Part shown: one piece after another, positions 1-64,000 of the stretch | Position numbering within the stretch: the first letter of the stretch is position 1 | How the letters are laid out: each line of letters starts with the position of its first letter | Source of the DNA: Alphaproteobacteria bacterium | GTDB lineage: Bacteria > Pseudomonadota > Alphaproteobacteria > MPNO01 > UBA2964 | Length of the DNA: 64,000 nucleotides | Assembly: GCA_049602055.1 (NCBI GenBank) | Contig: JBMYRG010000013.1 | Span: 12,384 to 76,383 of the forward strand | Direction of reading: 5' to 3' | Made by a program: the position numbers and the translations under genes | Notes under the pieces: generated by a model | What the model saw: only the letters and a program-made list of their open reading frames with translations | Database searches by the model: none | Told to the model about the DNA's origin: nothing

Positions 1-753
1 TATTTGGTGCCGACTATCTTTGGTCCCTGGTCAGAAGCCATGATTGACCATGCACGTACTGAAGAAAATCATCGACTTCTCGATGTTGGTTGTGGCAGTG
101 GCGCGGCCGCGCGCTATGCCGCCCAAATCGTGGGTACCGGCGGTTCAGTCTCCGCGATTGATTTCAATGCTGGCATGATCGCTCATGCCCGTACGCTTGA
201 TCCCAATAGGCGGATCGATTGGCAACAGGGCGATGTGACGGATATGCCCTACAACGATGGTGCCTTCGATATTGTGGCCGGCAATCAACTTTTGCAGTTT
301 CTCCCAGATAAAGAAAAGGGCTTATCTGAAATGAAGCGGGTACTAACAGACAAAGGACGGCTCGCATTAACAGTCTATTGCGCACCACATCGAAACCCCG
401 CCCATGCCGCGGTCGCCACGTCCCTGGAAAAACATGGCATCGATGCCAAAGGCGTTGTTCACCCGTTTTCTTTTGGTGACCCAGTAATGTTGGGTGACCT
501 TCTTCAGGATGCCGGCTTCAAAGATGTTTCTGTCGTTCGCAAACAGATGGATAGCTACTTCCCGTCGGCGGAGAACTTCATTGAATGTCTGGCTGCAGGG
601 GGACCATCCTCACGACACGCGCTCGAGCAGCTTGATGCTGACGGACTAAAGAGCCTGAAGGCTGAAGTGACGGAAACGCTCGCCGAATTCGTCGACCCTA
701 AAAAAGGTCTGCGCGTAATTACCGCCGCAAATATGGCACTGGCGTGCGCCTAA
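1..753 (+). CDS. Class I SAM-dependent methyltransferase (UbiE/COQ5-like); the 5' end is probably truncated by the window edge
   Basis: The ORF is open to position 1. It carries the SAM-binding motif LDVGCGSGAAA followed by the acidic loop IDFNAGMI. First Met in frame is at position 4. Confidence 0.75.
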   Translation, partial: YLVPTIFGPWSEAMIDHARTEENHRLLDVGCGSGAAARYAAQIVGTGGSVSAIDFNAGMIAHARTLDPNRRIDWQQGDVTDMPYNDGAFDIVAGNQLLQFLPDKEKGLSEMKRVLTDKGRLALTVYCAPHRNPAHAAVATSLEKHGIDAKGVVHPFSFGDPVMLGDLLQDAGFKDVSVVRKQMDSYFPSAENFIECLAAGGPSSRHALEQLDADGLKSLKAEVTETLAEFVDPKKGLRVITAANMALACA

Positions 754-1469
754 ATGGGATTTAATTTCGCTCTTTGAATCACTTTAGAGTATTGCATCGA
801 CAAGACATCAGAGGCGCTGTTCGTTCCGTTCGTGCAGGAATGGCACATATTCCAGCTACCCAACCGCGGTTCGTGAATGTCAAAAGCCTCGTGGAAATCT
901 TCAATTTCCTGCTGAGTCACCGGCGTCAATTGCGCGCCACCCAAAAACAGTTTCTGCATCATGTTATCATCGCCATTAGAGAGACGTTTGAGAATGGCAA
1001 GTGTTCCCCGATGATATCGATTTGCCCTTTCATAATGGGCGTTAACGCAGCACACCGGATATCCGAGAAGCTGCGCCTCTTCGGTCATCGACAGACGACC
1101 AGATGCTGCGTTTATACGACGCACGGACATCTCAACGGCATCATCCCTGTAGATATACCAGGCCCGATATGGCTCAAGCTGCGCCCGACTTTTCTCGGCA
1201 TACCATTCAGGAAATTCGCCATAGTCGGTGGCGTCCCAAAAGGGGCCCACAATAACGCGGAGCCCAAGGTCACCCGCGATTCCCAAAACCTCCTCAATCC
1301 AGATCGGCGGTGCCAGACCGCGTCCGTGCAGGAATACTGGCTTAATACCCTCTAACATGGCGAGAAAATCATGTATTTCCGCGACCAGCTCGCGTCGGTC
1401 TGCAGTGTCATCCTGCTTTTTTAAAAGCGCCGACAATTTTTGCCCGGTCTCGATAAGTACGCTTGTCAT
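750..1469 (-). CDS. Hypothetical protein (about 240 aa). The start was moved to the MTSVLIETGQ Met so it does not overlap the divergent tauD-like gene.
   Basis: Long minus-strand ORF 750..1688. The internal ATG at 1469 (MTSVLIETGQKL...) removes the overlap with the gene starting at 1570. I recognised no family. Confidence 0.4.
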   Translation of the reverse strand: MTSVLIETGQKLSALLKKQDDTADRRELVAEIHDFLAMLEGIKPVFLHGRGLAPPIWIEEVLGIAGDLGLRVIVGPFWDATDYGEFPEWYAEKSRAQLEPYRAWYIYRDDAVEMSVRRINAASGRLSMTEEAQLLGYPVCCVNAHYERANRYHRGTLAILKRLSNGDDNMMQKLFLGGAQLTPVTQQEIEDFHEAFDIHEPRLGSWNMCHSCTNGTNSASDVLSMQYSKVIQRAKLNPI

Positions 1470-1569
1470 AAGAAATTCTGATGAATTAGATTGTGCTACA
1501 CTCGCTGGAATCAGGTAAACCTTGCAGCTATAATAAAGCGACACAAGAAACTTCAGGATACAGGCAGCT

Positions 1570-2442
1570 ATGGCTAGCGTTTTAAAATCGCAAATCTCCT
1601 TTACGCCCCTATCAGGGGCGCTTGGCGCAAGGGTCACTGGTATCGACATCAGTAAGCCACTCAATGCAGAGACAGTCTCGCTCCTCACTCAGGCTTGGCA
1701 TGATCACATTGTCCTGATCTTCCCTGACCAGGACCTCACACAGGATCAACAGCTTACTTTCGCCCGAAATTTCGGAGATACCGGGACCCGGTCACGTCGT
1801 GCAGAAGAGCGCCCTGAAGGTGCCGATTACAATGCCGCCATAATGCTAGTTACCAATGTCAAAGATGAAACAGGCAAATATGTAGGCTCCTTGCCTGATG
1901 GCGAAATGTATTTCCATCATGACATGTGCTACATGCCCAAGCCCCATAAAGGCACCATGCTGTATGCTATCGACCTCCCCTCGACGGGCGGGAATACGCG
2001 CTTTTCCAATATGTACCGGGCTTATGAACAGATCCCCGAAGAACTAAAAAAGCAGTTGAAAGGCCGCACGGCATTGCAGGTCTATGATTATCACATGACA
2101 GAAACCGTCGACATTGATGGCGACCTGACGGGCATTCACAACAAGTCGCAACCAATCTTTGTCAGACATCCTGAGACCGGGCGGACGGCACTTTACGTCA
2201 ACAGGCTCATGACCGCTAAAATTGATGACATCCCTCGCGACGAAAGTGATGCAATTTTAGAGGAGCTTTATGCAATCAGCGAAGCGCCTGAAAACTATTA
2301 CGAACATGTCTGGACTAAGGGTGAATTGGCAATGTGGGACAATTACTGCTCCTGCCATGCGCGAACTGACTTCCCCGCCACAGAACGGCGGTTGCTGCGG
2401 CGCTGCACGCTTCTAGGCGAAGAAATGATCCCGGCAACCTAA
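1570..2442 (+). CDS. TauD/TfdA-family Fe(II)/2-oxoglutarate dioxygenase (paralog 1)
   Basis: The N-terminus has the 'GA..TGIDI' pattern. The iron-binding HHD is followed by 'DLPSTGGNTRFSNMYRAY', and the C-terminal motif is 'WDNYCSCHARTDF'. Length is about 290 aa. Confidence 0.85.
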   Translation: MASVLKSQISFTPLSGALGARVTGIDISKPLNAETVSLLTQAWHDHIVLIFPDQDLTQDQQLTFARNFGDTGTRSRRAEERPEGADYNAAIMLVTNVKDETGKYVGSLPDGEMYFHHDMCYMPKPHKGTMLYAIDLPSTGGNTRFSNMYRAYEQIPEELKKQLKGRTALQVYDYHMTETVDIDGDLTGIHNKSQPIFVRHPETGRTALYVNRLMTAKIDDIPRDESDAILEELYAISEAPENYYEHVWTKGELAMWDNYCSCHARTDFPATERRLLRRCTLLGEEMIPAT

Positions 2443-2479
2443 ATAGAGCCAAATTACTTTATCGAATAATGAGCCCCCG

Positions 2480-3337
2480 ATGACACTCACTATCACTCCG
2501 TTTGATGCACCGATTGGTGCCGAAGTAACCGGCATTGATTTGCGCAATACACTCGACAAACCCACTGTCGATAAAATTTATCAGGCTTGGTTGGATCATA
2601 TCGTTTTGATATTCCGGGGTCAGTCTTTGTCAAAGGACGAACAGGTTGCCTTCGCCAATCAATTTGGCGATGTCGGCATCAGGGCAACACCGAAGGAAGT
2701 ACAAAACGAGGTCGCCAACGGTTATGACGGCAGCATCATGCTGGTTACCAATCAGCGCGATGAAAACGGAAACTATATAGGCTCATTGCAGGACGGAGAA
2801 ATGTGGTTTCACCACGATATGAGCTATCGGCCGGAACCCCATAAAGCCACGTTACTCCATGCGCTTGAGCTGCCCTCCACTGGCGGCAACACTAAGTTCG
2901 CCAACCAGTATCTGGCCTACGAAAATATTCCCGATAACATCAAGGAACGGCTTCGGGGGCGCAAAGTCCTGCAAGCCTATAATTTTACGATGTTGGAAAA
3001 AGTCGACCTCGAAAAAGGTCTCGATGGCATTCAGCATCAATGGCAACCGATCTTTGTCAAACACCCGGAAACCGGGAAAACAGCTCTCTACGTCAGTCGT
3101 TTGATTTCTGCAGTGATCGAAGATCTTCCCCGAGAAGAAAGCGACGACCTCCTTGGCCAGCTGATCGAAATCGCCGAAGATCCAGCCGTGGTCTATGAAC
3201 ATGTCTGGCAGCAAGGCGACCTCGCGATGTGGGATAATCGGTGTTCAACTCATGCTCGAACAGACTTTCCTGCCGAAGAGACTCGCCTGTTACGGCGCTG
3301 CACCCTTGAAGGCGCCCCAATGATTGGGGCTGCCTGA
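2480..3337 (+). CDS. TauD/TfdA-family Fe(II)/2-oxoglutarate dioxygenase (paralog 2, tandem duplicate)
   Basis: About 50-55% identical to the previous ORF. It carries the same HHD...LPSTGGNTKF...WDNRCSTHARTDF motifs. It lies 37 bp downstream on the same strand. Confidence 0.85.
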   Translation: MTLTITPFDAPIGAEVTGIDLRNTLDKPTVDKIYQAWLDHIVLIFRGQSLSKDEQVAFANQFGDVGIRATPKEVQNEVANGYDGSIMLVTNQRDENGNYIGSLQDGEMWFHHDMSYRPEPHKATLLHALELPSTGGNTKFANQYLAYENIPDNIKERLRGRKVLQAYNFTMLEKVDLEKGLDGIQHQWQPIFVKHPETGKTALYVSRLISAVIEDLPREESDDLLGQLIEIAEDPAVVYEHVWQQGDLAMWDNRCSTHARTDFPAEETRLLRRCTLEGAPMIGAA

Positions 3338-3424
3338 TAACGAGACGGGGTTTCGCTATATCGGACTGAGTGATAGTTTTGCGCTAATTAATAACTCTTA
3401 AATAGGCGCAAGGAGACCCGGTTC

Positions 3425-4201
3425 ATGCCGACATTTGAATCCAACGGTGAACAAATCTTTTACGTGGATGAGGGCACCGGCCCGGCAATCCTGTTCATCC
3501 ATTCGCTCGGCACGAATAATTATCTCTATCGTGATCAGATCGCTGTCCTAAAGGCGGATTATCGTTGTATTGCTCCGGACTGTCGGGGACATGGTGCTTC
3601 TTCCTATAATGGTTCGTTCTCGCTAGAGGACATCGTCCAGGACCATAAAGCACTGCTCGATCACCTGAACATCGACAAATGCCATATCGTTGGACTCTCG
3701 ATGGGCGGCCCAATTGCCCTATGCCTAAACCAACTCAATCCTGATATCGCCCTATCGATGACCATTGCCGATAGTTTTGCGCGCCTTCGCGACGGCTCAG
3801 AAGACCGCATCTACGCTACGCAAGAGGCCGTCGCTTATCTCTCCATGCAGGAGTTTGGCAGCCAATATGCTGGAGACCGGCTGATGCCAACCACGCCGAT
3901 GGAAAAACTGGATGAGCTGGCCGAGGAAATCTCCAAGTGCCCACCGAAAGCTTACGTCGATACTATTCGGGGATTGCTAACCTATGATGCCAGTGGAGAT
4001 CTTTCCTTGGTGAGAGCGCCGACGATGGTGGTCATTGGAGATTCAGACGATGCGACACCGATGGCTGAATCTGAATTTATTCGCGACGGTATTGCTGGCT
4101 CGGAAATCAAAGTAATCCCCGATGCGGGTCATCTGTCAACAATCGATAGTCCGGAAGAATTTACAGCCGTCCTTAAAACGTTTCTTACCGCGCAGAGCTA
4201 G
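3425..4201 (+). CDS. Alpha/beta-fold hydrolase (3-oxoadipate enol-lactonase-like)
   Basis: Nucleophile-elbow motif GLSMGG, and an N-terminal 'ILFIHSLGTNNYLYRDQIAVL' typical of PcaD-like hydrolases. Length is 258 aa. Confidence 0.75.
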   Translation: MPTFESNGEQIFYVDEGTGPAILFIHSLGTNNYLYRDQIAVLKADYRCIAPDCRGHGASSYNGSFSLEDIVQDHKALLDHLNIDKCHIVGLSMGGPIALCLNQLNPDIALSMTIADSFARLRDGSEDRIYATQEAVAYLSMQEFGSQYAGDRLMPTTPMEKLDELAEEISKCPPKAYVDTIRGLLTYDASGDLSLVRAPTMVVIGDSDDATPMAESEFIRDGIAGSEIKVIPDAGHLSTIDSPEEFTAVLKTFLTAQS

Positions 4202-4219
4202 AGCTCACCAGGAGGGTAA

Positions 4220-5062
4220 ATGCCCAAGGTCCTAAGCGAAGAACAAGTAGCCGAGTATCACGAAAACGGGTTTGTGACCCCCGTCCCCATTTTCAATGCT
4301 GAGGAGGTAGCTGCTTGCCGTGCCAATGTCGAAGATACTGAAGCAACGATGGGCAAGTTTTTCCGTGGGCTGGGGCAGACTAAATTCTATCTTCGTTTTC
4401 CTTGGGCGTTTGAAATGGCGACCCATCCCAAACTGCTCGATGCTGTCGAAGACCTAATTGGTCCCAACATCATGATCTATCACAATACGGCGTGGATTAA
4501 GGAACCCAGCGATGACGCCTATGTTAGCTGGCATCAGGACAATACCTATTTCGGCCATGATCCCTGCGAGGTGTTAACAGCCTGGATTGCCCTGTCCCCC
4601 GCCACCGAGCAGAGCGGCTGTATGCAATTTCTCCCCGGGACGCAAAAGGGGGGACTTCGTGATTTAAAAGCGCCCGATATCGGCAATGGTAATATGCTAT
4701 CGAGTGGTCAAAACGTGGATATAAGCGGAGATAATATCGATCCGGTTTCGGTCGAACTACAGCCGGGCGAAGCCTCTATCCACCATGCCTTTCTTGTACA
4801 TGGTTCTCTGCCGAATAAAGGTGATGACCGGCGCATGGGCATTACCTTTATCTACCATCCGCCACATCTTGGTCAGATCGGGGAAGGCCGGACGAGCGCC
4901 TTACTTGTTCGCGGGGAGGACAGGTTTGGAAATTTTGATCACGAACAAGCGCCCGTGCCCGACGACGATGAGGGCAATGCTATTCGTCACGAACAGGCTG
5001 TTACTGCATATCGCAGGAAAGTCCGTGAACTTGGCAATGCAACAGTAGACCGTTTCGATTAA
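4220..5062 (+). CDS. Phytanoyl-CoA dioxygenase (PhyH)-family Fe(II)/2OG oxygenase
   Basis: Motifs 'WHQDNTYF' and 'HHAFLVHGSLPN' (HxD...H facial triad). Length is 280 aa. An RBS 'aggaggg' precedes the ATG. Confidence 0.75.
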   Translation: MPKVLSEEQVAEYHENGFVTPVPIFNAEEVAACRANVEDTEATMGKFFRGLGQTKFYLRFPWAFEMATHPKLLDAVEDLIGPNIMIYHNTAWIKEPSDDAYVSWHQDNTYFGHDPCEVLTAWIALSPATEQSGCMQFLPGTQKGGLRDLKAPDIGNGNMLSSGQNVDISGDNIDPVSVELQPGEASIHHAFLVHGSLPNKGDDRRMGITFIYHPPHLGQIGEGRTSALLVRGEDRFGNFDHEQAPVPDDDEGNAIRHEQAVTAYRRKVRELGNATVDRFD

Positions 5063-5064
5063 GG

Positions 5065-5910
5065 CTAGTCCGGTTCCGATACCGTATAGCGCCGTAACAA
5101 TCGACGTTGATCCGCTGGGAAATCATTGCGCGCGTGATTGACGCTACGATTGTCCCAAATCACTAAATCACCGGGTTTCCAGCTATGGGCGTAAACGAAT
5201 TCCGTCCTCTCGCAGTGATCAAACAAAGATAGCAACAGGTCTTCGCTTTGTTCGTCATCCATGCCGACAATGTTGCAAGTCATTAATCGACTGACATAAA
5301 GCGATTTTCGTCCTGAATCAGGATGCACCTTTACCAGCGGGTGAATTGCATGGGAGACATCGTCATCGCGCCGCATCTCCTCACGCGTCGTCTTGTTGTA
5401 ATTGAAAACGTGTCGTGCCTCTAGCGTGTCGAGCAGTCCCCGTTGAGCTTCCGGTAGAGCCTCGTACGCAGCGGCCATCCCCGCGAACTTGGTTTCTCCA
5501 CCGACTGTTGGGACCTCGATGGCAAACAGAGTCGTTGCACGATAAGGCTTGTCGCGATGGGCACCATCCGAATGAAAATGCATTTCGCCATCTGGCAACA
5601 CGCCAATCGGCTTTCCATCCTCGCGAATATTGCTGACAAACATCACGCCGCGTTTGGATTGCTTGTTGTCAGGATCTTCTTTGGTCCGGTCAGCCGTATC
5701 AGCTCTGCCAAACAAAGCCGCAAAATCCGCCTGATTGTCGTTTGTGATCTCTTGCCCCGGGAAACACAGAACAGAATGTTCCGTAAAGGCCTCGCGAATT
5801 TGTTGCGCCATGTCTTCGCTAATCGGATCACGCAAATCGACCCCTGTCACGCGCGCCCCGACAGCAGGATGTACAGGTTTCACTGTCAATTTTGAGACCA
5901 CAGTAGCCAT
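5065..5910 (-). CDS. TauD/TfdA-family Fe(II)/2-oxoglutarate dioxygenase (paralog 3)
   Basis: Same motif set as the other paralogs (HSD...VPTVGGETKF...WDNRSVNHARNDF). The start is placed at MATVVSKL (5910), which has an upstream GAGGGA RBS. The ORF track extends it to 5934. Confidence 0.8.
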   Translation of the reverse strand: MATVVSKLTVKPVHPAVGARVTGVDLRDPISEDMAQQIREAFTEHSVLCFPGQEITNDNQADFAALFGRADTADRTKEDPDNKQSKRGVMFVSNIREDGKPIGVLPDGEMHFHSDGAHRDKPYRATTLFAIEVPTVGGETKFAGMAAAYEALPEAQRGLLDTLEARHVFNYNKTTREEMRRDDDVSHAIHPLVKVHPDSGRKSLYVSRLMTCNIVGMDDEQSEDLLLSLFDHCERTEFVYAHSWKPGDLVIWDNRSVNHARNDFPADQRRLLRRYTVSEPD

Positions 5911-6135
5911 AGTTCCCTCACCCGACTTCAACACGCACTGTTCTGCGCAACAATCAAAATACTAACCCGCTTTTAACAGTAAAACCCAGCGCTGCGATCA
6001 ATTTTCCCCTCATTTTTTTCCGTCATTCCGGGTTAACAGCGCGGTTTTGTTCGTCTAAGCTGATATCCGCGCAATATCGTAAAGGCCCTAAAAATTAATT
6101 ATCGGGGCAAATGAAACTAAAGGGAGGTATTTTTT

Positions 6136-7140
6136 ATGTTTAGTAAAATTTTGACTGGTGCAGTCGCCTTGAGTGCGGTTGCAATGGTTGCTGCTGTGCC
6201 AGCACAGGCGCAGAAATTTCCAAAGAAGAATATTACATTCCTGATCGCCTATGGTCCTGGCGGTGGTTTTGACACCATCACCCGTAAGCTCGCACCATAT
6301 TTGAAAAAACATCTTGGCGGTAAGGTCAATATTGTTCCGAAGAACCTGCCCGGTGGACGTGGCAAGAAAGCCGCTGCCTTCCTTGCAAAACGTAAGGCCG
6401 ACGGTTCGCACATCATGATGTTCAACATGCCCGGTCATGCCATGCCGAATATTATCGGTGAAGAAGCCGGTTATGATGTCCGTAAGATGGATTGGTTGGG
6501 TCGTGTCGCCCAGTTCCGTTACATCATTGTCGTCAGTGCCAAAAAGAGTAAATACCAGACGATCCAGGATGTGTTGAAAGCCAAAGATCAGATCAAAATT
6601 CCGATCACAGGCCCCGGCACAACGGGTTATCTCGCCAGCGCCATTCTTTGGAATGCCCTTGGCGTTCAACCAAAATACATCACCGGCTATAAATCAAGCT
6701 CGCGTTATTCGCTTGGTGTTATCCGCGGCGATGGCGATCTGACAATTCTGGCCAAAGGCAGCTTCAAAAAGTATGTCAGCAGCAAAAAGAAAAAGCAGGC
6801 TGCCTTTAAGGACCTGAAGCCAATCCTCGAGATCACCAACGGCAAGTCTGAGTTCGGTGTCCCGACAACTGGTGAAATGGGCCAGAAGGATCTTGCGATC
6901 CTCGGTGGTGATCGAGTTATCGGCACAACACCAGGGACCCCTAAAGCCATCAAGGACCGGTTGGCCAAAGCGGTTTGGGATTCAGTGACTGACCCGGAAT
7001 TCGTAGCCTGGGGTAAAAAGGTCGGTCGTCCGGTTGCACCTTTGAACGCCGCAGACGCGACGAAACTGGTTGGTCAACTTTACTCGTACTACGTCCAATA
7101 CAAGGATGTTCTTGCCGCGAGTAACAAGAAGACCAGATAA
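6136..7140 (+). CDS. tctC: Tripartite tricarboxylate transporter substrate-binding protein (TctC/Bug family)
   Basis: Signal peptide, then 'KFPKKNITFLIAYGPGGGFDTITR...NLPGGRGK...', which is characteristic of the TctC/Bug family. RBS is AAGGGAGG. Length is 334 aa. Confidence 0.85.
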   Translation: MFSKILTGAVALSAVAMVAAVPAQAQKFPKKNITFLIAYGPGGGFDTITRKLAPYLKKHLGGKVNIVPKNLPGGRGKKAAAFLAKRKADGSHIMMFNMPGHAMPNIIGEEAGYDVRKMDWLGRVAQFRYIIVVSAKKSKYQTIQDVLKAKDQIKIPITGPGTTGYLASAILWNALGVQPKYITGYKSSSRYSLGVIRGDGDLTILAKGSFKKYVSSKKKKQAAFKDLKPILEITNGKSEFGVPTTGEMGQKDLAILGGDRVIGTTPGTPKAIKDRLAKAVWDSVTDPEFVAWGKKVGRPVAPLNAADATKLVGQLYSYYVQYKDVLAASNKKTR

Positions 7141-7153
7141 ACTGTTGTTATCA

Positions 7154-7188
7154 ACGGCCGGTGCGCAAGCATCGGCCGTTTCCTTTCC
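7154..7188 (+). terminator. Rho-independent terminator or attenuator between tctC and tctA
   Basis: An 11-bp GC-rich stem (acggccggtgc / gcatcggccgt, with one G-U pair) and a GCAA tetraloop, followed by TTTCCTTTCC. Confidence 0.55.
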
Positions 7189-7286
7189 GCGCACACAACA
7201 AAACAGGCACATCAAGTGTGTGTGTGCGTGCGGACATTTCTGACAGACTTATAAGGCTAAGTTGATCACAGGGGGCAGAGAAATCC

Positions 7287-8798
7287 GTGTTTGATGCATT
7301 GTTTGAAGGAATCGTTAATCTCGGTTCCATCCATTCTCTATTGCTGTTGGCAGCCGGATCAGCGGTTGGATTATTATTTGGCGCCATCCCTGGCCTCGGT
7401 GGCACAACAGCCGTTGCACTCCTCATTCCACTGACCTTCGGCATGGAACCCTGGCAGGCCATCATTTTGATGGGTGGCGTTATGGCAGCCACATCCACTG
7501 GCGGGTCCGTCAGTGCCATTCTTCTAAACACGCCCGGCATTGCCCCGAATGCCGCCACGACTTTTGATGGCTACCCCTTAGCCCAACAGGGCAAAGCTGG
7601 CATGGCCATCGGTGCCGCGGCAACGGCTTCTGCCATGGGTGGCGTCATTGGCGTCATTTCACTAGTGGCAGTGATTCCGATCATGAAAGCGATCGTGCTT
7701 TTGTTCACCCCACCTGAATTTTTTATGCTGGCGATTTTTGGCATGTGCGCCATCGCGGTCTCGTCAGGAGACCGACTACTTCAAGGCCTGATTACCGCGA
7801 TCATTGGATTGATGGTCGGCTTTGTCGGTTATTACGATGTCACCAGTACCGTCCGATTTGACTTTGGTATCCCGCTCCTGGAGGATGGGATTAAATTAGT
7901 TCCGGCCCTGATCGGGCTCTTCGCCATTTCCGAAATGATCAACCTCGCCGTCAAAGGTGGCTCCATTTCTCAGGAAGCGGCAGATGTCGAGATCAGCGGT
8001 GTTTCCTCCGGTATCAAGGAAGTTTTCAAAAACTGGTCAACCACGCTCGTCGGCTCTGGCTATGGCACCTTTATTGGCGCCGTTCCCGGTGTCGGCGGTA
8101 CCGTCGCCGCCTTCCTGAGCTATTCAACCCAGGCCCAGCGCGACCCGACTCCCGATATCGAATACGGCAAGGGTAATATCAAAGGCGTGATCGCTCCCGA
8201 ATCTGCCAATAATGCGAAGGATGGGGGATCGTTGATCCCAACACTTGCCTTTGGTATTCCGGGGAGTGCGGAAACCGCCGTATTCCTCGGCGTTCTCATT
8301 TTACACGGTATCGAACCCGGACAAAAACTCCTGGAAGACCATCAGGATCTGGTCTTCACGCTGGTTGTTGCCCTTACAGTCTCGGCGATTTTCGCGACAA
8401 TTGTTGTTCTCCTATTAGCGAAGTATATGGCGTTGCTGACCCGGATCAGTGTTCATATGCTGATCCCAACCGTGACCGTCGTGGCGCTGGTTGGTGCCTT
8501 CGCCCTTAACACCGAAATCGGCGATGTCGTCATCGCGTTCATCTTTGCCTTTATCGGCTATTTTATGATCCGGTTTAACTATCCGCGGGTTACTTTTACA
8601 ATCGCCATCGTTCTTGGCAGTATCACCGAGCTGAGCTTCCATCAGTCGATGCTCATTTCTGACGATCAAATGTCGATCTTCTTTACGAGAGGGCTATCGC
8701 TCACATTGCTTGCTCTGACGATTTTGAGCCTCGCCTTCCCAACCTTCAGACGAAAGATGAAAGAAAGAAAAGAAGCTAAAATGGAGGCCGGACAATGA
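7287..8798 (+). CDS. tctA: Tripartite tricarboxylate transporter large permease (TctA family)
   Basis: 503 aa polytopic membrane protein. Gly-rich repeated 'PGLGGT / PGVGGT' motifs are typical of TctA. Confidence 0.9.
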   Translation: MFDALFEGIVNLGSIHSLLLLAAGSAVGLLFGAIPGLGGTTAVALLIPLTFGMEPWQAIILMGGVMAATSTGGSVSAILLNTPGIAPNAATTFDGYPLAQQGKAGMAIGAAATASAMGGVIGVISLVAVIPIMKAIVLLFTPPEFFMLAIFGMCAIAVSSGDRLLQGLITAIIGLMVGFVGYYDVTSTVRFDFGIPLLEDGIKLVPALIGLFAISEMINLAVKGGSISQEAADVEISGVSSGIKEVFKNWSTTLVGSGYGTFIGAVPGVGGTVAAFLSYSTQAQRDPTPDIEYGKGNIKGVIAPESANNAKDGGSLIPTLAFGIPGSAETAVFLGVLILHGIEPGQKLLEDHQDLVFTLVVALTVSAIFATIVVLLLAKYMALLTRISVHMLIPTVTVVALVGAFALNTEIGDVVIAFIFAFIGYFMIRFNYPRVTFTIAIVLGSITELSFHQSMLISDDQMSIFFTRGLSLTLLALTILSLAFPTFRRKMKERKEAKMEAGQ

Positions 8799-9298
8799 GA
8801 ATACCCGAGCACAGAAGGCCTTCAGCACTTTATATTCTCATAATTCTAGCTATCGTCGTCCTGTTTATCGCCACAAGCTATCAGTACAAAGTTACTGATC
8901 GGATGTTTCCGTTGATGGTGGGATATTTTGCCATACCACTCTTGATCATGGATTTACTTGCCCTGACCGATAGTAAGGTTGGCGAAAAAATTTCAATTTT
9001 CTTTTCCGCCAAGACGCCGGAAAAGGTCGATGAAGATGCCGATCCAACCGTCCGCACGCTGTCACAGGAACTTAGGATCTTTATGTGGATGGGTGCCCTT
9101 GTCCTGGGTATTTATCTGATTGGCTTTTTGCCCTGCACGCCGGTCTTTGTTTATTGCTGGATGAAATATCGCGGCGGATATTCTGTACGCGAGAGTGCCT
9201 ATCTGGCGATCGGCACCATCGTATTCGTCTACGTCCTGTTCGAAATAATTCTGCAGTACGAATTATATCCGGGCATCTTCCTGTACTGGTACGGCTGA
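8795..9298 (+). CDS. tctB: Tripartite tricarboxylate transporter small permease (TctB-like)
   Basis: 167 aa protein with four TM segments. It overlaps the tctA stop with an ATGA arrangement, which suggests translational coupling. Confidence 0.65.
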   Translation: MRIPEHRRPSALYILIILAIVVLFIATSYQYKVTDRMFPLMVGYFAIPLLIMDLLALTDSKVGEKISIFFSAKTPEKVDEDADPTVRTLSQELRIFMWMGALVLGIYLIGFLPCTPVFVYCWMKYRGGYSVRESAYLAIGTIVFVYVLFEIILQYELYPGIFLYWYG

Positions 9299-9326
9299 GC
9301 GGGCGGCATATCGCGCGCCGTCCGAG

Positions 9327-10871
9327 TTACCCCCAGGGTTCAAGGGCAGCCGCCTGTTTTCCCGCAATTTGGCCCGTCACAAGACACTCTGCGAGATTGC
9401 CGCCAGACATATAGAGATGCCCCCAGGCACTACCCATTTCACCCGCCGCGTAAAGGCGCGGAATGGGATTGTCCTCCACATCGATAATGCGTTGCTGCGC
9501 ATCATGTTCCGGGCCACCCTGGGTATTTGAGACCACCGGCCAGACTTGCCCGGCATAGAATGGCGCACGCTGAATTTTCATCATCGTGCCGGACGGGCGC
9601 CCGAAATCGACATCGTTCTTGGTGGAGCAGAGTTCATTCCATCGGGCCAGTGTCGCTTCAAGCTCACCTGCTTCCATATCGATCATCGCCGCCAACTCAG
9701 CGATTGAATCCGCCTTTTTGATCAGTCCGGACTCGATCTCCTGCATATTGTCGAGGCTCCAGTCATAATGGGCATCGGGATCATTCCGGGTCGGCGCACC
9801 AACCCGATAACGTCGGCGACCAACCTCATCGAAAATCACGTAGGACGGAATACGCGGAAATTCCTGTGTCACGGGATCGAAATGTTCCATCGGCCGGTGC
9901 GACGTATCCTGGGTATAAGGTGGGTTCTCGTTCATATAGCGCTTGCCGAACTTATCGACGACGATCCACGTCATCTGAACAACGGCGGTTTGCTCGCGAC
10001 CGGGAATCCAGTCCGGCAGACGCTTCATACGAATAGCGTAAGGATATTCGGGATGCTCAAACCCGTATGATCCATGATAGTGCCACATATGCCAAAGCCG
10101 GGCGCCAAGCTCCTGCGCCATACGGATACCATCACCAGTGTTTGAATTCGTCGTCGCCGCGAGGACCGGCTTCATTTGCCAGTACTGCCGCTTCATTTCT
10201 TCGTTTGCTTCAAAGCCACCGCAGCAAAGGATCACGGCTTTGCTGGCCTTCACAGTCCGAACACCGCCGGTTGTCTGGATAACGGCGCCCTGAACTTCGC
10301 GTGTGCCATCGGTTTTATAAATCAGTCTCTGAACCGGCGCTTCGAGCCAGATATCGATATCCCGCAACGCGACATTGTCTTCCAGAGTTTTAAACACCCG
10401 AGCCCCGCCGGGAGCGCCCCGGACATGCGGGTAGTGACTATCAGGGTCAAAGTTCGGGATTTCCTCAATCAGCGTTTGGTAGAACGTGTCATATCCTTCA
10501 AACGGGTAGTTCGCGACCTTCTGACGCGGATTTACGATGGCCCCATTGGCTTCTGCCAGCTTCCGCATATAGGCCTCGATATTGGCCATCCCGTCGGCAA
10601 GGGCGCGGTTCACGGATGACGGTGTGCGCCCACCATTCGTCGCTTCGAGATATTTAAAGGCCTGATCTGCGTCATGCGCCGAGCGCATCGCACCGTAAGA
10701 GCAAACAGAAATACCCCCGGGATTGGCCATTTTATCGACCAGCAGAACTTTCGCACCGGCATCAAACGCCTCAATCGCCGCTATGCCGCCGGAATAGCCA
10801 TATCCAACGACAATTACGTCATATTCGGCGTCGAAATTGACAGTCTCGTTGGTAGCCGAATTGTCTGCCAT
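9327..10871 (-). CDS. FAD-dependent dehydrogenase (FAD_binding_2; fumarate reductase / 3-ketosteroid dehydrogenase-like flavoprotein)
   Basis: The N-terminus has the dinucleotide-binding motif 'YDVIVVGYGYSGGIAAIEA...AKVLLVDK'. The C-terminus has 'LYAAGEMGS...GGNLAECLVTG', typical of this flavoprotein family. Length is 514 aa. Confidence 0.8.
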   Translation of the reverse strand: MADNSATNETVNFDAEYDVIVVGYGYSGGIAAIEAFDAGAKVLLVDKMANPGGISVCSYGAMRSAHDADQAFKYLEATNGGRTPSSVNRALADGMANIEAYMRKLAEANGAIVNPRQKVANYPFEGYDTFYQTLIEEIPNFDPDSHYPHVRGAPGGARVFKTLEDNVALRDIDIWLEAPVQRLIYKTDGTREVQGAVIQTTGGVRTVKASKAVILCCGGFEANEEMKRQYWQMKPVLAATTNSNTGDGIRMAQELGARLWHMWHYHGSYGFEHPEYPYAIRMKRLPDWIPGREQTAVVQMTWIVVDKFGKRYMNENPPYTQDTSHRPMEHFDPVTQEFPRIPSYVIFDEVGRRRYRVGAPTRNDPDAHYDWSLDNMQEIESGLIKKADSIAELAAMIDMEAGELEATLARWNELCSTKNDVDFGRPSGTMMKIQRAPFYAGQVWPVVSNTQGGPEHDAQQRIIDVEDNPIPRLYAAGEMGSAWGHLYMSGGNLAECLVTGQIAGKQAAALEPWG

Positions 10872-10972
10872 GATCCCTCACCTGCTCGATTTTTTTGTGA
10901 AACGCATTTTGCCTCAGCCTCTATAGCCGCGCAACTGCACGACGCTGCCTCGCATCAGATGGATCTTTGGCT

Positions 10973-11938
10973 TTATTCAGCAGACGCTAGCTGCGGTCGT
11001 GATTCATTGTAGCGCTGTGTCGAATGCTCACCGGCAGTACAAGGCGGAAACATCGGCGTATCGCCGGGCGTTATACATGTCGGGAGGCATTCAACATGTG
11101 TGTCATGTACGTGATTGAAAAACAGCACTATCGAATGACGATTTTTCTGAGAACGATTGTTCATAACGCGATGGAGGCTCGAATGATACTGACCATTGGT
11201 CCAGCGCAACATGATATCACCGAGATTCACCACAAATGTCCCCGGAATAGGCTCAACCCTTACCCATTCGCCGGAAGCTGTTTCAACTTCGAGCCCGCCC
11301 AGCGAGTCCTGGGACAAGAGTGTGATCCAGCCCCAGTCCGTATGGGCCCCACACCCGAGTTGGTTAAACTCCGTTTCTGCAGGATGAGGCGGATATCGCA
11401 GAATGCGAAGTGGCGATTTTTGTTGCGCGAAGGTGTCATCAAAATGATCGAACGGCATCCCAAGTGACAGAGAGATTAACCGCGACACCTGCAAACCCGC
11501 CTGCCAGACGGCTTCTTTATAGGCTTCAAGTCTTTCGCGAAAACCTGGAAAATCCTCCGGCCAAATATTGGCCTTATAGCCTGGAGTCCCCGGAATATTG
11601 CCCATGGTAAAATTGAAAGACTCTTTGATATCACCGGGCGATTCATTATCCAGACGTTGTGTTTCAGGAGGTTCGTAACCGTTTGAAAAACCTTGTTTTA
11701 TCCACTTTTCTTTCCAGCTATCCGGCTCATCAAAAAACCTGTTGGCCTCCGCAAAAGCGCCATCGATAAGTGTTTGATCAACCCCATGGTTGGAAATATA
11801 GAAAAATCCGGTATTCCGACAGGCTGCTTTAATTTCAGCAGCTATTGCTTCCCGAGCGGTGGGATCACCGGAAAAACTTGGGCCAATATCAATAACCGGA
11901 AGATCGCCTGCCTTCTTGGGCTCGGAGTAGATGATCAT
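10973..11938 (-). CDS. 2OG-Fe(II) oxygenase, isopenicillin-N-synthase-like (DIOX_N plus 2OG-FeII_Oxy)
   Basis: N-terminal 'LPVIDIGP...' box, then the 'HTDWGWITLL...LEV' HxD...H triad region, and the C-terminal RxS motif region. Length is 321 aa. Confidence 0.75.
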   Translation of the reverse strand: MIIYSEPKKAGDLPVIDIGPSFSGDPTAREAIAAEIKAACRNTGFFYISNHGVDQTLIDGAFAEANRFFDEPDSWKEKWIKQGFSNGYEPPETQRLDNESPGDIKESFNFTMGNIPGTPGYKANIWPEDFPGFRERLEAYKEAVWQAGLQVSRLISLSLGMPFDHFDDTFAQQKSPLRILRYPPHPAETEFNQLGCGAHTDWGWITLLSQDSLGGLEVETASGEWVRVEPIPGTFVVNLGDIMLRWTNGQYHSSLHRVMNNRSQKNRHSIVLFFNHVHDTHVECLPTCITPGDTPMFPPCTAGEHSTQRYNESRPQLASAE

Positions 11939-11949
11939 CTGTCAGCTCC

Positions 11950-12963
11950 TCATTCCTGATATGGTATACCCGCCGCCTGCATCGCTTTCATCTGCGACCA
12001 CGTATCCCTGATCCATTGCCCACAGGCTGCATTTTGTTCAAGCAGAGAAAATTTCGCGCCCATGCCGTAATCCGACGTCGCGATCATTTCCGTAATCACA
12101 TATTGCAGCGGACTGGTTTCATGGGTGAGATGATAGCGCAGAATTTTGCGAAAAGCTTCCTTGCAGACATCCAACTTGTAAGCTGACCATGGGGAATGCC
12201 ATTCACCTGGCGCGGGCTTCGTAAAGGGATACATAATCCCGCGGGGCCTTGAACCATCCGGGTTTGTCCCCCAGATATTTCGAGGGTTGTTGGGAATGAC
12301 CGGTCGGAACTGAGCAAAATGGACGGCATCCAACGCCATCCATTCTTCACAAAGATTGCCGGGCTCATAGGGATCCAGAACGATCCGCCCCTCTTCGACA
12401 TCCTCGCGAACATCAGAGACTTCCTGCTGCTCAGGATTGTCAATTTTGAAAATCACATGGCTGTAATCGACGGTAAAATGGAAGGGGATTCCACGCGCCT
12501 GAACCGCCTGCACGATTGGTGTCACGCGCTTGTATTTTTCACTCCAGCAATCGACATGCAGCTCAAAACTGAGGGCGACCCCAACGGAATCGCCTATCTC
12601 CGCCGTTCGGATGTAGGTATCGATAATTTCATCATCCGTCAGCTCATGCCCATCTGCCGCGTAGGTACCAAGCATAATATTAAGCATTTTTACGTCGGCC
12701 CGCGCGGCATCCTGCATTCTTTCAGCGAGCAATTCGTCATTGCGGCCAAGCTGGTGAATATAATTTCCCGTCAGCATCGGAATGTCAGTTTTTTCCGCAG
12801 CAGAAACAGCGTCTTTCAACTGATCCGGTTGCGGCAGCCAGTTGATGTAATCAAAAACCCCGGTATCCCGCACCATCCTGAACCGTTCTAACGGTTCGAC
12901 TACAACATCAGCCTGCAGGATATTGTAGGTACACCCGAGTTGAAAATCGGCAGCCATGATCAT
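11950..12963 (-). CDS. Hypothetical protein, possibly a xylose-isomerase-like TIM-barrel (sugar-phosphate isomerase/epimerase) fold
   Basis: 337 aa ORF with acidic/His-rich segments ('FELHVDCWSE', 'FHFTVDYSHV'), reminiscent of metal-dependent TIM-barrel enzymes. This is weak. Confidence 0.35.
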   Translation of the reverse strand: MIMAADFQLGCTYNILQADVVVEPLERFRMVRDTGVFDYINWLPQPDQLKDAVSAAEKTDIPMLTGNYIHQLGRNDELLAERMQDAARADVKMLNIMLGTYAADGHELTDDEIIDTYIRTAEIGDSVGVALSFELHVDCWSEKYKRVTPIVQAVQARGIPFHFTVDYSHVIFKIDNPEQQEVSDVREDVEEGRIVLDPYEPGNLCEEWMALDAVHFAQFRPVIPNNPRNIWGTNPDGSRPRGIMYPFTKPAPGEWHSPWSAYKLDVCKEAFRKILRYHLTHETSPLQYVITEMIATSDYGMGAKFSLLEQNAACGQWIRDTWSQMKAMQAAGIPYQE

Positions 12964-13109
12964 CTCGCCTCTTCAGGAACGGTAAAGCTGACAGGTTGGT
13001 GATCTAAAAATTCATTGTCAATCGTCCCTATTCCTGGTTCTCGCGCGGCTACCCTTGCCCGCCCGGCATCGCCATGTGAAAATCCGCCAACTGTTTTGGA
13101 GGATAGAAA

Positions 13110-14588
13110 ATGAGTGCGGCGTCAGGAAGTAACATTGCAGGTCAAATTGCCTATGAAGATTTGCGCGAATGGTTGGTCTTAGCCGACCGTCTTGGCGAGG
13201 TAGAATATGTAAAGGGTGCCAACTGGCAGGAAGATATCGGCCTTGCTGCAGAAGCTGTACTACGTGAGGAGAATGGCCCCTGCGTTGTATTTGAAGATGT
13301 CGAAGGATGCCCCAAGGGTTTCCGCATGCTAATGAACATGTTCGCCGGTACGCGGCGAAATATGACGCTGGGTTTTCCGGAACATCTGACCAAATGGGAA
13401 CTTTCCAACGCTTATCGTGAAAACTATCTCATCGATCCGAAAGTCATCAAACATGAGATCGTCGATGATGGCCCCGTTTTTGAGAACATCCTGACGGGCG
13501 ACGATATTGACGTCACCAAATTTCCGGCCCCCGTCTGGCATGAGAATGATGGCGGACGCTATATCGGTACCGGCACCTACAGCGTAACACGCGACCCCGA
13601 AGAAGGCTGGCTCAATGCCGGCGCTTATCGGGCGCAGGTTCATGGCCCGAAAGAAGTCGGTTTCCTGACGGCACGTGGACATCACGGCTATATCCACCGC
13701 GAGAAATACAAGGCGCAGGGCAAAAAGATGCCGGTCTGCATGGTTCTAGGCGGTGATCCGCTAGCCTTCTATTTCGGTGGTACCGAAGCACCCTACGGTG
13801 CCTTTGAGCTCGATATCGTCGGGGGCCTGCGCGGCAAACCCTTGCAGCTTGTTGAAGGTAAAGTCACTGGCCTGCCCTTCCCCGCCAATGCCGAAATCGT
13901 GCTGGAAGGTTATGTCGATCCGCAGGAAACCATTATCGAAGGGCCTTTTGGCGAATGGACCGGCCATTATGCTGGCGGCAAGGAACCGCGGACGGTTCTC
14001 CGCATTGAAGCCATTTATCACCGAAACGACCCCATCCTGCTCGGCGTACCGCCGATGGGCCAAGGCCCGGATGAACTGGCGCGCTATCGTGCTGTGATGC
14101 GCTCTGCGATGCTTAAACAAAATATTATTGATGCCGGTGTACCGGACATCCAGCAGGTCTGGTGCCACGAAACCGGCGGCTCCCGGATGCTCCATGGGGT
14201 GTCGATTAAACAACGTTATCCCGGTCATTCACGTCAGGCTGGTCAAATCGCGGCGCAGTGTCGTGCAGCCGCCTATGCCTCAAAATATGTCATCGTGACG
14301 GATGAAGATGTCGATGTGACACGACTCGACCAACTTATCTGGGCTATGATGGTCAGGACCGACCCCAAGCGGTCAATCGACTTTATCAGCGGCGCCTGGG
14401 ATTCCCCCGCCGACCCCATGCTGACACCAGAGCAACGGGCCGTTGGCGATATGACCCATTCCGTCGCCATCATTGATGCGTGCCGTCCGTTCGAATGGAT
14501 GGACCAGTTTCCGATGTCAAACGCCCCAAGCCCGGAAGTGGCACGAAAGGCAGAAGAAAAGTTTGGCTATCTGATGAAGAACCGCTAG
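13110..14588 (+). CDS. UbiD-family (prenylated-FMN-dependent) decarboxylase, paralog A
   Basis: 492 aa protein with the UbiD hallmark layout: an N-terminal 'LREWL..A..LGE' box, then '..DGGRYIGTG..VTRDPE..W.N.G.YR.QV', and the conserved E(x)nE cofactor region. About 50% identical to the ORF at 24469..25962. Confidence 0.85.
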   Translation: MSAASGSNIAGQIAYEDLREWLVLADRLGEVEYVKGANWQEDIGLAAEAVLREENGPCVVFEDVEGCPKGFRMLMNMFAGTRRNMTLGFPEHLTKWELSNAYRENYLIDPKVIKHEIVDDGPVFENILTGDDIDVTKFPAPVWHENDGGRYIGTGTYSVTRDPEEGWLNAGAYRAQVHGPKEVGFLTARGHHGYIHREKYKAQGKKMPVCMVLGGDPLAFYFGGTEAPYGAFELDIVGGLRGKPLQLVEGKVTGLPFPANAEIVLEGYVDPQETIIEGPFGEWTGHYAGGKEPRTVLRIEAIYHRNDPILLGVPPMGQGPDELARYRAVMRSAMLKQNIIDAGVPDIQQVWCHETGGSRMLHGVSIKQRYPGHSRQAGQIAAQCRAAAYASKYVIVTDEDVDVTRLDQLIWAMMVRTDPKRSIDFISGAWDSPADPMLTPEQRAVGDMTHSVAIIDACRPFEWMDQFPMSNAPSPEVARKAEEKFGYLMKNR

Positions 14589-14606
14589 GTACCGGATTAG
14601 GGTAGT

Positions 14607-16157
14607 ATGGTCGACACGCTAGAACCGACCGGAATACTGCCTGACGATTACCTTTCCTTAGCGGATCAAATTGCGCAAAACGCCTGTAATCAGGGGGATA
14701 CACCTGCATTCATCTCTGTCGATACTGGTGAAACTATAGGCTGGGAAGAGCTTTCCTTATGGACCGCTCGTCTTGCGCACTTTCTGCACAACAAAGATAT
14801 TCACAGCAATCACAAAATCGTCGTCCTCGGCGAGAACTCGCTTGAGCACTTAATTCTCTACTACGGTATCCAGGCCTATGGCGCGACCTACTGCACCATT
14901 AATACCGAAATAAACCAGAACCATCTCGTCGAGATGCTTGCCCGGATCGAACCAACACTGATCCTATGGCACCAGGACCTCAATCGGCATGCCATTGGCA
15001 ACGGGACAGTCGGAGAATGGGTTTCCTTTAACGACAGAACCCTCGATACGGGGCTATTTGCCAATCTATCTCGACTCGATCCCGAAAACCCGCCCAACAC
15101 CGGGAATGATAAAGAGGATCGTTGCGTCATCTGTTTTACGTCGGGAACATCAGCGCAGCCCAAAGGTGTGTTGCATAGCTTCAGTAACTATCAAGCCATC
15201 GCGCAACACCAGCTCGACCGCTGGTCTTTAACAAGCGACGATCGAATTCTGGAGTTTCGGTCTATTAGCTGGGCCTCAGCGCATATGATTTCGCTTAATC
15301 CCGCGATGCTTTCGGGGGCGACTCTTCTATTCGCAAAAAACTTTTCGCGCTCACGCTTTGTCAGCTGGATCGAGGCTCACCAACCCACCATCATTGTCGC
15401 GGTCCCGACGGTCGTGAATATGTTGCTGGAACAACCGATTCAAAACGGCAAAGAGGTGTTTGCCAGTGTGCGGTTTGTATCCTGTAGTACCGCGCCTCTC
15501 ATGCCCGATGCTCACCGGCGGTTTGAAGATATCTACGGAGTAGAACTGGTCCAGCTTTATGGCATGAGTGAAGGCGGCATCGTCGCGGCAAATGCCCCTG
15601 GCACTCGCGTCATCGGCAGTGTCGGGACTGCAGGAATGTATCAAAACATCACGATCCGTGATGATGCAGGCAATCCGTTACCGCCCGGCGACATCGGTGA
15701 TATCGAGACCGTCAGCGCGCAACACGCCCAGGCCTATCTCCATGCCGGTGGCGACATAGAGGTCATAAGAGGGAAACCCCTGAAAACCGGCGATCTCGGT
15801 TATCTGGACGAAGACGGTTTTCTACGCATCACCGGCCGCGCAAAGGATGTCGTCATCCGGGGTGGCGTCAATATATCACCGCTCGAGATCGACGCCTTAA
15901 TATCTCGACACCCCAATGTCCTTGAGGCTGTAACGTTTGGAATTCCCGACGCGGTCTACGGCGAAAATCTCGTAAGTTGGGTAACGGTAACAACCGATTC
16001 AAATCTCAGCGCCGATGACCTGACAGTCTATTGCATCGCAAACCTTCCGGAAGCAAAGCGACCGAAAACAATTACAATTGTCGGAGAAATCCCAAAGAAC
16101 AGTCGGGGAAAAATTGACCGCAATGCCGCCAAAGAGCTTTGGCAGGCTGCGCAGTAA
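14607..16157 (+). CDS. AMP-dependent synthetase/ligase (acyl- or aryl-CoA ligase, ANL superfamily)
   Basis: AMP-binding P-loop 'FTSGTSAQPKGV', 'YGMSEGG', 'GDLGYLDEDGFLRITGRAKD', and a C-terminal 'PKNSRGKIDR'. Length is 516 aa. Confidence 0.85.
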   Translation: MVDTLEPTGILPDDYLSLADQIAQNACNQGDTPAFISVDTGETIGWEELSLWTARLAHFLHNKDIHSNHKIVVLGENSLEHLILYYGIQAYGATYCTINTEINQNHLVEMLARIEPTLILWHQDLNRHAIGNGTVGEWVSFNDRTLDTGLFANLSRLDPENPPNTGNDKEDRCVICFTSGTSAQPKGVLHSFSNYQAIAQHQLDRWSLTSDDRILEFRSISWASAHMISLNPAMLSGATLLFAKNFSRSRFVSWIEAHQPTIIVAVPTVVNMLLEQPIQNGKEVFASVRFVSCSTAPLMPDAHRRFEDIYGVELVQLYGMSEGGIVAANAPGTRVIGSVGTAGMYQNITIRDDAGNPLPPGDIGDIETVSAQHAQAYLHAGGDIEVIRGKPLKTGDLGYLDEDGFLRITGRAKDVVIRGGVNISPLEIDALISRHPNVLEAVTFGIPDAVYGENLVSWVTVTTDSNLSADDLTVYCIANLPEAKRPKTITIVGEIPKNSRGKIDRNAAKELWQAAQ

Positions 16158-16168
16158 GGAACACAAAA

Positions 16169-16951
16169 ATGTCTGACAACAATACCTACGCTGAATACGA
16201 CAACTTCATGGGACGCTGGAGCCGTCAAGTGGCGAGCCAATTCCTTGATTGGATTCAGCCCGGGCAGAATTTAAGTTGGCTCGACGTCGGTTGCGGTGCC
16301 GGAATGTTGGCGCAAACTGTCGCCAGAAATTGCGCGCCCTCGATTGTCACTGGAGCCGACCCTCTGGAAAAATCCATTACTGCCGCAAAACAACACCCGG
16401 ATAACAAGGGTATTCGATTTGAGGTTGGCGATGCTCAAGATCTGCCGTTCGAGGATTCCACGTTCGATGCGGTCGTTTCGGGCCTCATGATCAAATTCGT
16501 ACCCAACAAAGTAAAAGCAATTGGCGAGATGAAACGCGTGGCCCGTCCCGGTAGCGTCATTGCCCTCTATGACTGGGATATGGATAGCAACATGAACACG
16601 ACGCGGCACTTCTGGGGAGCTGTTGCAGACATCATCCCAGAGCGTATGGAGGATCGGGCCACCAACCGAACACCAATGACCGAAATCGATTCAATTGCCC
16701 AAATATTTGAAGCGGCAAGCGTAACGAAAGTTCAGCAAAACACCATTTCCTTTACGACCCAGTTCCGGGATCTCGAAGATTACTGGCAACCAATTACCAA
16801 AAACTCACAAAATGTCGGCCGATTTTACCAAACGATGACGGAAGATCAGCGTAATGCCGTCCGCGAGCGGCTAAAACAAACCCTGCCCTTCGCCAAAGAC
16901 GGCTCTATTTCCTTTGAAAGCCGCGCTGTTGCGGTAAAAGGTCTCGCCTAG
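16169..16951 (+). CDS. Class I SAM-dependent methyltransferase
   Basis: Motif 'LDVGCGAGMLAQ'. The start is set at MSDNNTY (16169), which has a GGAA RBS. The upstream ATG at 16139 would overlap the ligase gene. Confidence 0.75.
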   Translation: MSDNNTYAEYDNFMGRWSRQVASQFLDWIQPGQNLSWLDVGCGAGMLAQTVARNCAPSIVTGADPLEKSITAAKQHPDNKGIRFEVGDAQDLPFEDSTFDAVVSGLMIKFVPNKVKAIGEMKRVARPGSVIALYDWDMDSNMNTTRHFWGAVADIIPERMEDRATNRTPMTEIDSIAQIFEAASVTKVQQNTISFTTQFRDLEDYWQPITKNSQNVGRFYQTMTEDQRNAVRERLKQTLPFAKDGSISFESRAVAVKGLA

Positions 16952-18754
16952 CTAACGCCGTGCGTCTGCCAGTGCCTGCGCATCGTCATAAGACGTTTGT
17001 ACATTGAGGACTGCCTGACGCTTTTCAATATCCACCGCCTTCAAGGCCCGTTCGAGGGCACCTGGAAGGTCTTCCGCGTTATCGACCCGTTCACCATAGC
17101 CGCCATTGGCTTCAACAACCTTTTCGAAATCCGGGTTGGGTTCAAGGGCCGTCAACGGCGAACGATTCAGTCGAGAAGCAGCACCGTCCGGGTGAAGTCC
17201 GAGTGTCGATTTCCGGACGGAGCCCCACATACGGTTGTTAAGAATAATAGTGCAGATCGGTAATTCCATCGAAGCACCAACGAAATGTGCCGGCGTTGGG
17301 TTGCCAAACATATAGGAACCGTCGCCCGCTACGTTAAAGACGCGCCGAGAACGATCACCGAGCTGTAAGCCAAGTGCTGCTCCATTCCCCCAACCAAGGC
17401 CACCGGCAGGGCTGGTGCCGAAGACAGTTCCAGGTTTCCGGGAACCCAGGAAGCCGACCGGTAATTGTGACTCGCTCACAAGTGCATCGTCTTCGTTCAT
17501 AACCTGGCCGATACAATGGGCGACCCATGGATACTCCATCGGACCGCCGACAGATTGACGTTCCAACAGCGCTTTTTGCGTTTCCGCCAATGCTGCCTTT
17601 TGTGCTGCGACTTCCTTTCGGGTTGCGCCAATGCGATCTGCGTTTTCGGTCATTGCCGCCGATAGCGCCCGCAAAGTAGATGCCGGATCACCGGCCAATG
17701 TCAGATCACTCCGGAACCCCCGTATCGGATAGTTGGTGAATAGAGGATCAACCCCGGCCTGGATCACTTGCGCTTCAGGGGAAATTTTATGCAGGCTCGG
17801 AATCCACGGCACATCGGATTCCAGCGTTAAAATAACATCGGCTGTCGCAAGCCGTTCGGCAGGCTCAAACCCGACATGCATCGGATGGTCAGTTGGCAAG
17901 TTTACGTAGCGCGGGCGGTAGCAAATGACGGGAATGGCAAAACGTTCTGCAAGTGCTTCCAGCGATGCAACATCTTCTGGATGTTGTCCAAAAGAAGAAG
18001 AAATAATCAGCGGATTCTTTGCTTTACTCAGCATATCCGCTGCCTGATCAATCGAGTTCGGATGTGGTACACCCGCCCGTGAAGCATTTCTCACCGTTGG
18101 GCTATCAAAAGTGAAGTCGCCAGGGTTTTCCGCCAGCATCTCGCGGGGTAGGGTCAAATAAACAGGTCCGCGCGGTTCCGACATCGCAACGGTCAGCGCC
18201 CGGTCAACCACGGTTTCAAGCTGTTCAAGATTACGCAGTTCATAATCCCATTTTACTAACTCGCGGACCATGCCTGCCTGATCAAACATTTCCTGGGCCC
18301 AATGAATGTAAATACTGCGGGCGCCAGGCAACCCTTCTTCTGTAACGGGTGTCCTACCCGCAGAGAACAACATGGGAATACGCTCACGTGCTGCATTCAT
18401 GATGCCACAAACACCGTTCGCGGTACCGACGGTTACATGCAACATCACAGCCTGCGGACGTCCGGTGGCCAGGTAATAACCATGGGCCATGGCAACCGCG
18501 ACATTTTCATGCGGCACTGTGACAGGAGTCGGCGCTTTCGCTTCACCGAGCTGTGCCTTGGACAGCGCTTCAATCACAGATGCAAAATCTGTTCCCGCAT
18601 TACCAAAAAGATAGTCGACACCTCGGTCGGCAAGTAGTGTGAGATAGGCTTCGGCAGTGGTATCCGCCTTAATCGTTTGTTTTCCCAATGTGGGTCTCCC
18701 CGAATCCGGTTTTGGTTTAAGACCAGTATCGCCCACGATGCAGTGATTGCACAC
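16952..18754 (-). CDS. Thiamine-pyrophosphate-dependent enzyme (acetolactate synthase / benzoylformate decarboxylase-like)
   Basis: N-terminal TPP Pyr domain 'YLFGNAGTDF', and a C-terminal TPP-binding motif 'GDGSYMFGNPTPAH...N'. The ORF is 600 aa. The true start is probably an alternative start codon downstream of 18754. Confidence 0.75.
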   Translation of the reverse strand: MCNHCIVGDTGLKPKPDSGRPTLGKQTIKADTTAEAYLTLLADRGVDYLFGNAGTDFASVIEALSKAQLGEAKAPTPVTVPHENVAVAMAHGYYLATGRPQAVMLHVTVGTANGVCGIMNAARERIPMLFSAGRTPVTEEGLPGARSIYIHWAQEMFDQAGMVRELVKWDYELRNLEQLETVVDRALTVAMSEPRGPVYLTLPREMLAENPGDFTFDSPTVRNASRAGVPHPNSIDQAADMLSKAKNPLIISSSFGQHPEDVASLEALAERFAIPVICYRPRYVNLPTDHPMHVGFEPAERLATADVILTLESDVPWIPSLHKISPEAQVIQAGVDPLFTNYPIRGFRSDLTLAGDPASTLRALSAAMTENADRIGATRKEVAAQKAALAETQKALLERQSVGGPMEYPWVAHCIGQVMNEDDALVSESQLPVGFLGSRKPGTVFGTSPAGGLGWGNGAALGLQLGDRSRRVFNVAGDGSYMFGNPTPAHFVGASMELPICTIILNNRMWGSVRKSTLGLHPDGAASRLNRSPLTALEPNPDFEKVVEANGGYGERVDNAEDLPGALERALKAVDIEKRQAVLNVQTSYDDAQALADARR

Positions 18755-19916
18755 CCCTGCATTCGAAATGGAACGCTCGCCGATGGCTCTCAGGATTTCT
18801 TTGTTTTACGGCGCGATATTCGCGGTTATTGGCATCCTGATGCCATTCTGGCCAGTTTGGCTACAATCCCGTGGAATTACAGCGACAGAAATCGGTTTAA
18901 TACTGGCTGTCGCCACCTGGAGCCGAGCTATTATCAATCCACTTCTGGCGCAACGGGCTGATCGATATGGTCGTCCCGACTTGATGATCCTCTTCCTTGG
19001 CTGGGGCGCTTTCCTGACCCACATTCTGTTCTTTTTCTCGGACGGGTTTTGGAGCCTGTTTGCCATCAGCGTCATTTCGTCAATTTTGCTCTTTGCGCTG
19101 ATGCCCATGGCGGATGCGGTCACCATGCTCAAGGTACGCGAAGGCAGTATCGATTACGGCAAAGTACGGCTATGGGGGTCTTTGACCTTTATTGCCGCCG
19201 CTCTGGGGGGCGGCATTCTCCTCCGTGGACAGCCCGCAGACTACATTCTTTGGTTGGTCATTGGTCTGCTGGTCTTGACTGTCGCAAGTTGTCACCTGAT
19301 CCCGCGGGCAGAAACCCCTGGCACCAAGAATTTCCTCGAACCTTTGCTCAATATTCTTCGCAACAAGCGACTGATTATCTTCATGATGTCAGCGAGCTTA
19401 ATCCAGGCGAGCCATGCAGTTTATTACGGTTTTTCTACCTTGCATTGGCGAGCCAACGGTCTCGATGAAATTACCATTGGTGCGCTCTGGGCTGAAGGAG
19501 TAATAGCCGAGATCATATTATTCGCTATTGCCGGAAAATATATCGACCGAATTGGGCCAGTGGTCTTCCTGACGATTGGCGGCATCGCCGGTCTAATCCG
19601 CTGGTCGGTGCTCGGCATGACAACCGACTTGCCCGGACTGGTGGCGGTGCAGGGGCTTCATGCCTTTACCTTCGGCGCTACTCATTTGGCCGCTCTTTAC
19701 TACATTGCCAAAGCCGTCCCGGCGGGTTTTGCCGCAACGGCACAAAGTCTCTATTCCAGCTTTGCCGTCGGCACGACAATGGCTTTTGCCATGCTGGCCT
19801 CGGGCTGGCTTTACGAGTTGTATGACGGGGCCGCATTCTTCGCGATGGCAGGCATGTCTGTTGCCGGAATACTGCTTCTAATCCCGGTCCTCTTAATCGC
19901 TAAAGAATCTACCTGA
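18747..19916 (+). CDS. MFS transporter, HcaT-like (3-phenylpropionate / aromatic acid:H+ symporter family)
   Basis: 12-TM MFS protein. The segment 'YGKVRLWGSLTFIAAALGG' closely matches the E. coli HcaT 'YGKVRLWGSVAFVIGSALTG' box. The likely start is the MALRISLF Met at 18783. Confidence 0.7.
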   Translation: MHTPAFEMERSPMALRISLFYGAIFAVIGILMPFWPVWLQSRGITATEIGLILAVATWSRAIINPLLAQRADRYGRPDLMILFLGWGAFLTHILFFFSDGFWSLFAISVISSILLFALMPMADAVTMLKVREGSIDYGKVRLWGSLTFIAAALGGGILLRGQPADYILWLVIGLLVLTVASCHLIPRAETPGTKNFLEPLLNILRNKRLIIFMMSASLIQASHAVYYGFSTLHWRANGLDEITIGALWAEGVIAEIILFAIAGKYIDRIGPVVFLTIGGIAGLIRWSVLGMTTDLPGLVAVQGLHAFTFGATHLAALYYIAKAVPAGFAATAQSLYSSFAVGTTMAFAMLASGWLYELYDGAAFFAMAGMSVAGILLLIPVLLIAKEST

Positions 19917-19919
19917 CCG

Positions 19920-20621
19920 TTATTCGAGCTCGATACGAATTCCAACAGTTGCCGACAAAGTCTGGGTGCCACGCGAAACCGGCACGGCCTTATCACTTCG
20001 CAGAGCTTCTGCCGCCATGATACGCGGCCTCGGATGATGTATTCCGCGCTCCTGGATTTGTAAAATCTTACCGAGCTCAGAGCCCGCCGCCTCTGCGTAA
20101 AGTGTCGCTTTTCGCATGGCATCTTTGACCGCCTTGCGGCGCGCTTGGTCGAGAAGTTTTTCTGGCTCCGCGACTGAAAACTGGACACCGTTCACCCGGT
20201 TTGACCCGGCAGAGACAACAGCATCGAGCAAACGACCCAATTTCGTTAAATCACGTACCGTCACCGTCACCTGATTGGCGGCCTGATACCCCGCAATCTT
20301 GCGCTGTTTGTTACGTTCATAACGTTCATAGAAGGGCGAGACGCTAAAATTGCTGGTGCGGATATCTTTATCGTCGATGCCAGATTTTGAAAGGAGCCGA
20401 AACAAGGAACTCATTGCCTTGTTATTCGCCGATAAAGCCTCGCGTGCCGTATCGGCCCGCGTTGTGACACCAGCATTTATGCTGGCAATATCGGGAACCG
20501 CAATTACCGTTCCCTTGCCTTCAACAGCGATAAAACGTGTTTTATCATTATCAGCAACGGCGGTACCAGCTGCCAAAAAAATCAACGCCCCTGTGAGACC
20601 TGCAAGCACCCTGTTCGTCAT
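19920..20621 (-). CDS. SIMPL-domain (DUF541) periplasmic protein, BP26/Omp28-like
   Basis: Signal peptide, then the conserved C-terminal region 'LLDQARRKAVKDAMRKATLYAEAAGSELGKILQIQE'. Length is 233 aa. Confidence 0.7.
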   Translation of the reverse strand: MTNRVLAGLTGALIFLAAGTAVADNDKTRFIAVEGKGTVIAVPDIASINAGVTTRADTAREALSANNKAMSSLFRLLSKSGIDDKDIRTSNFSVSPFYERYERNKQRKIAGYQAANQVTVTVRDLTKLGRLLDAVVSAGSNRVNGVQFSVAEPEKLLDQARRKAVKDAMRKATLYAEAAGSELGKILQIQERGIHHPRPRIMAAEALRSDKAVPVSRGTQTLSATVGIRIELE

Positions 20622-20816
20622 AATTCCAATTCCTTTGCCAAATCAATCACTGTCAAAAATACCATAAGTATGAAATATGGAGTTTATAAGGCAAAATGAT
20701 ACAAGTTTTCGGCCGTTGGCAGACTTCCCGATCAAATAGCCAAACTTGAATGCACCCAGTTTGCTTCTAAACCTCGTCAAAACTCGATAATAAACAACGT
20801 TTCAGAACCCCATCCC

Positions 20817-22157
20817 ATGAACAGCCCCTCCCCCTATTCACCAATAGCTCGACTTATCGTTCTGTTGATTGGTCTTCTTTGGATCCTCGGGCTGGTTCAG
20901 GTTCTGTTTCCGACACCGCAAGTTTCGACGGTTATGGTTGGCCTCCTTGCCTGTCTGGCAATCATTGCTCTGCCACAGGCCACGTGGAACGTAAAACTTC
21001 TGTGCGCTTTTCTTGCGATTTCAACGATCTCGCTGGCCTATTTCTATGATCAATGGGCCGCTATCGAGGGCGGATTAACACGCGCTGCCATCTTCCCCGC
21101 ATTTTTGGCGACAATCGTCTTGTTGCGGGCTACGGCAGATCAGCGACCAGAAATCGGCGTGGCCCGAGGCCTTTTTACGGCCCTCGATCGAGAGCGACGG
21201 GACAGCGGCTTGGTCGTCGGCGGTTTTCTTGTTGGTTCTATTCTGCAAGTTGGCGTGTTTGCCATTATGGCACCGATTCTTGGTCGCGATGCACCCGCAA
21301 GTGAGCGTCGGGAAGTCTTTGTTGCCGCGATGCGCGGCATGGCGCTTGTTCCTCTTTGGTCGCCATTTGTCGTAGGGATGGCAGTCGCCAGCCAATATTT
21401 ACCTAAAGTTCCCTTGTGGCAGATCATGTTTCTGGGGCTGGCGCTATCTGCCTTCTGCATCGTGTTATCGATCATCTTTTTTGATCGCAAAGGAGGGCTC
21501 AGGGCCCTTTGGCAATCACTTATGACTCTGGCACCCGTCGCGCCACCAATTGCCATTGCCGCTTTGCTCGTCGTAGGAACGGCCCTCGGCACCGGGTTTT
21601 CAACGTTGCAGGCACTGGTATTGGCAATGCCCCTGCCCTGTCTGCTGGCCGTTGCCCTCGCACCTGGCGGGTCCATCCCAACAGCCCTGCGTGCAACTGG
21701 TCAAAGAGTAACGCGGATAGGTCCTGAAACGGCGATCCTGACCTTCGCCACAATCCTCGGTGCCGTCTTCGAAGCAGCCCTCCCTGATATGGGGCTTCTT
21801 GATTGGTTGCAGAGCTTAATGCTCTCGCCCACCTTTATTATATTTTTTGTTATCACGTTTATGAACCTAATGGGGCTGATGGCTATTCACTCCATCGTCT
21901 CCGGCACGATATTACTTGTTCTCTTTACGAATATTCCGACCGGCCTGTCAGACCTCGTCTTTATGCAGGCGCTTCTAACAGGCTGGGGATTGAACACCGC
22001 TATTTCCTTGAGCAGCCTCTCGGTCGTAACCGGTGCTACGATGTTCGACCTGCCAATGACCCGCCTTATTAGCTGGAGTAATATAATTTATGTCTTTGTT
22101 GGCGGTGCCCTTTGTGCCCTAATTCTGTCCGCCATTAATCCGGTTCTCGTGGCATAA
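20817..22157 (+). CDS. Polytopic inner-membrane protein of unknown function (about 12 TM segments)
   Basis: 446 aa protein that is hydrophobic throughout. I found no recognisable transporter signature. Confidence 0.5.
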   Translation: MNSPSPYSPIARLIVLLIGLLWILGLVQVLFPTPQVSTVMVGLLACLAIIALPQATWNVKLLCAFLAISTISLAYFYDQWAAIEGGLTRAAIFPAFLATIVLLRATADQRPEIGVARGLFTALDRERRDSGLVVGGFLVGSILQVGVFAIMAPILGRDAPASERREVFVAAMRGMALVPLWSPFVVGMAVASQYLPKVPLWQIMFLGLALSAFCIVLSIIFFDRKGGLRALWQSLMTLAPVAPPIAIAALLVVGTALGTGFSTLQALVLAMPLPCLLAVALAPGGSIPTALRATGQRVTRIGPETAILTFATILGAVFEAALPDMGLLDWLQSLMLSPTFIIFFVITFMNLMGLMAIHSIVSGTILLVLFTNIPTGLSDLVFMQALLTGWGLNTAISLSSLSVVTGATMFDLPMTRLISWSNIIYVFVGGALCALILSAINPVLVA

Positions 22158-22241
22158 TGCCCAATGATTTGATAGAAGAAACGGCATTCGGCTTGCCGGA
22201 TTTATAGAAACGCGTAACCAGCCAGTAAGAGCAACTTCACC

Positions 22242-23528
22242 ATGGGCTGTCTTTTTCGTCTCAGCGGTCTTTTTTTTCTCGCAATAATTATCGGATTGCC
22301 AATAGCGATTGCGATGAATGCTGTCCAGGATGTACCCGCCCTCAAAAGACCCGGCGCCATCAATCTGCAGGATTTAAAAAACGCCCAGCAATTGGCCAGG
22401 CGTTTTGATCCTCGCTTAATGCCGCCGGACAGGATCACAGAAATTCGGGCGACAACACGTGAGTTAAACACCGTTCTGAAAGGCGCAATGGCGTCGATTC
22501 CAAATGTCGTAACCACTGTCAAAGTGGCTCGGTTTGGCATCCTCATAGGAATGTCTGTGGAGTTACCAGACAACCCCCTTGGGCGTTACCTCAACATCCG
22601 TACTGTTATTGCGTCTTCTTCACGAGGCCTGAGATTTTACCGCCTTTATGTCGGCAAGGTGGAAATTCCTCAGCAACTCATCGATCCTGCTCTCCGCTAT
22701 GCACTGGATGAAATCGTGGGCAAAGGTAAGGCCGATCCGATTTTGAAGAGCGTTCGCTCCGTTAAGGTCCTGGGTCCAACAATCTATGTTCGCTTTCAGC
22801 CGCCACCGAATTTGTTAAAGGACATTAAAACCGCAGCAAGAAAACGAATACAAATCAGCAGTCCAAAGACCGTAAAACCCTACTATGACCTGATCGAAAA
22901 ACTTGCCGCGCAATATTCCTCGCTGAGCCGGGTTTCCCTGACAGATTTTATACGCCCTCTATTCAAATTAGCAGGGCAGCGATCAAGCTCCGGTGATCCT
23001 ATCGATGAAAACAGGGCAGCCATTTTGGCACTGGTTTTGTATTTCGGCGATTCCCGCTTTGAGCGGTTTATTGGCGAAGTGCGAACTGCTCAGCAGAAAT
23101 CAAAACGGGGGAAAATCTCTCATGTCAGGCTAAATGACCGTCACGATTTTGTTCAGCATTTTGCAATTTCAGCCGGATTGACGCTAACCGGTGGCGAAGA
23201 TACAGCGAATATCATTGGTGTCCTCAAAGAAGTGAAAGACGCCGCCAATAAGAAGAGTGGTTTCAGCTTCACCGATATTGGCGCGGATAGAATGGGTGTC
23301 CGCTTTGCGAAAAAGGCCACCGAAAACCGAAGCAAAGCACTCGAATTTCAGAGAGTGCTGTCCGCCGCAAGCTCAGAACGCAGTTTTTTCCCGACCTTTA
23401 CCGACCTGCCTCAAGGGATGACGACCGCTCAGTTTAAAAGCCGCTATCGCGACACGAAAAGCAAAAAATATAGAGACGAGATTGCGAAAATTGACCGCCG
23501 CATAGATGCCATCGGCATGTATCGATGA
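22242..23528 (+). CDS. Hypothetical protein with an N-terminal membrane anchor (428 aa)
   Basis: One N-terminal TM segment, then a hydrophilic K/R-rich body. Its stop overlaps the downstream EamA start (ATGA). Confidence 0.45.
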   Translation: MGCLFRLSGLFFLAIIIGLPIAIAMNAVQDVPALKRPGAINLQDLKNAQQLARRFDPRLMPPDRITEIRATTRELNTVLKGAMASIPNVVTTVKVARFGILIGMSVELPDNPLGRYLNIRTVIASSSRGLRFYRLYVGKVEIPQQLIDPALRYALDEIVGKGKADPILKSVRSVKVLGPTIYVRFQPPPNLLKDIKTAARKRIQISSPKTVKPYYDLIEKLAAQYSSLSRVSLTDFIRPLFKLAGQRSSSGDPIDENRAAILALVLYFGDSRFERFIGEVRTAQQKSKRGKISHVRLNDRHDFVQHFAISAGLTLTGGEDTANIIGVLKEVKDAANKKSGFSFTDIGADRMGVRFAKKATENRSKALEFQRVLSAASSERSFFPTFTDLPQGMTTAQFKSRYRDTKSKKYRDEIAKIDRRIDAIGMYR

Positions 23529-24466
23529 CCTCAAAACACCCCGGCTCTACCGTCGGAAACCAGGTTCTCATTGGCGCCGCATGGGGCGTCGGCGCGGCGG
23601 CAGCACATTCATTTGTTCCCATCGCCGTCCGATTATTGAGCCACATTCCAGCAATAGAACTTGTTTTTTTCAGAAATTTTTTTGGCCTCCTGATCCTTCT
23701 AAGTATCGTAGGCTGGCGAGGGGTTCGGTTTTGGCAAACCAACCGGCTGGGATTCCATCTACAACGCAATCTCGCAAATTTCACCGGGATGTGGTTGTGG
23801 TTTGCTGGATTGGCCTTTTTACCCATCGCCAAAGCGGTGGCCCTTCATTTCACCGTACCGCTGATGGTCGTCGTGCTCGCGGTTATATTCCTGAAGGAAA
23901 GACCGGGCATCACCCGGCTGACCTGCACATTAATTGGTTTCTGCGGTGTATTGGTGATCTTGAGACCGGGGGCCGTCCCCATCGGCCCCGCGGCATTCCT
24001 GGTCCTCGGATCCGCCCTTTCCTACGCCGGTGTAGCGATCTACACGCGCTCATTGGGTAAGACTGATCACCCGACGACGACGACCTTTTATTACCAGTTT
24101 ACCCTGACAATATTCGCTTCTGTCTCAATGCTCGTAGGGTGGCTTATCGCAACCAATATTCCGGATACCGGAATACCCTTGAACTGGTTCACCTGGGTCA
24201 CGCCAACATTACTCGATTTCCCGGGTCTTCTTCTATTGGCGGTCTCTGGAACCATAGCGCCCTATTGTCTGGTGCGGGCTTTCGTCCACGCCGAGGCTAC
24301 CATTGTCGAACCCATTGAATATTTGCGTCTGCCAATTACCGCCTTTGTTGCCTATCTGGTCTTCGACCAAACGACGGACATATGGGTCTGGATTGGAGCC
24401 AGTGTTATTGCCGGCTCAACCTATTATATGACAAGGCACGAATCCAAAGCGTCAGGACACCACTAA
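23525..24466 (+). CDS. DMT-superfamily transporter (EamA family)
   Basis: 10-TM protein with two EamA halves. Contains 'ILRPGAVPIG' and 'EPIEYLRLPITAFVAYLVFDQTTDIWVWIGASVI'. Confidence 0.8.
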   Translation: MTSKHPGSTVGNQVLIGAAWGVGAAAAHSFVPIAVRLLSHIPAIELVFFRNFFGLLILLSIVGWRGVRFWQTNRLGFHLQRNLANFTGMWLWFAGLAFLPIAKAVALHFTVPLMVVVLAVIFLKERPGITRLTCTLIGFCGVLVILRPGAVPIGPAAFLVLGSALSYAGVAIYTRSLGKTDHPTTTTFYYQFTLTIFASVSMLVGWLIATNIPDTGIPLNWFTWVTPTLLDFPGLLLLAVSGTIAPYCLVRAFVHAEATIVEPIEYLRLPITAFVAYLVFDQTTDIWVWIGASVIAGSTYYMTRHESKASGHH

Positions 24467-24468
24467 AC

Positions 24469-25962
24469 CTATTTTGTTGGCGGCTGATTGGTATTGAGCA
24501 GCCAACCCCATTTCTCCTTAGCGCGAGCATAGGTTTCTTTGTCTGGTGTATTGACCTTGGGATACCGATCCATCCAGTGGAACGGCTTGCAGGCATTGAT
24601 AATCGCACGACTGTTGGTCGTATCGCCAATTTCCTTGCGATCAGGATGGATCGACGGATCGAGTCCCGTGGACCAGCCTCGGTTGATGATATCGATATCC
24701 GTTGCCGGATCTGCCCGGAAACAAAGCGCCCACATGACGTCTTCCAGATTCGACGCATCGATATCGTCATCAACGACGACAACGAATTTCCCGGCATACG
24801 CCCCGAGACGACACTGCGAGGCAATCTGGCCCGCCTGTGTCGCATGTCCCGGATAGCGCTGTTTAATAGACACGGCAGTAAACATGCGCCCGCCGCCACA
24901 TTCATGGCACCAGGCAACCTGAACATCAGGAACGCCAACCGCTTCGATCTGCTCCTTGAGAAGCGCCGAGCGCACCACGGCCCGATAACGCGACTGTTCC
25001 TCTGGCGGACGTTGCGGCGGACAACCGAGCATGATCGGATCATTACGATGATAGATAGCCTTAATATCCAGCGTCGGTCCATTATGTTCAGGATTCCCGT
25101 AATACCCTGTCCATTCGCCGAATGGTCCTTCAGAGTGGAGTTTGTCCGGATAGCAAAAGCCTTCGAGGACAATCTCGGCATTTGCGGGAAACGGCAGCCC
25201 AGTATGTTTGCCGATGACGCATTCAACCGGACGGCCACGATAGGCGCCCATGATGTCAAATTCGCAAACGCCATACGGAATTTCCGATGACGACATCAGA
25301 AAGCTAAGCGGATCAACACCGACGACAACGCAGACCGGCATGGGCAGGTTCTTGGCCATGTATTTTTGACGATGCAGCCGACCATGTTTCCCGGGGGAAA
25401 TATAAAACCCGACGGTTTTTTCATCATGCACCATCACGCGGTAGGTACCGACATTGATCCAGTTCTCTTCAGGGTCACGGGTGACATTAAAAGACCCGGT
25501 TCCGATATAACGCCCGCCATCCCCTTCATGCCAAAGCGGTGTCGGTAGAGAAAGCACGTCTACGTCGTCACCTTCCATGATATTTTCCATCACCGGGCCG
25601 GTTTCAACAGTTTTGTAAGGTAGTGGTCTTTGAACGACCTCCTGATAGGCCTTGTTAAAGGCGACACTTAGCTCAAACTTGGTAAGGTCCGGCGGAAAGC
25701 CCAACGTAATATTCTGGCGGCGACCACCAAAGAAGTTGGTAAAGACCCGGTGCCCTTTGGGATAGCCTGGAATTTCATCAAACAAAGCGCAGGGCGCCGT
25801 TTCGCTATGCAGCAGTAATTCCGCCGCCATGCCGATATCTTCTTCCCAGGTCGCTCCTTGAACACGGCGCAGCTCGCCGAGCTTATCGACCTCTTCGATA
25901 TATTCCCGAAGGTCATTAAAGGTGACGTGGTGTTTGAGATTACTGGCTTGCGATCCGTCCAT
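24469..25962 (-). CDS. UbiD-family decarboxylase, paralog B
   Basis: 497 aa protein, collinear with the ORF at 13110..14588 ('LREYIEEVDKLGELRRVQGATWEEDIGMAAELL', 'DGGRYIGTGSFNVTRDPEENWINVGTYRVMVH'). Confidence 0.85.
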   Translation of the reverse strand: MDGSQASNLKHHVTFNDLREYIEEVDKLGELRRVQGATWEEDIGMAAELLLHSETAPCALFDEIPGYPKGHRVFTNFFGGRRQNITLGFPPDLTKFELSVAFNKAYQEVVQRPLPYKTVETGPVMENIMEGDDVDVLSLPTPLWHEGDGGRYIGTGSFNVTRDPEENWINVGTYRVMVHDEKTVGFYISPGKHGRLHRQKYMAKNLPMPVCVVVGVDPLSFLMSSSEIPYGVCEFDIMGAYRGRPVECVIGKHTGLPFPANAEIVLEGFCYPDKLHSEGPFGEWTGYYGNPEHNGPTLDIKAIYHRNDPIMLGCPPQRPPEEQSRYRAVVRSALLKEQIEAVGVPDVQVAWCHECGGGRMFTAVSIKQRYPGHATQAGQIASQCRLGAYAGKFVVVVDDDIDASNLEDVMWALCFRADPATDIDIINRGWSTGLDPSIHPDRKEIGDTTNSRAIINACKPFHWMDRYPKVNTPDKETYARAKEKWGWLLNTNQPPTK

Positions 25963-26107
25963 CGGTGGAGTCTCCTAAATCATATTGATACGCCAAACTA
26001 AGACGATGGGCCCGATCTGTAAATCCAGCTTGCACCGATAGGCTGGCGTGACGAGAGGTTTCGTGCGATGAGATAAAATACCTCAAAGAAATCTAGCGGG
26101 TTCTCCT

Positions 26108-27010
26108 GTGAACGACCAAAACAGCACTGCGAATGCGACCCGTGCCGAGACCCTTCGCGGCATCGGGTGGATGGTGATCGCCGTCGCCGGGCTGGCCGGG
26201 ATTGTCATCGCGGTGCGGGCGCTCAAGCCAGACATGACGGTGCCCCAACTATTATTCTTCCGGGCGTTGATCGGGTTGATTGCCATAGCCGCCATCATGA
26301 TCCCTCAGGAGGGTTTACGGTCCCTCATCACCAAACGGCCCGGTTTTCAGTTCCTGCGCAACGCGACCCATGCCGGTGGACAATATTGCGTGTTTTTCGG
26401 CGTGATTTCTGTACCTCTCGCGGTGGTCACCTCGATTGAATACACCATCCCGGCCCTTACCGCCGCGATCGCCGCGATGACGATAGGCGAAAAGGTTAAC
26501 CGCTACCGCTGGATCGGCATGGCGGTGAGCTTTCTCGGGGTCATGATTATCGTCCGCCCTGGCATCGTCCCCGTCGGTATTCCGACAATGATGGTGATTT
26601 TTGGCGCAGTGTTATTTTCCGCCCAGAACGTCATGGTCAAAGTTCTGTCGCACACCGAAAGCGCCAGCACCATGGTTTTCACCATGAATGTGATTCAGAG
26701 TCTACTTTTCCTAGGGCCGGCGGTTTATCTGTGGGTGATGCCCGAATGGCATCATCTGCCCTGGCTCCTGTTGCTGGGACTCTCCGGCCTAACCACACAT
26801 TTCTGCCTCAGCAAGGCGCTGGTCCTGATCGACACCTCGGTATGCTTCCCAATCGATTTTCTGCGCCTGCCTTTTATCGCGTTCATCGCCTATCTGCTGT
26901 GGGATGAGACCTTCTCCCCCTGGGTCGCAGTTGGTGCCCTGGTTATCTTCGCCAGCACCTATTTTTCAATCCGCAAGGAAGCCAACGACGCGGACAAGAA
27001 ATCCGGCTAA
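26108..27010 (+). CDS. DMT-superfamily transporter (EamA family)
   Basis: 10 TM segments. Contains 'IVRPGIVPVG' and 'FPIDFLRLPFIAFIAYLLWDETFSPWVAVGALVIFAS'. Confidence 0.8.
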   Translation: MNDQNSTANATRAETLRGIGWMVIAVAGLAGIVIAVRALKPDMTVPQLLFFRALIGLIAIAAIMIPQEGLRSLITKRPGFQFLRNATHAGGQYCVFFGVISVPLAVVTSIEYTIPALTAAIAAMTIGEKVNRYRWIGMAVSFLGVMIIVRPGIVPVGIPTMMVIFGAVLFSAQNVMVKVLSHTESASTMVFTMNVIQSLLFLGPAVYLWVMPEWHHLPWLLLLGLSGLTTHFCLSKALVLIDTSVCFPIDFLRLPFIAFIAYLLWDETFSPWVAVGALVIFASTYFSIRKEANDADKKSG

Positions 27011-27708
27011 CGCTTCGTCATCTGGGTTTTACCAAACAGGATGTCGCGGGATTTGTCATCCAGAACGTCGCGAGTCTTGGCCCGTTTGTCAGTTAGGAGC
27101 TTCATGCCCTCCTGCACCGCCGGGCGTGCAGCGACATCATCAAACCAGCGTTTCACATTGGGGAAATCGTCCCAAGGCTGGCCATGATAGCGATGTACGC
27201 GAACCCAGGGCCAACAGGCCATATCAGCAATTGAGTAATCATCGCCCGCCAGATAGGTCGCTTCCGCCAGCCGTCTGTCCATCACGCCGTAGAGCCGCCC
27301 TGCTTCATCGGTAAAACGGTTGATCGCGTATGGCACCCGTTCCGGCGCGGCGTCACGAAAATGATGCGCTTGTCCGCAGATCGGGCCGAGATTGCCCATC
27401 TGAAACATCAGCCATTGCATCACCTCGTAACGCTTGTTGCTTGACGAGGGCATGAATTTGCCTGTCTTGTCAGCGAGATAAAACAGGATGGCACCCGACT
27501 CAAAAATTGAGACTGGTTTACCCTCCGGTCCTTCTTCATCAACCAAGGCTGGCATCCGATTATTCGGGCTGAGTTCCAGGAATTCAGGTGCAAACTGATC
27601 GCCTGCGGTGATGTCTACGGCGACGACCTGATATTCAAGCCCGCATTCTTCCAGCATGATCGAGACTTTGTGCGCGTTGGGTGTTGGCCAGGCATGCAGT
27701 GTGATCAT
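27007..27708 (-). CDS. Glutathione S-transferase, Nu-class (YfcG/YghU-like)
   Basis: N-terminal thioredoxin fold 'ITLHAWPTPNAHKVSIMLEECGLEY', and 'ESGAILFYLADKTG'. The ATG at 27708 shares its A with the TGA of the upstream EamA gene. Confidence 0.85.
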   Translation of the reverse strand: MITLHAWPTPNAHKVSIMLEECGLEYQVVAVDITAGDQFAPEFLELSPNNRMPALVDEEGPEGKPVSIFESGAILFYLADKTGKFMPSSSNKRYEVMQWLMFQMGNLGPICGQAHHFRDAAPERVPYAINRFTDEAGRLYGVMDRRLAEATYLAGDDYSIADMACWPWVRVHRYHGQPWDDFPNVKRWFDDVAARPAVQEGMKLLTDKRAKTRDVLDDKSRDILFGKTQMTKR

Positions 27709-28577
27709 CAACTGTCTCCCTTGTTACGTGCCCCGCGCTGTACCGCGTAGCTCGTCGCGCAAAAGATGACAATCGCCCCGACCCATGTCCAGATATCCGG
27801 AAGTTCACTAAACAACACCCAGCCAAACGCCGCCCCGATTGGCATGCGCAGAAAGTTTACCGGCTGGACAACGCGAGCCGGCGCCAGCGCAATCCCCTTG
27901 GAGACCGTTACGTAGCCAATCGTTGAGAGGACGGAAGCACCGACAATTGCTGGCATATCGATCCAGAGAGGCGTCTTCCAATCGACAATCGCCATCGGCA
28001 AAGAAATCGGGACTAACAAAAAGTTGGCATAGAATACGATGACCGTCGTCGGTACCGTCTTTGAGAGCGATTTGATCACTGTATTGACGCTCGCATAGCT
28101 CGCTGCGCAGGCGATTGCCGCGACCGCCGCAAACGAAACTTCAATTATGCCCGGCCGTAAAACGATCAACACCCCCGCAAATCCGATAAAGGTCGCCAGC
28201 CAGCTGGCGATATCAGAGCGTTCACGGAGAAAGATAATCGCGAAGGCGATGGTAAAGAGCGGTGTTGCAAATTGCAGGGCAAAGAACTCGGCGACCGGCA
28301 TCCGGCCCGCTGAATAGAACCACAGAAAAATACCAATATAGGAGAAGACTCCCGTCATCAGCACCGCGAAGGGCCGTTTCGGCCAGAGGGAAGAGCCTCG
28401 CAATTGAAAGATCACCGGCGCCAGAATGATCACCGCGATAACCGAGCGGAAAAATGTCAGAAGAAATGGTGAATAGACTTCACCGATATAACGGATCAGC
28501 GTCGCCGAACCGACATAGCAGAAGGCGCTAACCAGCATATAGAAAGCACCCTGGACTGACGCTGGTAGAGCATTCAT
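27708..28577 (-). CDS. DMT/EamA transporter, array member 6 of 6 (3'-most)
   Basis: Paralog in the tandem array, with the conserved C-terminus 'ARVVQPVNFLRMPIGAAFGWVLFSELPDIWTWVGAIVIF'. Confidence 0.85.
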   Translation of the reverse strand: MNALPASVQGAFYMLVSAFCYVGSATLIRYIGEVYSPFLLTFFRSVIAVIILAPVIFQLRGSSLWPKRPFAVLMTGVFSYIGIFLWFYSAGRMPVAEFFALQFATPLFTIAFAIIFLRERSDIASWLATFIGFAGVLIVLRPGIIEVSFAAVAAIACAASYASVNTVIKSLSKTVPTTVIVFYANFLLVPISLPMAIVDWKTPLWIDMPAIVGASVLSTIGYVTVSKGIALAPARVVQPVNFLRMPIGAAFGWVLFSELPDIWTWVGAIVIFCATSYAVQRGARNKGDS

Positions 28578-29455
28578 GTGGCTGCCGTCTTTTCCGGTGT
28601 TTTAGCACCACGCCGAACCGCATAGGTCGTTGCACAAAAGATGATTACAGCGCCAACCCAGGTCCAAAGGTCAGGGAACTCGCTGAACAATACCCAGCCA
28701 AACACGGCGGCAATCGGCATCCGCATAAAGTTCACCGGCTGGATGACCCGTGCCACCGTCAGCGAAATGGCTTTCGTAACAGACAGATAAGCCATTGTCA
28801 GGCACAGGCAGATCGCGACGATGATGCCAAAGTCATAAAGCGTTGGTTGCTTCCAGGTCACTAGCGCCATCGGAATTGAAATCGGAATCATCAGAAGATG
28901 GGCATAATAGACAATCATTGTCGCCGACACGCCTTTAGAGAGCGATTTGATAACCGTATTGTCGCTCGCATAAAAGACCGCACTAATCAGCGCTGCCATG
29001 GCCGCAAAGGAAATCTCGATAATTCCGGGGCGCAGGATTACAAGCACGCCAGCGAAACCAATCAAGGCTGCGATCCAGCTCCGGACATCTGCGTTCTCCC
29101 GTAAAAAGAAAATCGCAAAGGCCATTGTCAGAAGCGGTGTCACAAACTGCAGCGCAAAGAAATCAGCAATCGGCATCGATGCCGTGGCAATGAACCAGAA
29201 AATAATCCCCAGATAGGTAAACACCCCGGTCAGCAAATGCATGAAGAAGCGTTTGGGAATAAATAATAGCCTGCCACCTTCACTAAGATAGACCGGTGCC
29301 AAGGCAACAACCGCGACGAAGGAGCGGATCATTGTCATTTGATATGCGGAATAGGTGTCCCCCACCTCACGCACCAATGAGGCCGCACAAGCGTAGAAAA
29401 CACAGCTCGACAGCATCCAGAGTGACCCGATAACCGCACCGGGTAACTGCTTCAT
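28574..29455 (-). CDS. DMT/EamA transporter, array member 5
   Basis: About 55-60% identical to member 6. ATGA overlaps on both sides. Confidence 0.85.
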   Translation of the reverse strand: MKQLPGAVIGSLWMLSSCVFYACAASLVREVGDTYSAYQMTMIRSFVAVVALAPVYLSEGGRLLFIPKRFFMHLLTGVFTYLGIIFWFIATASMPIADFFALQFVTPLLTMAFAIFFLRENADVRSWIAALIGFAGVLVILRPGIIEISFAAMAALISAVFYASDNTVIKSLSKGVSATMIVYYAHLLMIPISIPMALVTWKQPTLYDFGIIVAICLCLTMAYLSVTKAISLTVARVIQPVNFMRMPIAAVFGWVLFSEFPDLWTWVGAVIIFCATTYAVRRGAKTPEKTAAT

Positions 29456-30315
29456 TTCTTTTTACTCTGCTGAATAGCGTACCAAGCAGCGCCAAAAATG
29501 ATCACCGCCCCAAACCAGGTCCAGAGATCAGGGAACTCGCCAAACACCATAAAGCCCATTGCGGCAGCGATCGGCATGCGCAGGAAGTTCATTGGCTGTA
29601 CGACCCGCGCATCGGCCAGCGAGATACTGGAGGCCACACAAAACTGCGCCAGCGTTGCGAACAACGCCACGGCGATCAGGATCGGCCAGTCTGTCGCAAC
29701 CGGTGTTTTCCAGGTCAGATATGCTGGTATCACGGCAAGCACCAGAACAAGAACGTTGACGTAAAATGTCATCACCATCGGCGAGTCCTGACGCGACAGC
29801 ACTTTAATACAGGTATTTACAAACGCGTATGCCGCTGCCGTGCCGAGCGCTGCAATGACACCAAGCGAAACAGGTATATAGCCTGGTCGGATAATGACCG
29901 TCACACCCAGAAAACCGATTAATGCTGCCAACCAGCTTTTGGCGCTGACTTTCTCGCGCAACAAAATTGCCGCAACGGCAATCGTGAAGAGTGGCGAAAC
30001 AAACTGGATAGCGAAGAAGTCACCAACGGGTATTTTTTCAGTGGCGTAGAACCATAAAAGAATCGAGATATAAGTTAATACGGCCCGCACGCAATGTAGT
30101 GGAAAAGCGGTGGTTTTTAACTCCTTGAGATCGCCCCGCAGGATCAGCGGTGTGAGAACGATCACCCCGACAACACAGCGCAAAAATGTTAGTTCAAAGG
30201 TCGGATAACTACCCGCCAGATAGCGAGTCAGCGTCGCTGAGGATACATAGCAAACCGACGCGCCAAGCATCCACAGAGCGCCCTTGATAGCATTGGAATA
30301 GGCAGCATCGGTCAC
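29452..30315 (-). CDS. DMT/EamA transporter, array member 4 (the GTG start forms a GTGA overlap with the upstream gene)
   Basis: Paralog. The start is placed at the GTG at 30315..30313 (VTDAAYSNAIKGALWML), aligned to the N-termini of the sibling genes. The ORF-track extension to 30546 overlaps the upstream gene by 235 nt and is rejected. Confidence 0.75.
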   Translation of the reverse strand: MTDAAYSNAIKGALWMLGASVCYVSSATLTRYLAGSYPTFELTFLRCVVGVIVLTPLILRGDLKELKTTAFPLHCVRAVLTYISILLWFYATEKIPVGDFFAIQFVSPLFTIAVAAILLREKVSAKSWLAALIGFLGVTVIIRPGYIPVSLGVIAALGTAAAYAFVNTCIKVLSRQDSPMVMTFYVNVLVLVLAVIPAYLTWKTPVATDWPILIAVALFATLAQFCVASSISLADARVVQPMNFLRMPIAAAMGFMVFGEFPDLWTWFGAVIIFGAAWYAIQQSKKK

Positions 30316-31199
30316 TTGGTCGTGGCCTCCTCGCGAATGACATAATACGCAGCCCCAAAAATGACCACGGCACCAACCCAGGTCCAAATGCCGGGCAGCT
30401 GGCCGAACATCACATACCCAACGGCCACCGTAAATGGCATGCGGAGGAAGTCGAACGGCCAGACAATACGCGCATCTGCCGTCGCTATCGCCCGTGCCAG
30501 CGCCCACTGCCCAGCCGTCGTAAAGACGCCAAGGGCTATTATCCATCCGAGAGTGTGTAACGGGGGCAATTGCCAGGCAAATAACAGCGGAATTGCCGCC
30601 ACAACGACCATCACCAGATTGCCAAAGACAGTGATTGTCGTCGTACTTTCAGTGCGCGACAGTTTCTTAATAAAGATATTTGTACAGCTATAGAGCACTG
30701 CGGAAGTGAGTGCTGCCAGCGCCGCGATGGTAATAGTCTCAAACCCCGGTCTCAAAATAATCAGGGTGCCGATAAATCCGACGATGCAGGCTACCCAGCT
30801 ACCAACGCGCGCCTTTTCCCCGAGGAACAGTATCGCCGCGAGAATCATAAAAAGCGGCAGGGTGAATTGCAGGGCATAGACATCAGCGATTGGCATGTTC
30901 GCCAGGGCATAATATGTCGCGCCCATCGCCAGGTAGGTGAACAGGCCGCGCAACAAAAACAGATGCCAGTTCTTCAGGGACTCTTTCCCTGTTGAACCAA
31001 TATGCTTACACAGAAAGGGCAGCAATATGACCGTCGCAACGACCGAACGCCAAAACACAATCTCCATCGTGTTTAGATCGGACGACAACTGCTTAACCAG
31101 TCCGGCATTTATTGAATAGCCGATACCAGACAGTACCATCCACGCGATGCCACGCATGGCAGCGCTGCGGTTGGTCGTGCTGGCGTTGGCCGCGGTCAT
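30312..31199 (-). CDS. DMT/EamA transporter, array member 3
   Basis: Paralog. ATGA overlap with member 2 at 31196-31199. Confidence 0.85.
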   Translation of the reverse strand: MTAANASTTNRSAAMRGIAWMVLSGIGYSINAGLVKQLSSDLNTMEIVFWRSVVATVILLPFLCKHIGSTGKESLKNWHLFLLRGLFTYLAMGATYYALANMPIADVYALQFTLPLFMILAAILFLGEKARVGSWVACIVGFIGTLIILRPGFETITIAALAALTSAVLYSCTNIFIKKLSRTESTTTITVFGNLVMVVVAAIPLLFAWQLPPLHTLGWIIALGVFTTAGQWALARAIATADARIVWPFDFLRMPFTVAVGYVMFGQLPGIWTWVGAVVIFGAAYYVIREEATTK

Positions 31200-32080
31200 G
31201 CCTTTTTTACGCCTCGGCTTTCGCGACGCAGCACATCATAGGCTCCCGCAAAAATGACGACAGCACCAACCCAGGTCCAGATATCTGGCAACTCTGCAAA
31301 CATGACCCATCCAACAGCCACCGACCACGGCAGCCGTAAAAAATTGACTGATTGCACTATGCGGGCATCGGCTTCACGTATGGAGAATGTGAGGCAAACC
31401 ATTGCCAACATAAACAGCACCCCCATGAACAAAATCCCCGGCACTTGTTCCCAGCTCGGTGTCACCCAGTTAATCGCGGCGGGAACAATGGAAAGTAGCG
31501 CCACGATCGAATTAGACACCATCGTAATCATGATAGGGCTCTCGCTGCTGCCGAGTTTGCGAATGGTGATATTGGCTGCAGCAAAAGCGAAAGCCGACAC
31601 AATTGCAGCAAGAGCGCCGGGATTCATCGGGATGATACCCGGACGCACGATGATGAGCGCCCCACAAAAACCGATTACGCAAGATAGCCAACCCCGCAGA
31701 CCGACATACTCTCCGAGTAATAAACCTGCGAGCAAAATAGTGAACAGCGGTACGGTAAAGAGCAGTGATTGGACGTTCGCAATATCCATTACAGAATAGG
31801 CATAGAAAGAAGCGTACATCCCGCCGAACGACAGCAACCCACGAAGGATGTAGAGACCTGAGCGACGACGAATGCCAGCAAATGATCCTTTGTCGAGGCG
31901 CATTGCCAACGGCAGGAGTAACAGGGCGCTGATGCTGCTAAAGAAGAAAAGAAGTTCTGCAACGCCGAAGTCGAAGGACAGTTTTCTGACAAAGCCGCTC
32001 GCCAAAGCCTGAAAGGCTGTTGCCAGCACCATCCACAGAACACCACGGACGACGGCGTTTGATAAAATTCCATTTTTCAT
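31196..32080 (-). CDS. DMT/EamA transporter, array member 2
   Basis: Paralog. The start is set at MKNGILSN (32080), giving an ATGA overlap with member 1. The longer ORF-track version is rejected. Confidence 0.8.
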   Translation of the reverse strand: MKNGILSNAVVRGVLWMVLATAFQALASGFVRKLSFDFGVAELLFFFSSISALLLLPLAMRLDKGSFAGIRRRSGLYILRGLLSFGGMYASFYAYSVMDIANVQSLLFTVPLFTILLAGLLLGEYVGLRGWLSCVIGFCGALIIVRPGIIPMNPGALAAIVSAFAFAAANITIRKLGSSESPIMITMVSNSIVALLSIVPAAINWVTPSWEQVPGILFMGVLFMLAMVCLTFSIREADARIVQSVNFLRLPWSVAVGWVMFAELPDIWTWVGAVVIFAGAYDVLRRESRGVKKA

Positions 32081-32970
32081 GATGTTGGGGATCCAGTCGG
32101 TGCTTGGTTGGCGTTTCGTATTTTGGTTTCGCGCCACACTATGTAGTAAGACGCACCAAAAATCACTGCTGCACCAACCCAGGTCCAAATATCGGGCAAT
32201 TCAAGAAACATGACGTAACCAATCAATGCGGCAAATATCATTCGGGTGAACTGGAAGGGTTGGACCACACGGGCATCCGCTGCACCAACCGCCATCGTAA
32301 AACAGATGCCCCCGACAGCACTGAAAAACGCCGCCCCAAATATCCACGGGATTTGCTCCAGAGTTGGCGTTACCCAGATAAAGACGGTTGGGATCATTGC
32401 CAGCGGCAGCATAAGCAAATTGGAATAAACCGTAATGGTTCCAACACTTTCCGTTCTGGTTAGTAGCTTTATCGTGGTGTTGGAGCCTGCTGACATCATT
32501 GCGGAAGCAATAGCAGCAACTGCGGCCAAGGTAAGCTCGATAACGCCAGGTCGCATAACTATTAACGCTCCGGCAAAGCCAACGAGGCATGCCGCCCAAG
32601 CCTGACGATCTGTTTGTTGTTTAAGGATAAATACGGCGAGCATGATCGTGAACAAGGGGATGGTGAATTGCAGGGCAAACACATCCGCAATCGGCATTTC
32701 TCCCCAGGCGTAAAACAGCGTGACCATCGCGGTATAGGCGAAAAATACCCGTAGACAATATAGAGGTAGGCGACTGGTTCGCATCACGCCAAACCCCTCA
32801 CGAAAAAGCCAGGGCACTAGTAGAAGCAAACCAACAACATTTCGGAAAAGGACCAGCTCTAAAGTCGGCACTTCACCCGCGAGCTGGCGTACACAGGCAC
32901 CGGCTGCAGCGCTGAGCAACATTGCCAGACTCATCCAAAGAATCCCGGCGATAGGACGGTTTGGTTTCAA
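32077..32970 (-). CDS. DMT/EamA transporter, array member 1 (5'-most)
   Basis: Paralog (297 aa) with the conserved 'ADARVVQPFQFTRMIFAALIGYVMFLELPDIWTWVGAAVIF' C-terminus. Confidence 0.85.
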   Translation of the reverse strand: MKPNRPIAGILWMSLAMLLSAAAGACVRQLAGEVPTLELVLFRNVVGLLLLVPWLFREGFGVMRTSRLPLYCLRVFFAYTAMVTLFYAWGEMPIADVFALQFTIPLFTIMLAVFILKQQTDRQAWAACLVGFAGALIVMRPGVIELTLAAVAAIASAMMSAGSNTTIKLLTRTESVGTITVYSNLLMLPLAMIPTVFIWVTPTLEQIPWIFGAAFFSAVGGICFTMAVGAADARVVQPFQFTRMIFAALIGYVMFLELPDIWTWVGAAVIFGASYYIVWRETKIRNANQAPTGSPTS

Positions 32971-33043
32971 CTTTGTTCCTTAGTTGGCGAAGACGTTTCG
33001 CTGCTAGCGAGACGAATTGTGTTTATTTATTAGGTGAAGAATA

Positions 33044-33072
33044 TCGGAAACAACTGACGGACGCACGGTCAG
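33044..33072 (-). terminator. Possible terminator downstream of the 33077..33550 gene
   Basis: Hairpin ctgac-ggacgcacg-gtcag with a T-rich flank on the minus strand. The stem is short. Confidence 0.3.
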
Positions 33073-33076
33073 CTGT

Positions 33077-33550
33077 TTATTCGAAAATGGAAAGCTGGGA
33101 TTCCATGTCGTCGACGCGCATTGGAAAATCAATACCGTCGCGCGCATTCATAATTTTATTTGGCGCTATGAAAGCGAGGTCACGCTGCAAATCTATCGCA
33201 AACCGAGCACTTAAACCTGCTTTCCAGGCGAGAGCGACAATCGTTTTAACGCTTTTAACGCGGACCATGCGTTCGACTGTCGGCATCGGAATTTTGGCGC
33301 GCAATGCGAGTGCTGCTTTGACGAACTCATAGTCTTTATTGTCCAAAGCCGCAGCGAGCGACTCATTCGTCAGTTTGTTTTCATCAAACAAGCGTTTGGC
33401 CCGATAGCGCGGCGCCTCACCATTCTCAGCGAAAAAATAGAGGACCTCAGGCGGCGTGGTGGGATCAGCGGCAAGGGCTTTACGCGCCGCATCGTCATCA
33501 CTTTGCAGAATTCCGCCTAACTCTTGGTACTGTTTGGCTGCCGTTGCCAT
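33077..33550 (-). CDS. Conserved hypothetical protein (157 aa, soluble, alphaproteobacterial-type)
   Basis: Clean ORF with its own intergenic regions. No motif recognised. Confidence 0.5.
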   Translation of the reverse strand: MATAAKQYQELGGILQSDDDAARKALAADPTTPPEVLYFFAENGEAPRYRAKRLFDENKLTNESLAAALDNKDYEFVKAALALRAKIPMPTVERMVRVKSVKTIVALAWKAGLSARFAIDLQRDLAFIAPNKIMNARDGIDFPMRVDDMESQLSIFE

Positions 33551-33666
33551 GGAATCATCTCGTCTATTGAGGTGAATGCTAATGAAACAGCCTTAAAATT
33601 TAGTTTCTTCGTTCGTAGGAATTCGACAGCATTTTATAGATAAGTAACTGAATTTATGGTCTTTAT

Positions 33667-34698
33667 TTAGCCACTGGTCGCATTCGTCTTCCGCGACGTC
33701 AAATCAAAGGCCTCCGCCAGCAGTTCATAGGAACGGAACCGGGCCTCCAAAGTCGGGCACATCGTCAAAACAACAAATTCATCGACATCATAAAGCTTGC
33801 CCGTCGCTAACATCGCATCCCGTACTTGCTCGCCAGTGCCCCAGAAACAGCGCTGACGATTATACACCCTCAGAGCTTCCTCTTGCGGCGGATACACATA
33901 GGCTTCCGCCTCTTCAATCGACGGCACCGGTGCCGCAAGTCCCTTGCGTTGCCGAACAGAGGAAAGGTCACGGCATTTCATCAACTGTTCGGCTTTGTCT
34001 TCTGTGTCGGCTGCCACCGCAAATACGCCGATATTAACGACGGGTTCGGGCCAGGCCTCCGACGGCCGATAGTTGTCGCGATAGGCCGCGACGGCTTGTG
34101 GTCCACCCTCTGCGACAATGAAATGGGCAAATGAAAATGGTACACCGAAATAGGCTGCCATAGCCGCGCTTTGATCACTCGAGCCCAGCATCCAGACATC
34201 CGGCACAGTAGGGCCAGCGGGCATGGCTTTTACATTGGCAAACGGATGATCCTCCGGAAGGTTACCGCTCAGATAGCCCATCATATCGCGAACCTGTGTC
34301 GGATAGTGCTCGGCACCCAGCGCTCCCGGCCCGGTTTGGAGTGCCTGATCTGTTATCCGGTCACTTCCCGGCGCACGCCCGATCCCAAGATCAATTCGCC
34401 CCGGATATAAAGTCTCTATTGTGCGGAAGGTTTCTGCCACTTTCAAAGGGCTGTAATGGGTAAGCATGATCCCACCAGAACCAACCCGTATACCCTGCGT
34501 TCGGCCGGCAACCTGCGGAATCATTATCTCAGGGGCTGCACCGGCGAGCCCATTGCTACTGTGATGCTCTGCCAGCCAGTAGCGGTGATAGCCAAGCCTA
34601 TCGACATGCTCAGCCAAGGCCAACGTATCAGCAACGGCATCTGCAGGGGTAGCGCCGGTTCGTATCGGCGATTGATCTAGAACACTGAGTAAAGTCAT
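33667..34698 (-). CDS. LLM-class flavin-dependent oxidoreductase (luciferase-like monooxygenase)
   Basis: N-terminal 'GYHRYWLAEHHSSNGLAGAAPEIMIPQVAGRTQGIRVGSGGIMLTHYSPLKVAE', typical of LLM TIM-barrel proteins. Length is 343 aa. Confidence 0.8.
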   Translation of the reverse strand: MTLLSVLDQSPIRTGATPADAVADTLALAEHVDRLGYHRYWLAEHHSSNGLAGAAPEIMIPQVAGRTQGIRVGSGGIMLTHYSPLKVAETFRTIETLYPGRIDLGIGRAPGSDRITDQALQTGPGALGAEHYPTQVRDMMGYLSGNLPEDHPFANVKAMPAGPTVPDVWMLGSSDQSAAMAAYFGVPFSFAHFIVAEGGPQAVAAYRDNYRPSEAWPEPVVNIGVFAVAADTEDKAEQLMKCRDLSSVRQRKGLAAPVPSIEEAEAYVYPPQEEALRVYNRQRCFWGTGEQVRDAMLATGKLYDVDEFVVLTMCPTLEARFRSYELLAEAFDLTSRKTNATSG

Positions 34699-34777
34699 GA
34701 AATCATTTTAAACATAGTTGTATATGAATGCACCGGATTGCCTTGGCGGAGTCCGACGTGCCGCATAGAGTGCATCA

Positions 34778-36211
34778 ATGACAGATCAATCACCTTCCGA
34801 AAACACCGCCATCGCAAAAAAAGCAGGATGGCTGGATTTATTTCGGGGAGGGCTCGGCCCTTACACAATTTTACTTAATCTCGGCATCGCGCTGCATGCC
34901 ATCGATATCTTCGTCATCACGACCATTATGCCGACTGTCGTCGCGGACATCGGCGGCATTTCCTTTTATGCCTGGACATCCATGCTCTATATGGTCGGCA
35001 CTATTATCGGCTCTGCCGCGGGAGGTTATTTCCGCGCCCGTTTGGGAACACGACGCGGCTATGTATGGGGTGGCCTGATCTTGCTGGTGGGAACCATTGC
35101 CTGCGCCATTCCACCAGATATGGGAACGCTTTTAGCAGCGAGGGTTGTAAAGGGAATCGGTGGCGGGTTGGTCATTGCGCAGTCGATGGCCCTCATTAGC
35201 GATCTTTATACGCCTTCTATCAGAACCCGCATCCTCGCCTTAATCTCAACAACGTGGACAGTTGCCTCCTTTTTTGGGCCAGGAATTGGTGGAGTCTTTG
35301 CTGAGGTCGATTACTGGCGAGGAGCCTTTTGGGCACAGGCTCCGTTTGTCATCGCCTTTGTCGCGATGTCATGGCACCTCATCCCTGAGAAAGTTAACTC
35401 TGAGCCACATGGCAATTTACCCTGGCGACGCCTGCTCATGCTGGCCGCCGGGGTATTGTCTGTGGGGCTTACCGGTCAATATAAAGCGCCTGTTACTAGT
35501 GCGACGTTAATCTTGTTGGCTGTTTTTCTGGTCTGGATGACCTTCCGGCGCGATCAAGCCTCAGAAACCAAGTTGTTTCCCAGCAATGCCTTGTCCTTAT
35601 TTAAACCGGTGGGGCTCGCCTACTGGTCTTATTTCTTGATTTCAATCACCTATACGACGCTCTTGATTTTCGCGCCTTTATTCCTTCAGGAACTCCATAA
35701 CGTCACCCCTCTTCTGCTCGGTTATTTATCACTCGTCTTCTCAACAGGCTGGACGATCGGCTCGATTGCCGTGGCGGGACTAACAGGCATGAAGGAGCGC
35801 GTGGGATCTGTCGCGGGTATGGTGTTCGCTGCGGCGACTACAGTTGCCTTTACAGTGGCAATCCTGTCCGGAACCGTCACGATGATTACGATATGGATTA
35901 CGCTGGTGGGCTTCGGCATAGGCGTAACGAATGTCTTGATGACGAGTTACGGGATGAGTGTCGCGCAAGAAGGCGAAGAGGGAATCACTGCCGCTGCAAT
36001 GCCGACAATTCGGTCGCTTGGGGTTGCCTTTGGGGCTGCAGCAGCTGGACTTGTCGCGAATAGTGCCGGGCTAGACGAAAGTACCTCCAGAGAGACCATC
36101 TATCGAGTCGCGGCCTGGGTTCTCGGCTTCACAGCGTTGATTCCCGCCTTCGCGGCCTTTATTTGCTACAGAGCCGTCGGTTGGGGCTGGAAATTCCGCA
36201 CCGGTCGCTAG
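34778..36211 (+). CDS. MFS transporter (14-TM, DHA2-like drug/metabolite:H+ antiporter)
   Basis: 477 aa protein with about 14 hydrophobic segments, and an MFS motif 'G..RARLGTRRG' between TM2 and TM3. Confidence 0.75.
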   Translation: MTDQSPSENTAIAKKAGWLDLFRGGLGPYTILLNLGIALHAIDIFVITTIMPTVVADIGGISFYAWTSMLYMVGTIIGSAAGGYFRARLGTRRGYVWGGLILLVGTIACAIPPDMGTLLAARVVKGIGGGLVIAQSMALISDLYTPSIRTRILALISTTWTVASFFGPGIGGVFAEVDYWRGAFWAQAPFVIAFVAMSWHLIPEKVNSEPHGNLPWRRLLMLAAGVLSVGLTGQYKAPVTSATLILLAVFLVWMTFRRDQASETKLFPSNALSLFKPVGLAYWSYFLISITYTTLLIFAPLFLQELHNVTPLLLGYLSLVFSTGWTIGSIAVAGLTGMKERVGSVAGMVFAAATTVAFTVAILSGTVTMITIWITLVGFGIGVTNVLMTSYGMSVAQEGEEGITAAAMPTIRSLGVAFGAAAAGLVANSAGLDESTSRETIYRVAAWVLGFTALIPAFAAFICYRAVGWGWKFRTGR

Positions 36212-36267
36212 AAACTCACGGTATTGCGCCATAGAATTTGCAAGACCTTTTAGATGAGGATTTAACA

Positions 36268-37164
36268 ATGACGATCAAAACCGTCGCGATATTGAGCCCT
36301 GGCGAAATGGGTGCCGCAACTGGCAAGGCGTTTCAGGAACATGGCTTCGATATCATCACGTCTCTTGATGGTCGCAGTGAAACGTCGCGTCAACGCGCCG
36401 CCGCTGCTGGATTTCGCGACTGCGGTTCTATCGCGTCCGTCCTCGCAGAAGCTGATATCGTGTTTTCTATTTTACCGCCCGGCGATGCGCTAGCTCAGGC
36501 CGAGCGTGTTGCGGCCGCAATGAAAGAAACAGGACACACACCCCCATATTTCGATTGCAACGCCGTATCTCCCGAAACTGCCGCACAGATCGGCGATGTC
36601 ATCGAAGCCGCCGGTGCCGCCTATATTGATGGAGGCATCGTTGGTAATCCTCCTGGGGCCTCCGTTCCAACCCGCTTTTTTGTGAGCGGTAGCGGTGCTG
36701 AAGAAATGAACGTGTTCGATGGAAAAGGTGTGGACATCAAGCAATGTGGCCCCGAGTCGGGGAAAGCATCCGCCATTAAGATGTGTTATGCGGGCATAAC
36801 CAAAGGCACCAGCGCTTTGCATGCGGCGATGCTGATGGCAGCCGAAAAGCTCGGTATTGCCGACGACCTTCATGACGAACTCATCTATAGTCAGGGAGCG
36901 ATGTATAAACGTATGGAAGCGCTGACGTCGGCCCTTCCCGCTGTTTCAGACCGTTATATCGGAGAAATGGAAGAAATAGCGAAAACCATGGGGGCGATTG
37001 GCATGCCAACAGGGTTTCATGACGGTTCAGCCGAGCTTTACGGGTTAATGACCAAATCTCCCTACGCCTCTGAAATTCGCGAGACCGTCGATAAAAGCCG
37101 GACGATGCGTCAAACTGTGGAAGGGTGCGCAGCGGTCGTCGGCAGCAAAGACGCCGCCGAATAA
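36268..37164 (+). CDS. NAD(P)-binding oxidoreductase (6-phosphogluconate-dehydrogenase-like Rossmann domain plus DUF1932-like C-terminus)
   Basis: 'KTVAILSPGEMGAATGKAF' dinucleotide fold. The start is set at MTIKTVA, which has a GAGGA RBS. Confidence 0.6.
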   Translation: MTIKTVAILSPGEMGAATGKAFQEHGFDIITSLDGRSETSRQRAAAAGFRDCGSIASVLAEADIVFSILPPGDALAQAERVAAAMKETGHTPPYFDCNAVSPETAAQIGDVIEAAGAAYIDGGIVGNPPGASVPTRFFVSGSGAEEMNVFDGKGVDIKQCGPESGKASAIKMCYAGITKGTSALHAAMLMAAEKLGIADDLHDELIYSQGAMYKRMEALTSALPAVSDRYIGEMEEIAKTMGAIGMPTGFHDGSAELYGLMTKSPYASEIRETVDKSRTMRQTVEGCAAVVGSKDAAE

Positions 37165-37619
37165 ATTTTTCCACCCATGATTTCGGCAAGTTTCCTTAGC
37201 AAAGGAGAGCCTTCATCCAGAACGGATAGCAGGTGAGCCGGACAGAGGTGGCAATCAGAACTCCCAAAGCCAGTCACTGGAACCATCAAATTCTTCAACG
37301 CGGTTGCCCTTTGACACAGCGCGCATTCATGTCCATCGGGCACCGCCAAAAATTCAACAACCTGACCCGCAAGTGTGAGCCAATCGACATGCCAGTGTGG
37401 CTTTTTTTCTGAACGAATATGGCGCTTTAATCGGGCTGCCAAACCACCTGGGCCACGAGCGCTGCCAAAGTAGAGATAGAGCCCAGGAGGAAGCGCAATA
37501 TCTCCGAGGTTTCCAACAGTACCTTGGAAGCCATCCTTTAGCTCAATTGATAGGACGTAGGCACCAGATTGTTTTAGAAATCGATCATCTTGCATCATAC
37601 AGGGCCTATCGGCGATCAT
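37110..37619 (-). CDS. DUF123-like (GIY-YIG/Uri-superfamily-like) protein
   Basis: 'GAYVLSIEL...LPPGLYLYFGSARGPGGLAARLKRHIR' resembles the DUF123 core. The start is uncertain (several Met between 37595 and 37748). Confidence 0.4.
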   Translation of the reverse strand: MIADRPCMMQDDRFLKQSGAYVLSIELKDGFQGTVGNLGDIALPPGLYLYFGSARGPGGLAARLKRHIRSEKKPHWHVDWLTLAGQVVEFLAVPDGHECALCQRATALKNLMVPVTGFGSSDCHLCPAHLLSVLDEGSPLLRKLAEIMGGKIYSAASLLPTTAAHPSTV

Positions 37620-38376
37620 GGCACCAATGTCACAAACATCTTCACCAAACAGCACAACGGTAACGTTACCAAGCGGCAAAACCGCTATCGTCAATATCAG
37701 ACGAAGTTCCCGGTCGCGACGGGTGACGTTACGGATAGCACCAGGCACCGGTCAAGCCGAGCTGGTTTTACCGGGCCGTCTTTCTGAAAGAAAAGGAATC
37801 GCCTTTCTACAAAGTAAAACGAGTTGGCTTGAAGAACGGCTCGCCAAATACCCCGACCCAATTCCCTTTGAAGATGGACAAATCGTCCCCTTCCTCGGTG
37901 AGCCCTTAACCATCAGTCACCTAAACGCCAAACGGGCCGACGTTCAAAAAGACGGCGAGCAATTAATAGTCTCGGCACCCACAGCCCGCATTTCCAAGGC
38001 GGTTCACGACTGGTATCGGCGTGAGGCTGGCTGTGAAATTACCCTCTGCGCTAACCAAAAATCAAAGATGCTTGGCACACCTTATGGCCGGTTATCCATT
38101 CGTGACACTAAGAGCCGATGGGGCAGCTGCTCGGCGAGGGGCGATTTAAATTTCTCTTGGCGAGTAGTCATGGCACCCCGCTACGTTCTCGATTATCTGG
38201 TCGCTCATGAAGTTGCTCACCTCGCAGAGATGAACCATTCAACGAGTTTCTGGACCATCGTCGAACAGCTGTCTGATGAATTCGAGAAGGGACGAAAATG
38301 GCTACGCCTAAACGGCCATGAGCTTCATCGCTACGGCGTTGAACTGCCCGCACGTGAAAACCGGGCATCCGAGTAG
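37618..38376 (+). CDS. YgjP-like (DUF45/M48-related) zinc metallohydrolase
   Basis: C-terminal 'YVLDYLVAHEVAHLAEMNHS', the HExxH motif typical of the YgjP family. Length is 252 aa. Confidence 0.7.
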   Translation: MAPMSQTSSPNSTTVTLPSGKTAIVNIRRSSRSRRVTLRIAPGTGQAELVLPGRLSERKGIAFLQSKTSWLEERLAKYPDPIPFEDGQIVPFLGEPLTISHLNAKRADVQKDGEQLIVSAPTARISKAVHDWYRREAGCEITLCANQKSKMLGTPYGRLSIRDTKSRWGSCSARGDLNFSWRVVMAPRYVLDYLVAHEVAHLAEMNHSTSFWTIVEQLSDEFEKGRKWLRLNGHELHRYGVELPARENRASE

Positions 38377-39248
38377 GAATTATAGAAAACCGCCGAGAAA
38401 ATAACGACTGCGCCGACGCCAACCCAGATCTCTGGCACCTGACTAAAGAAGAAATAACCAATCAAGCTCGCCCAAATAACCTTAGTGAAATCAGCCGGTA
38501 GCACCAGGGTCGCATCAGCCTTTCGGAAGGCCTCCGTCAATGCGAGCTGTGAAATTGTTCCAAAAATCGCAATTCCGGCCAGCCACAATAATTGTTCTGC
38601 CGTTGGCCATTGCCAGAAGAATACCGCAAACATAAAGGCGATAGGCGTTTGCAAAAGACTTGAATAGAGCGCCACGGTCACTGATGACTCTGTTCGTGTC
38701 AGTACCTTGATTACGACCAAGGCCACCGCCCACAAACTATTGGATATCAGAACCATTAAGGCGCCAAGAGACACTACCTGTATACCTGGCCGTAAAATTA
38801 TCAGAGCCCCGGCGATACCAATCGCAAGCGCAATCCATCGATGCGGGGTCATACGTTCCCGCAAAAATATGACGGCCCCAACCGTCGCAAAGAGTGGTGC
38901 CGTCAATCCGAGCGAAACCACTTTGGCCAGCGGCTCCAGACTCAATCCATAGAAAAACGCCAGCATCGCCAGAACGTTCAGGACTGATCGCAGGACATGC
39001 AGACCGAACTTCCGAGTGATTAAAGGGCGGAGGCCGCCGCGGAGAAAAAGCGCGGACATAAATATCAGGCCAAGCAACTGCCGAAAAAACGCGATTTCAA
39101 AGACATGCAGGTTGCTGTGTGACAGATGCTGGACAGCCCCGTTCGCGCCGGATATGGATGCCGCAGAGCCAAGCATGAACCCGACCCCTTTGGCACCATC
39201 GGGCGCCGAGCCAAATAGCGCGGATAGTCGGGTCTTTATATTGGCCAT
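38331..39248 (-). CDS. DMT-superfamily transporter (EamA family)
   Basis: 10 TM segments. Contains 'ILRPGIQVVS' and 'ADFTKVIWASLIGYFFFSQVPEIWVGVGAVVIF'. Confidence 0.75.
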   Translation of the reverse strand: MANIKTRLSALFGSAPDGAKGVGFMLGSAASISGANGAVQHLSHSNLHVFEIAFFRQLLGLIFMSALFLRGGLRPLITRKFGLHVLRSVLNVLAMLAFFYGLSLEPLAKVVSLGLTAPLFATVGAVIFLRERMTPHRWIALAIGIAGALIILRPGIQVVSLGALMVLISNSLWAVALVVIKVLTRTESSVTVALYSSLLQTPIAFMFAVFFWQWPTAEQLLWLAGIAIFGTISQLALTEAFRKADATLVLPADFTKVIWASLIGYFFFSQVPEIWVGVGAVVIFSAVFYNSYSDARFSRAGSSTP

Positions 39249-39360
39249 GTGCGAAACAATAAGTGCGGGACCTTACCTCTATCATGATTCATAGAAGATG
39301 GCACAGCTTTGCTGAAACCTGATAAACAACGCTGACAACACGCAATAGTCCAAAAAGAAC

Positions 39361-40392
39361 ATGAAAACTGACGCCTTCGATTTCGATCTCCCAAAAGAGC
39401 TAATCGCCCAGGAGCCCGCCACACCCCGGGATTCAGCGCGCCTGCTGCATATCGGCGAAGATCTTGTCGATCTTTCGGTTCGAGATTTACCAAAGCTAAT
39501 CAATCCTCGCGACGTTTTGGTCGTCAATAATACAAAGGTCATTCCTGCCCGTTTGCGCGGACGCCGGGGGGAAGCGTCAATCGAGATCACGCTACACAAA
39601 CGCAACGGCGATGAAACCTGGTGCGCCTTTGCGCGCCCCGCAAAACGCCTGCGCGAAGGCGACATCATAGAATTCGCCTCCAACTTTTCTGCTGCCGTTG
39701 TTGAGAAAAGAGATAGCGGCGAGATTGTTGTCGGGTTTTCAGGACAAGAGGTTTTCAGTGGCCTTGCTGAAAATGGCTTTATGCCCCTGCCACCCTACAT
39801 AGGTCGAAAAGAAGGCGTCAGAGAAACCGATCACCAAGACTATCAGACAGTTTATGCTGCCAAAGCTGGTGCGGTTGCCGCACCAACCGCTGGACTTCAT
39901 TTTACGGACTCCTTGCTATCAGAAATAAAAAACGTGGGTATCGACATCGTTGAACTCACTTTGCATGTAGGCGCTGGCACGTTCCTCCCGGTGAAGGTCG
40001 AGGATACCGACGAACACAAAATGCATTCTGAATGGGGACAGCTCGATGAAACAGCTGTCCAGAGGATAATGAAAGCACGTCATGCCGGTGGCAAAGTAAT
40101 GGCGTGCGGCACTACCGCACTACGGCTCCTGGAATCAGCGGCGCCTGCTGTTGGAGAACTCGCCCCCTTTGAGGGCGATACTGATATATTTATTACGCCC
40201 GGCTATAAATTTCGGATTGTCGATAGATTGATAACAAATTTTCATCTGCCCTGTTCAACCCTGTTCATGTTGGTTTCGGCCTTTTCAGGGCTTGGCCGGA
40301 TGAAGGCCGCCTACGCCCATGCCGTCAATTCGAAATATCGCTTCTATTCCTATGGCGACGCCTGTTTGCTGGAGAAAAACGAGCCATCATGA
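39361..40392 (+). CDS. queA: S-adenosylmethionine:tRNA ribosyltransferase-isomerase
   Basis: '[14 protein letters not shown]...R..SRLL', '[13 protein letters not shown]', '[10 protein letters not shown]' are QueA hallmarks. Length is 343 aa. Confidence 0.9.
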
Positions 40393-41528
40393 CCCCGACT
40401 GGCATCAAATTCGAACTTATTGCCACCGATGGTGCCGCTCGTCGGGGCCGTCTATCAACCGCTCATGGCGAGATCAATACACCGGCGTTTATGCCTGTAG
40501 GTACAGCAGGAACCGTAAAAGCCATGATGCCAGAAGATGTCGCAGCAACGGGTGCTGAGATCATCTTAGGGAACACCTATCATCTGATGCTACGCCCGAC
40601 GGCTGAGCGGGTCGCCAGGCTAGGCGGATTGCATCGATTTATGAATTGGCCAAAACCAATCCTCACCGATTCCGGCGGTTACCAAGTGTTCTCGCTTTCG
40701 AAGCGGCGGACGATCAGCGAGGACGGTGTCATCTTTCAGTCTCACATCGATGGCACGAAAATTGACCTAACACCGGAACGCTCAATAGAAATTCAAAATC
40801 TGCTCGGTTCCAACATCACGATGGTTCTGGATGAATGCACTGAGTGGCCTATATCAGAACCGGATGCCCGCAAATCGATGGAGCTTTCCATGCGGTGGGC
40901 GGTCCGCTGCAAAGAAGTCTTTGACGCAAGACCAGGCTACGGGCTGTTTGGCATTGTCCAGGGAAGCATGTACCGCGAACTTCGCCATGAATCTGCAGCG
41001 CGATTAATTGAAACCGGATTTGATGGCTACGCGGTTGGCGGGTTAGCCATTGGCGAACCACAAGACGTCATGTTTGAAGTGCTTGACTATACGGTCCCTA
41101 GCCTGCCTAAGGAACGACCCCATTATCTGATGGGTGTCGGCAAGCCAGGCGATATCGTTGGCGCTGTTCAACGCGGGATCGATATGTTCGATTGCGTCAT
41201 TCCAACTCGATCAGGTCGTACCGGCCAGGCCTTTGTCCGCGGCGGCTCGCTCAACCTTCGCAATGCAAAACATACGGAGGATGAAAGACCGCTTGATACG
41301 CGCTGTACATGTCGAGTTTGCACCAACTATAGCCGGGCCTATCTTCACCACCTCATTAAAGCCGGCGAAATGCTGGCGGGAATGCTTTTGACACTGCACA
41401 ACCTGCATTACTATCAGGCCTTGATGGCCGCCATGCGTGACGCGATTGAGAATGAAACGATGAGTAACTTCGTGGCCACATTTGCTGCGGAACAAGAAGC
41501 TGGTGCAGTTGTGTCGGAAACCAAATAG
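40389..41528 (+). CDS. tgt: Queuine tRNA-ribosyltransferase (tRNA-guanine transglycosylase)
   Basis: '[13 protein letters not shown]', a Zn site 'C.C..C...H', and 'HNLHYY'. ATGA overlap with queA. Confidence 0.9.
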
Positions 41529-41544
41529 ATGACGGAGATAGTCA

Positions 41545-42009
41545 ATGACTGCGAATAGTGACGAAACATTGACCCAACTTGGTGCCCATACGCCGATGCC
41601 GGCATCTCCAGAAGAAGCGGTATTGGAGCGGGTCAGCAATCCACAAACGGGTACGATGTATCTCGCGAGGTTTACCTGCCCGGAATTCACCAGCCTGTGC
41701 CCGGTTACCGGCCAGCCCGATTTTGCTCATCTGGTTATCGACTACGCGCCGAACGAATGGATTGTCGAAAGCAAGTCCTTAAAGCTTTTTCTTGGGTCAT
41801 TCAGAAATCACGGTGCTTTTCATGAAGATTGTACGGTCGGCATTGCAAAACGGCTTGAAGAATTACTGTCACCACATTGGTTAAGGATTGGCGGTTATTG
41901 GTATCCGCGGGGCGGTATGCCGATAGACGTGTTCTATCAAAATGGCCATCCGCCCGCTGATCTGTGGATTCCGGATCAAGGCGTCTCTACCTATCGCGGG
42001 CGCGGGTGA
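41545..42009 (+). CDS. queF: NADPH-dependent 7-cyano-7-deazaguanine (preQ0) reductase, type I
   Basis: '[24 protein letters not shown]' contains the catalytic Cys and QueF motif. Length is 154 aa. Confidence 0.85.
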
Positions 42010-43142
42010 GCAAAGCACAACCAGACAAAGCAGACGCAACAGCTTCGATAAGGGATCGCGCCCTGACATTGGGGTTTGACGTTGTTGGGTTTGCGCCAGC
42101 AACGCTCAGCGAGAAAGCGCGTGAACGTCTCTGTGATTATATTTCAAACGGATATCACGGCGATATGGGCTGGCTAGCCGAACGCACTCAGCAGCGATCT
42201 CAACCAACGGATCTATGGCCAGAGGCGAAAAGTGTAATCGTCGTCGGATTGAATTACGGCCCGAAAGACGACCCGCTAGAAGTGCTCGACAAGCCCGAGC
42301 GTGGTGCAATTTCCGTATATGCCCGTGGACGGGATTATCACGATGTCGCCAAAAAGAAACTCCGGGTTCTCGCCCGATATATCGCCGATGATCTCGACGG
42401 TGACGTAAAGCTTTTTGTCGATACTGCGCCGGTTATGGAAAAGCCACTAGCTGCAAAGGCTGGACTTGGATGGCAAGGTAAACACACAAACCTGGTGTCG
42501 AAGACCGCCGGGTCCTGGCTTTTCCTGGGCGAAATCTACACGACCTTATCATTGGCTGAGGAGAGTGAAGGCGAAAACAACTGTGGTAGTTGCTCTCGCT
42601 GTCTCTCTGCCTGTCCCACAAATGCCTTCCCGGCACCTTATAAGCTCGATGCTCGCCGATGTATCTCGTATTTAACAATTGAGCATAAGGGTCACATTCC
42701 CCTCGAATTCAGAGAAGCAATTGGCAATCGGATTTATGGCTGCGACGATTGTCTCGCTGTTTGCCCTTGGAATAAATTTGCACACCTAACGAACGAACCA
42801 GAACTTGAAGCTAGGCTGGAGTTACGGTGGCCGCGGCTCGTAGACCTGGTGCAGCTGGATGATGCCGCCTTTAGACAAATCTTCTCAGGTTCACCGGTAA
42901 AACGGCTGGGCCGTGATCGATTTATCCGAAATGTCCTGATCGCCATCGGCAACAGCAGGATGGCCGAGTTAATACCTTATGCAGAAGCTAAACTAGAAGA
43001 CAAATCCCCGTTGGTAAGGGCAATGGCTGTGTGGGCTCTTTCACACCTAATATCATCCAATTCATATGCGAAATTGCGCTCAATTCATCAGAAGAATGAA
43101 CCCGACATAGAGGTTCAGCAAGAATGGGAGGACAGAGGTTAA
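42006..43142 (+). CDS. queG: Epoxyqueuosine reductase
   Basis: 4Fe-4S ferredoxin motifs '[16 protein letters not shown]' and '[13 protein letters not shown]', plus a C-terminal HEAT-like region. The start is set at the GTG at 42006 (GTGA overlap with the queF stop) rather than the ORF-track ATG at 41964. Confidence 0.8.
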
Positions 43143-43290
43143 TCCTGGGATTTAGCGGCGTTTGGCTGTGTACTGTCGGTAAATTTTACAGTTAGGTCAT
43201 ATCAAATTGCAGCTACCCTTGATAACTAGCTGGAATCCATCATTTTAACGACAATGGCACACTTCTTGCTTCGACGTAGCGGGGCAGTGT

Positions 43291-44136
43291 GTGCTTCACA
43301 AAGTATTTACACTGAAAATATGGTCAATGACGGTTTTAAAGTTCAGGAACAGGATGATTGCGATGATGATTGCCGCCTTTGGTGTGATCATTGCTGTGTC
43401 CGGACCTGCCCATGCCATCGCGACTTATAGCTCCAGTTCCTCAGCGACGGTGACGATAACAGGATTCAGCACAACCTCAGGGCCCGTTTCCAAACCACCG
43501 ACACTCGTAATCGAGGGTACGTCGGAAGCGAGCCTTCCCGAGAGTGGGACGGTTACGAGCGGTACGGCTAGTGCTGCAATAACCGAATCAACCCTGATAA
43601 TTTCAGGGACACCTTTGGCGATTATCACCGCTGACAGCGTCTCTAACATGTCTACCGCTAGCGGTAGCGCGGCGCCTCTCGGGGGACAGTCCACCTCAGA
43701 CTAGGTTACAAATGGTGAAATATTTTTCGGCAATGCCGGCACCGAAGATATCACTGTCACGTTAGGAATTGATTGGGCCTATTCTGTCATGGCGTCGACC
43801 TCTGGCATAAACCAAAAAGCGATCTCCTTCTCCAGCATCATTGTAGACACGTTGATTTTTGACTCGATCGGCGAACAAGTAGGTGAAGATATTTTCGACG
43901 TTGATCAACTCGCAATAGCGAATGGTCTTAACGGCACTTCCGAATCGTTTTCAGATTCTGATATTTTCTCGGTTGATGTTGTCGTTCTCGCAGGGTCGGT
44001 TACCAGCGTCGGTCTTTTTGTCGATGCTCGGGGATATGCTGAAGTTCCCGCGCCACCTTCATTCGCCCTATTGTCCTTGGCGGTGATCGGTATTGGATTT
44101 ATCCGACACCGCAGGGCACGACCGCTCTCGACGTAA
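43291..44136 (+). pseudogene. Ser/Thr-rich secreted protein with a PEP-CTERM-like C-terminal sorting signal, interrupted by a single in-frame TAG at 43702-43704
   Basis: ORFs 43291..43704 (signal peptide ...AVSGPAHA, S/T-rich) and 43789..44136 (C-terminus 'VPAPPSFALLSLAVIGIGFIRHRRAR') are in the same frame. Only one amber codon lies between them. All 28 codons from 43705 to 43788 are sense codons. Confidence 0.5.
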
Positions 44137-44138
44137 AA

Positions 44139-44363
44139 ATGATGTTGCCTGCATCAAACAAAGGTAATTCGCCTAATAAAAACACCGAACGACCTAACCA
44201 ACGAATAGAGATTGAAGGCGAGCCCGATCTGCTTACAGGAACTCTGGATAAGTGGCACGCCTATAGGCAGGCGCTTTCAGTATTACCGCAGGAAAATGAG
44301 AATGTCCGGGTTGCGATCGCTGTCGCAGATGCCAGAATCGCTAGATTGAACGCTGACAAATAA
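44139..44363 (+). CDS. Small hypothetical protein (74 aa)
   Basis: ORF only. Low-complexity N-terminus. It may be non-coding. Confidence 0.2.
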   Translation: MMLPASNKGNSPNKNTERPNQRIEIEGEPDLLTGTLDKWHAYRQALSVLPQENENVRVAIAVADARIARLNADK

Positions 44364-44403
44364 TTCTGGAATGATGTGATCTATTATTTCGGCGAAGTAA
44401 TCC

Positions 44404-45426
44404 TCAGTGCCGACGCTGCACCTTCAGATAATCATGACGATCACCTGACCGGATAACAACGTCGATTTGGCGCGATCCACGCACAACGCTAATACTAACA
44501 TCGGCGCCTGCACCACCGGCCGACCAAATCTTACGATACATGTCTGATAGGCTTTCGACAGCCTGAGATTCAATTTCTTCGATAATATCACCAACCTGTA
44601 AATCAGCTTGATCCGCCGGCCCACCATCGTGAACTCCTGAAACAACCAAATGCCCCAGCGCTTCAGTTGTTTGCATCCCTAACCAAGGCTTTGCGTTCTT
44701 TTGCGCACGTCCGGTATCTACAAGCTCTTGATAAATTGGCGGCAACAAATCGATTGGGACAAACATGTTCCCCTGACTTTCACTGCTATTCCCTCCGGGA
44801 TCCTGAACAAACAGCGATCCAATTCCGACAAGAGAGCCGGAACGAGGGTCAATTAGAGCACCACCACTCCATCTCGGATGCAACGGTGCAGTGAAAATTG
44901 CGGAATCGAGCAAATATTCCCAAGAACCTGCAAACTCTCGTCGGTCAACAACGTGCCCTAATATTGCGGACGGAATACCTCCCGATGCTGCGACAACAAC
45001 CTGATCATCGGTCAATATATTGTCGACATTGGAAGCTATCGGAAGTGGTGTGAGATCGAGAGGTTTCACAGTTCTGACCAAACCAAATCCGGTTCTATGG
45101 TCATATCCAACAACCTGTGCCGGAACCTCATCGCCATTTGGTCCACCGATTTCTATGTCTGTCGCCTCGGTTATCAGATAGCCAATTGTAACCAGAGTAC
45201 CGTCGGTATCGATGAGTACGGCATTGCCTTCTCTCTCCGTGCCAAGATTTCTGGCACTATGAGCGTCAGCCGGTATTTTAGACCGCAGCGACCTTACCGC
45301 GGATAACCCCACCTCAAGATCAAAGGCGACATCGTCGTCAGTTGGCTGTGGCCCTGGCATAGGGGGTTCACCCAGAGGCAAGATGCCATCAAGTCTGTGC
45401 CCATTGGCGCGCGTTACTTCTGTCAA
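44404..45426 (-). CDS. Trypsin-like serine protease (S1C/HtrA-like) with a C-terminal PDZ domain
   Basis: 'HPRWSGGALID' oxyanion/Ser region, and the PDZ-like segment 'LVVSGVHDGGPADQADLQVGDIIEEIESQAV'. No obvious signal peptide. Confidence 0.65.
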   Translation of the reverse strand: MTEVTRANGHRLDGILPLGEPPMPGPQPTDDDVAFDLEVGLSAVRSLRSKIPADAHSARNLGTEREGNAVLIDTDGTLVTIGYLITEATDIEIGGPNGDEVPAQVVGYDHRTGFGLVRTVKPLDLTPLPIASNVDNILTDDQVVVAASGGIPSAILGHVVDRREFAGSWEYLLDSAIFTAPLHPRWSGGALIDPRSGSLVGIGSLFVQDPGGNSSESQGNMFVPIDLLPPIYQELVDTGRAQKNAKPWLGMQTTEALGHLVVSGVHDGGPADQADLQVGDIIEEIESQAVESLSDMYRKIWSAGGAGADVSISVVRGSRQIDVVIRSGDRHDYLKVQRRH

Positions 45427-45776
45427 TTTTTCTATCCCGTTTAAAGTATATTATTCTTTATTATTCAGCAGACCTATTATCAGGAGACACGACCTTGGTG
45501 ACAACAATTGATACTCCAACAGCAAGCTCACAAGGCCAGGGGAATAAAAATTCCTAAAATCCAATAGGAGTCGGTAAATTAGGGAAGCCAAAAACACATC
45601 ACTGGTTGAAATAAGTTTAATCCATGCCATTAATTTTATAATTTTTTCGAATTTTTTCTGTTACCCATTGAAATATAAAAGAAATTCTAATTCTTCGGCT
45701 CAGATATTTCTTGCGAACTGTCTTTGAAATAAACGATTATTTCCCGTAGTGTCCATATAACAACGAATTAAAGTCT

Positions 45777-46655
45777 GTGCCAGATAGACGGGGGTTTTCT
45801 GGCCACCTATCAGGGTCGATGACTTATAAGATGAATCGTTCGATTACCTCCGCAGTAGCAATAGTCTTGCTTTTGTCCGCGATCGTCAGCGCCCCGTTTA
45901 ATCGGGCAAATGCTTTGATGTTCGTAATCGATTTCGATCCAGTTGGAATCTACGGTGGCCTTAATACAGTGGCCATGTCTTCATTCGATGTAACGCCTTA
46001 CGGATTTAGTAGTGGGCAAAGGAATACCGTTATTGCGTCTATAATGACAGAACTCAAAAACGACTTTCACAATATAGTTTCCCCTTCTATTCCCTCGGGT
46101 CAGCAACTTGCTGTCGATTTTGTCCGAGGAACGATCGGCGATGGTGGTGCTACGGCAAATGGCGACAGCAATTATTACTATGTTGCCGTGGGAAACGCCA
46201 ATAACGCGAGTGAACCACTCGGAGAAGCGTTCTTAAATAGTGCGTTCGGCCTCGCGGGCAACACCATTGCAGCCTTATATACCGATGAAATCTTCTCGGG
46301 TATTTTGAATGCTCATGGAACGGCTGGTGACCTGTTTCAGACGACCCACGTCATAGAGGGCACTCTCGCGCATGAGATCGGCCATACGCTCGGTCTGGAG
46401 CATTGTAATTTTTCAGGTGCGGTAACGCCAAATGGACTCGACCCGCTGATGGCATCCGGCGCAACAGGACTACCCAACGCGAACCGGCTGAATGATCGAG
46501 AATTTTCGACATCATGCATAGAGGGGGCAGGGACACAAGCCACCATCGAACTTCTGGCAGCGAACGTGGGATTAGAGGATACACCCATTCCTAAGCCAGC
46601 GACGATCTTAATTTTTGGAATTGGTATCGCAGGATTCCGGTTTATACGGCGCTAA
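45777..46655 (+). CDS. Secreted metzincin-type zinc metalloprotease with a PEP-CTERM-like C-terminal anchor
   Basis: Signal peptide (...SAIVSAPFNRANA), zinc motif 'HEIGHTLGLEH' (HExxHxxGxxH), and the C-terminus 'PIPKPATILIFGIGIAGFRFIRR'. The likely start is a downstream Met (MTYKMNRS). Confidence 0.7.
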   Translation: MPDRRGFSGHLSGSMTYKMNRSITSAVAIVLLLSAIVSAPFNRANALMFVIDFDPVGIYGGLNTVAMSSFDVTPYGFSSGQRNTVIASIMTELKNDFHNIVSPSIPSGQQLAVDFVRGTIGDGGATANGDSNYYYVAVGNANNASEPLGEAFLNSAFGLAGNTIAALYTDEIFSGILNAHGTAGDLFQTTHVIEGTLAHEIGHTLGLEHCNFSGAVTPNGLDPLMASGATGLPNANRLNDREFSTSCIEGAGTQATIELLAANVGLEDTPIPKPATILIFGIGIAGFRFIRR

Positions 46656-46675
46656 ACCCACCTTTCAAAAAAGCT

Positions 46676-47500
46676 CTATAGCCTCTCTATAAAATTTACC
46701 ATTCGTTGACGCATCTCGGCGTCCGGCAAATCTCCTAGCCCGGAGGCCATGTTATCCAACATATGCGATATGACTCCGGTTGCGGGAATGAGACAGGTAA
46801 CCGCCGGATTTCCAAGCAGATATTTTAAAAAGAACGCAGCCCAGCTCTCACAGCCAAATTCTTTGGCCCAATCCGGTAACGGCTTTCCTCGAACGGCGCC
46901 AAAGATATTTCCACCATCGAAGGGGCGATTGACGATTATGGCAACGCCATTATCCGCCGCCAACGGCAACAACTCGCGTTCTGCCTCTCGCACAGCGATG
47001 GAATAGGGTAACTGCACAAAATCCATCGACTCCGACGTGATGATGTCAGCCAGTTGATCAAAGGCGCGCGGTATATAATGGGTAATCCCGATATAGCGGA
47101 TCAGGCCCTGCTCTTTCCAATCGCGAAGCGTCGAAAGATGTGTCCGCCAATCCACCAGATTATGAATCTGCATGAGATCAATCACGTCAACACGCAACAA
47201 CTCCTTTGAACGGCGCATTTGATCGATGCCGTGCTGCCTGCCTTCTGTCCAAACTTTTGTCGCGATAAAGGCACTATTTCGGTGTTCTGTCGTACTCAGC
47301 AACTCGCCAACAACGCGTTCCGCTGCACCATACATCGGCGAGCTATCGATCATCGACCCTCGACCATCAAACAATGCGTTCAAGACAGCTGTGCGCGATG
47401 AACGTTCCGAATAGCCTTCACCAATATCAAAAGATCGCCAGGTTCCCAAGCCGATGACCGGCAACAGTTCTCCACTCGACGGTATCGCTCGCGTCAACAT
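46676..47500 (-). CDS. Aldo/keto reductase
   Basis: 'GLGTW', 'YGAAERVVGE', and 'IGITHY' motifs in an AKR (beta/alpha)8 pattern. Length is 274 aa. Confidence 0.8.
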   Translation of the reverse strand: MLTRAIPSSGELLPVIGLGTWRSFDIGEGYSERSSRTAVLNALFDGRGSMIDSSPMYGAAERVVGELLSTTEHRNSAFIATKVWTEGRQHGIDQMRRSKELLRVDVIDLMQIHNLVDWRTHLSTLRDWKEQGLIRYIGITHYIPRAFDQLADIITSESMDFVQLPYSIAVREAERELLPLAADNGVAIIVNRPFDGGNIFGAVRGKPLPDWAKEFGCESWAAFFLKYLLGNPAVTCLIPATGVISHMLDNMASGLGDLPDAEMRQRMVNFIERL

Positions 47501-48298
47501 TTAGGTTTTGCCGTTCTCTCCCGGTTGGCGCTTGAGATAAATATAGCCGCCATCGACCAGGAGATTTGTCGCCGTGACAAATGACGAATCTTCTGACGCC
47601 AAATACAAGACAGCTTTGGCAATTTCTTCCGGTTGCCCGACCCGTCCCAGCATGTGCAGCTTACCACGCGATTCGTGAAATTCCTCTGCGGTGTCAAACC
47701 GCCGCCGGGTTCTGGGAGTTTCGATGACACCAGGGGAAACCGAATTTACCCGGATGTTATCGCCAGCGACCTCAGCCGCCAGGATCGTAGTCAGATGAAT
47801 AAGAGCTGCCTTGGTTGTGCAGTAGGCCGAACGATTTGGCACACCTATAGTACCGAGTTGAGACGCCATATTGACGATTGCTCCCCCACCCGCCTTGCGA
47901 ATTTCCGGGACAGCGAATTTCGACATCAAAAACGGCCCAGTGAGATTTACAGCAAACGCGCGGTTCCAATCCTCCAATGGTAATTCGTCCACTGGCGCAT
48001 CGGGTGTCACCGCTGCCGCAACGTTGACCAAAACATGCAATTTACCAAATGCGGAGACTGCCGCATCGACAGCTGCCTTACATTGAGATGAGTCAGCCAC
48101 GTCGATTGCGATTGGTTCCGCCGCCCCACCTGCATCTTTGATCTCCTGAGCCACAGATGTTGCTGTTTCAGCTCGTTCATCAGCGACCAGAACTTTCGCG
48201 CCCTCAGCCGCCAATAAGCGAGCCGACGCGCCTCCAATAGCTCCACCACCGCCGGTAACTAGCGCGACTTTATTTTGCATTTTCCCTGTCGTTGTCAT
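47501..48298 (-). CDS. SDR-family short-chain dehydrogenase/reductase
   Basis: 'KVALVTGGGGAIGGA' (TGxxxGxG), 'NVAA', and a YxxxK region. The start is set at MTTTGKMQNK (48298), which has a GAGGAA RBS. Confidence 0.85.
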   Translation of the reverse strand: MTTTGKMQNKVALVTGGGGAIGGASARLLAAEGAKVLVADERAETATSVAQEIKDAGGAAEPIAIDVADSSQCKAAVDAAVSAFGKLHVLVNVAAAVTPDAPVDELPLEDWNRAFAVNLTGPFLMSKFAVPEIRKAGGGAIVNMASQLGTIGVPNRSAYCTTKAALIHLTTILAAEVAGDNIRVNSVSPGVIETPRTRRRFDTAEEFHESRGKLHMLGRVGQPEEIAKAVLYLASEDSSFVTATNLLVDGGYIYLKRQPGENGKT

Positions 48299-48388
48299 CT
48301 TCTTGTTCCTCGCGTCAGTAATAATTTTTGTAGGTTTACGGTAGGCCGAGAGGGAACCATACGCAATGTCAGATCGGATGTTTGACAA

Positions 48389-49360
48389 GTGTCAGGGTGG
48401 CGCGCACATTGCCTTGAAATGTCCAAATCCCCAGAAACCAAGCCACCAGGACTAACTTTCATGGCGCCCATTCTCGAGCGCTGGAGCCTCATTTCACCAA
48501 ACATACGGGGCGCCTGTTTTGTGGTTGTTGGCGCCTTTCTGCTGATCGTAATGGCGTCACTCGTCAAACATCTCGGCAAGACATTGCCTGCCTTCGAGGT
48601 GCTGTTTGTTCGTTTTCTAGCCGGTCTAATTGTCATCACACCACTCGTATGGCGAATGGGTCTAGGAATCGTCAAAACTTCAAAAATACATCTCCACGCA
48701 GCGCGTGGATTTGTCGGGTTCATGGGCAACCTTTGTTTCTTTTTTGCGTTGATACACATCACTCTGGCAGACACAGTAACCATTCAGTTTTCGCGTCCGA
48801 TGATCATGATTGTTGTTGCAGCGCTCTTCCTGAATGAAGTGATCGGATTTAAGCGCGGTATCGTCACATTGTTAGGGTTCAGTGGAATCCTACTAATAAC
48901 AAAACCCTTCGGAGTCGGATTTGATCCCTGGTATCTGGTTGCTCTGGGTGGAACCGTATTTGGTACGGGAGTCGTCCTGACGGTTAAACTGCTAAGCCGT
49001 ACAGAATCGACGGTAACGATAATGTTCTACTTCGCGTTATTCACCACGCTACTGGCTTTCATTCCGGCAATGTTTGTCTGGCAGACCCCGACTTGGACGG
49101 AGCTCATTCTTCTCGCCCTCACCGGCACGCTCGGAATCGTTGGCCAAGGACTGTTCACGCATGGCGTCGGACTCGGAGAAACCAGCTTCGTAATGCCATT
49201 TGATTACATGCGGATCGTTTATGCATTCTTCCTTGGCATCATATGGTTCTCGGAGACTCCTGGTTGGTGGAGTTATGGTGGTGCCGCGATCATTATCGGC
49301 AGCAGTGTCTATCTTCTGCGAACTGGAAACGCGAAAAAGGCCGTAGCGAAAGAAGATTGA
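48389..49360 (+). CDS. DMT-superfamily transporter (EamA family)
   Basis: 10 TM segments. Contains 'GETSFVMPFDYMRIVYAFFLGIIWFSETPGWWSYGGAAIIIGS'. The start is uncertain (MSKSPET or MAPILERW). Confidence 0.7.
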   Translation: MSGWRAHCLEMSKSPETKPPGLTFMAPILERWSLISPNIRGACFVVVGAFLLIVMASLVKHLGKTLPAFEVLFVRFLAGLIVITPLVWRMGLGIVKTSKIHLHAARGFVGFMGNLCFFFALIHITLADTVTIQFSRPMIMIVVAALFLNEVIGFKRGIVTLLGFSGILLITKPFGVGFDPWYLVALGGTVFGTGVVLTVKLLSRTESTVTIMFYFALFTTLLAFIPAMFVWQTPTWTELILLALTGTLGIVGQGLFTHGVGLGETSFVMPFDYMRIVYAFFLGIIWFSETPGWWSYGGAAIIIGSSVYLLRTGNAKKAVAKED

Positions 49361-49408
49361 AGACAGTATTCAAGAAAACAAAATCCATTCCACGACAGGG
49401 AGACTGTT

Positions 49409-50353
49409 ATGACCACATTAATCACCGGCGCCGGCCTCGTCGGCACCTCCTACGCCCAGCATGCCGTTCGCCGCGGCGAAAAAGTCGTTTTTGTTGACCC
49501 TCTCCCGCGCGAAGACTATATCCGCGCCAAGCTCGGCAATGCCGATTACACCTATATCAATGAAGATGTCCGTAGCCTTCCCGGACTGGTTTCCACGATC
49601 AACACCCATGGCGTGGATACCATCCTCAATACGGCATCGGTCATTGGCAAGAAGGTCAGCAACCCAATTCATTTTGGATACGACCTCAATGTCGGCGGGG
49701 TCATGGCGGTCGCCAATGCTGCACGACTCACCGGTATCAAGCGTGTCATCCATATCAGTACCTTCGGCGCGTATAACTGGCGAAAGATCACCAAAAGCCC
49801 GGTCGTCGAGGACAACCTTCTCGGAGCAGGTTCAGCCTACAGCAACTCAAAAGTCTCGCAGGAAATGATCCTCGAAGCCTATGCCGAGGATGCAGGTTTT
49901 GACCTGTTCATGCTGCGGCTGGCAAACGTCTTTGGTGTTGGTCATTTCTGGGCTGGTTCAGGCGGCGGCCAAAAAGTCCAGGACCTTGTTATGGCCGGAG
50001 TCACGGGGGAACCAGCAAAAATTCCCGAAGAGCAAACGATGGATTTCGTCTATCTATACGCCAAGGATTGCGGTCGCGCCGTTGATATTTGCGCAACTAT
50101 CGACCAACCCTCTGAACGCGTTTTCAATATCGCATATCCCGTTGTCACATCATTCAATGATCTGGTTGCGATTATAAAGGATCAGCTACCGAATTTACGA
50201 GTCGATATTATCCCCGGAGAACCGCCATTAAACCGGGGTGCAGCCCTTGACATCACCCGCGCCAAAGAAATGTTGGGATGGGAACCGGAATTTTCCATGG
50301 AAGACGCCTTTGCGGACTATGCGGCGGACCTAAGAGCACAGATGGATAAATAA
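49409..50353 (+). CDS. NAD-dependent epimerase/dehydratase (extended SDR)
   Basis: N-terminal 'MTTLITGAGLVGTSYAQH' (GxxGxxG), and a YxxxK in 'YSNSK'. Length is 314 aa. Confidence 0.8.
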   Translation: MTTLITGAGLVGTSYAQHAVRRGEKVVFVDPLPREDYIRAKLGNADYTYINEDVRSLPGLVSTINTHGVDTILNTASVIGKKVSNPIHFGYDLNVGGVMAVANAARLTGIKRVIHISTFGAYNWRKITKSPVVEDNLLGAGSAYSNSKVSQEMILEAYAEDAGFDLFMLRLANVFGVGHFWAGSGGGQKVQDLVMAGVTGEPAKIPEEQTMDFVYLYAKDCGRAVDICATIDQPSERVFNIAYPVVTSFNDLVAIIKDQLPNLRVDIIPGEPPLNRGAALDITRAKEMLGWEPEFSMEDAFADYAADLRAQMDK

Positions 50354-50471
50354 ATCTTCAAAGACGCAGGGATAAATCGCTCTAATCCTTCGTAAAGAGT
50401 ATTGGATAGAAATATCCTTTGCCTAATCTCCGTCGGCATCCGATCGCGTCGACGGCACAGGAGATGGACAG

Positions 50472-51797
50472 ATGACCAGTGTCGATGCCTTTATCGCTGC
50501 CAACCGGTTTGGGCTTGGTCCCAAAGGCGGATATCTGGGTGGAATAGCTGCCGATCCACAAAGCTGGTTAATGCGCCAACTCGGAACAGAAGATGGCGCA
50601 CTCCCACATCTGCAAGATTTACCGACAAGCGAAGCAGTCGTTCGTACCTGGATGCAGGCACGAGGCTCGCGCGAAATGCGCAAAATATTCAGCAAAAATC
50701 GCATAAAACCGTTATTTCGCAAAGAAATCATACAACGCACCCGGGCTGCGATTGAGACCGACACGCCGTTTCGAGAGCGTCTGGTTAGGTTCTGGAGCAA
50801 CCATTTTACCGTTTCGATCACCAAAGGCCGCGTTAGGGGAATCGCTGGCGCATTTGAACGCGAGGCCATCAGACCTTTCGCCACTGGCAACTTCGCCGAC
50901 ATGCTGTTGGCGGTCATGCGACATCCCGCCATGCTTATCTATCTCGATAATCAGGCCTCTATCGGCCCCAATTCGCGACTGGGCAAAAAAAGAAATAAAG
51001 GTCTAAACGAGAACCTGGCTCGCGAAATTCTTGAACTACACACGTTGGGCGTGAACGGTGGCTATACGCAAGATGATGTCATCGCTTTAGCCAAGATGTT
51101 GACTGGATGGTCGGTCGCGGGAAAACGCTCCCCTCACGCCGGACGATTCAAATTTAATGCACAACGGCATGAACCCGGCGCAAAGCAATTTATGGGAAGG
51201 CGTTATCACGAAGACGGCGAGGAGGAAGCAGAGCAGGCACTTCGCGCACTCGTCAAACATCCTTCTACTTCCCGGTTCGTCGCAACAAAACTTGCCCGGC
51301 ATTTTGTATCGGACAGCCCCTCCGCTCAAGTCGTGGGCCAGCTCCAGAGAAAATTCCAGGAAACCGGTGGCGATCTTGGTGCCATGGCGCGTGAACTCAT
51401 TACGCTGTCAGCCATATGGGACGAGCCCCTTACCAAAGTTAAATCACCCAGTGAGCTGGTCATTTCCGTCATGCGTATGTTGGGGCCACCCTAAAAACCC
51501 AAGCAAATGATCCATCCATTACGATTGTTGGGTCAATTGCCCTTCTCCGCTCCCTCACCAGCGGGGTGGCCTGATACGGCGAAAGACTGGATTAGTCCAG
51601 AATCTTTGTTACGCCGTATTGAACTTATGGATTTCCTGGCACGCCGCCAAACAACGCGCGAGGACCCCATAACACTTGCGGATCAAGCATTTGGCCCCGT
51701 CGCCCGCGAAGAAACTTTACTGGCTATCAGACGGGCGCCAAGCCGTCGGGCCGCTTTTTCTGTTCTTCTCTCTAGCCCCGAATTTCAGCGGAGATAA
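50472..51797 (+). pseudogene. DUF1800-family protein interrupted by one in-frame TAA (51492-51494)
   Basis: ORFs 50472..51494 and 51507..51797 share a frame. The only stop between them is the TAA. The downstream piece ends '...LLSSPEFQRR', like the DUF1800 C-termini I recall. Together they give about 440 aa, a typical DUF1800 length. Confidence 0.5.
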
Positions 51798-51800
51798 CTT

Positions 51801-52999
51801 ATGACATCACGTCGTGGATTCCTGATGGGCGCGACCGCCGCCGGATTGTTAAGCGCCGTTGCACTCCCTGGCATTGCTGTCGCTGCTGCAAACACAAAAA
51901 AACGATTTGTCCTTGTCATTTTACGTGGCGGGATGGATGGATTGGCTGCCTTCCCGCCAATTGGTGACCCCGATTACCAGTCGCTTCGCAGCGGCTTAGC
52001 CCAAGCGGCAGATGACACTATTGCCCTTGACGGTAATTTTTCAATGCATAAGTCGTTGGCACCGCTGATGAAACATTACAAAAAACGTCATATGGCCGTT
52101 GTCCATGCCGTAGCTGTTCCACAACGGACTCGTTCGCATTTTGACGCCCAAAACGTTCTCGAAAACGGCGCTTCTAAAGCGCATTTATTACAAGACGGCT
52201 GGCTCAATCGAGCCTTAAGGGTGATTGATTATAGGGAACAACGGCTCGGATTGTCTGTTGGGTACAGCACACCACCCGTGATGCGCGGAACGACCCCCAC
52301 CACTTCATGGGCGCCAGCCCGCATCCCCCTTCGCCACCTGATCTACTTGATACATTGGGGAGCCTATACCAATCCGACCCTATACTAGGTCGAGCACTCA
52401 ACGAAGGACGGCGGGCGCAGGAGATGACGGGCGCTGTCCTCGGCGATACCAAAATGAAACGAGGCAATATGCGTAGCCCTGGACGATTTAAATCACTTGC
52501 TGAATCTGCCGGAAGACTACTCGCGGCAGAGCAAGGCGCCAGGATCGCGGTCATTGAGATGGGTGGCTGGGACACACACGCAAATCAAGGAGCAACGACC
52601 GGGCGATTAGCGCGCAATCTCGGACTGTTAGCGAACGGGCTTAACGAACTTTCACTGCAACTCGGTCCTGTTTGGCGAGATACTGTTGTCTGCGTCGTCA
52701 CCGAGTTTGGCAGAACTGTCCGCATGAATGGCAGCAAAGGCACCGACCACGGAACCGCAGGCGCCGCTATTTTACTAGGCGGGGCGATTGCTGGTGGACG
52801 GGTCGCAACGCGATGGCCCGGATTAGCGCCGAACGCCCTTTATGGCGGCCGGGATTTAGCCCCGACAACACATATGCGTGGCCTGTTCAAAACCGTTCTG
52901 CATAATCACCTCAATATTCCCTCAGCTGCCCTCGACCAGAAAGTATTCCCAGACAGTAAAAAAGCCGAAGCACCACTAGGACAACTTGTTCGGATATAG
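51801..52999 (+). pseudogene. DUF1501-family (Tat-signal, sulfatase-like) protein with a frameshift near 52328-52334
   Basis: An N-terminal twin-arginine signal 'SRRGFLMGATAAG' and 'VLVILRGGMDGL' are in frame 0. Frame 2 continues from 'PSPPDLLDTLGSLYQSDP...' to the 'GTDHG' C-terminus. The junction falls at a CCCCC run. Confidence 0.55.
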
Positions 53000-53148
53000 T
53001 CGTAAATTGGCAAATATTCGATTATTGCGGCCAAAATCACCGAAAATAAAATATGCGAATCTTACTAGCGCAGCGGGTGTTTTGACCGTACGCTATGAGT
53101 ACAAAAACGACTCATAAAGAGCGTAGCTATCTCAGGGGAACAACAAGA

Positions 53149-54261
53149 ATGATTTCAATCAGCCATCTAATGAAAGAATTCACGGTGACCGATGGCAAGG
53201 TCGCAGCGCTAAACGACCTCAACATCGAAGTCGACCCAGGTGAATTTTTTGTCATTGTTGGTGCCAGTGGTTCTGGCAAAACCACGCTCCTGCGCTCTGT
53301 CGCAGGGCTCGAGACGCCCGACACAGGCTCCATAAAAATCGCAGACCGCACGGTATTTTCAAACGAGCCCCCTGTTTGGATACCAGCGCAAGAACGCGGA
53401 TTTGGCATGGTGTTTCAATCCTATGCCGTCTGGCCGCATTTAACGGTCTATGAAAACGTGGCCTTACCGCTAAAAGAAGGCGCCCAAAAAATCCCGAGCA
53501 ACGAAGTCGACGGGCGCGTTAAACAAGCCCTTGAAATGGTCCAGCTGGAAGAGCAAATACACAGACCTTCGACGCTGTTGAGTGGTGGCCAACAACAGCG
53601 CGTTGCCTTGGCACGCGCCATTGCCGTGAACCCTAGTGTTCTCCTGATGGATGAACCCCTCAGCAATCTGGACGCCCGCCTTCGCGAAGAGGTTCGCGGC
53701 AAAATTCGTGAACTCGCGAAACACCTTGAAGCCACTGTCCTTTATGTGACTCACGATCAGATCGAGGCCATGGCCGTTGCCGACAAGATTGCCCTTATGA
53801 GTTTCGGCAAGCTGTTACAATATGGTGCTCCAATTGACCTCTACAGAAATTCCAATTGCGCAGAAGTTGCGGAATTTTTTGGCACAGTAAACTGGCTGCC
53901 CGGCGAGTTGGACGGAGATGTTGTAAAGACAAAAATTGGTGAGTTCTCCGCATCTCAGAAATCGATTGACGATAAGAATGTCTGGGTCGGAATCAGGCCG
54001 GAGTGCCTGGCATTTCCTGAAGAGCCATACAACTCACAACCCAACCATATTCTCGCCGATCTAAAGCATTCTGTGTTCCTCGGTGATCAGTACACTTTCG
54101 AAGCGTTATCCTCCGATTCAGTTTTACATGGCAAAAGCCGGTCGGCACCCAAAATGCAGTCGGATCGACTGCATATTGCGGTAGATCCAGACGATGTAAT
54201 GATATTCGCAGCAGATGATAGTAATTCGACATTTATCAATGCCTCGATGGCGGCCAACTAG
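53149..54261 (+). CDS. ABC transporter ATP-binding protein (PotA/FbpC/MalK-like importer ATPase)
   Basis: Walker A 'GASGSGKTTLLR', signature 'LSGGQQQRVALARA', Walker B 'LLMDEPLSNLD', and a C-terminal TOBE-like domain. The start is set at MISISHL, which has an AGGGGAA RBS. Confidence 0.85.
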   Translation: MISISHLMKEFTVTDGKVAALNDLNIEVDPGEFFVIVGASGSGKTTLLRSVAGLETPDTGSIKIADRTVFSNEPPVWIPAQERGFGMVFQSYAVWPHLTVYENVALPLKEGAQKIPSNEVDGRVKQALEMVQLEEQIHRPSTLLSGGQQQRVALARAIAVNPSVLLMDEPLSNLDARLREEVRGKIRELAKHLEATVLYVTHDQIEAMAVADKIALMSFGKLLQYGAPIDLYRNSNCAEVAEFFGTVNWLPGELDGDVVKTKIGEFSASQKSIDDKNVWVGIRPECLAFPEEPYNSQPNHILADLKHSVFLGDQYTFEALSSDSVLHGKSRSAPKMQSDRLHIAVDPDDVMIFAADDSNSTFINASMAAN

Positions 54262-54467
54262 TGCTGCCTATGAACCTGGATTTTCGTTTTGGATGTACTC
54301 AATATAACAAGTAACGGACTGTCGCCAAGAAACTAAATTTGCTGATAACTGTTTAAATTCTGAAAATTTAGGATCGAGGCCAAAAAAGAAAAAATACTTT
54401 AGGGGCGAAACAGAGACGTTGCGTCCACATTGAAGCAGAAAGACAAAGAAAGGTAAGGAGGCCGTTT

Positions 54468-55580
54468 ATGTCAAACAAGATTTCAACTTTATCCGCCCTT
54501 GCAGTGATTCCAGTCACCGCATTGTTGGCGTTGGGTCCCGCATCTGCTGCGGACGCACCAAAAAATCTGCAAGAACTTATTGCAGGGGCAAAAAAAGAGT
54601 CGACACTGCGCATTTTATGGTCGTCCGCCAGCTTAAACGGGAGTAAAGGCGCCAAACATATCGTCTCTTCCATGAATAAAAAGTATGGCACGAACATCAA
54701 AGTAAAATTCACACCAGGGCCTTCCATGACCCGGGTTATCGCTAAGCTTACCCGCGAAATGAAGGCGGGTCAGAATGCCAGTTCCGATGTTGTCTGGAAT
54801 AACTCCGGTGGCTCACTAAAGGGTTCAAAAATTGGGCTGTTCCGCAAGATGAACTGGCTGAATTATCTCAGTCGCCCCATGCTTAAGGAAAAAGGCTTCG
54901 ATCCGGTCGCCCCCAATGGCACTGGCATTGCAAGCGCAGGGACACTCGTTGGCGTCGTTTACAACAGCGATATGGTAAAGGGTGCCGATATTCCAAAGAC
55001 TCTCGCCGACACGCTAAGACCCAAATGGAAAGGCAAAATTGCATCAACCCCTTACGCAGCGGGCATGCGGGAATTTGCCATGCCTGATCTCTTGGGCACG
55101 GAGAAAATGACGGCCTACACCAAGAAGCTGTCTGACAATATTGGTGGCCTGATGCGTTGTGGTTCAATGAATAAGATCACCAGCGGTGAGTTTCTGATGC
55201 TGGTTTTGAGCTGTGGCGATCAGTATGTAAATCAGGCAAAGCGTCGTGGTGAACCGCTTGGCTATGCCCTGATGGACGAAGCAGTTGTTTCACATACACG
55301 CTATGGCTCTGTCCCAACACATTCACAATCGCCAAACGCTGCAGCCCTGTTCATCGTCTGGCTGCACAGCAAAGAAGGACAGAAATGGATGTGGGAAAAA
55401 GTCGGTATGGATTTACCACTGTACCCCGAGTCCCATATGCGGAAAAAAATTCTTGCCCAAAAAGCTAAGGGTGCAAAAATCGTTATGAATTCCCCGCAAT
55501 GGCTGGGTGCTCAAGGCGGTTATGTAAAAACCCGTAAAGCCCTTCAGAAGATTCTGAAAAAGAAGAAAAAGAAAAAATAG
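54468..55580 (+). CDS. ABC transporter periplasmic substrate-binding protein (SBP family 1, Fe(III)/polyamine-type) with a C-terminal poly-Lys tail
   Basis: Signal peptide, 370 aa mature SBP. It ends '...ALQKILKKKKKKK'. RBS is GGTAAGGAGG. Confidence 0.75.
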   Translation: MSNKISTLSALAVIPVTALLALGPASAADAPKNLQELIAGAKKESTLRILWSSASLNGSKGAKHIVSSMNKKYGTNIKVKFTPGPSMTRVIAKLTREMKAGQNASSDVVWNNSGGSLKGSKIGLFRKMNWLNYLSRPMLKEKGFDPVAPNGTGIASAGTLVGVVYNSDMVKGADIPKTLADTLRPKWKGKIASTPYAAGMREFAMPDLLGTEKMTAYTKKLSDNIGGLMRCGSMNKITSGEFLMLVLSCGDQYVNQAKRRGEPLGYALMDEAVVSHTRYGSVPTHSQSPNAAALFIVWLHSKEGQKWMWEKVGMDLPLYPESHMRKKILAQKAKGAKIVMNSPQWLGAQGGYVKTRKALQKILKKKKKKK

Positions 55581-55602
55581 GCGCTATTTTTCGCGAAATG
55601 AG

Positions 55603-55640
55603 CGGGTTGGGGAGTTTCACTCCCCAACCCGTAAATTTCT
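55603..55640 (+). terminator. Stem-loop terminator or attenuator after the SBP gene
   Basis: Perfect 12-bp stem cgggttggggag / ctccccaacccg with loop tttca, followed by taaatttct. Confidence 0.5.
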
Positions 55641-55673
55641 AAAAAATCTCCGCTTCTGATAGGAACACCCCCT

Positions 55674-57377
55674 TTGCATTCCAAGTCCTCCCCTACGCTG
55701 ATGGTGCTAGCCGCTCTACCGATGTTTGTCATCGTGGTGCTGGTTGGCGTGCTTATTTCAATCAGTTTCCAATCCGGGATCATTGGAACATCAGACGCCA
55801 AATTTACATTGGACAATTATAGGGATCTTTTTACCGATCCAATAATTGGAGAAGCACTATACAACACCATCATTTTTTCGGTCACCGCGACGTTGGTTTC
55901 AATGGGAATTGGGCTACCAATCGCATGGCTGACCGAAAGAACGACGATGAGCGCCAAGAGCGCGGTCTATGCGATTATGACGCTGGGCCTCCTTATCCCC
56001 GGCATCTATACAGCGATGGGTTGGACATTCCTCGCCCACGAACGGATTGGTTTTCTGAACAGATGGGCGACCCAGTTTTTCTCGCTTACCGAAGCGCCCA
56101 TAAATATTGCGACACCCATCGGCATGGGCTTTGTACAGGGCCTTAGCCTCGCAGCGTTGGGATTTATTCTGACGGCACAGATGTTCCGCGCGATGAATCC
56201 ATCTTTGGAAGAAGCTGCTAAAATTCATGGGTTGGGTTTCTTTGGCACTATGCGCCGGGTCACCCTGCCGCTCGCAATGCCGGCAATCCTGGCAGCCGTT
56301 ATTTATATTGTCGTTATCGGCATAGCGACGTTCGACGTTCCCGCGATTATCGGTCTTGCGAACCGGGTCTATTTGATCAGTACCTATGTATTTGAAAAAG
56401 CCAATCCAGGAGACGAAGAATTCTCGCAACACGGGATTACAGCAGCCCTTGGCGTAATCATGATCGTAGTCGCCCTGCTTCTGACCTGGTGGTACAGCAG
56501 CGTTTTGCGTCAGGGTGATAAATATCAGGTTGTAACCGGGAAAGGCTATCGTCCCACGCTGATCGATATTGGCCATTGGGGAAAAGCAGCCTGGGCCTTC
56601 ATTATTATTTACATCATCGCCGCAAAGGTTATCCCGCTGTTGCTCATCGCCTATGCAGCGTTTGTGCCCTATCTCGCACCGCCATCCGCTAAGATGTTCA
56701 GCCTTATGTCCCTAGACGGCATCATGGAAAACATGGATTGGGACCTGGTTCTACGGGGGTTAAAGAATACGGTCCTGCTTGTCCTGATCGTCCCTGCCGT
56801 AACGCTAATTCTCGCGTTCAGCGTATCGTGGCTCATTGTGAGAGGCCGAACCAGAACGCGATATGTACTGGAATTTGGTGCCTTTCTGCCACATGCCCTA
56901 CCAGAAGTTATCCTCGCTGTTGCCGCTATTCTCCTGTCGCTATTTGTACTCAAGGATTTCGTACCACTCTATGGCACGTTGACCCTCATTGCGGCGGTAT
57001 ACGTCATCACCCGGATTAGCTTTGCGACAAGAGCCATAAATAGTGCCCTTCTACAAATCCACAAGGAATTGGAAGAGGCCGCGCATGTATCCGGGCTTTC
57101 TGAAATCAGAACGTCCTGGCGAATTCTTGTCCCTCTTCTACGGCCAACACTTATGTCCGTATGGATATGGTCCGCTATCCTCGTCTATCGCGAGCTCACC
57201 GTCGCTGTGTTCCTGGTAGGTCATGACAATATTACCTTGCCCGCAGTGATCTGGAGCTACTGGAACTCCGGCGCAACCAATCTGGCAGCGGCAGTGACCC
57301 TCATCATGACGCTGGTGCTGACACCGCTGGTCCTACTTTTCTGGTGGTTTGGCAGAAAATCGGTGATGTCGAACTAA
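55674..57377 (+). CDS. ABC transporter permease, fused two-domain type (FbpB/ThiP-like, about 12 TM)
   Basis: 567 aa protein with two EAA-loop-containing halves. Confidence 0.8.
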   Translation: MHSKSSPTLMVLAALPMFVIVVLVGVLISISFQSGIIGTSDAKFTLDNYRDLFTDPIIGEALYNTIIFSVTATLVSMGIGLPIAWLTERTTMSAKSAVYAIMTLGLLIPGIYTAMGWTFLAHERIGFLNRWATQFFSLTEAPINIATPIGMGFVQGLSLAALGFILTAQMFRAMNPSLEEAAKIHGLGFFGTMRRVTLPLAMPAILAAVIYIVVIGIATFDVPAIIGLANRVYLISTYVFEKANPGDEEFSQHGITAALGVIMIVVALLLTWWYSSVLRQGDKYQVVTGKGYRPTLIDIGHWGKAAWAFIIIYIIAAKVIPLLLIAYAAFVPYLAPPSAKMFSLMSLDGIMENMDWDLVLRGLKNTVLLVLIVPAVTLILAFSVSWLIVRGRTRTRYVLEFGAFLPHALPEVILAVAAILLSLFVLKDFVPLYGTLTLIAAVYVITRISFATRAINSALLQIHKELEEAAHVSGLSEIRTSWRILVPLLRPTLMSVWIWSAILVYRELTVAVFLVGHDNITLPAVIWSYWNSGATNLAAAVTLIMTLVLTPLVLLFWWFGRKSVMSN

Positions 57378-57417
57378 CCGCATCAGATCATAGCCTTAAT
57401 TCTTCAGAGGACGCATC

Positions 57418-58653
57418 ATGCTCGATTCGATTGATGGAAAATATAATGTCGGCGGCGTTCTGCTCGACCGCCCCTTCAAAATTCGTCGCCTAGGCCATTT
57501 TGGCATTAACGCGATCAAGATGGAGGAGGCACTCCATTTTTATCATGCGTTGATGGGCTTCAAAATCGTCGATATTCGTGACCCATTTCCCGATGGCCGT
57601 GAGATTCCTGACGAGCTAAAACCGTTTGGCGATTTGCGTGGCTATTTTTTCCGCTATTCGCACGATCATCATGCCTTCGTTCTCTATAACCATCGTCAGC
57701 GGGGTGCCATCGACAAGCTGGGAAGGTGGCGTGAGAACATTACCGTAAACCAAATTACCTGGCAGGTCGGCACTCTCGCCGAAGTGGTAAACGGACACCA
57801 CTGGCTGACTGATCGCGGCAGCAACATGATCCGCGCTGGACGCGATATGCCAGGTTCAAACTGGCACACCTATCTAATGGACGCTGACTGGTTCCAGAAC
57901 GAGCTATATTACGGCATCGAACAAATCGGCTGGGATGGCTATTCCAAACCCTGGGATATGCATAATCGCGAGTTCAAGGAAGTCGCCCCTCTACCGCAGA
58001 TATCTGAATACCAGGAAGTTAAAGAAGCCCTCGACGCTGGTGTCGAATTGAATACCGGCTATCGCGACATCGAGCCACTGGAAGAAAAATACGATGTCGA
58101 TGGCATTCTTCTTGGTCGCCCCTTCAAGATTACCAAAATTGGTCCGGTACGATTGTTTTGCCAGGACATCGACGCAGCACTTTCTTTTTATCGTGATTCA
58201 CTAGGATTTATTGAAACCGAAACGGTCGACTACAAAGGACACCGATGCGTGTTCCTGCGGAACAATACTGAACACCATTCAATGTCTCTTTATCCAATCG
58301 CTCTGCGTAAAGAGCTCGGTTGTCGAGAAGATACACAACTCTTTGCCTTTGCAGTTCGGCTTGCAAATTATCAGCAGCTAAAAAATGCCGTAAAATTCTT
58401 CCGTGAGCAGGGCTGCGCGGTCAGAGAAGATATCCCTCAAGAACTCTATCCCGGCATCGATTACACCGCCTTTGTCGTCGATCCTGACGGCCAACTGATT
58501 CAGCTTTACGCCTATATGGAACAGGTAGGCTGGGATGGAAAACCACGCCCTGCATGCGAGCGTCGCCCGGTTACACCCGGCGATTGGCCTGATGCTCTGG
58601 ACTCTGTTTCCGATAGCTATATGGGCGAACCATTTTTAGGGCCTCTCGGGTAA
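57418..58653 (+). CDS. VOC-family (glyoxalase/extradiol-dioxygenase fold) two-domain protein
   Basis: Two repeats of 'LGH/GP..INAIKMEEALHFY / FCQDIDAALSFYRDSLGF', typical of the VOC beta-alpha-beta-beta-beta fold. Length is 411 aa. Confidence 0.6.
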   Translation: MLDSIDGKYNVGGVLLDRPFKIRRLGHFGINAIKMEEALHFYHALMGFKIVDIRDPFPDGREIPDELKPFGDLRGYFFRYSHDHHAFVLYNHRQRGAIDKLGRWRENITVNQITWQVGTLAEVVNGHHWLTDRGSNMIRAGRDMPGSNWHTYLMDADWFQNELYYGIEQIGWDGYSKPWDMHNREFKEVAPLPQISEYQEVKEALDAGVELNTGYRDIEPLEEKYDVDGILLGRPFKITKIGPVRLFCQDIDAALSFYRDSLGFIETETVDYKGHRCVFLRNNTEHHSMSLYPIALRKELGCREDTQLFAFAVRLANYQQLKNAVKFFREQGCAVREDIPQELYPGIDYTAFVVDPDGQLIQLYAYMEQVGWDGKPRPACERRPVTPGDWPDALDSVSDSYMGEPFLGPLG

Positions 58654-58659
58654 CGGACC

Positions 58660-58992
58660 GTGGTGGATGATCGACTCCCCACCCATATCTGGATCGACGC
58701 CCACCTGAAACGCTGTTCGGTAGCGGGCATTCCAGCCGTCGTCGTTCATTCGGGCGAAAAAATGGGCGGCACAGTACTGCTAAAGATTTATCAAGCGGGC
58801 ATCGGATGTCGATTACTATCCCAAATGCGCGATTTCGACGGAAATTTGAGCTGGTACCCTGCTCATGATGAGCAGGTCATTGACGAGCGCGATGCAGATG
58901 AGCGTATTCGCAAATCAGTCGACCGCGATCCGGATCTTTGGGTTATAGAAATTGAAAGCCGTGACGGCTCTCTGCCAGTTGACGGACTATAA
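58660..58992 (+). CDS. DUF1491-like small protein (GTG start)
   Basis: 110 aa conserved alphaproteobacterial-type protein ('LPTHIWIDAHLKRC...'). Confidence 0.45.
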   Translation: MVDDRLPTHIWIDAHLKRCSVAGIPAVVVHSGEKMGGTVLLKIYQAGIGCRLLSQMRDFDGNLSWYPAHDEQVIDERDADERIRKSVDRDPDLWVIEIESRDGSLPVDGL

Positions 58993-59008
58993 GAAGTATT
59001 TCGAGATA

Positions 59009-59341
59009 TTAATCGGCAAAAGCAGATTTTAAACGGCCAAACAGGCCCTTTTTTGGCGCTGCACGGCGTTTGCGATCCGGATGTGTGCGTGCCCCGGAAT
59101 CCTGCAACCATCGCCCGCCAGACTTCTTAACGTTGGCGTTTTCTTTCGTACAAAGGATTTTGAAGTCGCCGTCGTCGTTAACTTTGTAATACGCAATTTT
59201 TGCAATTTTTGGGTCATCCGCAAAACGACGCGCTGCATCACTGTCAGCTTCCATACGTGATTGAATATTGCTGTATTCGCATTTGCCTTCCTTGATCTCT
59301 TGACCAGGATAGCAAATATAAATTTCGGTCGTGCCTGACAT
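59009..59341 (-). CDS. Hypothetical protein (110 aa)
   Basis: ORF with a basic C-terminus. No motif recognised. Confidence 0.3.
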   Translation of the reverse strand: MSGTTEIYICYPGQEIKEGKCEYSNIQSRMEADSDAARRFADDPKIAKIAYYKVNDDGDFKILCTKENANVKKSGGRWLQDSGARTHPDRKRRAAPKKGLFGRLKSAFAD

Positions 59342-59531
59342 GTGCCTTGGCCTCTAATAATGGAGCATTATTGGTTTGAAACTTAACCACAAAAATTTTC
59401 CAAATTGTTAACGTTAAGACGAAAAGTAGATATGTGTGCTAATTGCCTAACGCTGGCACGAATTCGAAGTTTTGATAGACTGAAGGCAAATCCAATCGAG
59501 AATTGTGGCCACCCCTTCAGGAGAAACAAGT

Positions 59532-60647
59532 ATGAGTGATCCCAAAGTTTTCATTTTTGCGCCGGTCGACCAGGCCGATGAATGTCACCAAAAGCTGGAA
59601 AATTACGGATGCGAACTTTCGATGGGTCAGGCCGGCTGGCATTCTCCACAAGGTGACAACGAACAGGATATGATTGGAATGGCCAAGGAAGCCGATGCCC
59701 TTATGGGAACGTCGATACGGTCCAGCCCGATTACCCGAAGTATCATGGAGTCCAGCCCCAACTTGCGAGTCGTTGCCAAATGCACGGTTGGAACCGATGA
59801 TGTCGATGTTGAGGCAGCGACAGAGCTAGGTATTCTAGTGTGTCACGCGCCGACCGAATCCAATTGCTACGGTGTCGCTGAGGGAACAGTTGCCTTTATT
59901 CTTGCGACGATCAAAAAGCTCAATCAACGGGATGCCGCCGTGAAAAGCGGAAATTGGCGTGATCCCAGTTTAATGGGCCAATATCTTGGTCGTCGGACCA
60001 CCGACGACTATCCAGGACTTACGATTGGCCTCATCGGACTAGGTAGAATCGGTGCCCGCGTCGCGCAGCTATTCGCGCCTTGGCGTATGCGAATAATCGC
60101 CTGTGACCCTTATATCGATGATGAAAGGTTTATCCGAAACGGCGTCGAGAAGGTCGATATGGATACGTTGTTGGCTGAATCAGACATTGTCAGCATGCAT
60201 TGCGTAAATACCAAAGAAACCTCAAAGCTGATGGATGCCGAGAAGTTCGCAAAAATGAAACCAACGGCGATTTTTGTGAATACGTCCCGGGGTGCCAATG
60301 TCGATGAGGCTGCATTGGCTGATGCTCTGGAAAATGACGTCATTGCAGCGGCAGCGATCGATGCGTTTGCTGACGAACCCATCGATACTAACTCACGGTT
60401 AAAGAAGCTAGGCGACAAAGTAATCCTGTCACCTCATATGGTATCTTCCAATCAGGCCAGCGGTCTCGGGCCAGGCTATATCTGGGCGACGAACGCTGTA
60501 CTTCAGGCATTGGCTGGCGAAGTTCCAAACAATGTCTTCAATCCAGAAGTTATTGAACGTTGGAAGGAACGGTTTGGCGGGACTACCGTCATCACGGCAA
60601 ATGAGCCGGTTCCTGATCACCCCGGCTACGGACCGCCTAACCCGTAG
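59532..60647 (+). CDS. D-isomer-specific 2-hydroxyacid dehydrogenase (NAD-binding)
   Basis: 'GLIGLGRIGARVAQ' (GxGxxG), and a catalytic 'H' in 'LSPHM'. The start is set at MSDPKVFIF, which has an AGGAGA RBS. Confidence 0.8.
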   Translation: MSDPKVFIFAPVDQADECHQKLENYGCELSMGQAGWHSPQGDNEQDMIGMAKEADALMGTSIRSSPITRSIMESSPNLRVVAKCTVGTDDVDVEAATELGILVCHAPTESNCYGVAEGTVAFILATIKKLNQRDAAVKSGNWRDPSLMGQYLGRRTTDDYPGLTIGLIGLGRIGARVAQLFAPWRMRIIACDPYIDDERFIRNGVEKVDMDTLLAESDIVSMHCVNTKETSKLMDAEKFAKMKPTAIFVNTSRGANVDEAALADALENDVIAAAAIDAFADEPIDTNSRLKKLGDKVILSPHMVSSNQASGLGPGYIWATNAVLQALAGEVPNNVFNPEVIERWKERFGGTTVITANEPVPDHPGYGPPNP

Positions 60648-60670
60648 CGTCGATCAAGGCACCTTTCGTT

Positions 60671-60925
60671 CTATTTCTTTTTTTTCGTCAAACCGATCAG
60701 GAAGAAAACCAACCAGATCGGCACGACGACGACGGCGCCCAGCAGGACGTATTTCAAGGACCATTTGAGGAAGCTGAGAACAACCTCATAGATATCTACG
60801 ACCGTTTCTCCGAGATTCTCGACCAGAGAACGTGGGCTGATATCAAAAAATGCCAGCGCGAGTCCGACCAGAAGAGAAAAAATCACGATTTTGATGATCG
60901 TAGAAACGGCAGTATTGGACATCAT
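60671..60925 (-). CDS. Small membrane protein (84 aa, 2 TM), function unknown
   Basis: Two hydrophobic helices. C-terminal KKKK. Confidence 0.35.
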   Translation of the reverse strand: MMSNTAVSTIIKIVIFSLLVGLALAFFDISPRSLVENLGETVVDIYEVVLSFLKWSLKYVLLGAVVVVPIWLVFFLIGLTKKKK

Positions 60926-61304
60926 ACTCTTCCTGGCTCGCTACAAATTCACGAAATCAACCGTCTCTACTGTTTTTGAGCTTCGGCGATTTTCTTATCA
61001 GTATTATATTGGCTTAGCGCGTAAACCGCCCAAATTGCAGCGGGAATCCAGCCAATCAGCGTGAGCTGCAGAATGATGCAGATTATGCCTTGGGTTTTTT
61101 GGCCAATAAAAACGAACGAAACCAAGGTAGCAATATTGCCAACAATAACCGAACTATAAATTCCTCCGCGCGATAATCAACATTAGCCCAGACTAACAAC
61201 ATGAATTTACCGTGAATTTATAGGGGACCAATAAGAATCTGTCACCTTATCGTCAAAACAACCAAACTCTTGCACCACGGTATTGGACAGGTTAGTGAAG
61301 GCGA

Positions 61305-62030
61305 ATGTCACAAGAAGATACTGCATTGGTAATTTTTTCCGGCGGGCAAGACAGCTCGACCTGCCTCGCATGGGCCGTCGAAAACTTCGCCCGTGTTGAA
61401 ACTGTTGGTTTCGATTATGGCCAACGGCATTCGGTAGAGCTCGACTGTGGAAAGCAGGTTTTGGCCGCAGTGCGTCGAGCCTTTCCGGCGTGGCAGCGAA
61501 AGCTGGGAGACGACCATCTGCATGCAATCCCCGTGCTTGGCAATATCAGTGAAACAGCACTCACCCGAGATACAGAAATTGCCTTCGCCGAAGGCGGCCT
61601 CCCCAATACGTTTGTTCCGGGTCGGAACCTGATCTTCCTGACGCTTGCTGCCGCAATCGCGTATCGTCGTGGCATTCAGCATATCATCGTCGGTGTGGGT
61701 GAGGTCGATTATTCGGGTTATCCCGACTGCAGGGAAGATTCTATCTCCTCAATGGAAGACGCTCTCAATATCGGCATGGAGTCTGACTTCATCCTGCACA
61801 CGCCTTTGATGCACCTCGATAAAACCGCGATCTGGGAAATGGCTGACCAAATTGGCGGCCCAGAACTAACTGATATTATTATAGAATACAGTCACACCTG
61901 CTATCTCGGAGACCGTAATACGCGGCACGATTGGGGATATGGTTGTGGGCATTGTCCAGCCTGTGCCTTACGGGCGTCGGGGCATGAGGGTTTTATTGAA
62001 CAGACTGTCAAAGCTGACAAAACGACTTAA
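61305..62030 (+). CDS. queC: 7-cyano-7-deazaguanine synthase
   Basis: PP-loop '[12 protein letters not shown]', and a C-terminal Zn cluster 'CGHCPAC'. Length is 241 aa. Confidence 0.9.
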
Positions 62031-62035
62031 TAACC

Positions 62036-62620
62036 ATGTATGATTTAGGATCAAAGATTTCATCAATGAAACCCAATCGGCTCGAAGGATACATTTTTCT
62101 TGGGGCCTTCGCCCTCACTATTCCAGCCGCGAACTGGTTAATTGGTAATGCCGGAACTGTTTGTCTGGATAAAGGCCCTTGTCTGATACCCGTTGCGCCA
62201 GGGCTTATGGCGCCAAGCGGGGTTCTGATGATTGGCCTTGCTCTTGTTCTCCGCGACCTGGTCCAACGTCGGCTCGGCGCTATATTCGCGATCAGCGCTA
62301 TCCTTGCAGGCGCGGCCCTGTCAGCCTTTCTCGCGCCACCCTCCTTGGTCCTGGCATCAGGAGCGGCCTTTTTGTTGTCTGAGCTCGCCGACTTTGCGGT
62401 TTATACGCCACTTCAGCGCCGCCGTTTAGTCCTCGCTGTTTTTGCAAGTGGCATCGTCGGGTTAACGATAGACAGCGCTGTTTTCCTCTATCTGGCCTTT
62501 GGCAATCTGGATTTTATAGCCGGCCAAATTGTCGGCAAGAGCTGGATGATTATCCTGGCCCTTCCAGCAATTATGTGGATACGTCAAAGAGACGAACGGC
62601 TTGGTATTCAGCCGGCCTGA
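62036..62620 (+). CDS. Queuosine-precursor transporter (YhhQ/DUF165 family)
   Basis: Six TM segments. 'GYIFLGAFALTIPAANWLIGNAG' and 'FLLSELADFAVYTPLQRR' are typical of COG1738. It lies immediately downstream of queC. The start may be the MKPNRLEG Met (62066). Confidence 0.65.
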   Translation: MYDLGSKISSMKPNRLEGYIFLGAFALTIPAANWLIGNAGTVCLDKGPCLIPVAPGLMAPSGVLMIGLALVLRDLVQRRLGAIFAISAILAGAALSAFLAPPSLVLASGAAFLLSELADFAVYTPLQRRRLVLAVFASGIVGLTIDSAVFLYLAFGNLDFIAGQIVGKSWMIILALPAIMWIRQRDERLGIQPA

Positions 62621-62631
62621 AAAACGCTACG

Positions 62632-63162
62632 CTAATTTGACTTCAAATGGGCGTCCCGACGCTCATATAGCTCATCATCAGCATATCCCATCGTTTCCGG
62701 AATACCACGCCCCAACATGACCTGAAACCATACGGGTTCAAGGCTGGTATTATCGTAGCCATGAATGACGCCGGGGGGACAGGTGATACAATCCCATTTT
62801 CCAAGACGGGTTGTTATCCGGTTCCCCTCTTCATCTTCGACGAAGGCATCAAGATGCCCTTTCAAGACAAAGAACGTCTCTTCAACCTCGTGCGTGTGTG
62901 GCGCATTCCCCTGTCCTGGCTCGACATACATGATACTCAGAGTATGGGCGCGCGGCGGTATAGCGTTCATATCGCCATGTTTACCTGAGCCGCCAGCACC
63001 AATAAACCGATGCTGAGCCCGCTTCCAGCCCTCGATCTTGGCGTCTTCAAAAGCTTCCCAATCGGGTATCCGATCCTTAAACCGTGCGACATACTGCTCC
63101 ATGATGTCTTCGATCGATGTATCAACGAGTTCAGGCGGACGGGGGTGACGGGCAACAGCCAT
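62632..63162 (-). CDS. Cupin-domain protein
   Basis: 'VEPGQGNAPHTHEVEETFFVLKGHL' is a cupin motif 1 (G(x)5HxH(x)3,4E). Confidence 0.65.
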   Translation of the reverse strand: MAVARHPRPPELVDTSIEDIMEQYVARFKDRIPDWEAFEDAKIEGWKRAQHRFIGAGGSGKHGDMNAIPPRAHTLSIMYVEPGQGNAPHTHEVEETFFVLKGHLDAFVEDEEGNRITTRLGKWDCITCPPGVIHGYDNTSLEPVWFQVMLGRGIPETMGYADDELYERRDAHLKSN

Positions 63163-63259
63163 GTGGATTCTCCATTAACAGATTATAGCGAAACCGAAAC
63201 ACGCCAAACGGCGCGCGTCAATGTCACGTTTCCAAAATCAAAATGGGATCTCTGGCGCG

Positions 63260-64000
63260 CTAAGCAGACTTGCGTTCAGAATATTCCGAAAGCTCTTCAT
63301 AGAGAGGGCCACCTTCAATCGTGCAGCGTCGCAGCAAGCGGGGCTCTTCGGGGTCGAACCAGGTCCGCCCATGGATGGCGCAGCGATTATCCCACATGAC
63401 GAAATCACCCAACTCCCACTCATGTTCGTAAATCACCTCGGGATTTTCACCAGCAGCATAAAGTTCCTCAAGGATCGCTTCGCTTTCCTCATGGCTAACG
63501 CCTTCTATGCGCTGCGTCATCAGTCGATCAACAAACATTGATTTACGCCCGGACTCAGGATGGGTGACAAATACTGGGTGATACCAATGTGGGATATGGC
63601 TGATATCGCCTGAGATATCGACACGGGCGCGCCGCTCATATTGGTGAATATGGAGAGCTTTTTTCCCCGCGAGCTTGTTTTTCAACTCCTCGCTAAGGGA
63701 GTCATAGGCCTTATACATATTGCCAAAAAGAGTGTTACCGCCCTTAGAAGGCAACTCAACGCCATAGAGGAATGTGTAGGTATATGGGTTCTTCGCGTAA
63801 CCAGAATCAATATGATACCACATATCTCCATCGCCAAAGGAGCCGACCGGCTTGCCATCAAGCATTTTATTGCTGACCAGCATCACGCGTTGATCGTTTT
63901 GTAATACGCCTGTAGTCCGCTCTTTCAGCTCTTTCGGCGGCGCCTTACGCTCGCCGAGATCGCCAAACCGACCGGCGAAGCGTAACTGTTCTTCTTCGGT
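63260..64000 (-). CDS. TauD/TfdA-family Fe(II)/2OG dioxygenase (paralog 4), 5' end beyond the window
   Basis: 'HIDSGYAKNPY...LPSKGGNTLFGNMYKAY...WDNRCAIHGRTWF'. The reading frame stays open through position 64000. Confidence 0.8.
   Translation of the reverse strand, partial: TEEEQLRFAGRFGDLGERKAPPKELKERTTGVLQNDQRVMLVSNKMLDGKPVGSFGDGDMWYHIDSGYAKNPYTYTFLYGVELPSKGGNTLFGNMYKAYDSLSEELKNKLAGKKALHIHQYERRARVDISGDISHIPHWYHPVFVTHPESGRKSMFVDRLMTQRIEGVSHEESEAILEELYAAGENPEVIYEHEWELGDFVMWDNRCAIHGRTWFDPEEPRLLRRCTIEGGPLYEELSEYSERKSA

Follow-up and report, generated by a model that had tools for sequence, protein, structure and literature searches.

The first 12,963 nucleotides (1-12963) of the window, the whole 64,000-nucleotide stretch of DNA analysed here, hold an oxygenase-rich gene cluster, probably for organic-acid breakdown, in an uncultured marine alphaproteobacterium, and the cluster is conserved within its lineage. 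We propose, with about even confidence, that it forms the centre of a catabolic island that this lineage has conserved and that acts on imported organic acids, most probably aromatic carboxylates with ether, alkoxy or side-chain substituents. The catalytic motifs of its genes are intact, the gene order is conserved, and relatives of one of its TauD/TfdA genes (TauD3) recur next to TTT importer genes elsewhere. It is an ordinary kind of gene cluster.

An earlier note on this DNA had described six Fe(II)/2-oxoglutarate (2OG) dioxygenases around a TTT uptake system. All genes named there were found, with Pfam scores far over the curated cut-offs except for a weak match of TctC, and the iron and 2OG ligands are retained in all oxygenases, which look catalytically competent from their sequences. 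The oxygenase genes are real and intact, but only five lie within 1-12963: three are TauD/TfdA genes, and the PhyH and IPNS-like families have one each. The remaining gene, a TauD gene cut by the window edge, is located about 50 kb away, outside the cluster and adjoining a small cupin gene. Two genes in this range, 750-1469(-) and 11950-12963(-), had been left undescribed, and the range was drawn too tight, as the conserved block runs on to the right (UbiD, CoA ligase, methyltransferase) and to the left. The features are:

4..753, +, MT1, class I SAM methyltransferase (Pfam Methyltransf_11/25/31), 5' end cut by the window start
750..1469, -, unk239, 239-aa orphan protein, no Pfam or PDB sequence match
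1570..2442, +, TauD1, TauD/TfdA Fe(II)/2OG dioxygenase heading a four-gene run (PF02668, 207.5 bits)
2480..3337, +, TauD2, tandem paralog of TauD1 (PF02668, 200.1 bits)
3425..4201, +, alpha/beta-fold serine hydrolase (Abhydrolase_1/6)
4220..5062, +, PhyH-family Fe(II)/2OG hydroxylase (PF05721, 97.1 bits)
5065..5910, -, TauD3, divergent TauD/TfdA paralog (PF02668, 219.4 bits)
6030..6061, +, promoter-like footprint upstream of tctC, GGGTTAACAG-N7-TTGTTCGTCTAAGCT (from conservation)
6136..7140, +, TctC-type periplasmic solute-binding protein (PF03401, 35.7 bits, cut-off 27)
7287-8798, +, tctA, TTT membrane component (PF01970, 433 bits)
8795-9298, +, tctB, TTT membrane component (PF07331, 45.6 bits)
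9327..10871, -, FAD_binding_2 flavoprotein (PF00890, 134.6 bits)
10973..11938, -, IPNS-like 2OG oxygenase, DIOX_N + 2OG-FeII_Oxy (PF14226 and PF03171)
11950..12963, -, unk337, divergent xylose-isomerase-like TIM barrel, 337 aa (weak PF01261 match)
13110-14588, +, UbiD1 decarboxylase (Pfam), right of 1-12963
14607-16157, +, acyl-CoA ligase (Pfam), right of 1-12963
16139-16951, +, MT2, methyltransferase (Pfam), right of 1-12963
62632-63162, small cupin gene (Cupin_2) beside the fourth TauD
63260..64000, -, fourth TauD/TfdA gene, cut at the right window edge (translation, ligands kept)

The TauD/TfdA paralogs keep their catalytic ligands and are distant from characterised enzymes

The three clustered paralogs, two in tandem and one convergent as originally described, match PF02668 at 200-219 bits (cut-off 27). 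TauD3 is convergent with the PhyH gene and divergent from tctC. The fourth gene is present at the other window edge, but constitutes a separate locus rather than a member of the cluster. H99, D101, T126, H255, R266 and R270 (E. coli TauD numbering) are invariant in all four, so that the catalytic triad is kept; PhyH and the IPNS-like oxygenase likewise retain HxD...H. In TauD, R270 binds the anionic group of the substrate. The paralogs share with TfdA and RdpA/SdpA the fold family, the H-x-D...H triad, the Thr/Arg 2OG ligands, the C-terminal Arg and a size of about 280-290 aa, and with E. coli TauD the family as well as every metal, 2OG and Arg270 position.

Pairwise identity among the four ranges from 38 to 57% (TauD3, 38-40% and the fourth TauD, 38-47% to the others), the highest value being that of TauD1 and TauD2, which as tandem duplicates do not represent independent events. 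By comparison, their identity to E. coli TauD, TfdA, RdpA and 5j92, a putative 2,4-D dioxygenase, is just 27-35% (TauD1, 27-28%; TauD3, 32-35%; all paralogs, 28-35% to TfdA/RdpA and 27-32% to TauD), and therefore no substrate can be assigned to any of them. In a small NJ tree with these reference enzymes, support was weak (35-68%) and no paralog grouped with TfdA or RdpA; together with the low identities, this limits statements on TauD chemistry to the family level. For each of the three complete paralogs, the best-scoring PDB entry is an RdpA-type (R)-phenoxypropionate dioxygenase; TauD follows closely, and TfdA is among the first ten to twelve hits.

The setting also differs from that of the known systems. 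In contrast to TfdA/RdpA systems, the genes are chromosomal, belong to a marine uncultured lineage, are linked to a TTT importer and have no tfd-type chlorophenol or chlorocatechol genes nearby; among PLSDB plasmids, no match to a TauD paralog exceeded 38% identity. In contrast to E. coli tauABCD, several paralogs occur with aromatic-catabolism neighbours, and no TauABC-type ABC transporter lies beside the three clustered ones.

Further oxygenases, a hydrolase and a flavoprotein accompany a complete TTT importer

PhyH carries WHQD at residues 104-107 (H105-x-D107) followed by a later His and Arg; this metal motif is the hydroxylase-type HxD and not the halogenase-type HxA/G. In the PDB it is closest to 6zyk, an uncharacterised monooxygenase (2.5e-30). 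The ligands of the IPNS-like protein are H199-x-D201, H256 and R267-x-S269, and its best PDB match is 9ovh, a reconstructed ancestral EFE (9e-53), followed by 6jyv. The hydrolase, with a GLSMG nucleophile motif and later Asp and His, aligns over nearly its full length with PcaD, its best NCBIfam match (TIGR02427), and keeps the Ser nucleophile motif; at 149.8 bits, below the cut-off of 255.85, it is ruled out as a PcaD equivalog, and unlike in the beta-ketoadipate pathway no pcaBCIJF genes lie nearby. Judged by its sequence, the flavoprotein, which carries a GxGxxG motif, is of the flavocytochrome c/KstD/TcuA type (C-C desaturation or ene reduction), all NCBIfam scores being under the cut-offs (flavocytochrome c 184.6, KstD 182.1, TcuA 141.1, vinyl phenol reductase 123.4).

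All three components of the tctC-tctA-tctB uptake system reported before are in place. As in TctCBA/Bug systems, a large TctA and a small TctB (genes overlapping by 4 bp) accompany a TctC with a signal-peptide-like N-terminus, whose hydrophobic segment reads as a signal peptide. The system differs in its order C-A-B and in a very divergent TctC, from which no ligand can be derived: TctC matches no NCBIfam model, comes closest in the PDB to BugD (1.2e-12) and Bug27 (1.6e-11), and resembles no binding protein of known ligand among its PDB matches. Aromatic-acid TTT systems are likewise set beside catabolic genes; TphC/TpiBA is the terephthalate TTT system of Comamonas.

The gene order is conserved within the lineage, and TauD3 relatives recur beside TTT genes

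Of 11 species-level genomes from one uncultured marine Rhodospirillaceae-like lineage, 9 show the whole run from MT1 to MT2 in this order; the remaining two loci lie on short contigs that agree with it. Across the syntenic genomes TauD3 is 69-95% identical and UbiD1 is 92-94% conserved in all, while TctA is 91-97% conserved among relatives. That three different 2OG-oxygenase families occur within 11 kb, and in an order kept across species, goes beyond a chance arrangement. The flanks on both sides, however, are conserved in the same genomes as well as the cluster itself, so that lineage synteny alone is no proof of functional linkage, and conservation within the lineage may reflect inheritance rather than selection for linkage.

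This bears on a reading that we regard as unlikely, though a serious one, namely that the neighbourhood is functionally unconnected: tandem duplication and inherited synteny would have brought together paralogs that each serve their own compound, with no single pathway. Beyond the conserved flanks, it draws on paralog expansions throughout the window (TauD, UbiD, methyltransferase, EamA), on accessory genes that come and go (third tandem TauD, IPNS-like gene, unk337) and on transcription. The cluster is divided into at least six transcription units, with both convergent and divergent junctions between them, and three of these units bear conserved yet unrelated promoter footprints; no shared operator, riboswitch or in-range regulator was found for 1-12963. 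The cluster is hence not one unit. TauD1 is preceded by a conserved TATAAT-type promoter footprint. In that of tctC, which occurs once in the window, GGGTTAACA is invariant and the downstream half nearly so in the window and 10 related genomes, whereas the remaining spacer diverges.

Against an unconnected neighbourhood stand the combination of three distinct 2OG-oxygenase families with a hydrolase and an importer within 11 kb, the operon-like spacing of TauD1-TauD2-hydrolase-PhyH (37, 87 and 18 bp) and the recurrence of TauD3 relatives beside TTT and UbiD genes in unrelated arrangements. A TTT component lies within 5 kb in 12 of 42 non-syntenic TauD3-relative loci from other alphaproteobacteria, a raw count without a genomic baseline; in 8 of these 12, a TctC-like binding protein is centred about 1 kb from the TauD3 relative. 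Alphaproteobacteria may encode very many TTT binding proteins. In one locus (L017), a VOC-family gene is followed by a TauD3 relative (62%), an FMN-dependent dehydrogenase, an FAA-family hydrolase, TauD, TctA, a TctC-like gene and two UbiD genes; other loci contain UbiD, Amidohydro_2 or an FAD_binding_3 flavoprotein (aromatic-ring hydroxylase family). Neighbour clustering relied on a crude calling of the longest ORFs, and in high-GC loci some of these calls are spurious. TauD3-TTT adjacency in independent arrangements is stronger evidence for linkage than lineage synteny.

The surroundings favour an imported aromatic carboxylate

The surroundings contain three UbiD genes (UbiD1, UbiD2 and a third just outside the window), closest to decarboxylases of aromatic or heteroaromatic acids. 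UbiD1 matches PhdA, the phenazine-1-carboxylate decarboxylase (7PDA), over almost its full length as best PDB hit (1e-98), which suggests that it decarboxylates an aromatic or heteroaromatic acid; it sits outside 1-12963 and scores below all NCBIfam equivalog cut-offs, and no UbiX gene (prFMN cofactor) was seen in the window. A CnbZ-like deaminase reaches 374 bits (cut-off 220). Further neighbours are an HpaI/DapA-like protein, a GST, a VOC-domain protein and a MarR regulator. To the left, the block continues with a DHDPS-family gene, a bicupin and a UbiD gene in L015 and with MarR in L001/L088; the bicupin is gentisate/5-aminosalicylate-dioxygenase-like, a weak match at 74-81 bits against cut-offs of 442-650. 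Because aromatic-acid catabolism genes surround the cluster, the more likely substrate is an imported aromatic carboxylate rather than a sulfonate.

The uncharacterised oxidative pathway for an imported carboxylate or sulfonate suggested earlier thus holds up in its carboxylate part, which is the best reading of the intact motifs, complete TTT system, conserved order and TauD3-TTT recurrence; the sulfonate part does not. In the pathway that we infer, including its substrate class, reaction order and co-regulation, TctC would capture a periplasmic acid for import via TctAB. TfdA and RdpA cleave aryloxy acids by hydroxylation at the heteroatom-adjacent carbon, upon which the unstable product collapses. 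Similarly, the TauD/TfdA-type dioxygenases would grip the anionic group of the substrate by the conserved Arg (R270) and hydroxylate the carbon next to a heteroatom to give an unstable product that breaks apart, the tandem paralogs probably serving related substrates or stereoisomers. PhyH and the IPNS-like oxygenase may carry out further hydroxylations or demethylations, the PcaD-like serine hydrolase may open an ester or lactone, and the flavoprotein may alter side-chain saturation. The aromatic core could then be passed on by the adjacent UbiD and CoA ligase and by the bicupin and aldolase-like genes left of the window.

It is improbable that the imported carboxylate is non-aromatic (alicyclic, terpenoid-like, or carboxyl-rich alicyclic molecules of marine dissolved organic matter), with the oxygenases hydroxylating unactivated C-H bonds and the KstD-like flavoprotein desaturating rings. 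The flavoprotein does match KstD and 4-oxocyclohexanecarboxylate dehydrogenases, TauD1/2 and PhyH weakly match the pentalenolactone enzymes PtlD and PtlH, and a CoA ligase and a TPP enzyme lie nearby, but all these matches are far under the family cut-offs, the nearest relatives of the UbiD genes act on aromatic or heteroaromatic acids, and the flanking bicupin and CnbZ-like genes indicate aromatic rings.

We give little credence to sulfur scavenging or the breakdown of organosulfonates or sulfate esters, in which the paralogs would free sulfite or sulfate as TauD and AtsK do. They belong to the TauD family, TauD and AtsK structures from E. coli and others are among their PDB matches (1e-18 to 1e-36), the conserved R270 could bind a sulfonate, and a TTT system, SlcHFG, is used for sulfolactate uptake. 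However, the paralogs score 144-170 bits against NCBIfam taurine dioxygenase, all short of its cut-off of 313; among the window genes scanned, none was recognised as a TauABC/SsuABC-type transporter, SsuD/E, a sulfite exporter or a sulfite dehydrogenase, and decarboxylases and ring-cleavage-type genes are the neighbours. Sea water is rich in sulfate, which makes scavenging unlikely. The betaine option of the earlier note is equally unsupported, as the paralogs are of the short TauD/TfdA type and the best BBOX/TMLH-type model scores 18-28 bits.

A biosynthetic tailoring cluster, in which oxygenases, methyltransferases, CoA ligase and UbiD decorate a small molecule for MFS/EamA export, is very improbable: tailoring-type matches (PlaO1, PtlD and ScoE, TauD-like; SnoK/SnoN, PhyH-like; BagN/FevL, UbiD-like) and numerous putative exporters contrast with a window in which no scaffold-forming gene such as a PKS, NRPS or terpene synthase was seen, a central SBP-dependent importer and catabolic genes on the flanks.

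Orphan and accessory genes

Accessory genes vary among relatives: a third tandem TauD copy lies between TauD1 and TauD2 in four of them, the IPNS-like gene is missing from L018, and only the window, L007 and L008 have unk337 at this place. Some unk337 homologues carry PF01261 or the NCBI name 'xylose isomerase', and it is an accessory gene rather than an oxygenase.

The window is rich in paralogs, with four TauD, two UbiD (plus one just outside), two methyltransferase and nine to ten EamA genes. MT1 and MT2 share only 32% identity over a 122-residue segment; the full MT1 gene is visible in L001-L006 and encodes 270 aa in contigs identical to the window.

The orphan unk239 lies 100 bp from the TauD1 operon and is oriented divergently to it. 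It has four invariant Cys and a conserved His, with invariant GYPxCCV and SxNxCxxC motifs, and its homologues form only 27 clusters among 5.8 billion proteins. A Foldseek search of its AF2 model (pLDDT 93.4) against the PDB gave no match. Elsewhere, unk239 homologues adjoin methyltransferase, DHDPS, bicupin and MarR genes, not TauD genes.

Gene content of the oxygenase cluster

The range 1-12963 had been described in the earlier note as a dense cluster of six Fe(II)/2-oxoglutarate (2OG) dioxygenases around a TTT uptake system. Based on an ORF map and profile searches of the window, every gene named there is present, and the description is correct except for the number of oxygenases and two genes that it does not mention, unk239 and unk337.

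Genes of the range 1-12963 and the fourth TauD gene (window coordinates, strand, product)
4-753 (+), SAM methyltransferase MT1, cut by the window start
750-1469 (−), unk239, orphan of 239 aa
1570-2442 (+), TauD1
2480-3337 (+), TauD2
3425-4201 (+), alpha/beta hydrolase
4220-5062 (+), PhyH
5065-5910 (−), TauD3
6136-7140 (+), tctC
7287-8798 (+), tctA
8795-9298 (+), tctB
9327-10871 (−), FAD_binding_2 flavoprotein
10973-11938 (−), IPNS-like 2OG oxygenase
11950-12963 (−), unk337, 337 aa
63260-64000 (−), fourth TauD gene, truncated at the right end of the window; lies about 50 kb away from the cluster, beside a small cupin gene

The protein unk337 initially gave no Pfam match; its homologues mark it as a divergent TIM-barrel protein of the xylose-isomerase-like family, which rules it out as a sixth oxygenase. 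As the sixth gene is the distant, edge-cut TauD, the number of Fe(II)/2OG oxygenase genes in the range is five.

The TauD/TfdA paralogs

The three clustered paralogs TauD1, TauD2 and TauD3 match the PF02668 profile with 207.5, 200.1 and 219.4 bits (cut-off 27), covering profile positions 2-267. When aligned with E. coli TauD from the K-12 genome, all four window paralogs show an invariant iron triad (H99, D101 and H255, E. coli TauD numbering), invariant 2OG ligands (T126 and R266) and an invariant substrate anion-binding R270. The His-Asp-His triad, on which the earlier reading depended, is therefore kept throughout.

None of the three reaches the cut-off of the taurine dioxygenase equivalog NF007104 (144.4, 148.6 and 169.5 bits vs 313). 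Pairwise identity among the window paralogs is 38-57%; it is 27-32% to E. coli TauD, 28-35% to TfdA and RdpA, and 27-35% over all four references, of which TfdA, RdpA and the putative 2,4-D dioxygenase 5j92 were rebuilt from printed PDB alignments. Among solved structures, RdpA, TauD, TfdA and PlaO1 match in one band (1e-25 to 1e-40). In a small NJ tree with these four references, the window paralogs fall outside both the TfdA+5j92 and the TauD+RdpA pair, with weak bootstrap support. Among plasmids, no homologue exceeded 38% identity and all carried generic annotation, and a literature search on TfdA-like enzymes in alphaproteobacteria returned nothing useful. Judged from these comparisons, the membership of the paralogs in the TauD/TfdA family can be regarded as secure, whereas subfamily and substrate cannot.

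TauD1 and TauD2 are tandem duplicates (57% identical). In four relatives (L007, at 13479-14321, L008, L009 and L012), a third tandem TauD copy, 53-56% identical to both, lies between them, where the gap in the window is just 37 bp.

The accompanying enzymes and the importer

The PhyH protein matches PF05721 with 97.1 bits (cut-off 22). Its translation reads W104-H105-Q-D107, the HxD form of hydroxylases and not the HxA/G form of halogenases, followed by His188/189/194 and Arg204/205; the distal His is a putative assignment from the translation. Literature searches on PDB 6ZYK, its best match, gave unrelated results only. The IPNS-like protein has both expected domains (PF14226, 92.7 bits; PF03171, 93.8 bits), H199-x-D201 and H256, and a 2OG-binding R267-x-S269. 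The alpha/beta hydrolase carries a GLSMG nucleophile motif, and its best model is PcaD, with a score below the cut-off.

The TTT components are encoded by adjacent genes (PF03401, 35.7 bits, cut-off 27; PF01970, 433 bits; PF07331, 45.6 bits), and the N-terminus of TctC reads by eye as a signal peptide. For the ligand class of TctC, we found no characterised close relative, the best PDB matches being BugD (1.2e-12) and Bug27 (1.6e-11), and no NCBIfam model matches the protein. A literature search on TauD together with TTT systems in a marine setting found nothing relevant.

The gene surroundings favour an aromatic carboxylate

The conserved block extends to the right of the range, where it includes the genes for UbiD1, an acyl-CoA ligase and MT2, a further methyltransferase. 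The best solved relative of UbiD1 is the phenazine-1-carboxylate decarboxylase PhdA (1e-98). Farther right follow a TPP enzyme, an MFS transporter, a second UbiD (52% identical to UbiD1), a GST and a VOC-domain protein. To the left of the window, the identical contig L001 encodes a CnbZ-like 2-aminomuconate-type deaminase (374 bits vs a cut-off of 220), a third UbiD, a MarR regulator, an HpaI/DapA-like protein and a bicupin with weak kinship to gentisate/5-aminosalicylate 1,2-dioxygenases. Three UbiD genes thus occur within about 35 kb; a gene for the prFMN synthase UbiX was not recognised in the window.

UbiD genes
window 13110-14588 (+), UbiD1
window 24469-25962 (−), second UbiD
L001 3429-4832, third UbiD

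Taken together, the UbiD, CnbZ-like, bicupin and PcaD-like context speaks for an aromatic carboxylate as the substrate class rather than for a sulfonate or betaine. Neither a sulfonate ABC transporter nor Ssu genes were found in the window. The earlier proposal of an oxidative pathway for an imported acid is a fair description, but its emphasis belongs on aromatic carboxylates and not on sulfonates or betaines, and it should be widened to the UbiD/ligase and bicupin modules. Breakdown of homarine or trigonelline by UbiD and N-demethylating TauD enzymes was also considered and dropped, as it found no literature support.

Conservation within a marine lineage

Contigs identical to the window were found in several marine metagenome assemblies. 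In a synteny scan with one genome per species, the gene order from MT1 through MT2 occurs in nine genomes (L007-L009, L011, L012, L014, L015, L018 and L054), and the short contigs L010 and L013 are both compatible with this order. The syntenic genomes are MAGs labelled Alphaproteobacteria, Rhodospirillaceae, Rhodospirillales or Pseudomonadota, across which TauD3 is 69-95% identical. The degree of conservation differs between genes: UbiD1, TctA and the flavoprotein are found at 86-97% (UbiD1 at 92-94% between species), TauD3, MT1 and unk239 down to 47-70%. Apart from the window, only L007 and L008 have unk337 at its position, and in L018 both unk337 and the IPNS-like gene are absent, with the flavoprotein gene about 290 bp from UbiD1. 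This pattern is accessory-gene turnover within a conserved block. As synteny in these genomes runs past the cluster at either end, conservation within the lineage is no proof of functional linkage.

TauD3 relatives re-associate with TTT genes

In genomes that do not belong to the syntenic lineage, relatives of TauD3 (50-70% identity) occur in other gene contexts. In L017, a different Rhodospirillaceae MAG, a VOC-family gene, a TauD3 relative (62%), an FMN-dependent dehydrogenase and an FAA-family hydrolase are followed by a TauD gene, TctA, a TctC-like gene and two UbiD genes. We clustered the neighbours at 42 non-syntenic loci with TauD3 relatives. The neighbour family found most often, at 8 of 42 loci and centred about 1 kb away, consists of divergent TctC-like binding proteins; TctA is present in 5 of 42. 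A TTT part lies within 5 kb in 12 of the 42 loci, a raw count from crude ORF calls and without a rigorous baseline. UbiD genes occur at five loci, four of which share a 553-aa type, the fifth being L017 with its two genes. At other loci the neighbours are Amidohydro_2, an SDR or a flavoprotein of FAD_binding_3, a family of aromatic-ring hydroxylases. The recurrent re-association of TauD3 with TTT genes provides the best argument that TauD3-type enzymes may act on TTT-imported acids.

Transcription units and regulation

Judging by gene orientation, the cluster is split into six or more transcription units: unk239; TauD1-TauD2-hydrolase-PhyH (intergenic gaps 37, 87 and 18 bp); TauD3; tctCAB; unk337-IPNS-flavoprotein; and UbiD1-ligase-MT2. 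Intergenic alignments of 11 genomes revealed conserved promoter-like footprints 5' of tctC (GGGTTAACAG-N7-TTGTTCGTCTAAGCT, window 6030-6061, occurring once in the window), 5' of TauD1 (GCTGGAAT-N17-TATAAT) and 5' of UbiD1 (a CTTGC...CCATGnAAAAGTCC block). These three footprints are unrelated in sequence and have no motif in common. A shared operator was rejected, as a comparison of six intergenic regions gave three chance-level 9-mers and no palindromes. No regulator gene was found in 1-27 kb; the MarR gene lies outside the window. In a consensus scan, promoter-like counts did not exceed those in shuffled sequence, and terminator-like counts were slightly above shuffled sequence, mostly inside genes. 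The pathway reading has to be tempered, since the genes belong to several units with promoters of their own.

A riboswitch that would name the ligand was rejected: Rfam gave no match at gathering thresholds across the whole window, and the hit in the tctC leader (E=0.6) is meaningless. The same leader (window 6078-6135) contains a conserved 5-bp hairpin, GCYCC...GGRGC, in which two pairs covary over 10 sequences; its 5' arm (CUCC) also complements the Shine-Dalgarno sequence GGGAGG downstream of it. The hairpin could, very tentatively, be taken as a small translational control element.

The orphan protein unk239

No Pfam or PDB sequence match was obtained for unk239. A word-indexed search returned just 27 relatives among 5.8 billion proteins, and a profile search of 1.84 billion representatives (50% clustering) 215 proteins at E ≤ 0.001. 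The invariant residues include four Cys, in the motifs GYPxCCV and SxNxCxxC, and several His. The AlphaFold (AF2) model is of high confidence (pLDDT 93.4) and has no Foldseek match in the PDB; unk239 may represent a new metal-binding fold. Two more distant homologues adjoin methyltransferase/DHDPS/bicupin/MarR genes or MarR/EmrAB-like/DHDPS genes, and we therefore assign unk239 to the left-hand module and not to the TauD operon. We reject a role as cluster regulator: the protein has no HTH, and the genes that accompany its homologues are those of the methyltransferase/DHDPS/bicupin module and not TauD genes.

A possible route for substituted aromatic acids

Marine and soil alphaproteobacteria are rich in TauD/TfdA-like genes, and to our knowledge a natural substrate is known for almost none of them. 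The cluster is conserved, compact and importer-linked, and its three TauD/TfdA subfamilies are not assignable to TauD, TfdA or RdpA. This makes it a reasonable place to seek natural substrates of TfdA-like enzymes and a new TTT ligand. At present it represents a typical, uncharacterised variant of a well-known type of catabolic cluster; it overturns nothing and will not surprise a specialist.

A bolder reading, which we consider rather unlikely, is that of an undescribed route in a widespread uncultured family of marine alphaproteobacteria. Ether- or alkoxy-substituted aromatic acids, for which lignin, algal phenolics or humic-like dissolved organic matter are conceivable sources, would be taken up by the dedicated TTT system; new TauD/TfdA subfamilies would cleave the ether or side chain and feed the UbiD decarboxylases and the bicupin as ring-cleavage enzyme, with the Cys4 protein unk239 as a new accessory component.

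Other features of the window

The longest ORFs of the TPP enzyme (−, GTG start 18754) and the MFS transporter (+, TTG start 18747) overlap head to head at 18747-18754, so that at least one true start probably lies farther in. Two adjacent large ORFs, 20817-22157 (+, 446 aa) and 22242-23528 (+, 428 aa), have no Pfam match at E<0.01. About ten ORFs in the 64 kb are EamA/DMT transporter paralogs (23525-24466, 26108-27010, 27708-32970, 38331-39248 and 48389-49360), two of which overlap, giving nine or ten genes; six tandem or overlapping minus-strand ORFs at 27708-32970 coincide with a strong peak of AT skew at 28-32 kb. At 50472-52999 (+), a DUF1800 gene is followed by two ORFs that overlap, 51801-52388 with a match to the N-terminal part of DUF1501 and 52307-52999 with a match to its C-terminal part, a split that may reflect a frameshift or an assembly error in a DUF1501 gene. 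The queuosine genes queA, tgt, queF-like and queG are grouped at 39361-43142 (+), and at 61305-62620 (+) a separate queC adjoins a putative vitamin/precursor transporter of the Vut_1 family.

Follow-up and report, generated by a model that had tools for sequence, protein, structure and literature searches.

The analyzed window (the whole 64,000-nucleotide stretch of DNA, from a marine alphaproteobacterium) carries on its plus strand a gene for a prFMN-dependent (de)carboxylase from the PhdA/PpcB-like subgroup of the UbiD family (UbiD1; 13110..14588, 492 aa), followed by an ANL-superfamily acyl/aryl-CoA ligase (14607..16157, 516 aa; Pfam AMP-binding and AMP-binding_C) and a class I SAM-dependent methyltransferase (16170..16951; Pfam Methyltransf_11/25/31). 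A TPP-dependent enzyme, assigned to NCBIfam family PRK08327 and containing each of the three TPP domains, lies on the minus strand (16952..18754), and an HcaT-like MFS transporter, a candidate member of the phenylpropionate permease family, on the plus strand (18747..19916; MFS_1_like, 2.4e-66). The open reading frames, with Pfam E-values far beyond chance, agree with the original prediction for all five genes and also bear out the short co-directional gaps that it described. A GGAGGA ribosome-binding site is found 7 nt 5' of the UbiD1 ATG, and 18 nt separate the UbiD1 stop from the ligase start. As listed, the methyltransferase reading frame (16139-16951) shares 19 nt with that of the ligase; judged by start context, ATG 16170, which is preceded by AAGGAA and leaves 12 nt after the ligase, is more likely to be the start than the listed TTG 16139. 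With their starts as listed, the TPP and MFS genes share 8 nt, and both reading frames are probably listed too long: the true MFS start is probably at 18768 or 18783, and the true start of the TPP gene is likely an internal TTG.

Upstream of UbiD1, the minus strand encodes a xylose-isomerase-like TIM-barrel protein (11950..12963, named from homologue labels), a 2-oxoglutarate/Fe(II) (2OG) oxygenase (10973..11938; Pfam DIOX_N and 2OG-FeII_Oxy, with PDB matches), and a soluble FAD-dependent oxidoreductase of the fumarate reductase/KstD/urocanate reductase family (9327..10871; FAD_binding_2 at 6.9e-39, with PDB matches). Further upstream, the plus strand carries a TctC-TctA-TctB tripartite tricarboxylate-type uptake system (TctCBA; 6136..9298; Pfam TctC, TctA at 1.3e-129, and TctB). 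On the other side of the locus are a SIMPL/DUF541 protein (19920..20621, minus strand; Pfam SIMPL at 4.1e-59) and UbiD2, a second PhdA-like UbiD paralogue (24469..25962, minus strand, 497 aa, by Pfam match). UbiD2 and the nine EamA transporter genes of the window had gone unmentioned in the original prediction. Many oxygenases and a PcaD-like hydrolase are located near these genes; the TauD, PhyH, and hydrolase genes among them received no specific name from NCBIfam, and the window showed neither genes of a benzoyl-CoA pathway nor furoyl-CoA dehydrogenase genes. Scanning 9-21 kb for promoters and terminators returned the same counts as shuffled sequence, which makes these scans uninformative, and an Rfam scan of 9-27 kb gave zero matches. 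An E. coli origin was rejected, as megablast of the region against E. coli genomes returned no match.

UbiD1 is a three-domain protein (UbiD_N, UbiD, and UbiD_C; Pfam PF20695, PF01977 at 9.6e-65, and PF20696), and alignment shows the conserved motifs NAGAYR and EGPFGEWTG. The Arg of N-x-G-x-Y-R and the Glu pair of E-G-P-F-G-E correspond to R173, E277, and E282 of A. niger Fdc1. Its best PDB match is PhdA (7PDA; 334 bits, 37% identity). All curated NCBIfam equivalog models fall below their cut-offs; the best of them, phenylphosphate carboxylase subunit beta (PpcB), scores 282 bits against a cut-off of 469. On the same model PhdA scores 275.6, and its NCBIfam score profile is the same as that of UbiD1 and UbiD2. 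Taken together, these comparisons support the placement of UbiD1 in the ring-acting PhdA/PpcB/VdcC-like part of the family. It is not the canonical ubiquinone UbiD, as it scores 145.4 bits on NF008175 against a cut-off of 788, and E. coli UbiD structures give 135-136 bits against the 334 bits of PhdA. UbiD1 is also far from other families that had been named for comparison at the outset: Fdc1 structures reach 92-124 bits and AroY structures 130-142 bits, both against 334 for PhdA, and phthaloyl-CoA decarboxylase (PCD; 8OZ5/8PMK, 58.6-58.8 bits) is the weakest among the 40 UbiD structures listed. An identity with VdcC/BsdC fails as well (NF041204, 251.5 bits against a cut-off of 650; no adjacent UbiX-like or small-subunit gene).

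Three further candidates were set aside. HmfF (PDB 6H6V/6H6X) gives only 135-138 bits. The xanthine-8-carboxylate decarboxylase of Cupriavidus was compared by its published description only, and no link was made; its authors call it not closely related to other UbiD members, in a tree that includes the M. fortuitum UbiD (PMC12391406). A homarine/trigonelline-type catabolism was rejected as the published homABCDER pathway has no UbiD (PMC13236597).

By its domains (AMP-binding at 5.5e-64, AMP-binding_C at 1.4e-11) and by the residues T178-S-G-T...P185-K-G and K502-x-D504-R505 (GKIDR), which are invariant in alignment A1, the ligase belongs to the adenylate-forming enzymes of the ANL superfamily. 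It is not aryl-CoA-ligase-like by sequence, as had been proposed: its closest PDB entries are malonyl-CoA synthetase MatB (180 bits) and then oxalyl-CoA synthetase (164 bits), against about 100 bits for benzoate-CoA ligase, about 108 for 4CL, and about 85 for 4-chlorobenzoate-CoA ligase. Among NCBIfam models, PRK06187 ("long-chain-fatty-acid--CoA ligase") scores best at 308.5 bits (cut-off, 476); none of the 109 matching models listed reaches its cut-off, and no curated FACS model is passed.

Database relatives of UbiD number more than 5,400 at E ≤ 1e-30, and the GTDB species-representative genomes contain 259 confirmed stretches; the related loci are numbered with the prefix L, and the open reading frames of high-GC loci were clustered using a GC3 criterion. 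A UbiD-family gene occurs within 3 kb of the ligase in all 17 assessable distinct loci with at least 55% ligase identity, in 5 of 17 at 45-55% identity, and in 15 of 26 below 45%. The adjacency persists down to 38% ligase identity, in varied gene order and orientation and in different habitats, and in L087 the UbiD and ligase genes overlap by 4 nt. Six soil loci with relatives of the ligase carry UbiX, two of them together with a family III CoA-transferase, and soil loci L152, L162, and L163 between them hold a family III CoA-transferase, UbiX, UbiD, the ligase, and a second UbiD. In L081, L143, L156, L162, and L163, the ligase is flanked by pairs of divergent UbiD paralogues. The original claim that UbiD and the CoA ligase act together is strongly backed by this conserved adjacency across distant loci. 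Much of the synteny among marine relatives may come from common descent rather than function; however, the persistence of the ligase-UbiD pair to 38% identity, in mixed orientations and habitats and in company with UbiX, is more than descent alone would account for, and the soil loci argue against an adjacency confined to one recently diverged lineage. Our best explanation of these arrangements has the ligase clade co-evolving with UbiD and UbiX genes.

Relatives conserve UbiD at 85-94% identity, the ligase at 58-77%, and the methyltransferase at 57-78%; L012-L015 keep UbiD, TPP, and MFS genes and have neither ligase nor methyltransferase. Orthologues of UbiD1 in Xanthobacteraceae (72-76% identity) have no ligase nearby, and NCBIfam naming of their neighbors (an NMT1-like protein and a FrsA-like hydrolase) gave nothing specific.

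The remaining neighbors are conserved to differing extents. The 2OG oxygenase is variably present among relatives, and its upstream slot is held by Rieske oxygenases in L081-L087; BenA/AntA-like Rieske alpha subunits are divergently upstream in L081, L082, L083, L086, L087, L112, L123, L129, and L131. These BenA-like oxygenases in distant versions of the locus lend support to the aromatic substrate proposed originally. The FAD oxidoreductase is divergent from UbiD1 and directly adjoins it in L007, L008, L012, L013, and L083. Within L001-L015 the TIM-barrel gene occurs only in L002, L010, and L011, and it is also present in L100; the protein itself has no Pfam match and no meaningful PDB match (E = 0.38), and PF01261 and the name "xylose isomerase" are found with some of its homologues. 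One distant TIM-barrel homologue is found in an unrelated gene context. The methyltransferase passes no curated family (Methyltransf_11, 2.4e-22) and is limited to the closest marine relatives; it lies after a short gap, as originally described, and is a lineage-specific addition. The TPP enzyme passes NF006203 (681.3 bits; cut-off, 456), a model of the PRK08327 family, which has no assigned reaction; its best PDB matches reach about 105 bits, and its resemblance to benzoylformate decarboxylase and benzaldehyde lyase is distant. Synteny of the TPP gene extends over L001-L015, L083, L085, and L105. The MFS transporter contains the box DYGKVRLWGS, identical in E. coli K-12 HcaT, which upholds the earlier sighting of an HcaT YGKVRLWGS box, and scores 258.7 bits on the HcaT model NF008346 (cut-off, 259); overall, the two proteins are 33% identical, and no hca dioxygenase operon adjoins the window's transporter. 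Since synteny of the TPP enzyme and of the HcaT-like transporter is confined to the marine lineage, the five-gene module first envisaged is not established. TctCBA, syntenic in L001-L014, L089, L091, L094, and L105, is a candidate carboxylate importer, and SIMPL/DUF541 is a backbone neighbor after the ligase or MFS gene in many distant loci.

No UbiX was found in the window, in line with the original prediction: tblastn with two UbiX queries returned zero matches in the 64 kb, and the same queries retrieved UbiX in the six soil loci as a positive control. Pfam scans showed no Flavoprotein domain among the window's small open reading frames. In 80 related loci, and likewise in every marine locus, tblastn found no UbiX gene at distances of up to 10 kb from UbiD. 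In some alphaproteobacteria, the ubiD for ubiquinone synthesis is missing (PMC10626278).

UbiD2 is 52% identical to UbiD1 and has the same three Pfam UbiD domains. Its motifs read NVGTYR and EGPFGEWTG; PhdA, which it matches at 371 bits and 40% identity, shares the catalytic motifs with both UbiDs. On the PpcB model UbiD2 scores 303 bits (cut-off, 469), and its identity to the UbiX-adjoining UbiD of soil locus L163 is 59%. In the window, UbiD2 is nested between EamA genes, of which there are nine paralogues, beside a GST, and this arrangement is kept in L001, L004, L006, L009, L012, and L013; EamA arrays also recur near ligase orthologues.

Our best explanation puts UbiD1 and the ANL ligase at the functional core, as a two-gene unit, and on balance we favor a coupled action of the two enzymes on an aromatic acid. 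An aromatic or heteroaromatic carboxylate, plausibly a di-acid, would be imported via TctCBA or the HcaT-like MFS transporter; UbiD1 would decarboxylate the free acid, and the ligase would form a CoA thioester, destined for further degradation, from the carboxylate that remains or is produced, with prFMN supplied by a ubiX located elsewhere in the genome. The ring or side chain may be modified by the adjacent FAD oxidoreductase and oxygenase, the latter of the 2OG type here and of the BenA-like Rieske type in distant versions, and the methyltransferase would be a recent addition specific to the lineage. The TPP enzyme, the MFS transporter, UbiD2, and the EamA array are neighbors that may or may not take part. 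The same logic is found in the furan pathway, in which HmfF/HmfG and HmfD turn 2,5-furandicarboxylate (FDCA) into furoate and then furoyl-CoA. Both would involve the decarboxylation of a di-acid by a UbiD followed by CoA ligation, and a TctC-type receptor is nearby; unlike the furan pathway (distribution described in PMC8091172), the locus has no adjacent HmfG (UbiX) and no furoyl-CoA dehydrogenase genes in the window, and HmfF itself is distant from UbiD1.

An order in which free-acid decarboxylation comes first is a tentative proposal that could well prove wrong. The best-scoring characterized relatives (PhdA, HudA, VdcC, and AroY) act on free acids, the CoA-ester enzyme PCD reaches only 59 bits with UbiD1, and the close orthologues at 72-76% identity that have no nearby ligase favor a free-acid substrate for the decarboxylase. 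PhdA of Mycolicibacterium fortuitum (PMC10850782) is the best-scoring solved relative of UbiD1 and UbiD2 and has the catalytic motifs in common; it differs in that neither phdB (UbiX) nor phdC (maturase, PMC13040415) adjoins UbiD1 or UbiD2, in its host and habitat, and in that it is not reported with a CoA ligase. Several observations weigh against our best explanation: (i) identity to PhdA is only 37-40%, and the sequence by itself names no substrate; (ii) the ligase is nearest to malonyl-/oxalyl-CoA synthetases and generic "fatty-acid" models; and (iii) L012-L015 have no ligase, and no marine locus has UbiX nearby.

A less probable reading, which nevertheless deserves some weight, reverses the order: the ligase would first activate an aromatic dicarboxylate, and UbiD1, as an independent UbiD lineage, would then convert the carboxy-aryl-CoA to aryl-CoA, as the phthaloyl-CoA and isophthalyl-CoA decarboxylases do in anaerobes. 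The logic of CoA activation plus a UbiD decarboxylase is shared with those systems, in which PCD is joined with a CoA-transferase and IPCD with the ligase IPCL, together with UbiX (PMC9516798). The deep ligase-UbiD linkage fits this reading, as do the dicarboxylates malonate and oxalate bound by the ligase's nearest structures. In the soil loci, the family III CoA-transferase beside UbiX and UbiD, as in the phthaloyl-CoA system, favors CoA-ester substrates there, and the combination of genes in L152, L162, and L163 speaks for the reading as well. However, among the solved UbiDs listed, PCD is the furthest from UbiD1, UbiD comes first in the gene order, the window showed no genes of a benzoyl-CoA pathway, and both L012-L015 and the 72-76% orthologues have a UbiD with no ligase nearby. 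The settings also differ from those of the anaerobic PCD and IPCD systems, since this locus is aerobic and oxygenase-rich with no UbiX nearby, and IPCL is a PaaK-type ligase of ~50 kDa, in contrast to the MatB/FadD13-like ANL enzyme of 516 aa.

It is rather improbable that UbiD1 works in the opposite direction, carboxylating an electron-rich arene (of the phenol, catechol, pyrrole, or indole type), with the ATP-dependent ligase trapping the acid as a CoA ester and so pulling an unfavorable C-H carboxylation, as in the anaerobic phenylphosphate, benzene, and naphthalene carboxylase clusters. PpcB is indeed the best NCBIfam model for both UbiD1 and UbiD2, the paired UbiD paralogues around the ligase in L081, L143, L156, L162, and L163 recall heteromeric carboxylases such as phenylphosphate carboxylase alpha/beta, and known carboxylase clusters have the order carboxylase-then-ligase (PMC12016498; PMC5852087). 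Yet the PpcB scores lie under the cut-off and are matched by that of PhdA, a decarboxylase. The surroundings are aerobic and rich in oxygenases, and neither a phenylphosphate synthase nor small carboxylase subunits came to light.

We also consider it unlikely that the locus serves detoxification and export, in which UbiD1 and UbiD2 would inactivate toxic aromatic acids, e.g., phenazine-1-carboxylate-like antibiotics, the ligase and methyltransferase would modify them further, and EamA, Bcr/CflA, and MFS proteins would export the substrates or products. The nearest characterized enzyme, PhdA, does degrade an antibiotic (PMC10850782), UbiD2 is embedded among the nine EamA paralogues with a GST alongside, arrays of EamA genes are repeatedly found close to ligase orthologues, and in L083 a Bcr/CflA efflux MFS directly follows the ligase; such an abundance of nearby EamA and Bcr-type exporters could indicate detoxification and not catabolism. 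However, EamA and MFS proteins are also capable of import, TctCBA is an uptake system, the many nearby oxygenases and the PcaD-like hydrolase suggest catabolism, and an ATP-consuming CoA ligase would be unusual for plain detoxification. Least of all do we expect the genes to be unrelated tenants of a flexible catabolic island with an adjacency inherited by descent: the absence of ligase and methyltransferase from L012-L015, the variable 2OG oxygenase and TIM-barrel genes, the much lower conservation of ligase and methyltransferase than of UbiD, and the chance-level promoter and terminator scans would fit, but the ligase-UbiD adjacency at 38% ligase identity in various orientations and habitats, with UbiX, would not.

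The pairing of UbiD1 with the ligase is best regarded as a well-supported lead to a real, uncharacterized unit of aromatic-acid (de)carboxylase and CoA ligase. Combinations of UbiD with CoA-activating enzymes have precedents in anaerobes and in the furan pathway, so the pairing as such is no surprise; in the literature on this clade or on an aerobic UbiD-ligase module, we found anaerobic precedents only. There is a small chance that aerobic bacteria of sea and soil employ a PhdA/PpcB-like UbiD and an ATP-dependent ligase dedicated to it as a carboxylate-and-trap system or as an independently evolved aryl-dicarboxyl-CoA decarboxylase system, in which the paired UbiD paralogues of the soil versions may form a heteromeric enzyme; if true, either would bring a chemistry hitherto linked to anaerobes into oxic oceans and soils. 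UbiD enzymes are sought as catalysts of reversible (de)carboxylation, and few of their substrate classes are known. The locus points to a large, uncharacterized alphaproteobacterial UbiD clade and to a clade of ligases that accompany UbiD and UbiX genes in oxic environments, both marine and soil. The unit may offer a natural decarboxylase-ligase pair for biocatalysis, and naming its substrate would add a step to the turnover of aromatic carbon in the ocean.

All five genes in the original prediction are present, with open reading frames and Pfam matches (E-values 2e-22 to 1e-66) in agreement: a UbiD-family gene (UbiD1, 13110-14588, plus strand), an ANL-superfamily CoA ligase directly 3' of it (14607-16157, plus), a class I SAM methyltransferase (listed as 16139-16951, plus), a convergent TPP enzyme (16952-18754, minus), and an MFS transporter (18747-19916, plus). 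For the methyltransferase, the ATG at 16170, which is preceded by an AAGGAA site and lies 12 nt past the ligase stop, is a more likely start than the listed 16139; the TPP and MFS genes, which share 8 nt at their listed starts, are probably both too long as annotated. The transporter carries the predicted HcaT box (DYGKVRLWGS, identical in E. coli K-12 HcaT), although its overall identity to that protein is 33% and the NCBIfam HcaT model scored 258.7 against a cut-off of 259. The TPP enzyme belongs to PRK08327, to our knowledge a family without a known reaction, and the solved structures most similar to it are those of benzoylformate decarboxylase and benzaldehyde lyase (~105 bits).

Divergent from UbiD1, on the minus strand, lie genes for a TIM-barrel protein (11950-12963), a 2OG/Fe(II) oxygenase (10973-11938), and a soluble FAD oxidoreductase of the fumarate reductase/KstD family (9327-10871). 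The region farther upstream encodes a TctC-TctA-TctB uptake system, a PcaD-like hydrolase, and four dioxygenases, of which three belong to the TauD family and one is a PhyH. The 2OG-dependent dioxygenases are dense at 4-5934 and 63260-63886 (three full TauD/TfdA-family genes and one PhyH), with a fourth, shorter TauD/TfdA-type gene at the end of the window (208 aa, model positions 95-267 only). The PcaD-like hydrolase and a second SAM methyltransferase accompany this set, which is also found beside ligase orthologues in three related loci from other genomes (L082, L083, and L086). Downstream, two conserved genes without a Pfam family encode a 446 aa polytopic membrane protein (20817-22157, plus) and a 428 aa protein whose N-terminus has a hydrophobic segment (22242-23528, plus); marine relatives, as well as L082, L083, L087, and L105, have both in synteny. 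Nine EamA (DMT) transporter paralogues follow within 16 kb (23525-39248), six of them in tandem on the minus strand (27708-32970), where the AT-skew is +0.24 to +0.26. In the distant loci L082, L087, L088, and L125, ligase orthologues are followed at 5-8 kb by similar arrays of three or four EamA genes, and in L110-L121, L126, and L130 an EamA-like gene immediately precedes the ligase. The window further contains a DUF123 protein (37110-37748) that overlaps a YgjP-like metallopeptidase (37618-38376) as listed, and the queuosine genes QueF (41545-42009) and QueC (61305-62030), ~19 kb apart. Promoter, terminator, and Rfam scans of the locus were uninformative.

UbiD1 has counterparts of 92-94% identity in marine MAGs that carry the label Rhodospirillaceae or Alphaproteobacteria, and it passes none of the curated NCBIfam equivalog models. 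The canonical UbiD model gave 145 bits against a cut-off of 788, which rules out that assignment; the VdcC and phenylphosphate carboxylase beta (PpcB) models gave 251 (cut-off 650) and 282 bits (cut-off 469). The ubiD gene for ubiquinone synthesis is missing from some alphaproteobacteria (PMC10626278). Among solved structures, the best match was 7PDA (334 bits), followed by HudA (173), VdcC-type (165), AroY (142), HmfF (137), E. coli UbiD (136), Fdc1 (up to 124), and phthaloyl-CoA decarboxylase (59). The protein in 7PDA is the M. fortuitum phenazine-1-carboxylate decarboxylase PhdA (PMC10850782). A second paralogue, UbiD2 (24469-25962, minus; 497 aa, 52% identical to UbiD1), ranked these structures identically, with 371 bits for 7PDA. 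It stands among the EamA genes, flanked by two of them and adjoining a GST gene (27007-27711). Both proteins keep the N-x-G-x-Y-R and E-G-P-F-G-E motifs in alignment with PhdA, but their identity to it is no higher than 37% (UbiD1) and 40% (UbiD2). Since PhdA itself scores 275.6 bits on the PpcB model, these proteins all fall in a single broad subgroup of ring-acting enzymes, and for UbiD1 a PpcB match is no sign of a carboxylase. The UbiD1 clade is large (more than 5,400 proteins at or below 1e-30) and carries generic annotation only.

The gene context of UbiD1 differs between close and more distant relatives. Synteny across 15 close marine relatives (L001-L015) covers UbiD, the TPP enzyme, the MFS transporter, the FAD oxidoreductase, and TctCBA; L001-L011 alone have the ligase, and a smaller subset the methyltransferase, and in L012-L015 the TPP gene directly abuts UbiD. 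Conservation among these relatives is 85-94% for UbiD, 58-77% for the ligase, and 57-78% for the methyltransferase. UbiD1 orthologues at 72-76% identity (L016-L080, from Xanthobacteraceae and related families) share a conserved context that is wholly unlike this one: an FrsA-like alpha/beta hydrolase gene lies divergently, an NMT1/THI5-like protein that lacks a signal peptide is encoded downstream, and TctC receptors and BamA are also encoded, in some cases with a Mo-hydroxylase or a GMC oxidoreductase. Neither UbiX nor the ligase is nearby.

Anchoring the comparison on the ligase gave the opposite view, with orthologues at 49-59% identity still directly 3' of a UbiD gene. This order is seen in L081, L083, L085, L086, and L087 (with a 4 nt overlap between the pair in L087), and in most of the five a BenA/AntA-like Rieske alpha subunit (425-450 bits on the BenA model) is divergently upstream. 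A scan of metagenomes with the ligase alignment added 80 loci, giving 85 distinct ligase loci together with L081-L088. A UbiD-family gene was within 3 kb of the ligase in 17 of 17 assessable loci at ligase identities of at least 55%, in 5 of 17 at 45-55%, and in 15 of 26 below 45%. Loci were assessable when no less than 1.5 kb was available on each side or when a UbiD match was nearby, and the latter criterion inflates the counts somewhat. The most distant group is mostly from soil and differs in gene order and orientation, with two divergent UbiD paralogues often flanking the ligase and UbiX also present in six loci. In the soil locus L163, the order is TctC, a family III CoA-transferase, UbiX, UbiD, ligase, UbiD', an enoyl-CoA-hydratase-like gene, and a PaaK-type ligase; the UbiD beside UbiX is 59% identical to UbiD2 and 54% to UbiD1. 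Many ligase loci (L081 at 4773-7785; L143, L156, L162, and L163) hold two very different UbiD paralogues (~25-27% mutually identical). In the divergent form, UbiDb, the E-G-P-F-G-E region is altered and contains an insertion, and Q/S replaces the motif Asn; in L086 and L112 UbiDb stands alone beside the ligase and a Rieske oxygenase. Within the window, tblastn gave no UbiX match with either an E. coli UbiX sequence or the UbiX of L163, both of which detect UbiX in six soil loci, in line with its predicted absence. Genomes carry few UbiD-family genes. Descent alone does not readily account for a ligase-UbiD pairing that recurs over habitats and arrangements, which argues that this ligase clade functions together with UbiD enzymes.

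The original prediction called the ligase aryl-CoA-ligase-like, which the structural matches contradict: malonyl-CoA synthetase MatB was nearest (175-180 bits), followed by oxalyl-CoA synthetase (164), a feruloyl-CoA synthetase (154), and FadD13 (141), with benzoate-CoA ligase at only ~100 bits. The top NCBIfam model, PRK06187, reached 308 bits against a cut-off of 476. Judged by sequence alone, the enzyme is not an aryl-CoA ligase, and it is not a bona fide fatty-acyl-CoA synthetase either.

The conserved unit is UbiD plus ligase, with an adjoining oxygenase that is of the 2OG type in the window and of the BenA-like Rieske type in distant versions. This unit and the placement next to PhdA support an aromatic or heteroaromatic carboxylic acid as substrate; the earlier interpretation holds in part, with support for a non-canonical UbiD, for its coupling to the ligase, and for an aromatic acid, and none for the aryl-CoA likeness of the ligase. 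UbiD1 would decarboxylate the free acid, and the ligase would then attach CoA to the product. This order is favoured for the following reasons: (i) UbiD1 orthologues at 72-76% identity occur without the ligase, (ii) all near characterised relatives act on free acids, and (iii) phthaloyl-CoA decarboxylase is the most distant relative. A serious rival is that CoA activation precedes decarboxylation, as the CoA-transferase in soil loci and the resemblance of the ligase to dicarboxylate-activating enzymes would suggest. Carboxylation followed by trapping of the product, detoxification with export, and, in view of the recurrent pairing, genes without a functional link all have a lower probability. 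In the literature, we found UbiD enzymes together with CoA-activating enzymes for anaerobes and the furan pathway only, and the conserved UbiD-ligase pairing is a useful new lead.

Follow-up and report, generated by a model that had tools for sequence, protein, structure and literature searches.

Characterised members of the DME/EamA type of carriers are encoded by single genes. One of them, YddG (PDB 5I20), possesses two EamA repeats in about 290 residues and ten TM helices. Six genes of this build, named here E1 to E6, were found in tandem in the window, which is the whole 64-kb stretch of alphaproteobacterial DNA analysed. Their products share only about 19% sequence identity with YddG, and we know of no characterised ortholog of any of them. 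Paired SMR heterodimers belong to the same DMT superfamily, and their partners are likewise encoded by adjacent, co-transcribed genes. An SMR protein has only some 4 TM helices, and a single pathway arises when two of them dimerise, which is obligatory (PMC9574504), whereas E1-E6 are predicted to be fused, double-repeat proteins with 10 TM helices. SAR11, like the host of the array, is a marine oligotrophic alphaproteobacterial group unusually rich in EamA genes. Its EamA genes number about 11 per Mb (up to 17) and fall into 22 sequence clusters, and its transporter paralogs were read as broadening the usable substrate range (PMC11796062). That paper deals with copy number and diversity over the core and flexible genome; a conserved tandem operon of overlapping genes is not among its findings, nor is a partner GST.

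The six carrier genes are followed by a glutathione S-transferase (GST) gene whose product resembles E. coli YfcG (PDB 3GX0 / 5HFK). The two proteins align over their full length from residue 1 (E about 1e-66) and share the motifs PTPN.HK, SPNN..PA and FESGAIL.YLA. The array GST differs from YfcG in a C-terminal extension of about 30 residues and in its genomic partner, which is the transporter array or, in deeper relatives, a tartrate dehydrogenase. Head-to-tail EamA genes with many 4-nt overlaps were also found in unrelated MAGs of other uncultured Alphaproteobacteria (L074, L062, L064 and L068), L074 carrying 3+6 EamA genes on one strand within 10 kb. Their EamA proteins are only 31-39% identical to E1-E6, and the loci possess no orthologous flanks and no adjacent YfcG-like GST. 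These arrays are independent of the E1-E6 array, and a literature search found them nowhere described. The claim that no operon combining an EamA array with a GST had been described was also borne out, as the search gave no such paper.

Organization of the array and its junctions

The ORFs and junctions were taken straight from the sequence. E1-E6 lie head to tail on the minus strand between 27708 and 32970, and all the array ORFs are intact. The features are as follows.

32971-33076, minus strand: array leader, presumed to hold the promoter, 106 nt, as read from the sequence
32077-32970, minus strand: E1, first EamA/DMT permease, 297 aa, TTG start
31196-32080, minus strand: E2, EamA/DMT permease, 294 aa, start in ATGA with the E1 stop
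30312-31199, minus strand: E3, EamA/DMT permease, 295 aa, start in ATGA with the E2 stop
29452-30315, minus strand: E4, EamA/DMT permease, 287 aa, GTG start in GTGA with the E3 stop
28574-29455, minus strand: E5, EamA/DMT permease, 293 aa, start in ATGA with the E4 stop
27708-28577, minus strand: E6, EamA/DMT permease, 289 aa, start in ATGA with the E5 stop
27007-27708, minus strand: YfcG-like (Nu-class) GST, putative GSH-dependent disulfide oxidoreductase, 233 aa

The junctions were as the original prediction had described them. Four of them are ATGA overlaps (E1/E2, E2/E3, E4/E5 and E5/E6) and E3/E4 is a GTGA overlap (30312-30315), while the ATG of the GST gene (27708-27706) has its A in common with the TGA of E6, a 1-nt overlap. 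The single-operon architecture proposed earlier is supported by the common strand, by the overlaps (five of 4 nt, one of 1 nt), and by their conservation, since about 20 species keep them at nearly all junctions. Independent internal promoters or terminators, which would argue against one operon, were sought by consensus scans, and neither was in excess in the array. Promoter-like sites numbered 3 (10.2 +/- 3.6 expected) and terminator-like sites 20 (expectation 14.1 +/- 4.4); inside the array, the latter all lacked a good T tract.

A Shine-Dalgarno sequence AAGGA is present at 32977-32981, 6 nt 5' of the TTG of E1, and the TTG start with its AGGAA Shine-Dalgarno was invariant across 8 aligned genomes. 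E4 has GAGGAGG 10 nt upstream (SD:anti-SD dG -11.8), and its GTG start is kept in 14 of the 18 related loci having an E4 ortholog. The GST gene is preceded by AAGGGAGA as Shine-Dalgarno. Those ahead of E2, E5 and E6 are weak; this is not diagnostic of coupling, because many genes of the source genome have no Shine-Dalgarno sequence. In the leader, directly 3' of the upstream DUF2336 gene, positions 33051-33075 make up a terminator-like hairpin with TTT after it. This hairpin and the E1 Shine-Dalgarno are kept in close relatives and the remaining leader is poorly conserved; Rfam gave zero family matches in its 106 nt. E1-E6 and the GST are predicted to form one translationally coupled transcript, in which one promoter 5' of E1 would drive all the carriers together and ribosomes would move from gene to gene via the ATGA/GTGA overlaps.

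Paralogy, conservation and history of the array

Among the checks proposed along with the original prediction were a synteny search of other genomes and an alignment with phylogeny. The search recovered the same locus with 3-6 copies in 19 species-level MAGs of uncultured marine Alphaproteobacteria, plus Tara and ENA scaffolds. The implied uniqueness of the operon does not hold, since the locus is conserved clade-wide and independent EamA arrays exist elsewhere. Alignment and phylogeny confirmed the paralogy and placed the duplications as old. Pairwise identity among E1-E6 was 33-57% (mean about 40%), somewhat lower than the 40-60% first estimated and well above noise. Even the least similar pair, E2 and E5, aligned by BLASTP with E=1e-51 over 283 residues with one gap, so that the six are true paralogs; the closest pair was E5/E6 with 57% identity. 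The C-terminal block reported earlier was found in all six proteins, its ADA reading TVA in E5 and APA in E6.

Positional 1:1 orthologs were 69-95% identical compared with the 33-57% among paralogs. The orthogroups E1-E4 and E5/6 had bootstrap values of 95-100 and the A/B split had 100, as did the ortholog clades of E1 and of E3 and the crown-clade ortholog group of E5. The dN/dS ratio was 0.02-0.08 across all copies (E1, 0.04-0.06; E2, 0.035-0.065; E3, 0.03-0.08; E4, 0.02-0.05; E5, 0.02-0.035), with dS saturated between the species compared, and the neighbouring enzymes were in the same range. Each copy is under strong purifying selection as a 1:1 positional ortholog. On the basis of these orthologs, the dN/dS values, and the conserved overlaps and odd starts (TTG in E1, GTG in E4), the duplications are old and each copy has been maintained.

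The array probably grew stepwise via tandem duplication, the first split separating {E1, E2, E3} from {E4, E5/6} and the last being E5/E6, with at least five copies already in place in the last ancestor shared by every genome that bears the array. Relatives keep different subsets, namely E2-E6; E1-E4 plus E5/6; E1, E2, E4 and E6; E2, E3 and E5; and E1, E2 and E6. E1 is missing from L002/L013 and L010, and E2 alone occurs in all related loci that span the region. The surroundings are of chromosomal core type, with queA/tgt nearby and GC content unchanged across the array. The array is probably a vertically inherited chromosomal operon of this uncultured marine lineage ('UBA2964' / 'Rhodospirillaceae bacterium' MAGs).

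Tandem arrays often come from amplification and copy number differs among the relatives, which would also be expected of a recent amplification whose equivalent copies are kept only for dosage or are partly decaying. This is highly improbable and is effectively refuted by the low paralog identity, by DNA repeats which are only 60-76% identical and carry no long identical tracts, and by the ortholog tree with purifying selection on every copy across species over saturated dS. The ORFs are all intact, and 27 columns are invariant.

Fold and mode of action of the carriers

Each of the six proteins contains two stretches of the EamA domain (PF00892), with whole-protein E-values of 1e-24 to 5e-35 and scores of 87-121 bits (cut-off 28.2). 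The fold was modelled for E6, to which E1-E5 align with at most a few gaps. The AlphaFold2 model (pLDDT 88, pTM 0.85) shows ten TM helices with TM4 and TM9 broken, in keeping with the DMT fold of two inverted 5-TM repeats. Foldseek matched it best to YddG (5i20, E=3e-7), gave a TM-score of 0.81 to TPT (5y78), and returned a probability of 1.00 for YddG, TPT, SLC35B1, LicB, Vrg4 and CST. On this model, each of E1-E6 is predicted to be a complete 10-helix EamA/DMT permease, and all fall by repeat and fold in the DMT superfamily as EamA (PF00892) 10-TM carriers with putative transport activity. None of them reached a curated NCBIfam equivalog cut-off; scores were at most 31 bits for the YddG equivalog (cut-off 300) and 47-83 bits for the carboxylate/amino acid/amine transporter family TIGR00950 (cut-off 230). 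A phmmer search of the PDB gave no matches for the array EamA proteins.

The original prediction reasoned that DMT proteins work as homo- or heterodimers, so that six paralogs could supply a combinatorial set. This applies to the 4-TM SMR branch and does not carry over to E1-E6, which are 287-297 aa long with two repeats and, on the E6 model, 10 TM helices, and not half-size subunits of about 4 TM helices as in paired SMR-type heterodimers. A hetero-oligomer could still be imagined in which the six proteins pair together, translational coupling sets the stoichiometry and different pairings vary the transport properties. Overlaps of 4 nt kept at almost every junction are typical of fixed-ratio subunits, and coupling so strictly conserved over saturated dS is also expected of a stoichiometric complex. 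Moreover, TM5 and TM10 are among the segments best conserved between the paralogs, and it is through these two helices that TPT, Vrg4 and CST pair as homodimers (PMC8890701), so a shared interface among the paralogs is conceivable. Against this, the heterodimer precedent concerns another type of protein, and both EamA repeats and the full predicted fold lie within one chain. In solved 10-TM DMT structures the substrate cavity is formed by TM1-4 and TM6-9 of one protomer and only homodimers were seen (PMC8890701; bioRxiv 10.1101/169169), while purified GsTPT2 is monomeric and LicB in detergent mainly monomeric (bioRxiv 10.1101/169169; PMC8890701). The differing subsets of 3-6 copies in the relatives, with only E2 universal, argue against an obligate multi-subunit assembly, and combinatorial pairing appears quite unlikely.

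The array is better explained as a co-transcribed battery of self-contained 10-TM carriers with diverged specificities, accompanied by a YfcG-like oxidoreductase, a reading to which we give a probability of roughly 0.7. Identity between paralogs is 23-34% in TM1-3, TM7 and TM8 and 48-62% in TM4, TM5, TM6, TM9 and TM10, while within orthogroups every helix is 81-94% identical. A battery of independent carriers is the most likely mechanism because each copy is kept under purifying selection and the paralogs differ mostly in TM1-3 and TM7-8. We infer that each protein acts independently and that the specificities have diverged. The carriers would have a common core, possibly recognising one shared chemical group, and their preferences among related small metabolites would differ. 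Only 4 columns came out of a strict search for specificity-determining positions, a point against this reading.

The glutathione S-transferase and the neighbouring genes

The GST carries GST_N and GST_C domains. Its assignment to the Nu class agrees with the original prediction: it matched YfcG (5hfk) with E=3e-66 and YghU (3c8e) with E 1e-45. By domains and similarity it is a Nu-class (YfcG / YghU type) protein with putative disulfide reductase activity. It scored 229 bits with the YfcG equivalog model NF010579, under the cut-off of 332, and is YfcG-like without being a curated equivalog. The coupling of GST to the array, suggested earlier, proved to be conserved, but not universal. Every crown-clade genome, like the present one, has this gene overlapping E6, and 17 of the 19 MAGs retain it at the locus. 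In deeper relatives, a tartrate dehydrogenase (TIGR02089, 560 bits, cut-off 470) lies between the last EamA gene and the GST, tightly linked to the latter, and two genomes (L018 and L019) carry the array but no GST.

These facts bear on a thiol/disulfide or glutathione-conjugate shuttle, in which the carriers would have the GST as their partner in function. The GST would reduce imported disulfides or process GSH adducts, and the EamA proteins would move the thiol or conjugate forms of these compounds across the membrane. The analogy invoked is EamA/YdeD-type cysteine export. The persistence of a YfcG-like GST at the locus fits such a shuttle, as does the name given to the molecule by its structure depositors, 'disulfide-bond oxidoreductase YfcG'. 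The intervening tartrate dehydrogenase, the arrays without GST, the independent EamA arrays (e.g. L074) with no GST nearby and the score under the YfcG cut-off speak against it, and the shuttle is considered unlikely.

Further genes of the window are the following.

26108-27010, plus strand: Edn, distant EamA paralog, 300 aa, 25-31% identical to E1-E6
24469-25962, minus strand: UbiD-family (prFMN-type) decarboxylase, 497 aa, PF01977 and PF20696
23525-24466, plus strand: Eup, distant EamA paralog, 313 aa
38331-39248: further EamA gene
48389-49360: further EamA gene

Eup and Edn, which went unnoticed in the original prediction, lie within 4 kb of the array on the opposite strand and are 25-33% identical to E1-E6. 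Edn is convergent with the GST gene, their stop codons overlapping by 4 nt, and every related locus that covers it shows it in this position. An unannotated 428-aa gene ends in a 4-nt overlap with the start of Eup, and Eup is conserved in relatives. Together with the six array genes and the two further genes, which likewise went unnoticed, the 64-kb window therefore holds ten EamA genes. The decarboxylase flanked by Eup and Edn is the most conserved gene of the locus (91-99% identical across relatives). Its score clears the cut-off of TIGR00148, the UbiD subfamily model; among more specific families it comes nearest to phenylphosphate carboxylase beta and VdcC, without reaching the cut-off of either.

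The label of exporter used earlier is an assumption, as transport direction is not readable from sequence. Weak hints at (hydroxy/aromatic) carboxylate-type substrates come, taken together, from the tartrate dehydrogenase beside the GST in deeper relatives, from this decarboxylase with the EamA genes on either side of it, and from an Arg at the helix break of TM9 that is invariant.

Organization and expression signals of the EamA array

Six tandem EamA/DMT paralog genes (E1-E6) and a glutathione S-transferase gene (GST) form the array region on the minus strand of the window. The following genes were delimited on the minus-strand sequence with the help of the ORF list.

32077-32970, minus strand, EamA paralog E1, TTG start
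31196-32080, minus strand, EamA paralog E2
30312-31199, minus strand, EamA paralog E3
29452-30315, minus strand, EamA paralog E4, GTG start
28574-29455, minus strand, EamA paralog E5
27708-28577, minus strand, EamA paralog E6
27007-27708, minus strand, GST, directly 3' of E6

Four array junctions are ATGA and one is GTGA in the minus-strand sequence, while the A of the E6 TGA doubles as the A of the GST ATG. The original prediction of six consecutive genes with such overlaps and a shared A at the GST start agrees with the sequence in every point. All six proteins possess two PF00892 (EamA) stretches, and the last gene of the array encodes GST_N and GST_C domains. Pairwise identity among E1-E6 was 33-57%, and the weakest pair, E2/E5, aligned by BLASTP with E=1e-51 and one gap across 283 residues. 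The identities are thus not near the noise level, which bears out the proposed paralogy; the C-terminal block quoted as shared was likewise found real in the protein comparison. The count of EamA genes was correct for the array and overlooked four others, as the window possesses ten in total: the six of the array and those at 23525-24466, 26108-27010, 38331-39248 and 48389-49360. The paralogs at 23525-24466 and 26108-27010 are situated on the plus strand and are 25-33% identical to E1-E6.

E1-E6 are ordinary members of the EamA family. The AlphaFold2 model of E6 (pLDDT 88, pTM 0.85) is composed of ten TM helices, two of which, TM4 and TM9, are broken. Foldseek comparison of this model with PDB retrieved the 10-TM DMT carriers YddG (5i20, E=3e-7), TPT (5y78, TM-score 0.81), SLC35B1, LicB, Vrg4 and CST. 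A sequence search of E6 against PDB gave no matches; with a profile search, LicB and YddG alone were matched, marginally and too weakly for mapping TM9 residues. The array EamA proteins reached no cut-off of the curated NCBIfam equivalogs and resembled TIGR00950 'carboxylate/amino acid/amine transporter' and YddG only weakly. GST aligns with E. coli YfcG from residue 1 (E about 1e-66), and the motifs at its N-terminus are conserved. Because it aligns fully to YfcG but scores 229 bits against the NCBIfam YfcG equivalog, under the cut-off of 332, 'YfcG-like Nu-class GST' is the appropriate level of claim.

The 4-nt overlaps are kept at nearly every junction across all related loci, and the odd start codons, TTG in E1 and GTG in E4, are also conserved in relatives. 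Independent promoters or terminators between the members would speak against the predicted operon, and a consensus scan revealed no excess of either: promoter-like sites were fewer than in shuffles (3 vs 10.2), terminator-like sites showed no significant excess, and no convincing T tract was found at those inside the array. A hairpin followed by TTT is situated at 33051-33075, directly after the upstream DUF2336 gene, and is kept in close relatives, so that the array probably starts its own transcript within the 106-nt leader. Conservation of the E1 leader is confined to the hairpin and the Shine-Dalgarno (SD) sequence, and an Rfam search for riboswitches or leaders over window 22000-36500 (E<=1) matched no family. 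The SD is strong in E4 and GST, moderate in E1 and E3, and weak in E2, E5 and E6; since many genes of the genome have no SD, these strengths prove no coupling. A single transcript and translational coupling of the array are well-founded predictions from the sequence.

Upstream of the array, at 33077-33550 (minus strand), the DUF2336 gene encodes a protein of just 157 aa. When this is aligned with the 427-aa ortholog of the related locus L009, its residues 1-45 correspond to 4-50 and its residues 42-157 to 312-427, so that about 265 aa have been deleted in frame from the interior. L002 and L009 retain the full-length gene, and L006/L014 lack it.

Conservation and age of the array

The exact E6 sequence is recorded on one Logan contig only, where the gene order is identical. 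Homologs were found in uncultured marine Alphaproteobacteria that carry the annotation 'Rhodospirillaceae bacterium' or 'UBA2964'. Loci were compared by neighbourhood look-ups and a genome-collection scan and mapped locally by BLAST. This search for synteny, suggested with the original prediction, found the array locus in 19 species-level MAGs and in Tara and ENA scaffolds. The recurrent order is LLM monooxygenase, DUF2336 (in some loci), EamA array, GST, EamA(-), UbiD, EamA(-) and two unannotated genes. All six copies are present in the window, L008, L009, L012, L014, L021-L023, L006/7 and L056+L011, while E1 is absent from L002/L013 and L010. The deeper, earlier-branching relatives possess E1-E4 with a single E5/6 (L015), E1, E2, E4 and E6 (L017), E2, E3 and E5 without GST (L018/19), E2, E4 and E5/6 (L020, L005), or E1, E2 and E6 (L024).

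The phylogeny proposed for dating the duplications distinguished 1:1 positional orthogroups (bootstrap 100 for E1, E2, E3 and E4; 95 for E5/6) and a basal split of {E1, E2, E3} from {E4, E5, E6} (bootstrap 100); the trees do not settle the placement of the one E5/6 copy of deep relatives. Orthologs are 69-95% identical vs 33-57% for paralogs, between-species dS is about 0.7 to >2 or saturated, dN/dS is 0.02-0.08 in every copy, equal to that of neighbouring enzymes, and DNA repeats between copies are 60-76% identical only. Taken together, these values indicate that the duplications are ancient and that every copy is functional. Gene conversion between copies is ruled out by the low identity of the DNA repeats, and both recent amplification and pseudogenisation or decay by dN/dS and the ortholog trees. 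The region is ordinary chromosome, with queA/tgt close by and GC content level across the array.

Mosaic similarity to the window was observed over the whole locus in L008, L009 and L012. Window E1 is 95% identical to L012 and 88% to L009, E3 is 79% and 92%, and the plus-strand EamA gene at 26108-27010 is 86% and 96%, respectively. This pattern suggests recombination within the locus among closely related lineages. Single-copy E1-like genes, 58-62% identical to E1 and nearer to it than E2 or E3 are, were found in UBA830-type MAGs (L029-L054, e.g. L036, L038, L044). Their neighbours, a glutaminyl-tRNA synthetase (GlnRS), a TPP enzyme and an Amidohydro_3 amidohydrolase, gave no pointer to a substrate.

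Carrier function and candidate substrates

In solved 10-TM DMT carriers, the substrate cavity is formed by TM1-4 and TM6-9 of a single chain; dimers, where seen, are homodimers via TM5/TM10, or via TM1/8/9 for LicB in nanodiscs, while purified GsTPT2 is monomeric and LicB in detergent mainly monomeric (PMC8890701; bioRxiv 10.1101/169169). The earlier rationale of combinatorial dimers is inapplicable to 10-TM proteins. Each of E1-E6 should be a self-contained carrier because all are full double-repeat proteins, and the differing copy subsets in relatives are easier to reconcile with copies that work independently than with an obligate complex. A strict specificity-determining-position scan gave just 4 columns and was replaced by a per-helix identity comparison. 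Identity between paralogs was lowest in TM1-3, TM7 and TM8 (23-34%) and highest in TM4, TM5, TM6, TM9 and TM10 (48-62%), while within orthogroups it was 81-94% in all helices. This pattern suggests a conserved core with paralog-specific walls, and thereby diverged specificity for related substrates. The conserved TM5/TM10, like the frozen overlaps and coupling, is also compatible with assembly of E1-E6 with one another, which is nevertheless improbable given the full double repeat of each protein and the different subsets retained. Slightly less probable still are non-independent carriers forming defined hetero-oligomers via conserved TM5/TM10 faces or working in an ordered relay alongside the YfcG-like reductase. 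If true, this would constitute a novel type of multi-paralog DMT machine, e.g. a thiol/disulfide or organic-acid shuttle, and fixed stoichiometry would account for the ATGA overlaps frozen across about 20 species.

Weak hints to substrates come from the neighbourhood. In deeper relatives a tartrate dehydrogenase gene (TIGR02089, 560 bits vs cut-off 470) is situated between the last EamA and GST, tightly linked to the latter; at this locus it is absent from the crown clade, the closer array-bearing relatives including the window.

L015 7312-8394, tartrate dehydrogenase (passes TIGR02089)
L020 7211-8302, the same
L024 9258-10343, the same
L005 10936-11994, the same
Window 24469-25962, minus strand, UbiD-family decarboxylase, flanked by two plus-strand EamA paralogs (23525-27010)

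UbiD shows the strongest conservation of all genes at the locus (91-99% aa identity among relatives). The EamA gene 26108-27010 is convergent with GST in a 4-nt gene overlap, the stop codons sharing 2 nt (27007-27010). Some relatives contain additional HpaB-like, TauD-like, ArgE/DapE-family deacylase (Pfam Peptidase_M20) or haem-oxygenase-like genes, and an Arg at the TM9 helix break (R244 in E6) is invariant in 42 family members. The tartrate dehydrogenase, UbiD with its own EamA pair, the added genes and the invariant Arg weakly suggest carboxylate-type metabolites as substrates. The GST link is conserved yet not universal, as L018/19 do without it.

Window 13110-16951 (plus strand) contains another UbiD-family paralog, which shares 52% identity with the first, and, following it, acyl-CoA ligase and methyltransferase genes; TctA/TctB tricarboxylate transporter genes are situated upstream (7287-9298). 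Two clade-conserved genes at 20817-23528 (plus strand) matched nothing in Pfam and NCBIfam searches. One encodes a 446-aa polytopic membrane protein. The other encodes a protein of 428 aa whose single TM segment is N-terminal, and the stop of this gene overlaps the start of EamA 23525 by 4 nt.

Relation to other EamA expansions

A literature search found no paper on tandem EamA operons in bacteria or on an operon combining EamA and GST genes. The nearest precedent is SAR11, in which extensive EamA paralogism, about 11 per Mb, is read as broadening the substrate range (PMC11796062). Independent arrays without GST were found in other marine uncultured Alphaproteobacteria MAGs (L062, L064, L068, L080) and in L074, which possesses nine EamA genes (3+6) on one strand at 3237-13300 (10 kb) with several 4-nt overlaps; their EamA genes are distantly related to E1-E6 (31-39% identical). 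With a clade-wide locus and independent arrays elsewhere, the array is less singular than first implied. It is real, represents a known phenomenon in a conserved variant of architecture, and by itself overturns nothing known on DMT proteins. In marine oligotrophic bacteria, few transporters are as numerous and as poorly understood as the EamA/DMT carriers. The seven genes, in about 6 kb, are a compact target for heterologous substrate screening. The stable clade-wide array of six diverged copies, whose orthologs are cleanly 1:1 and whose copy number varies naturally from 3 to 6, is a convenient natural experiment which can show the diversification of transporter specificity following tandem duplication.
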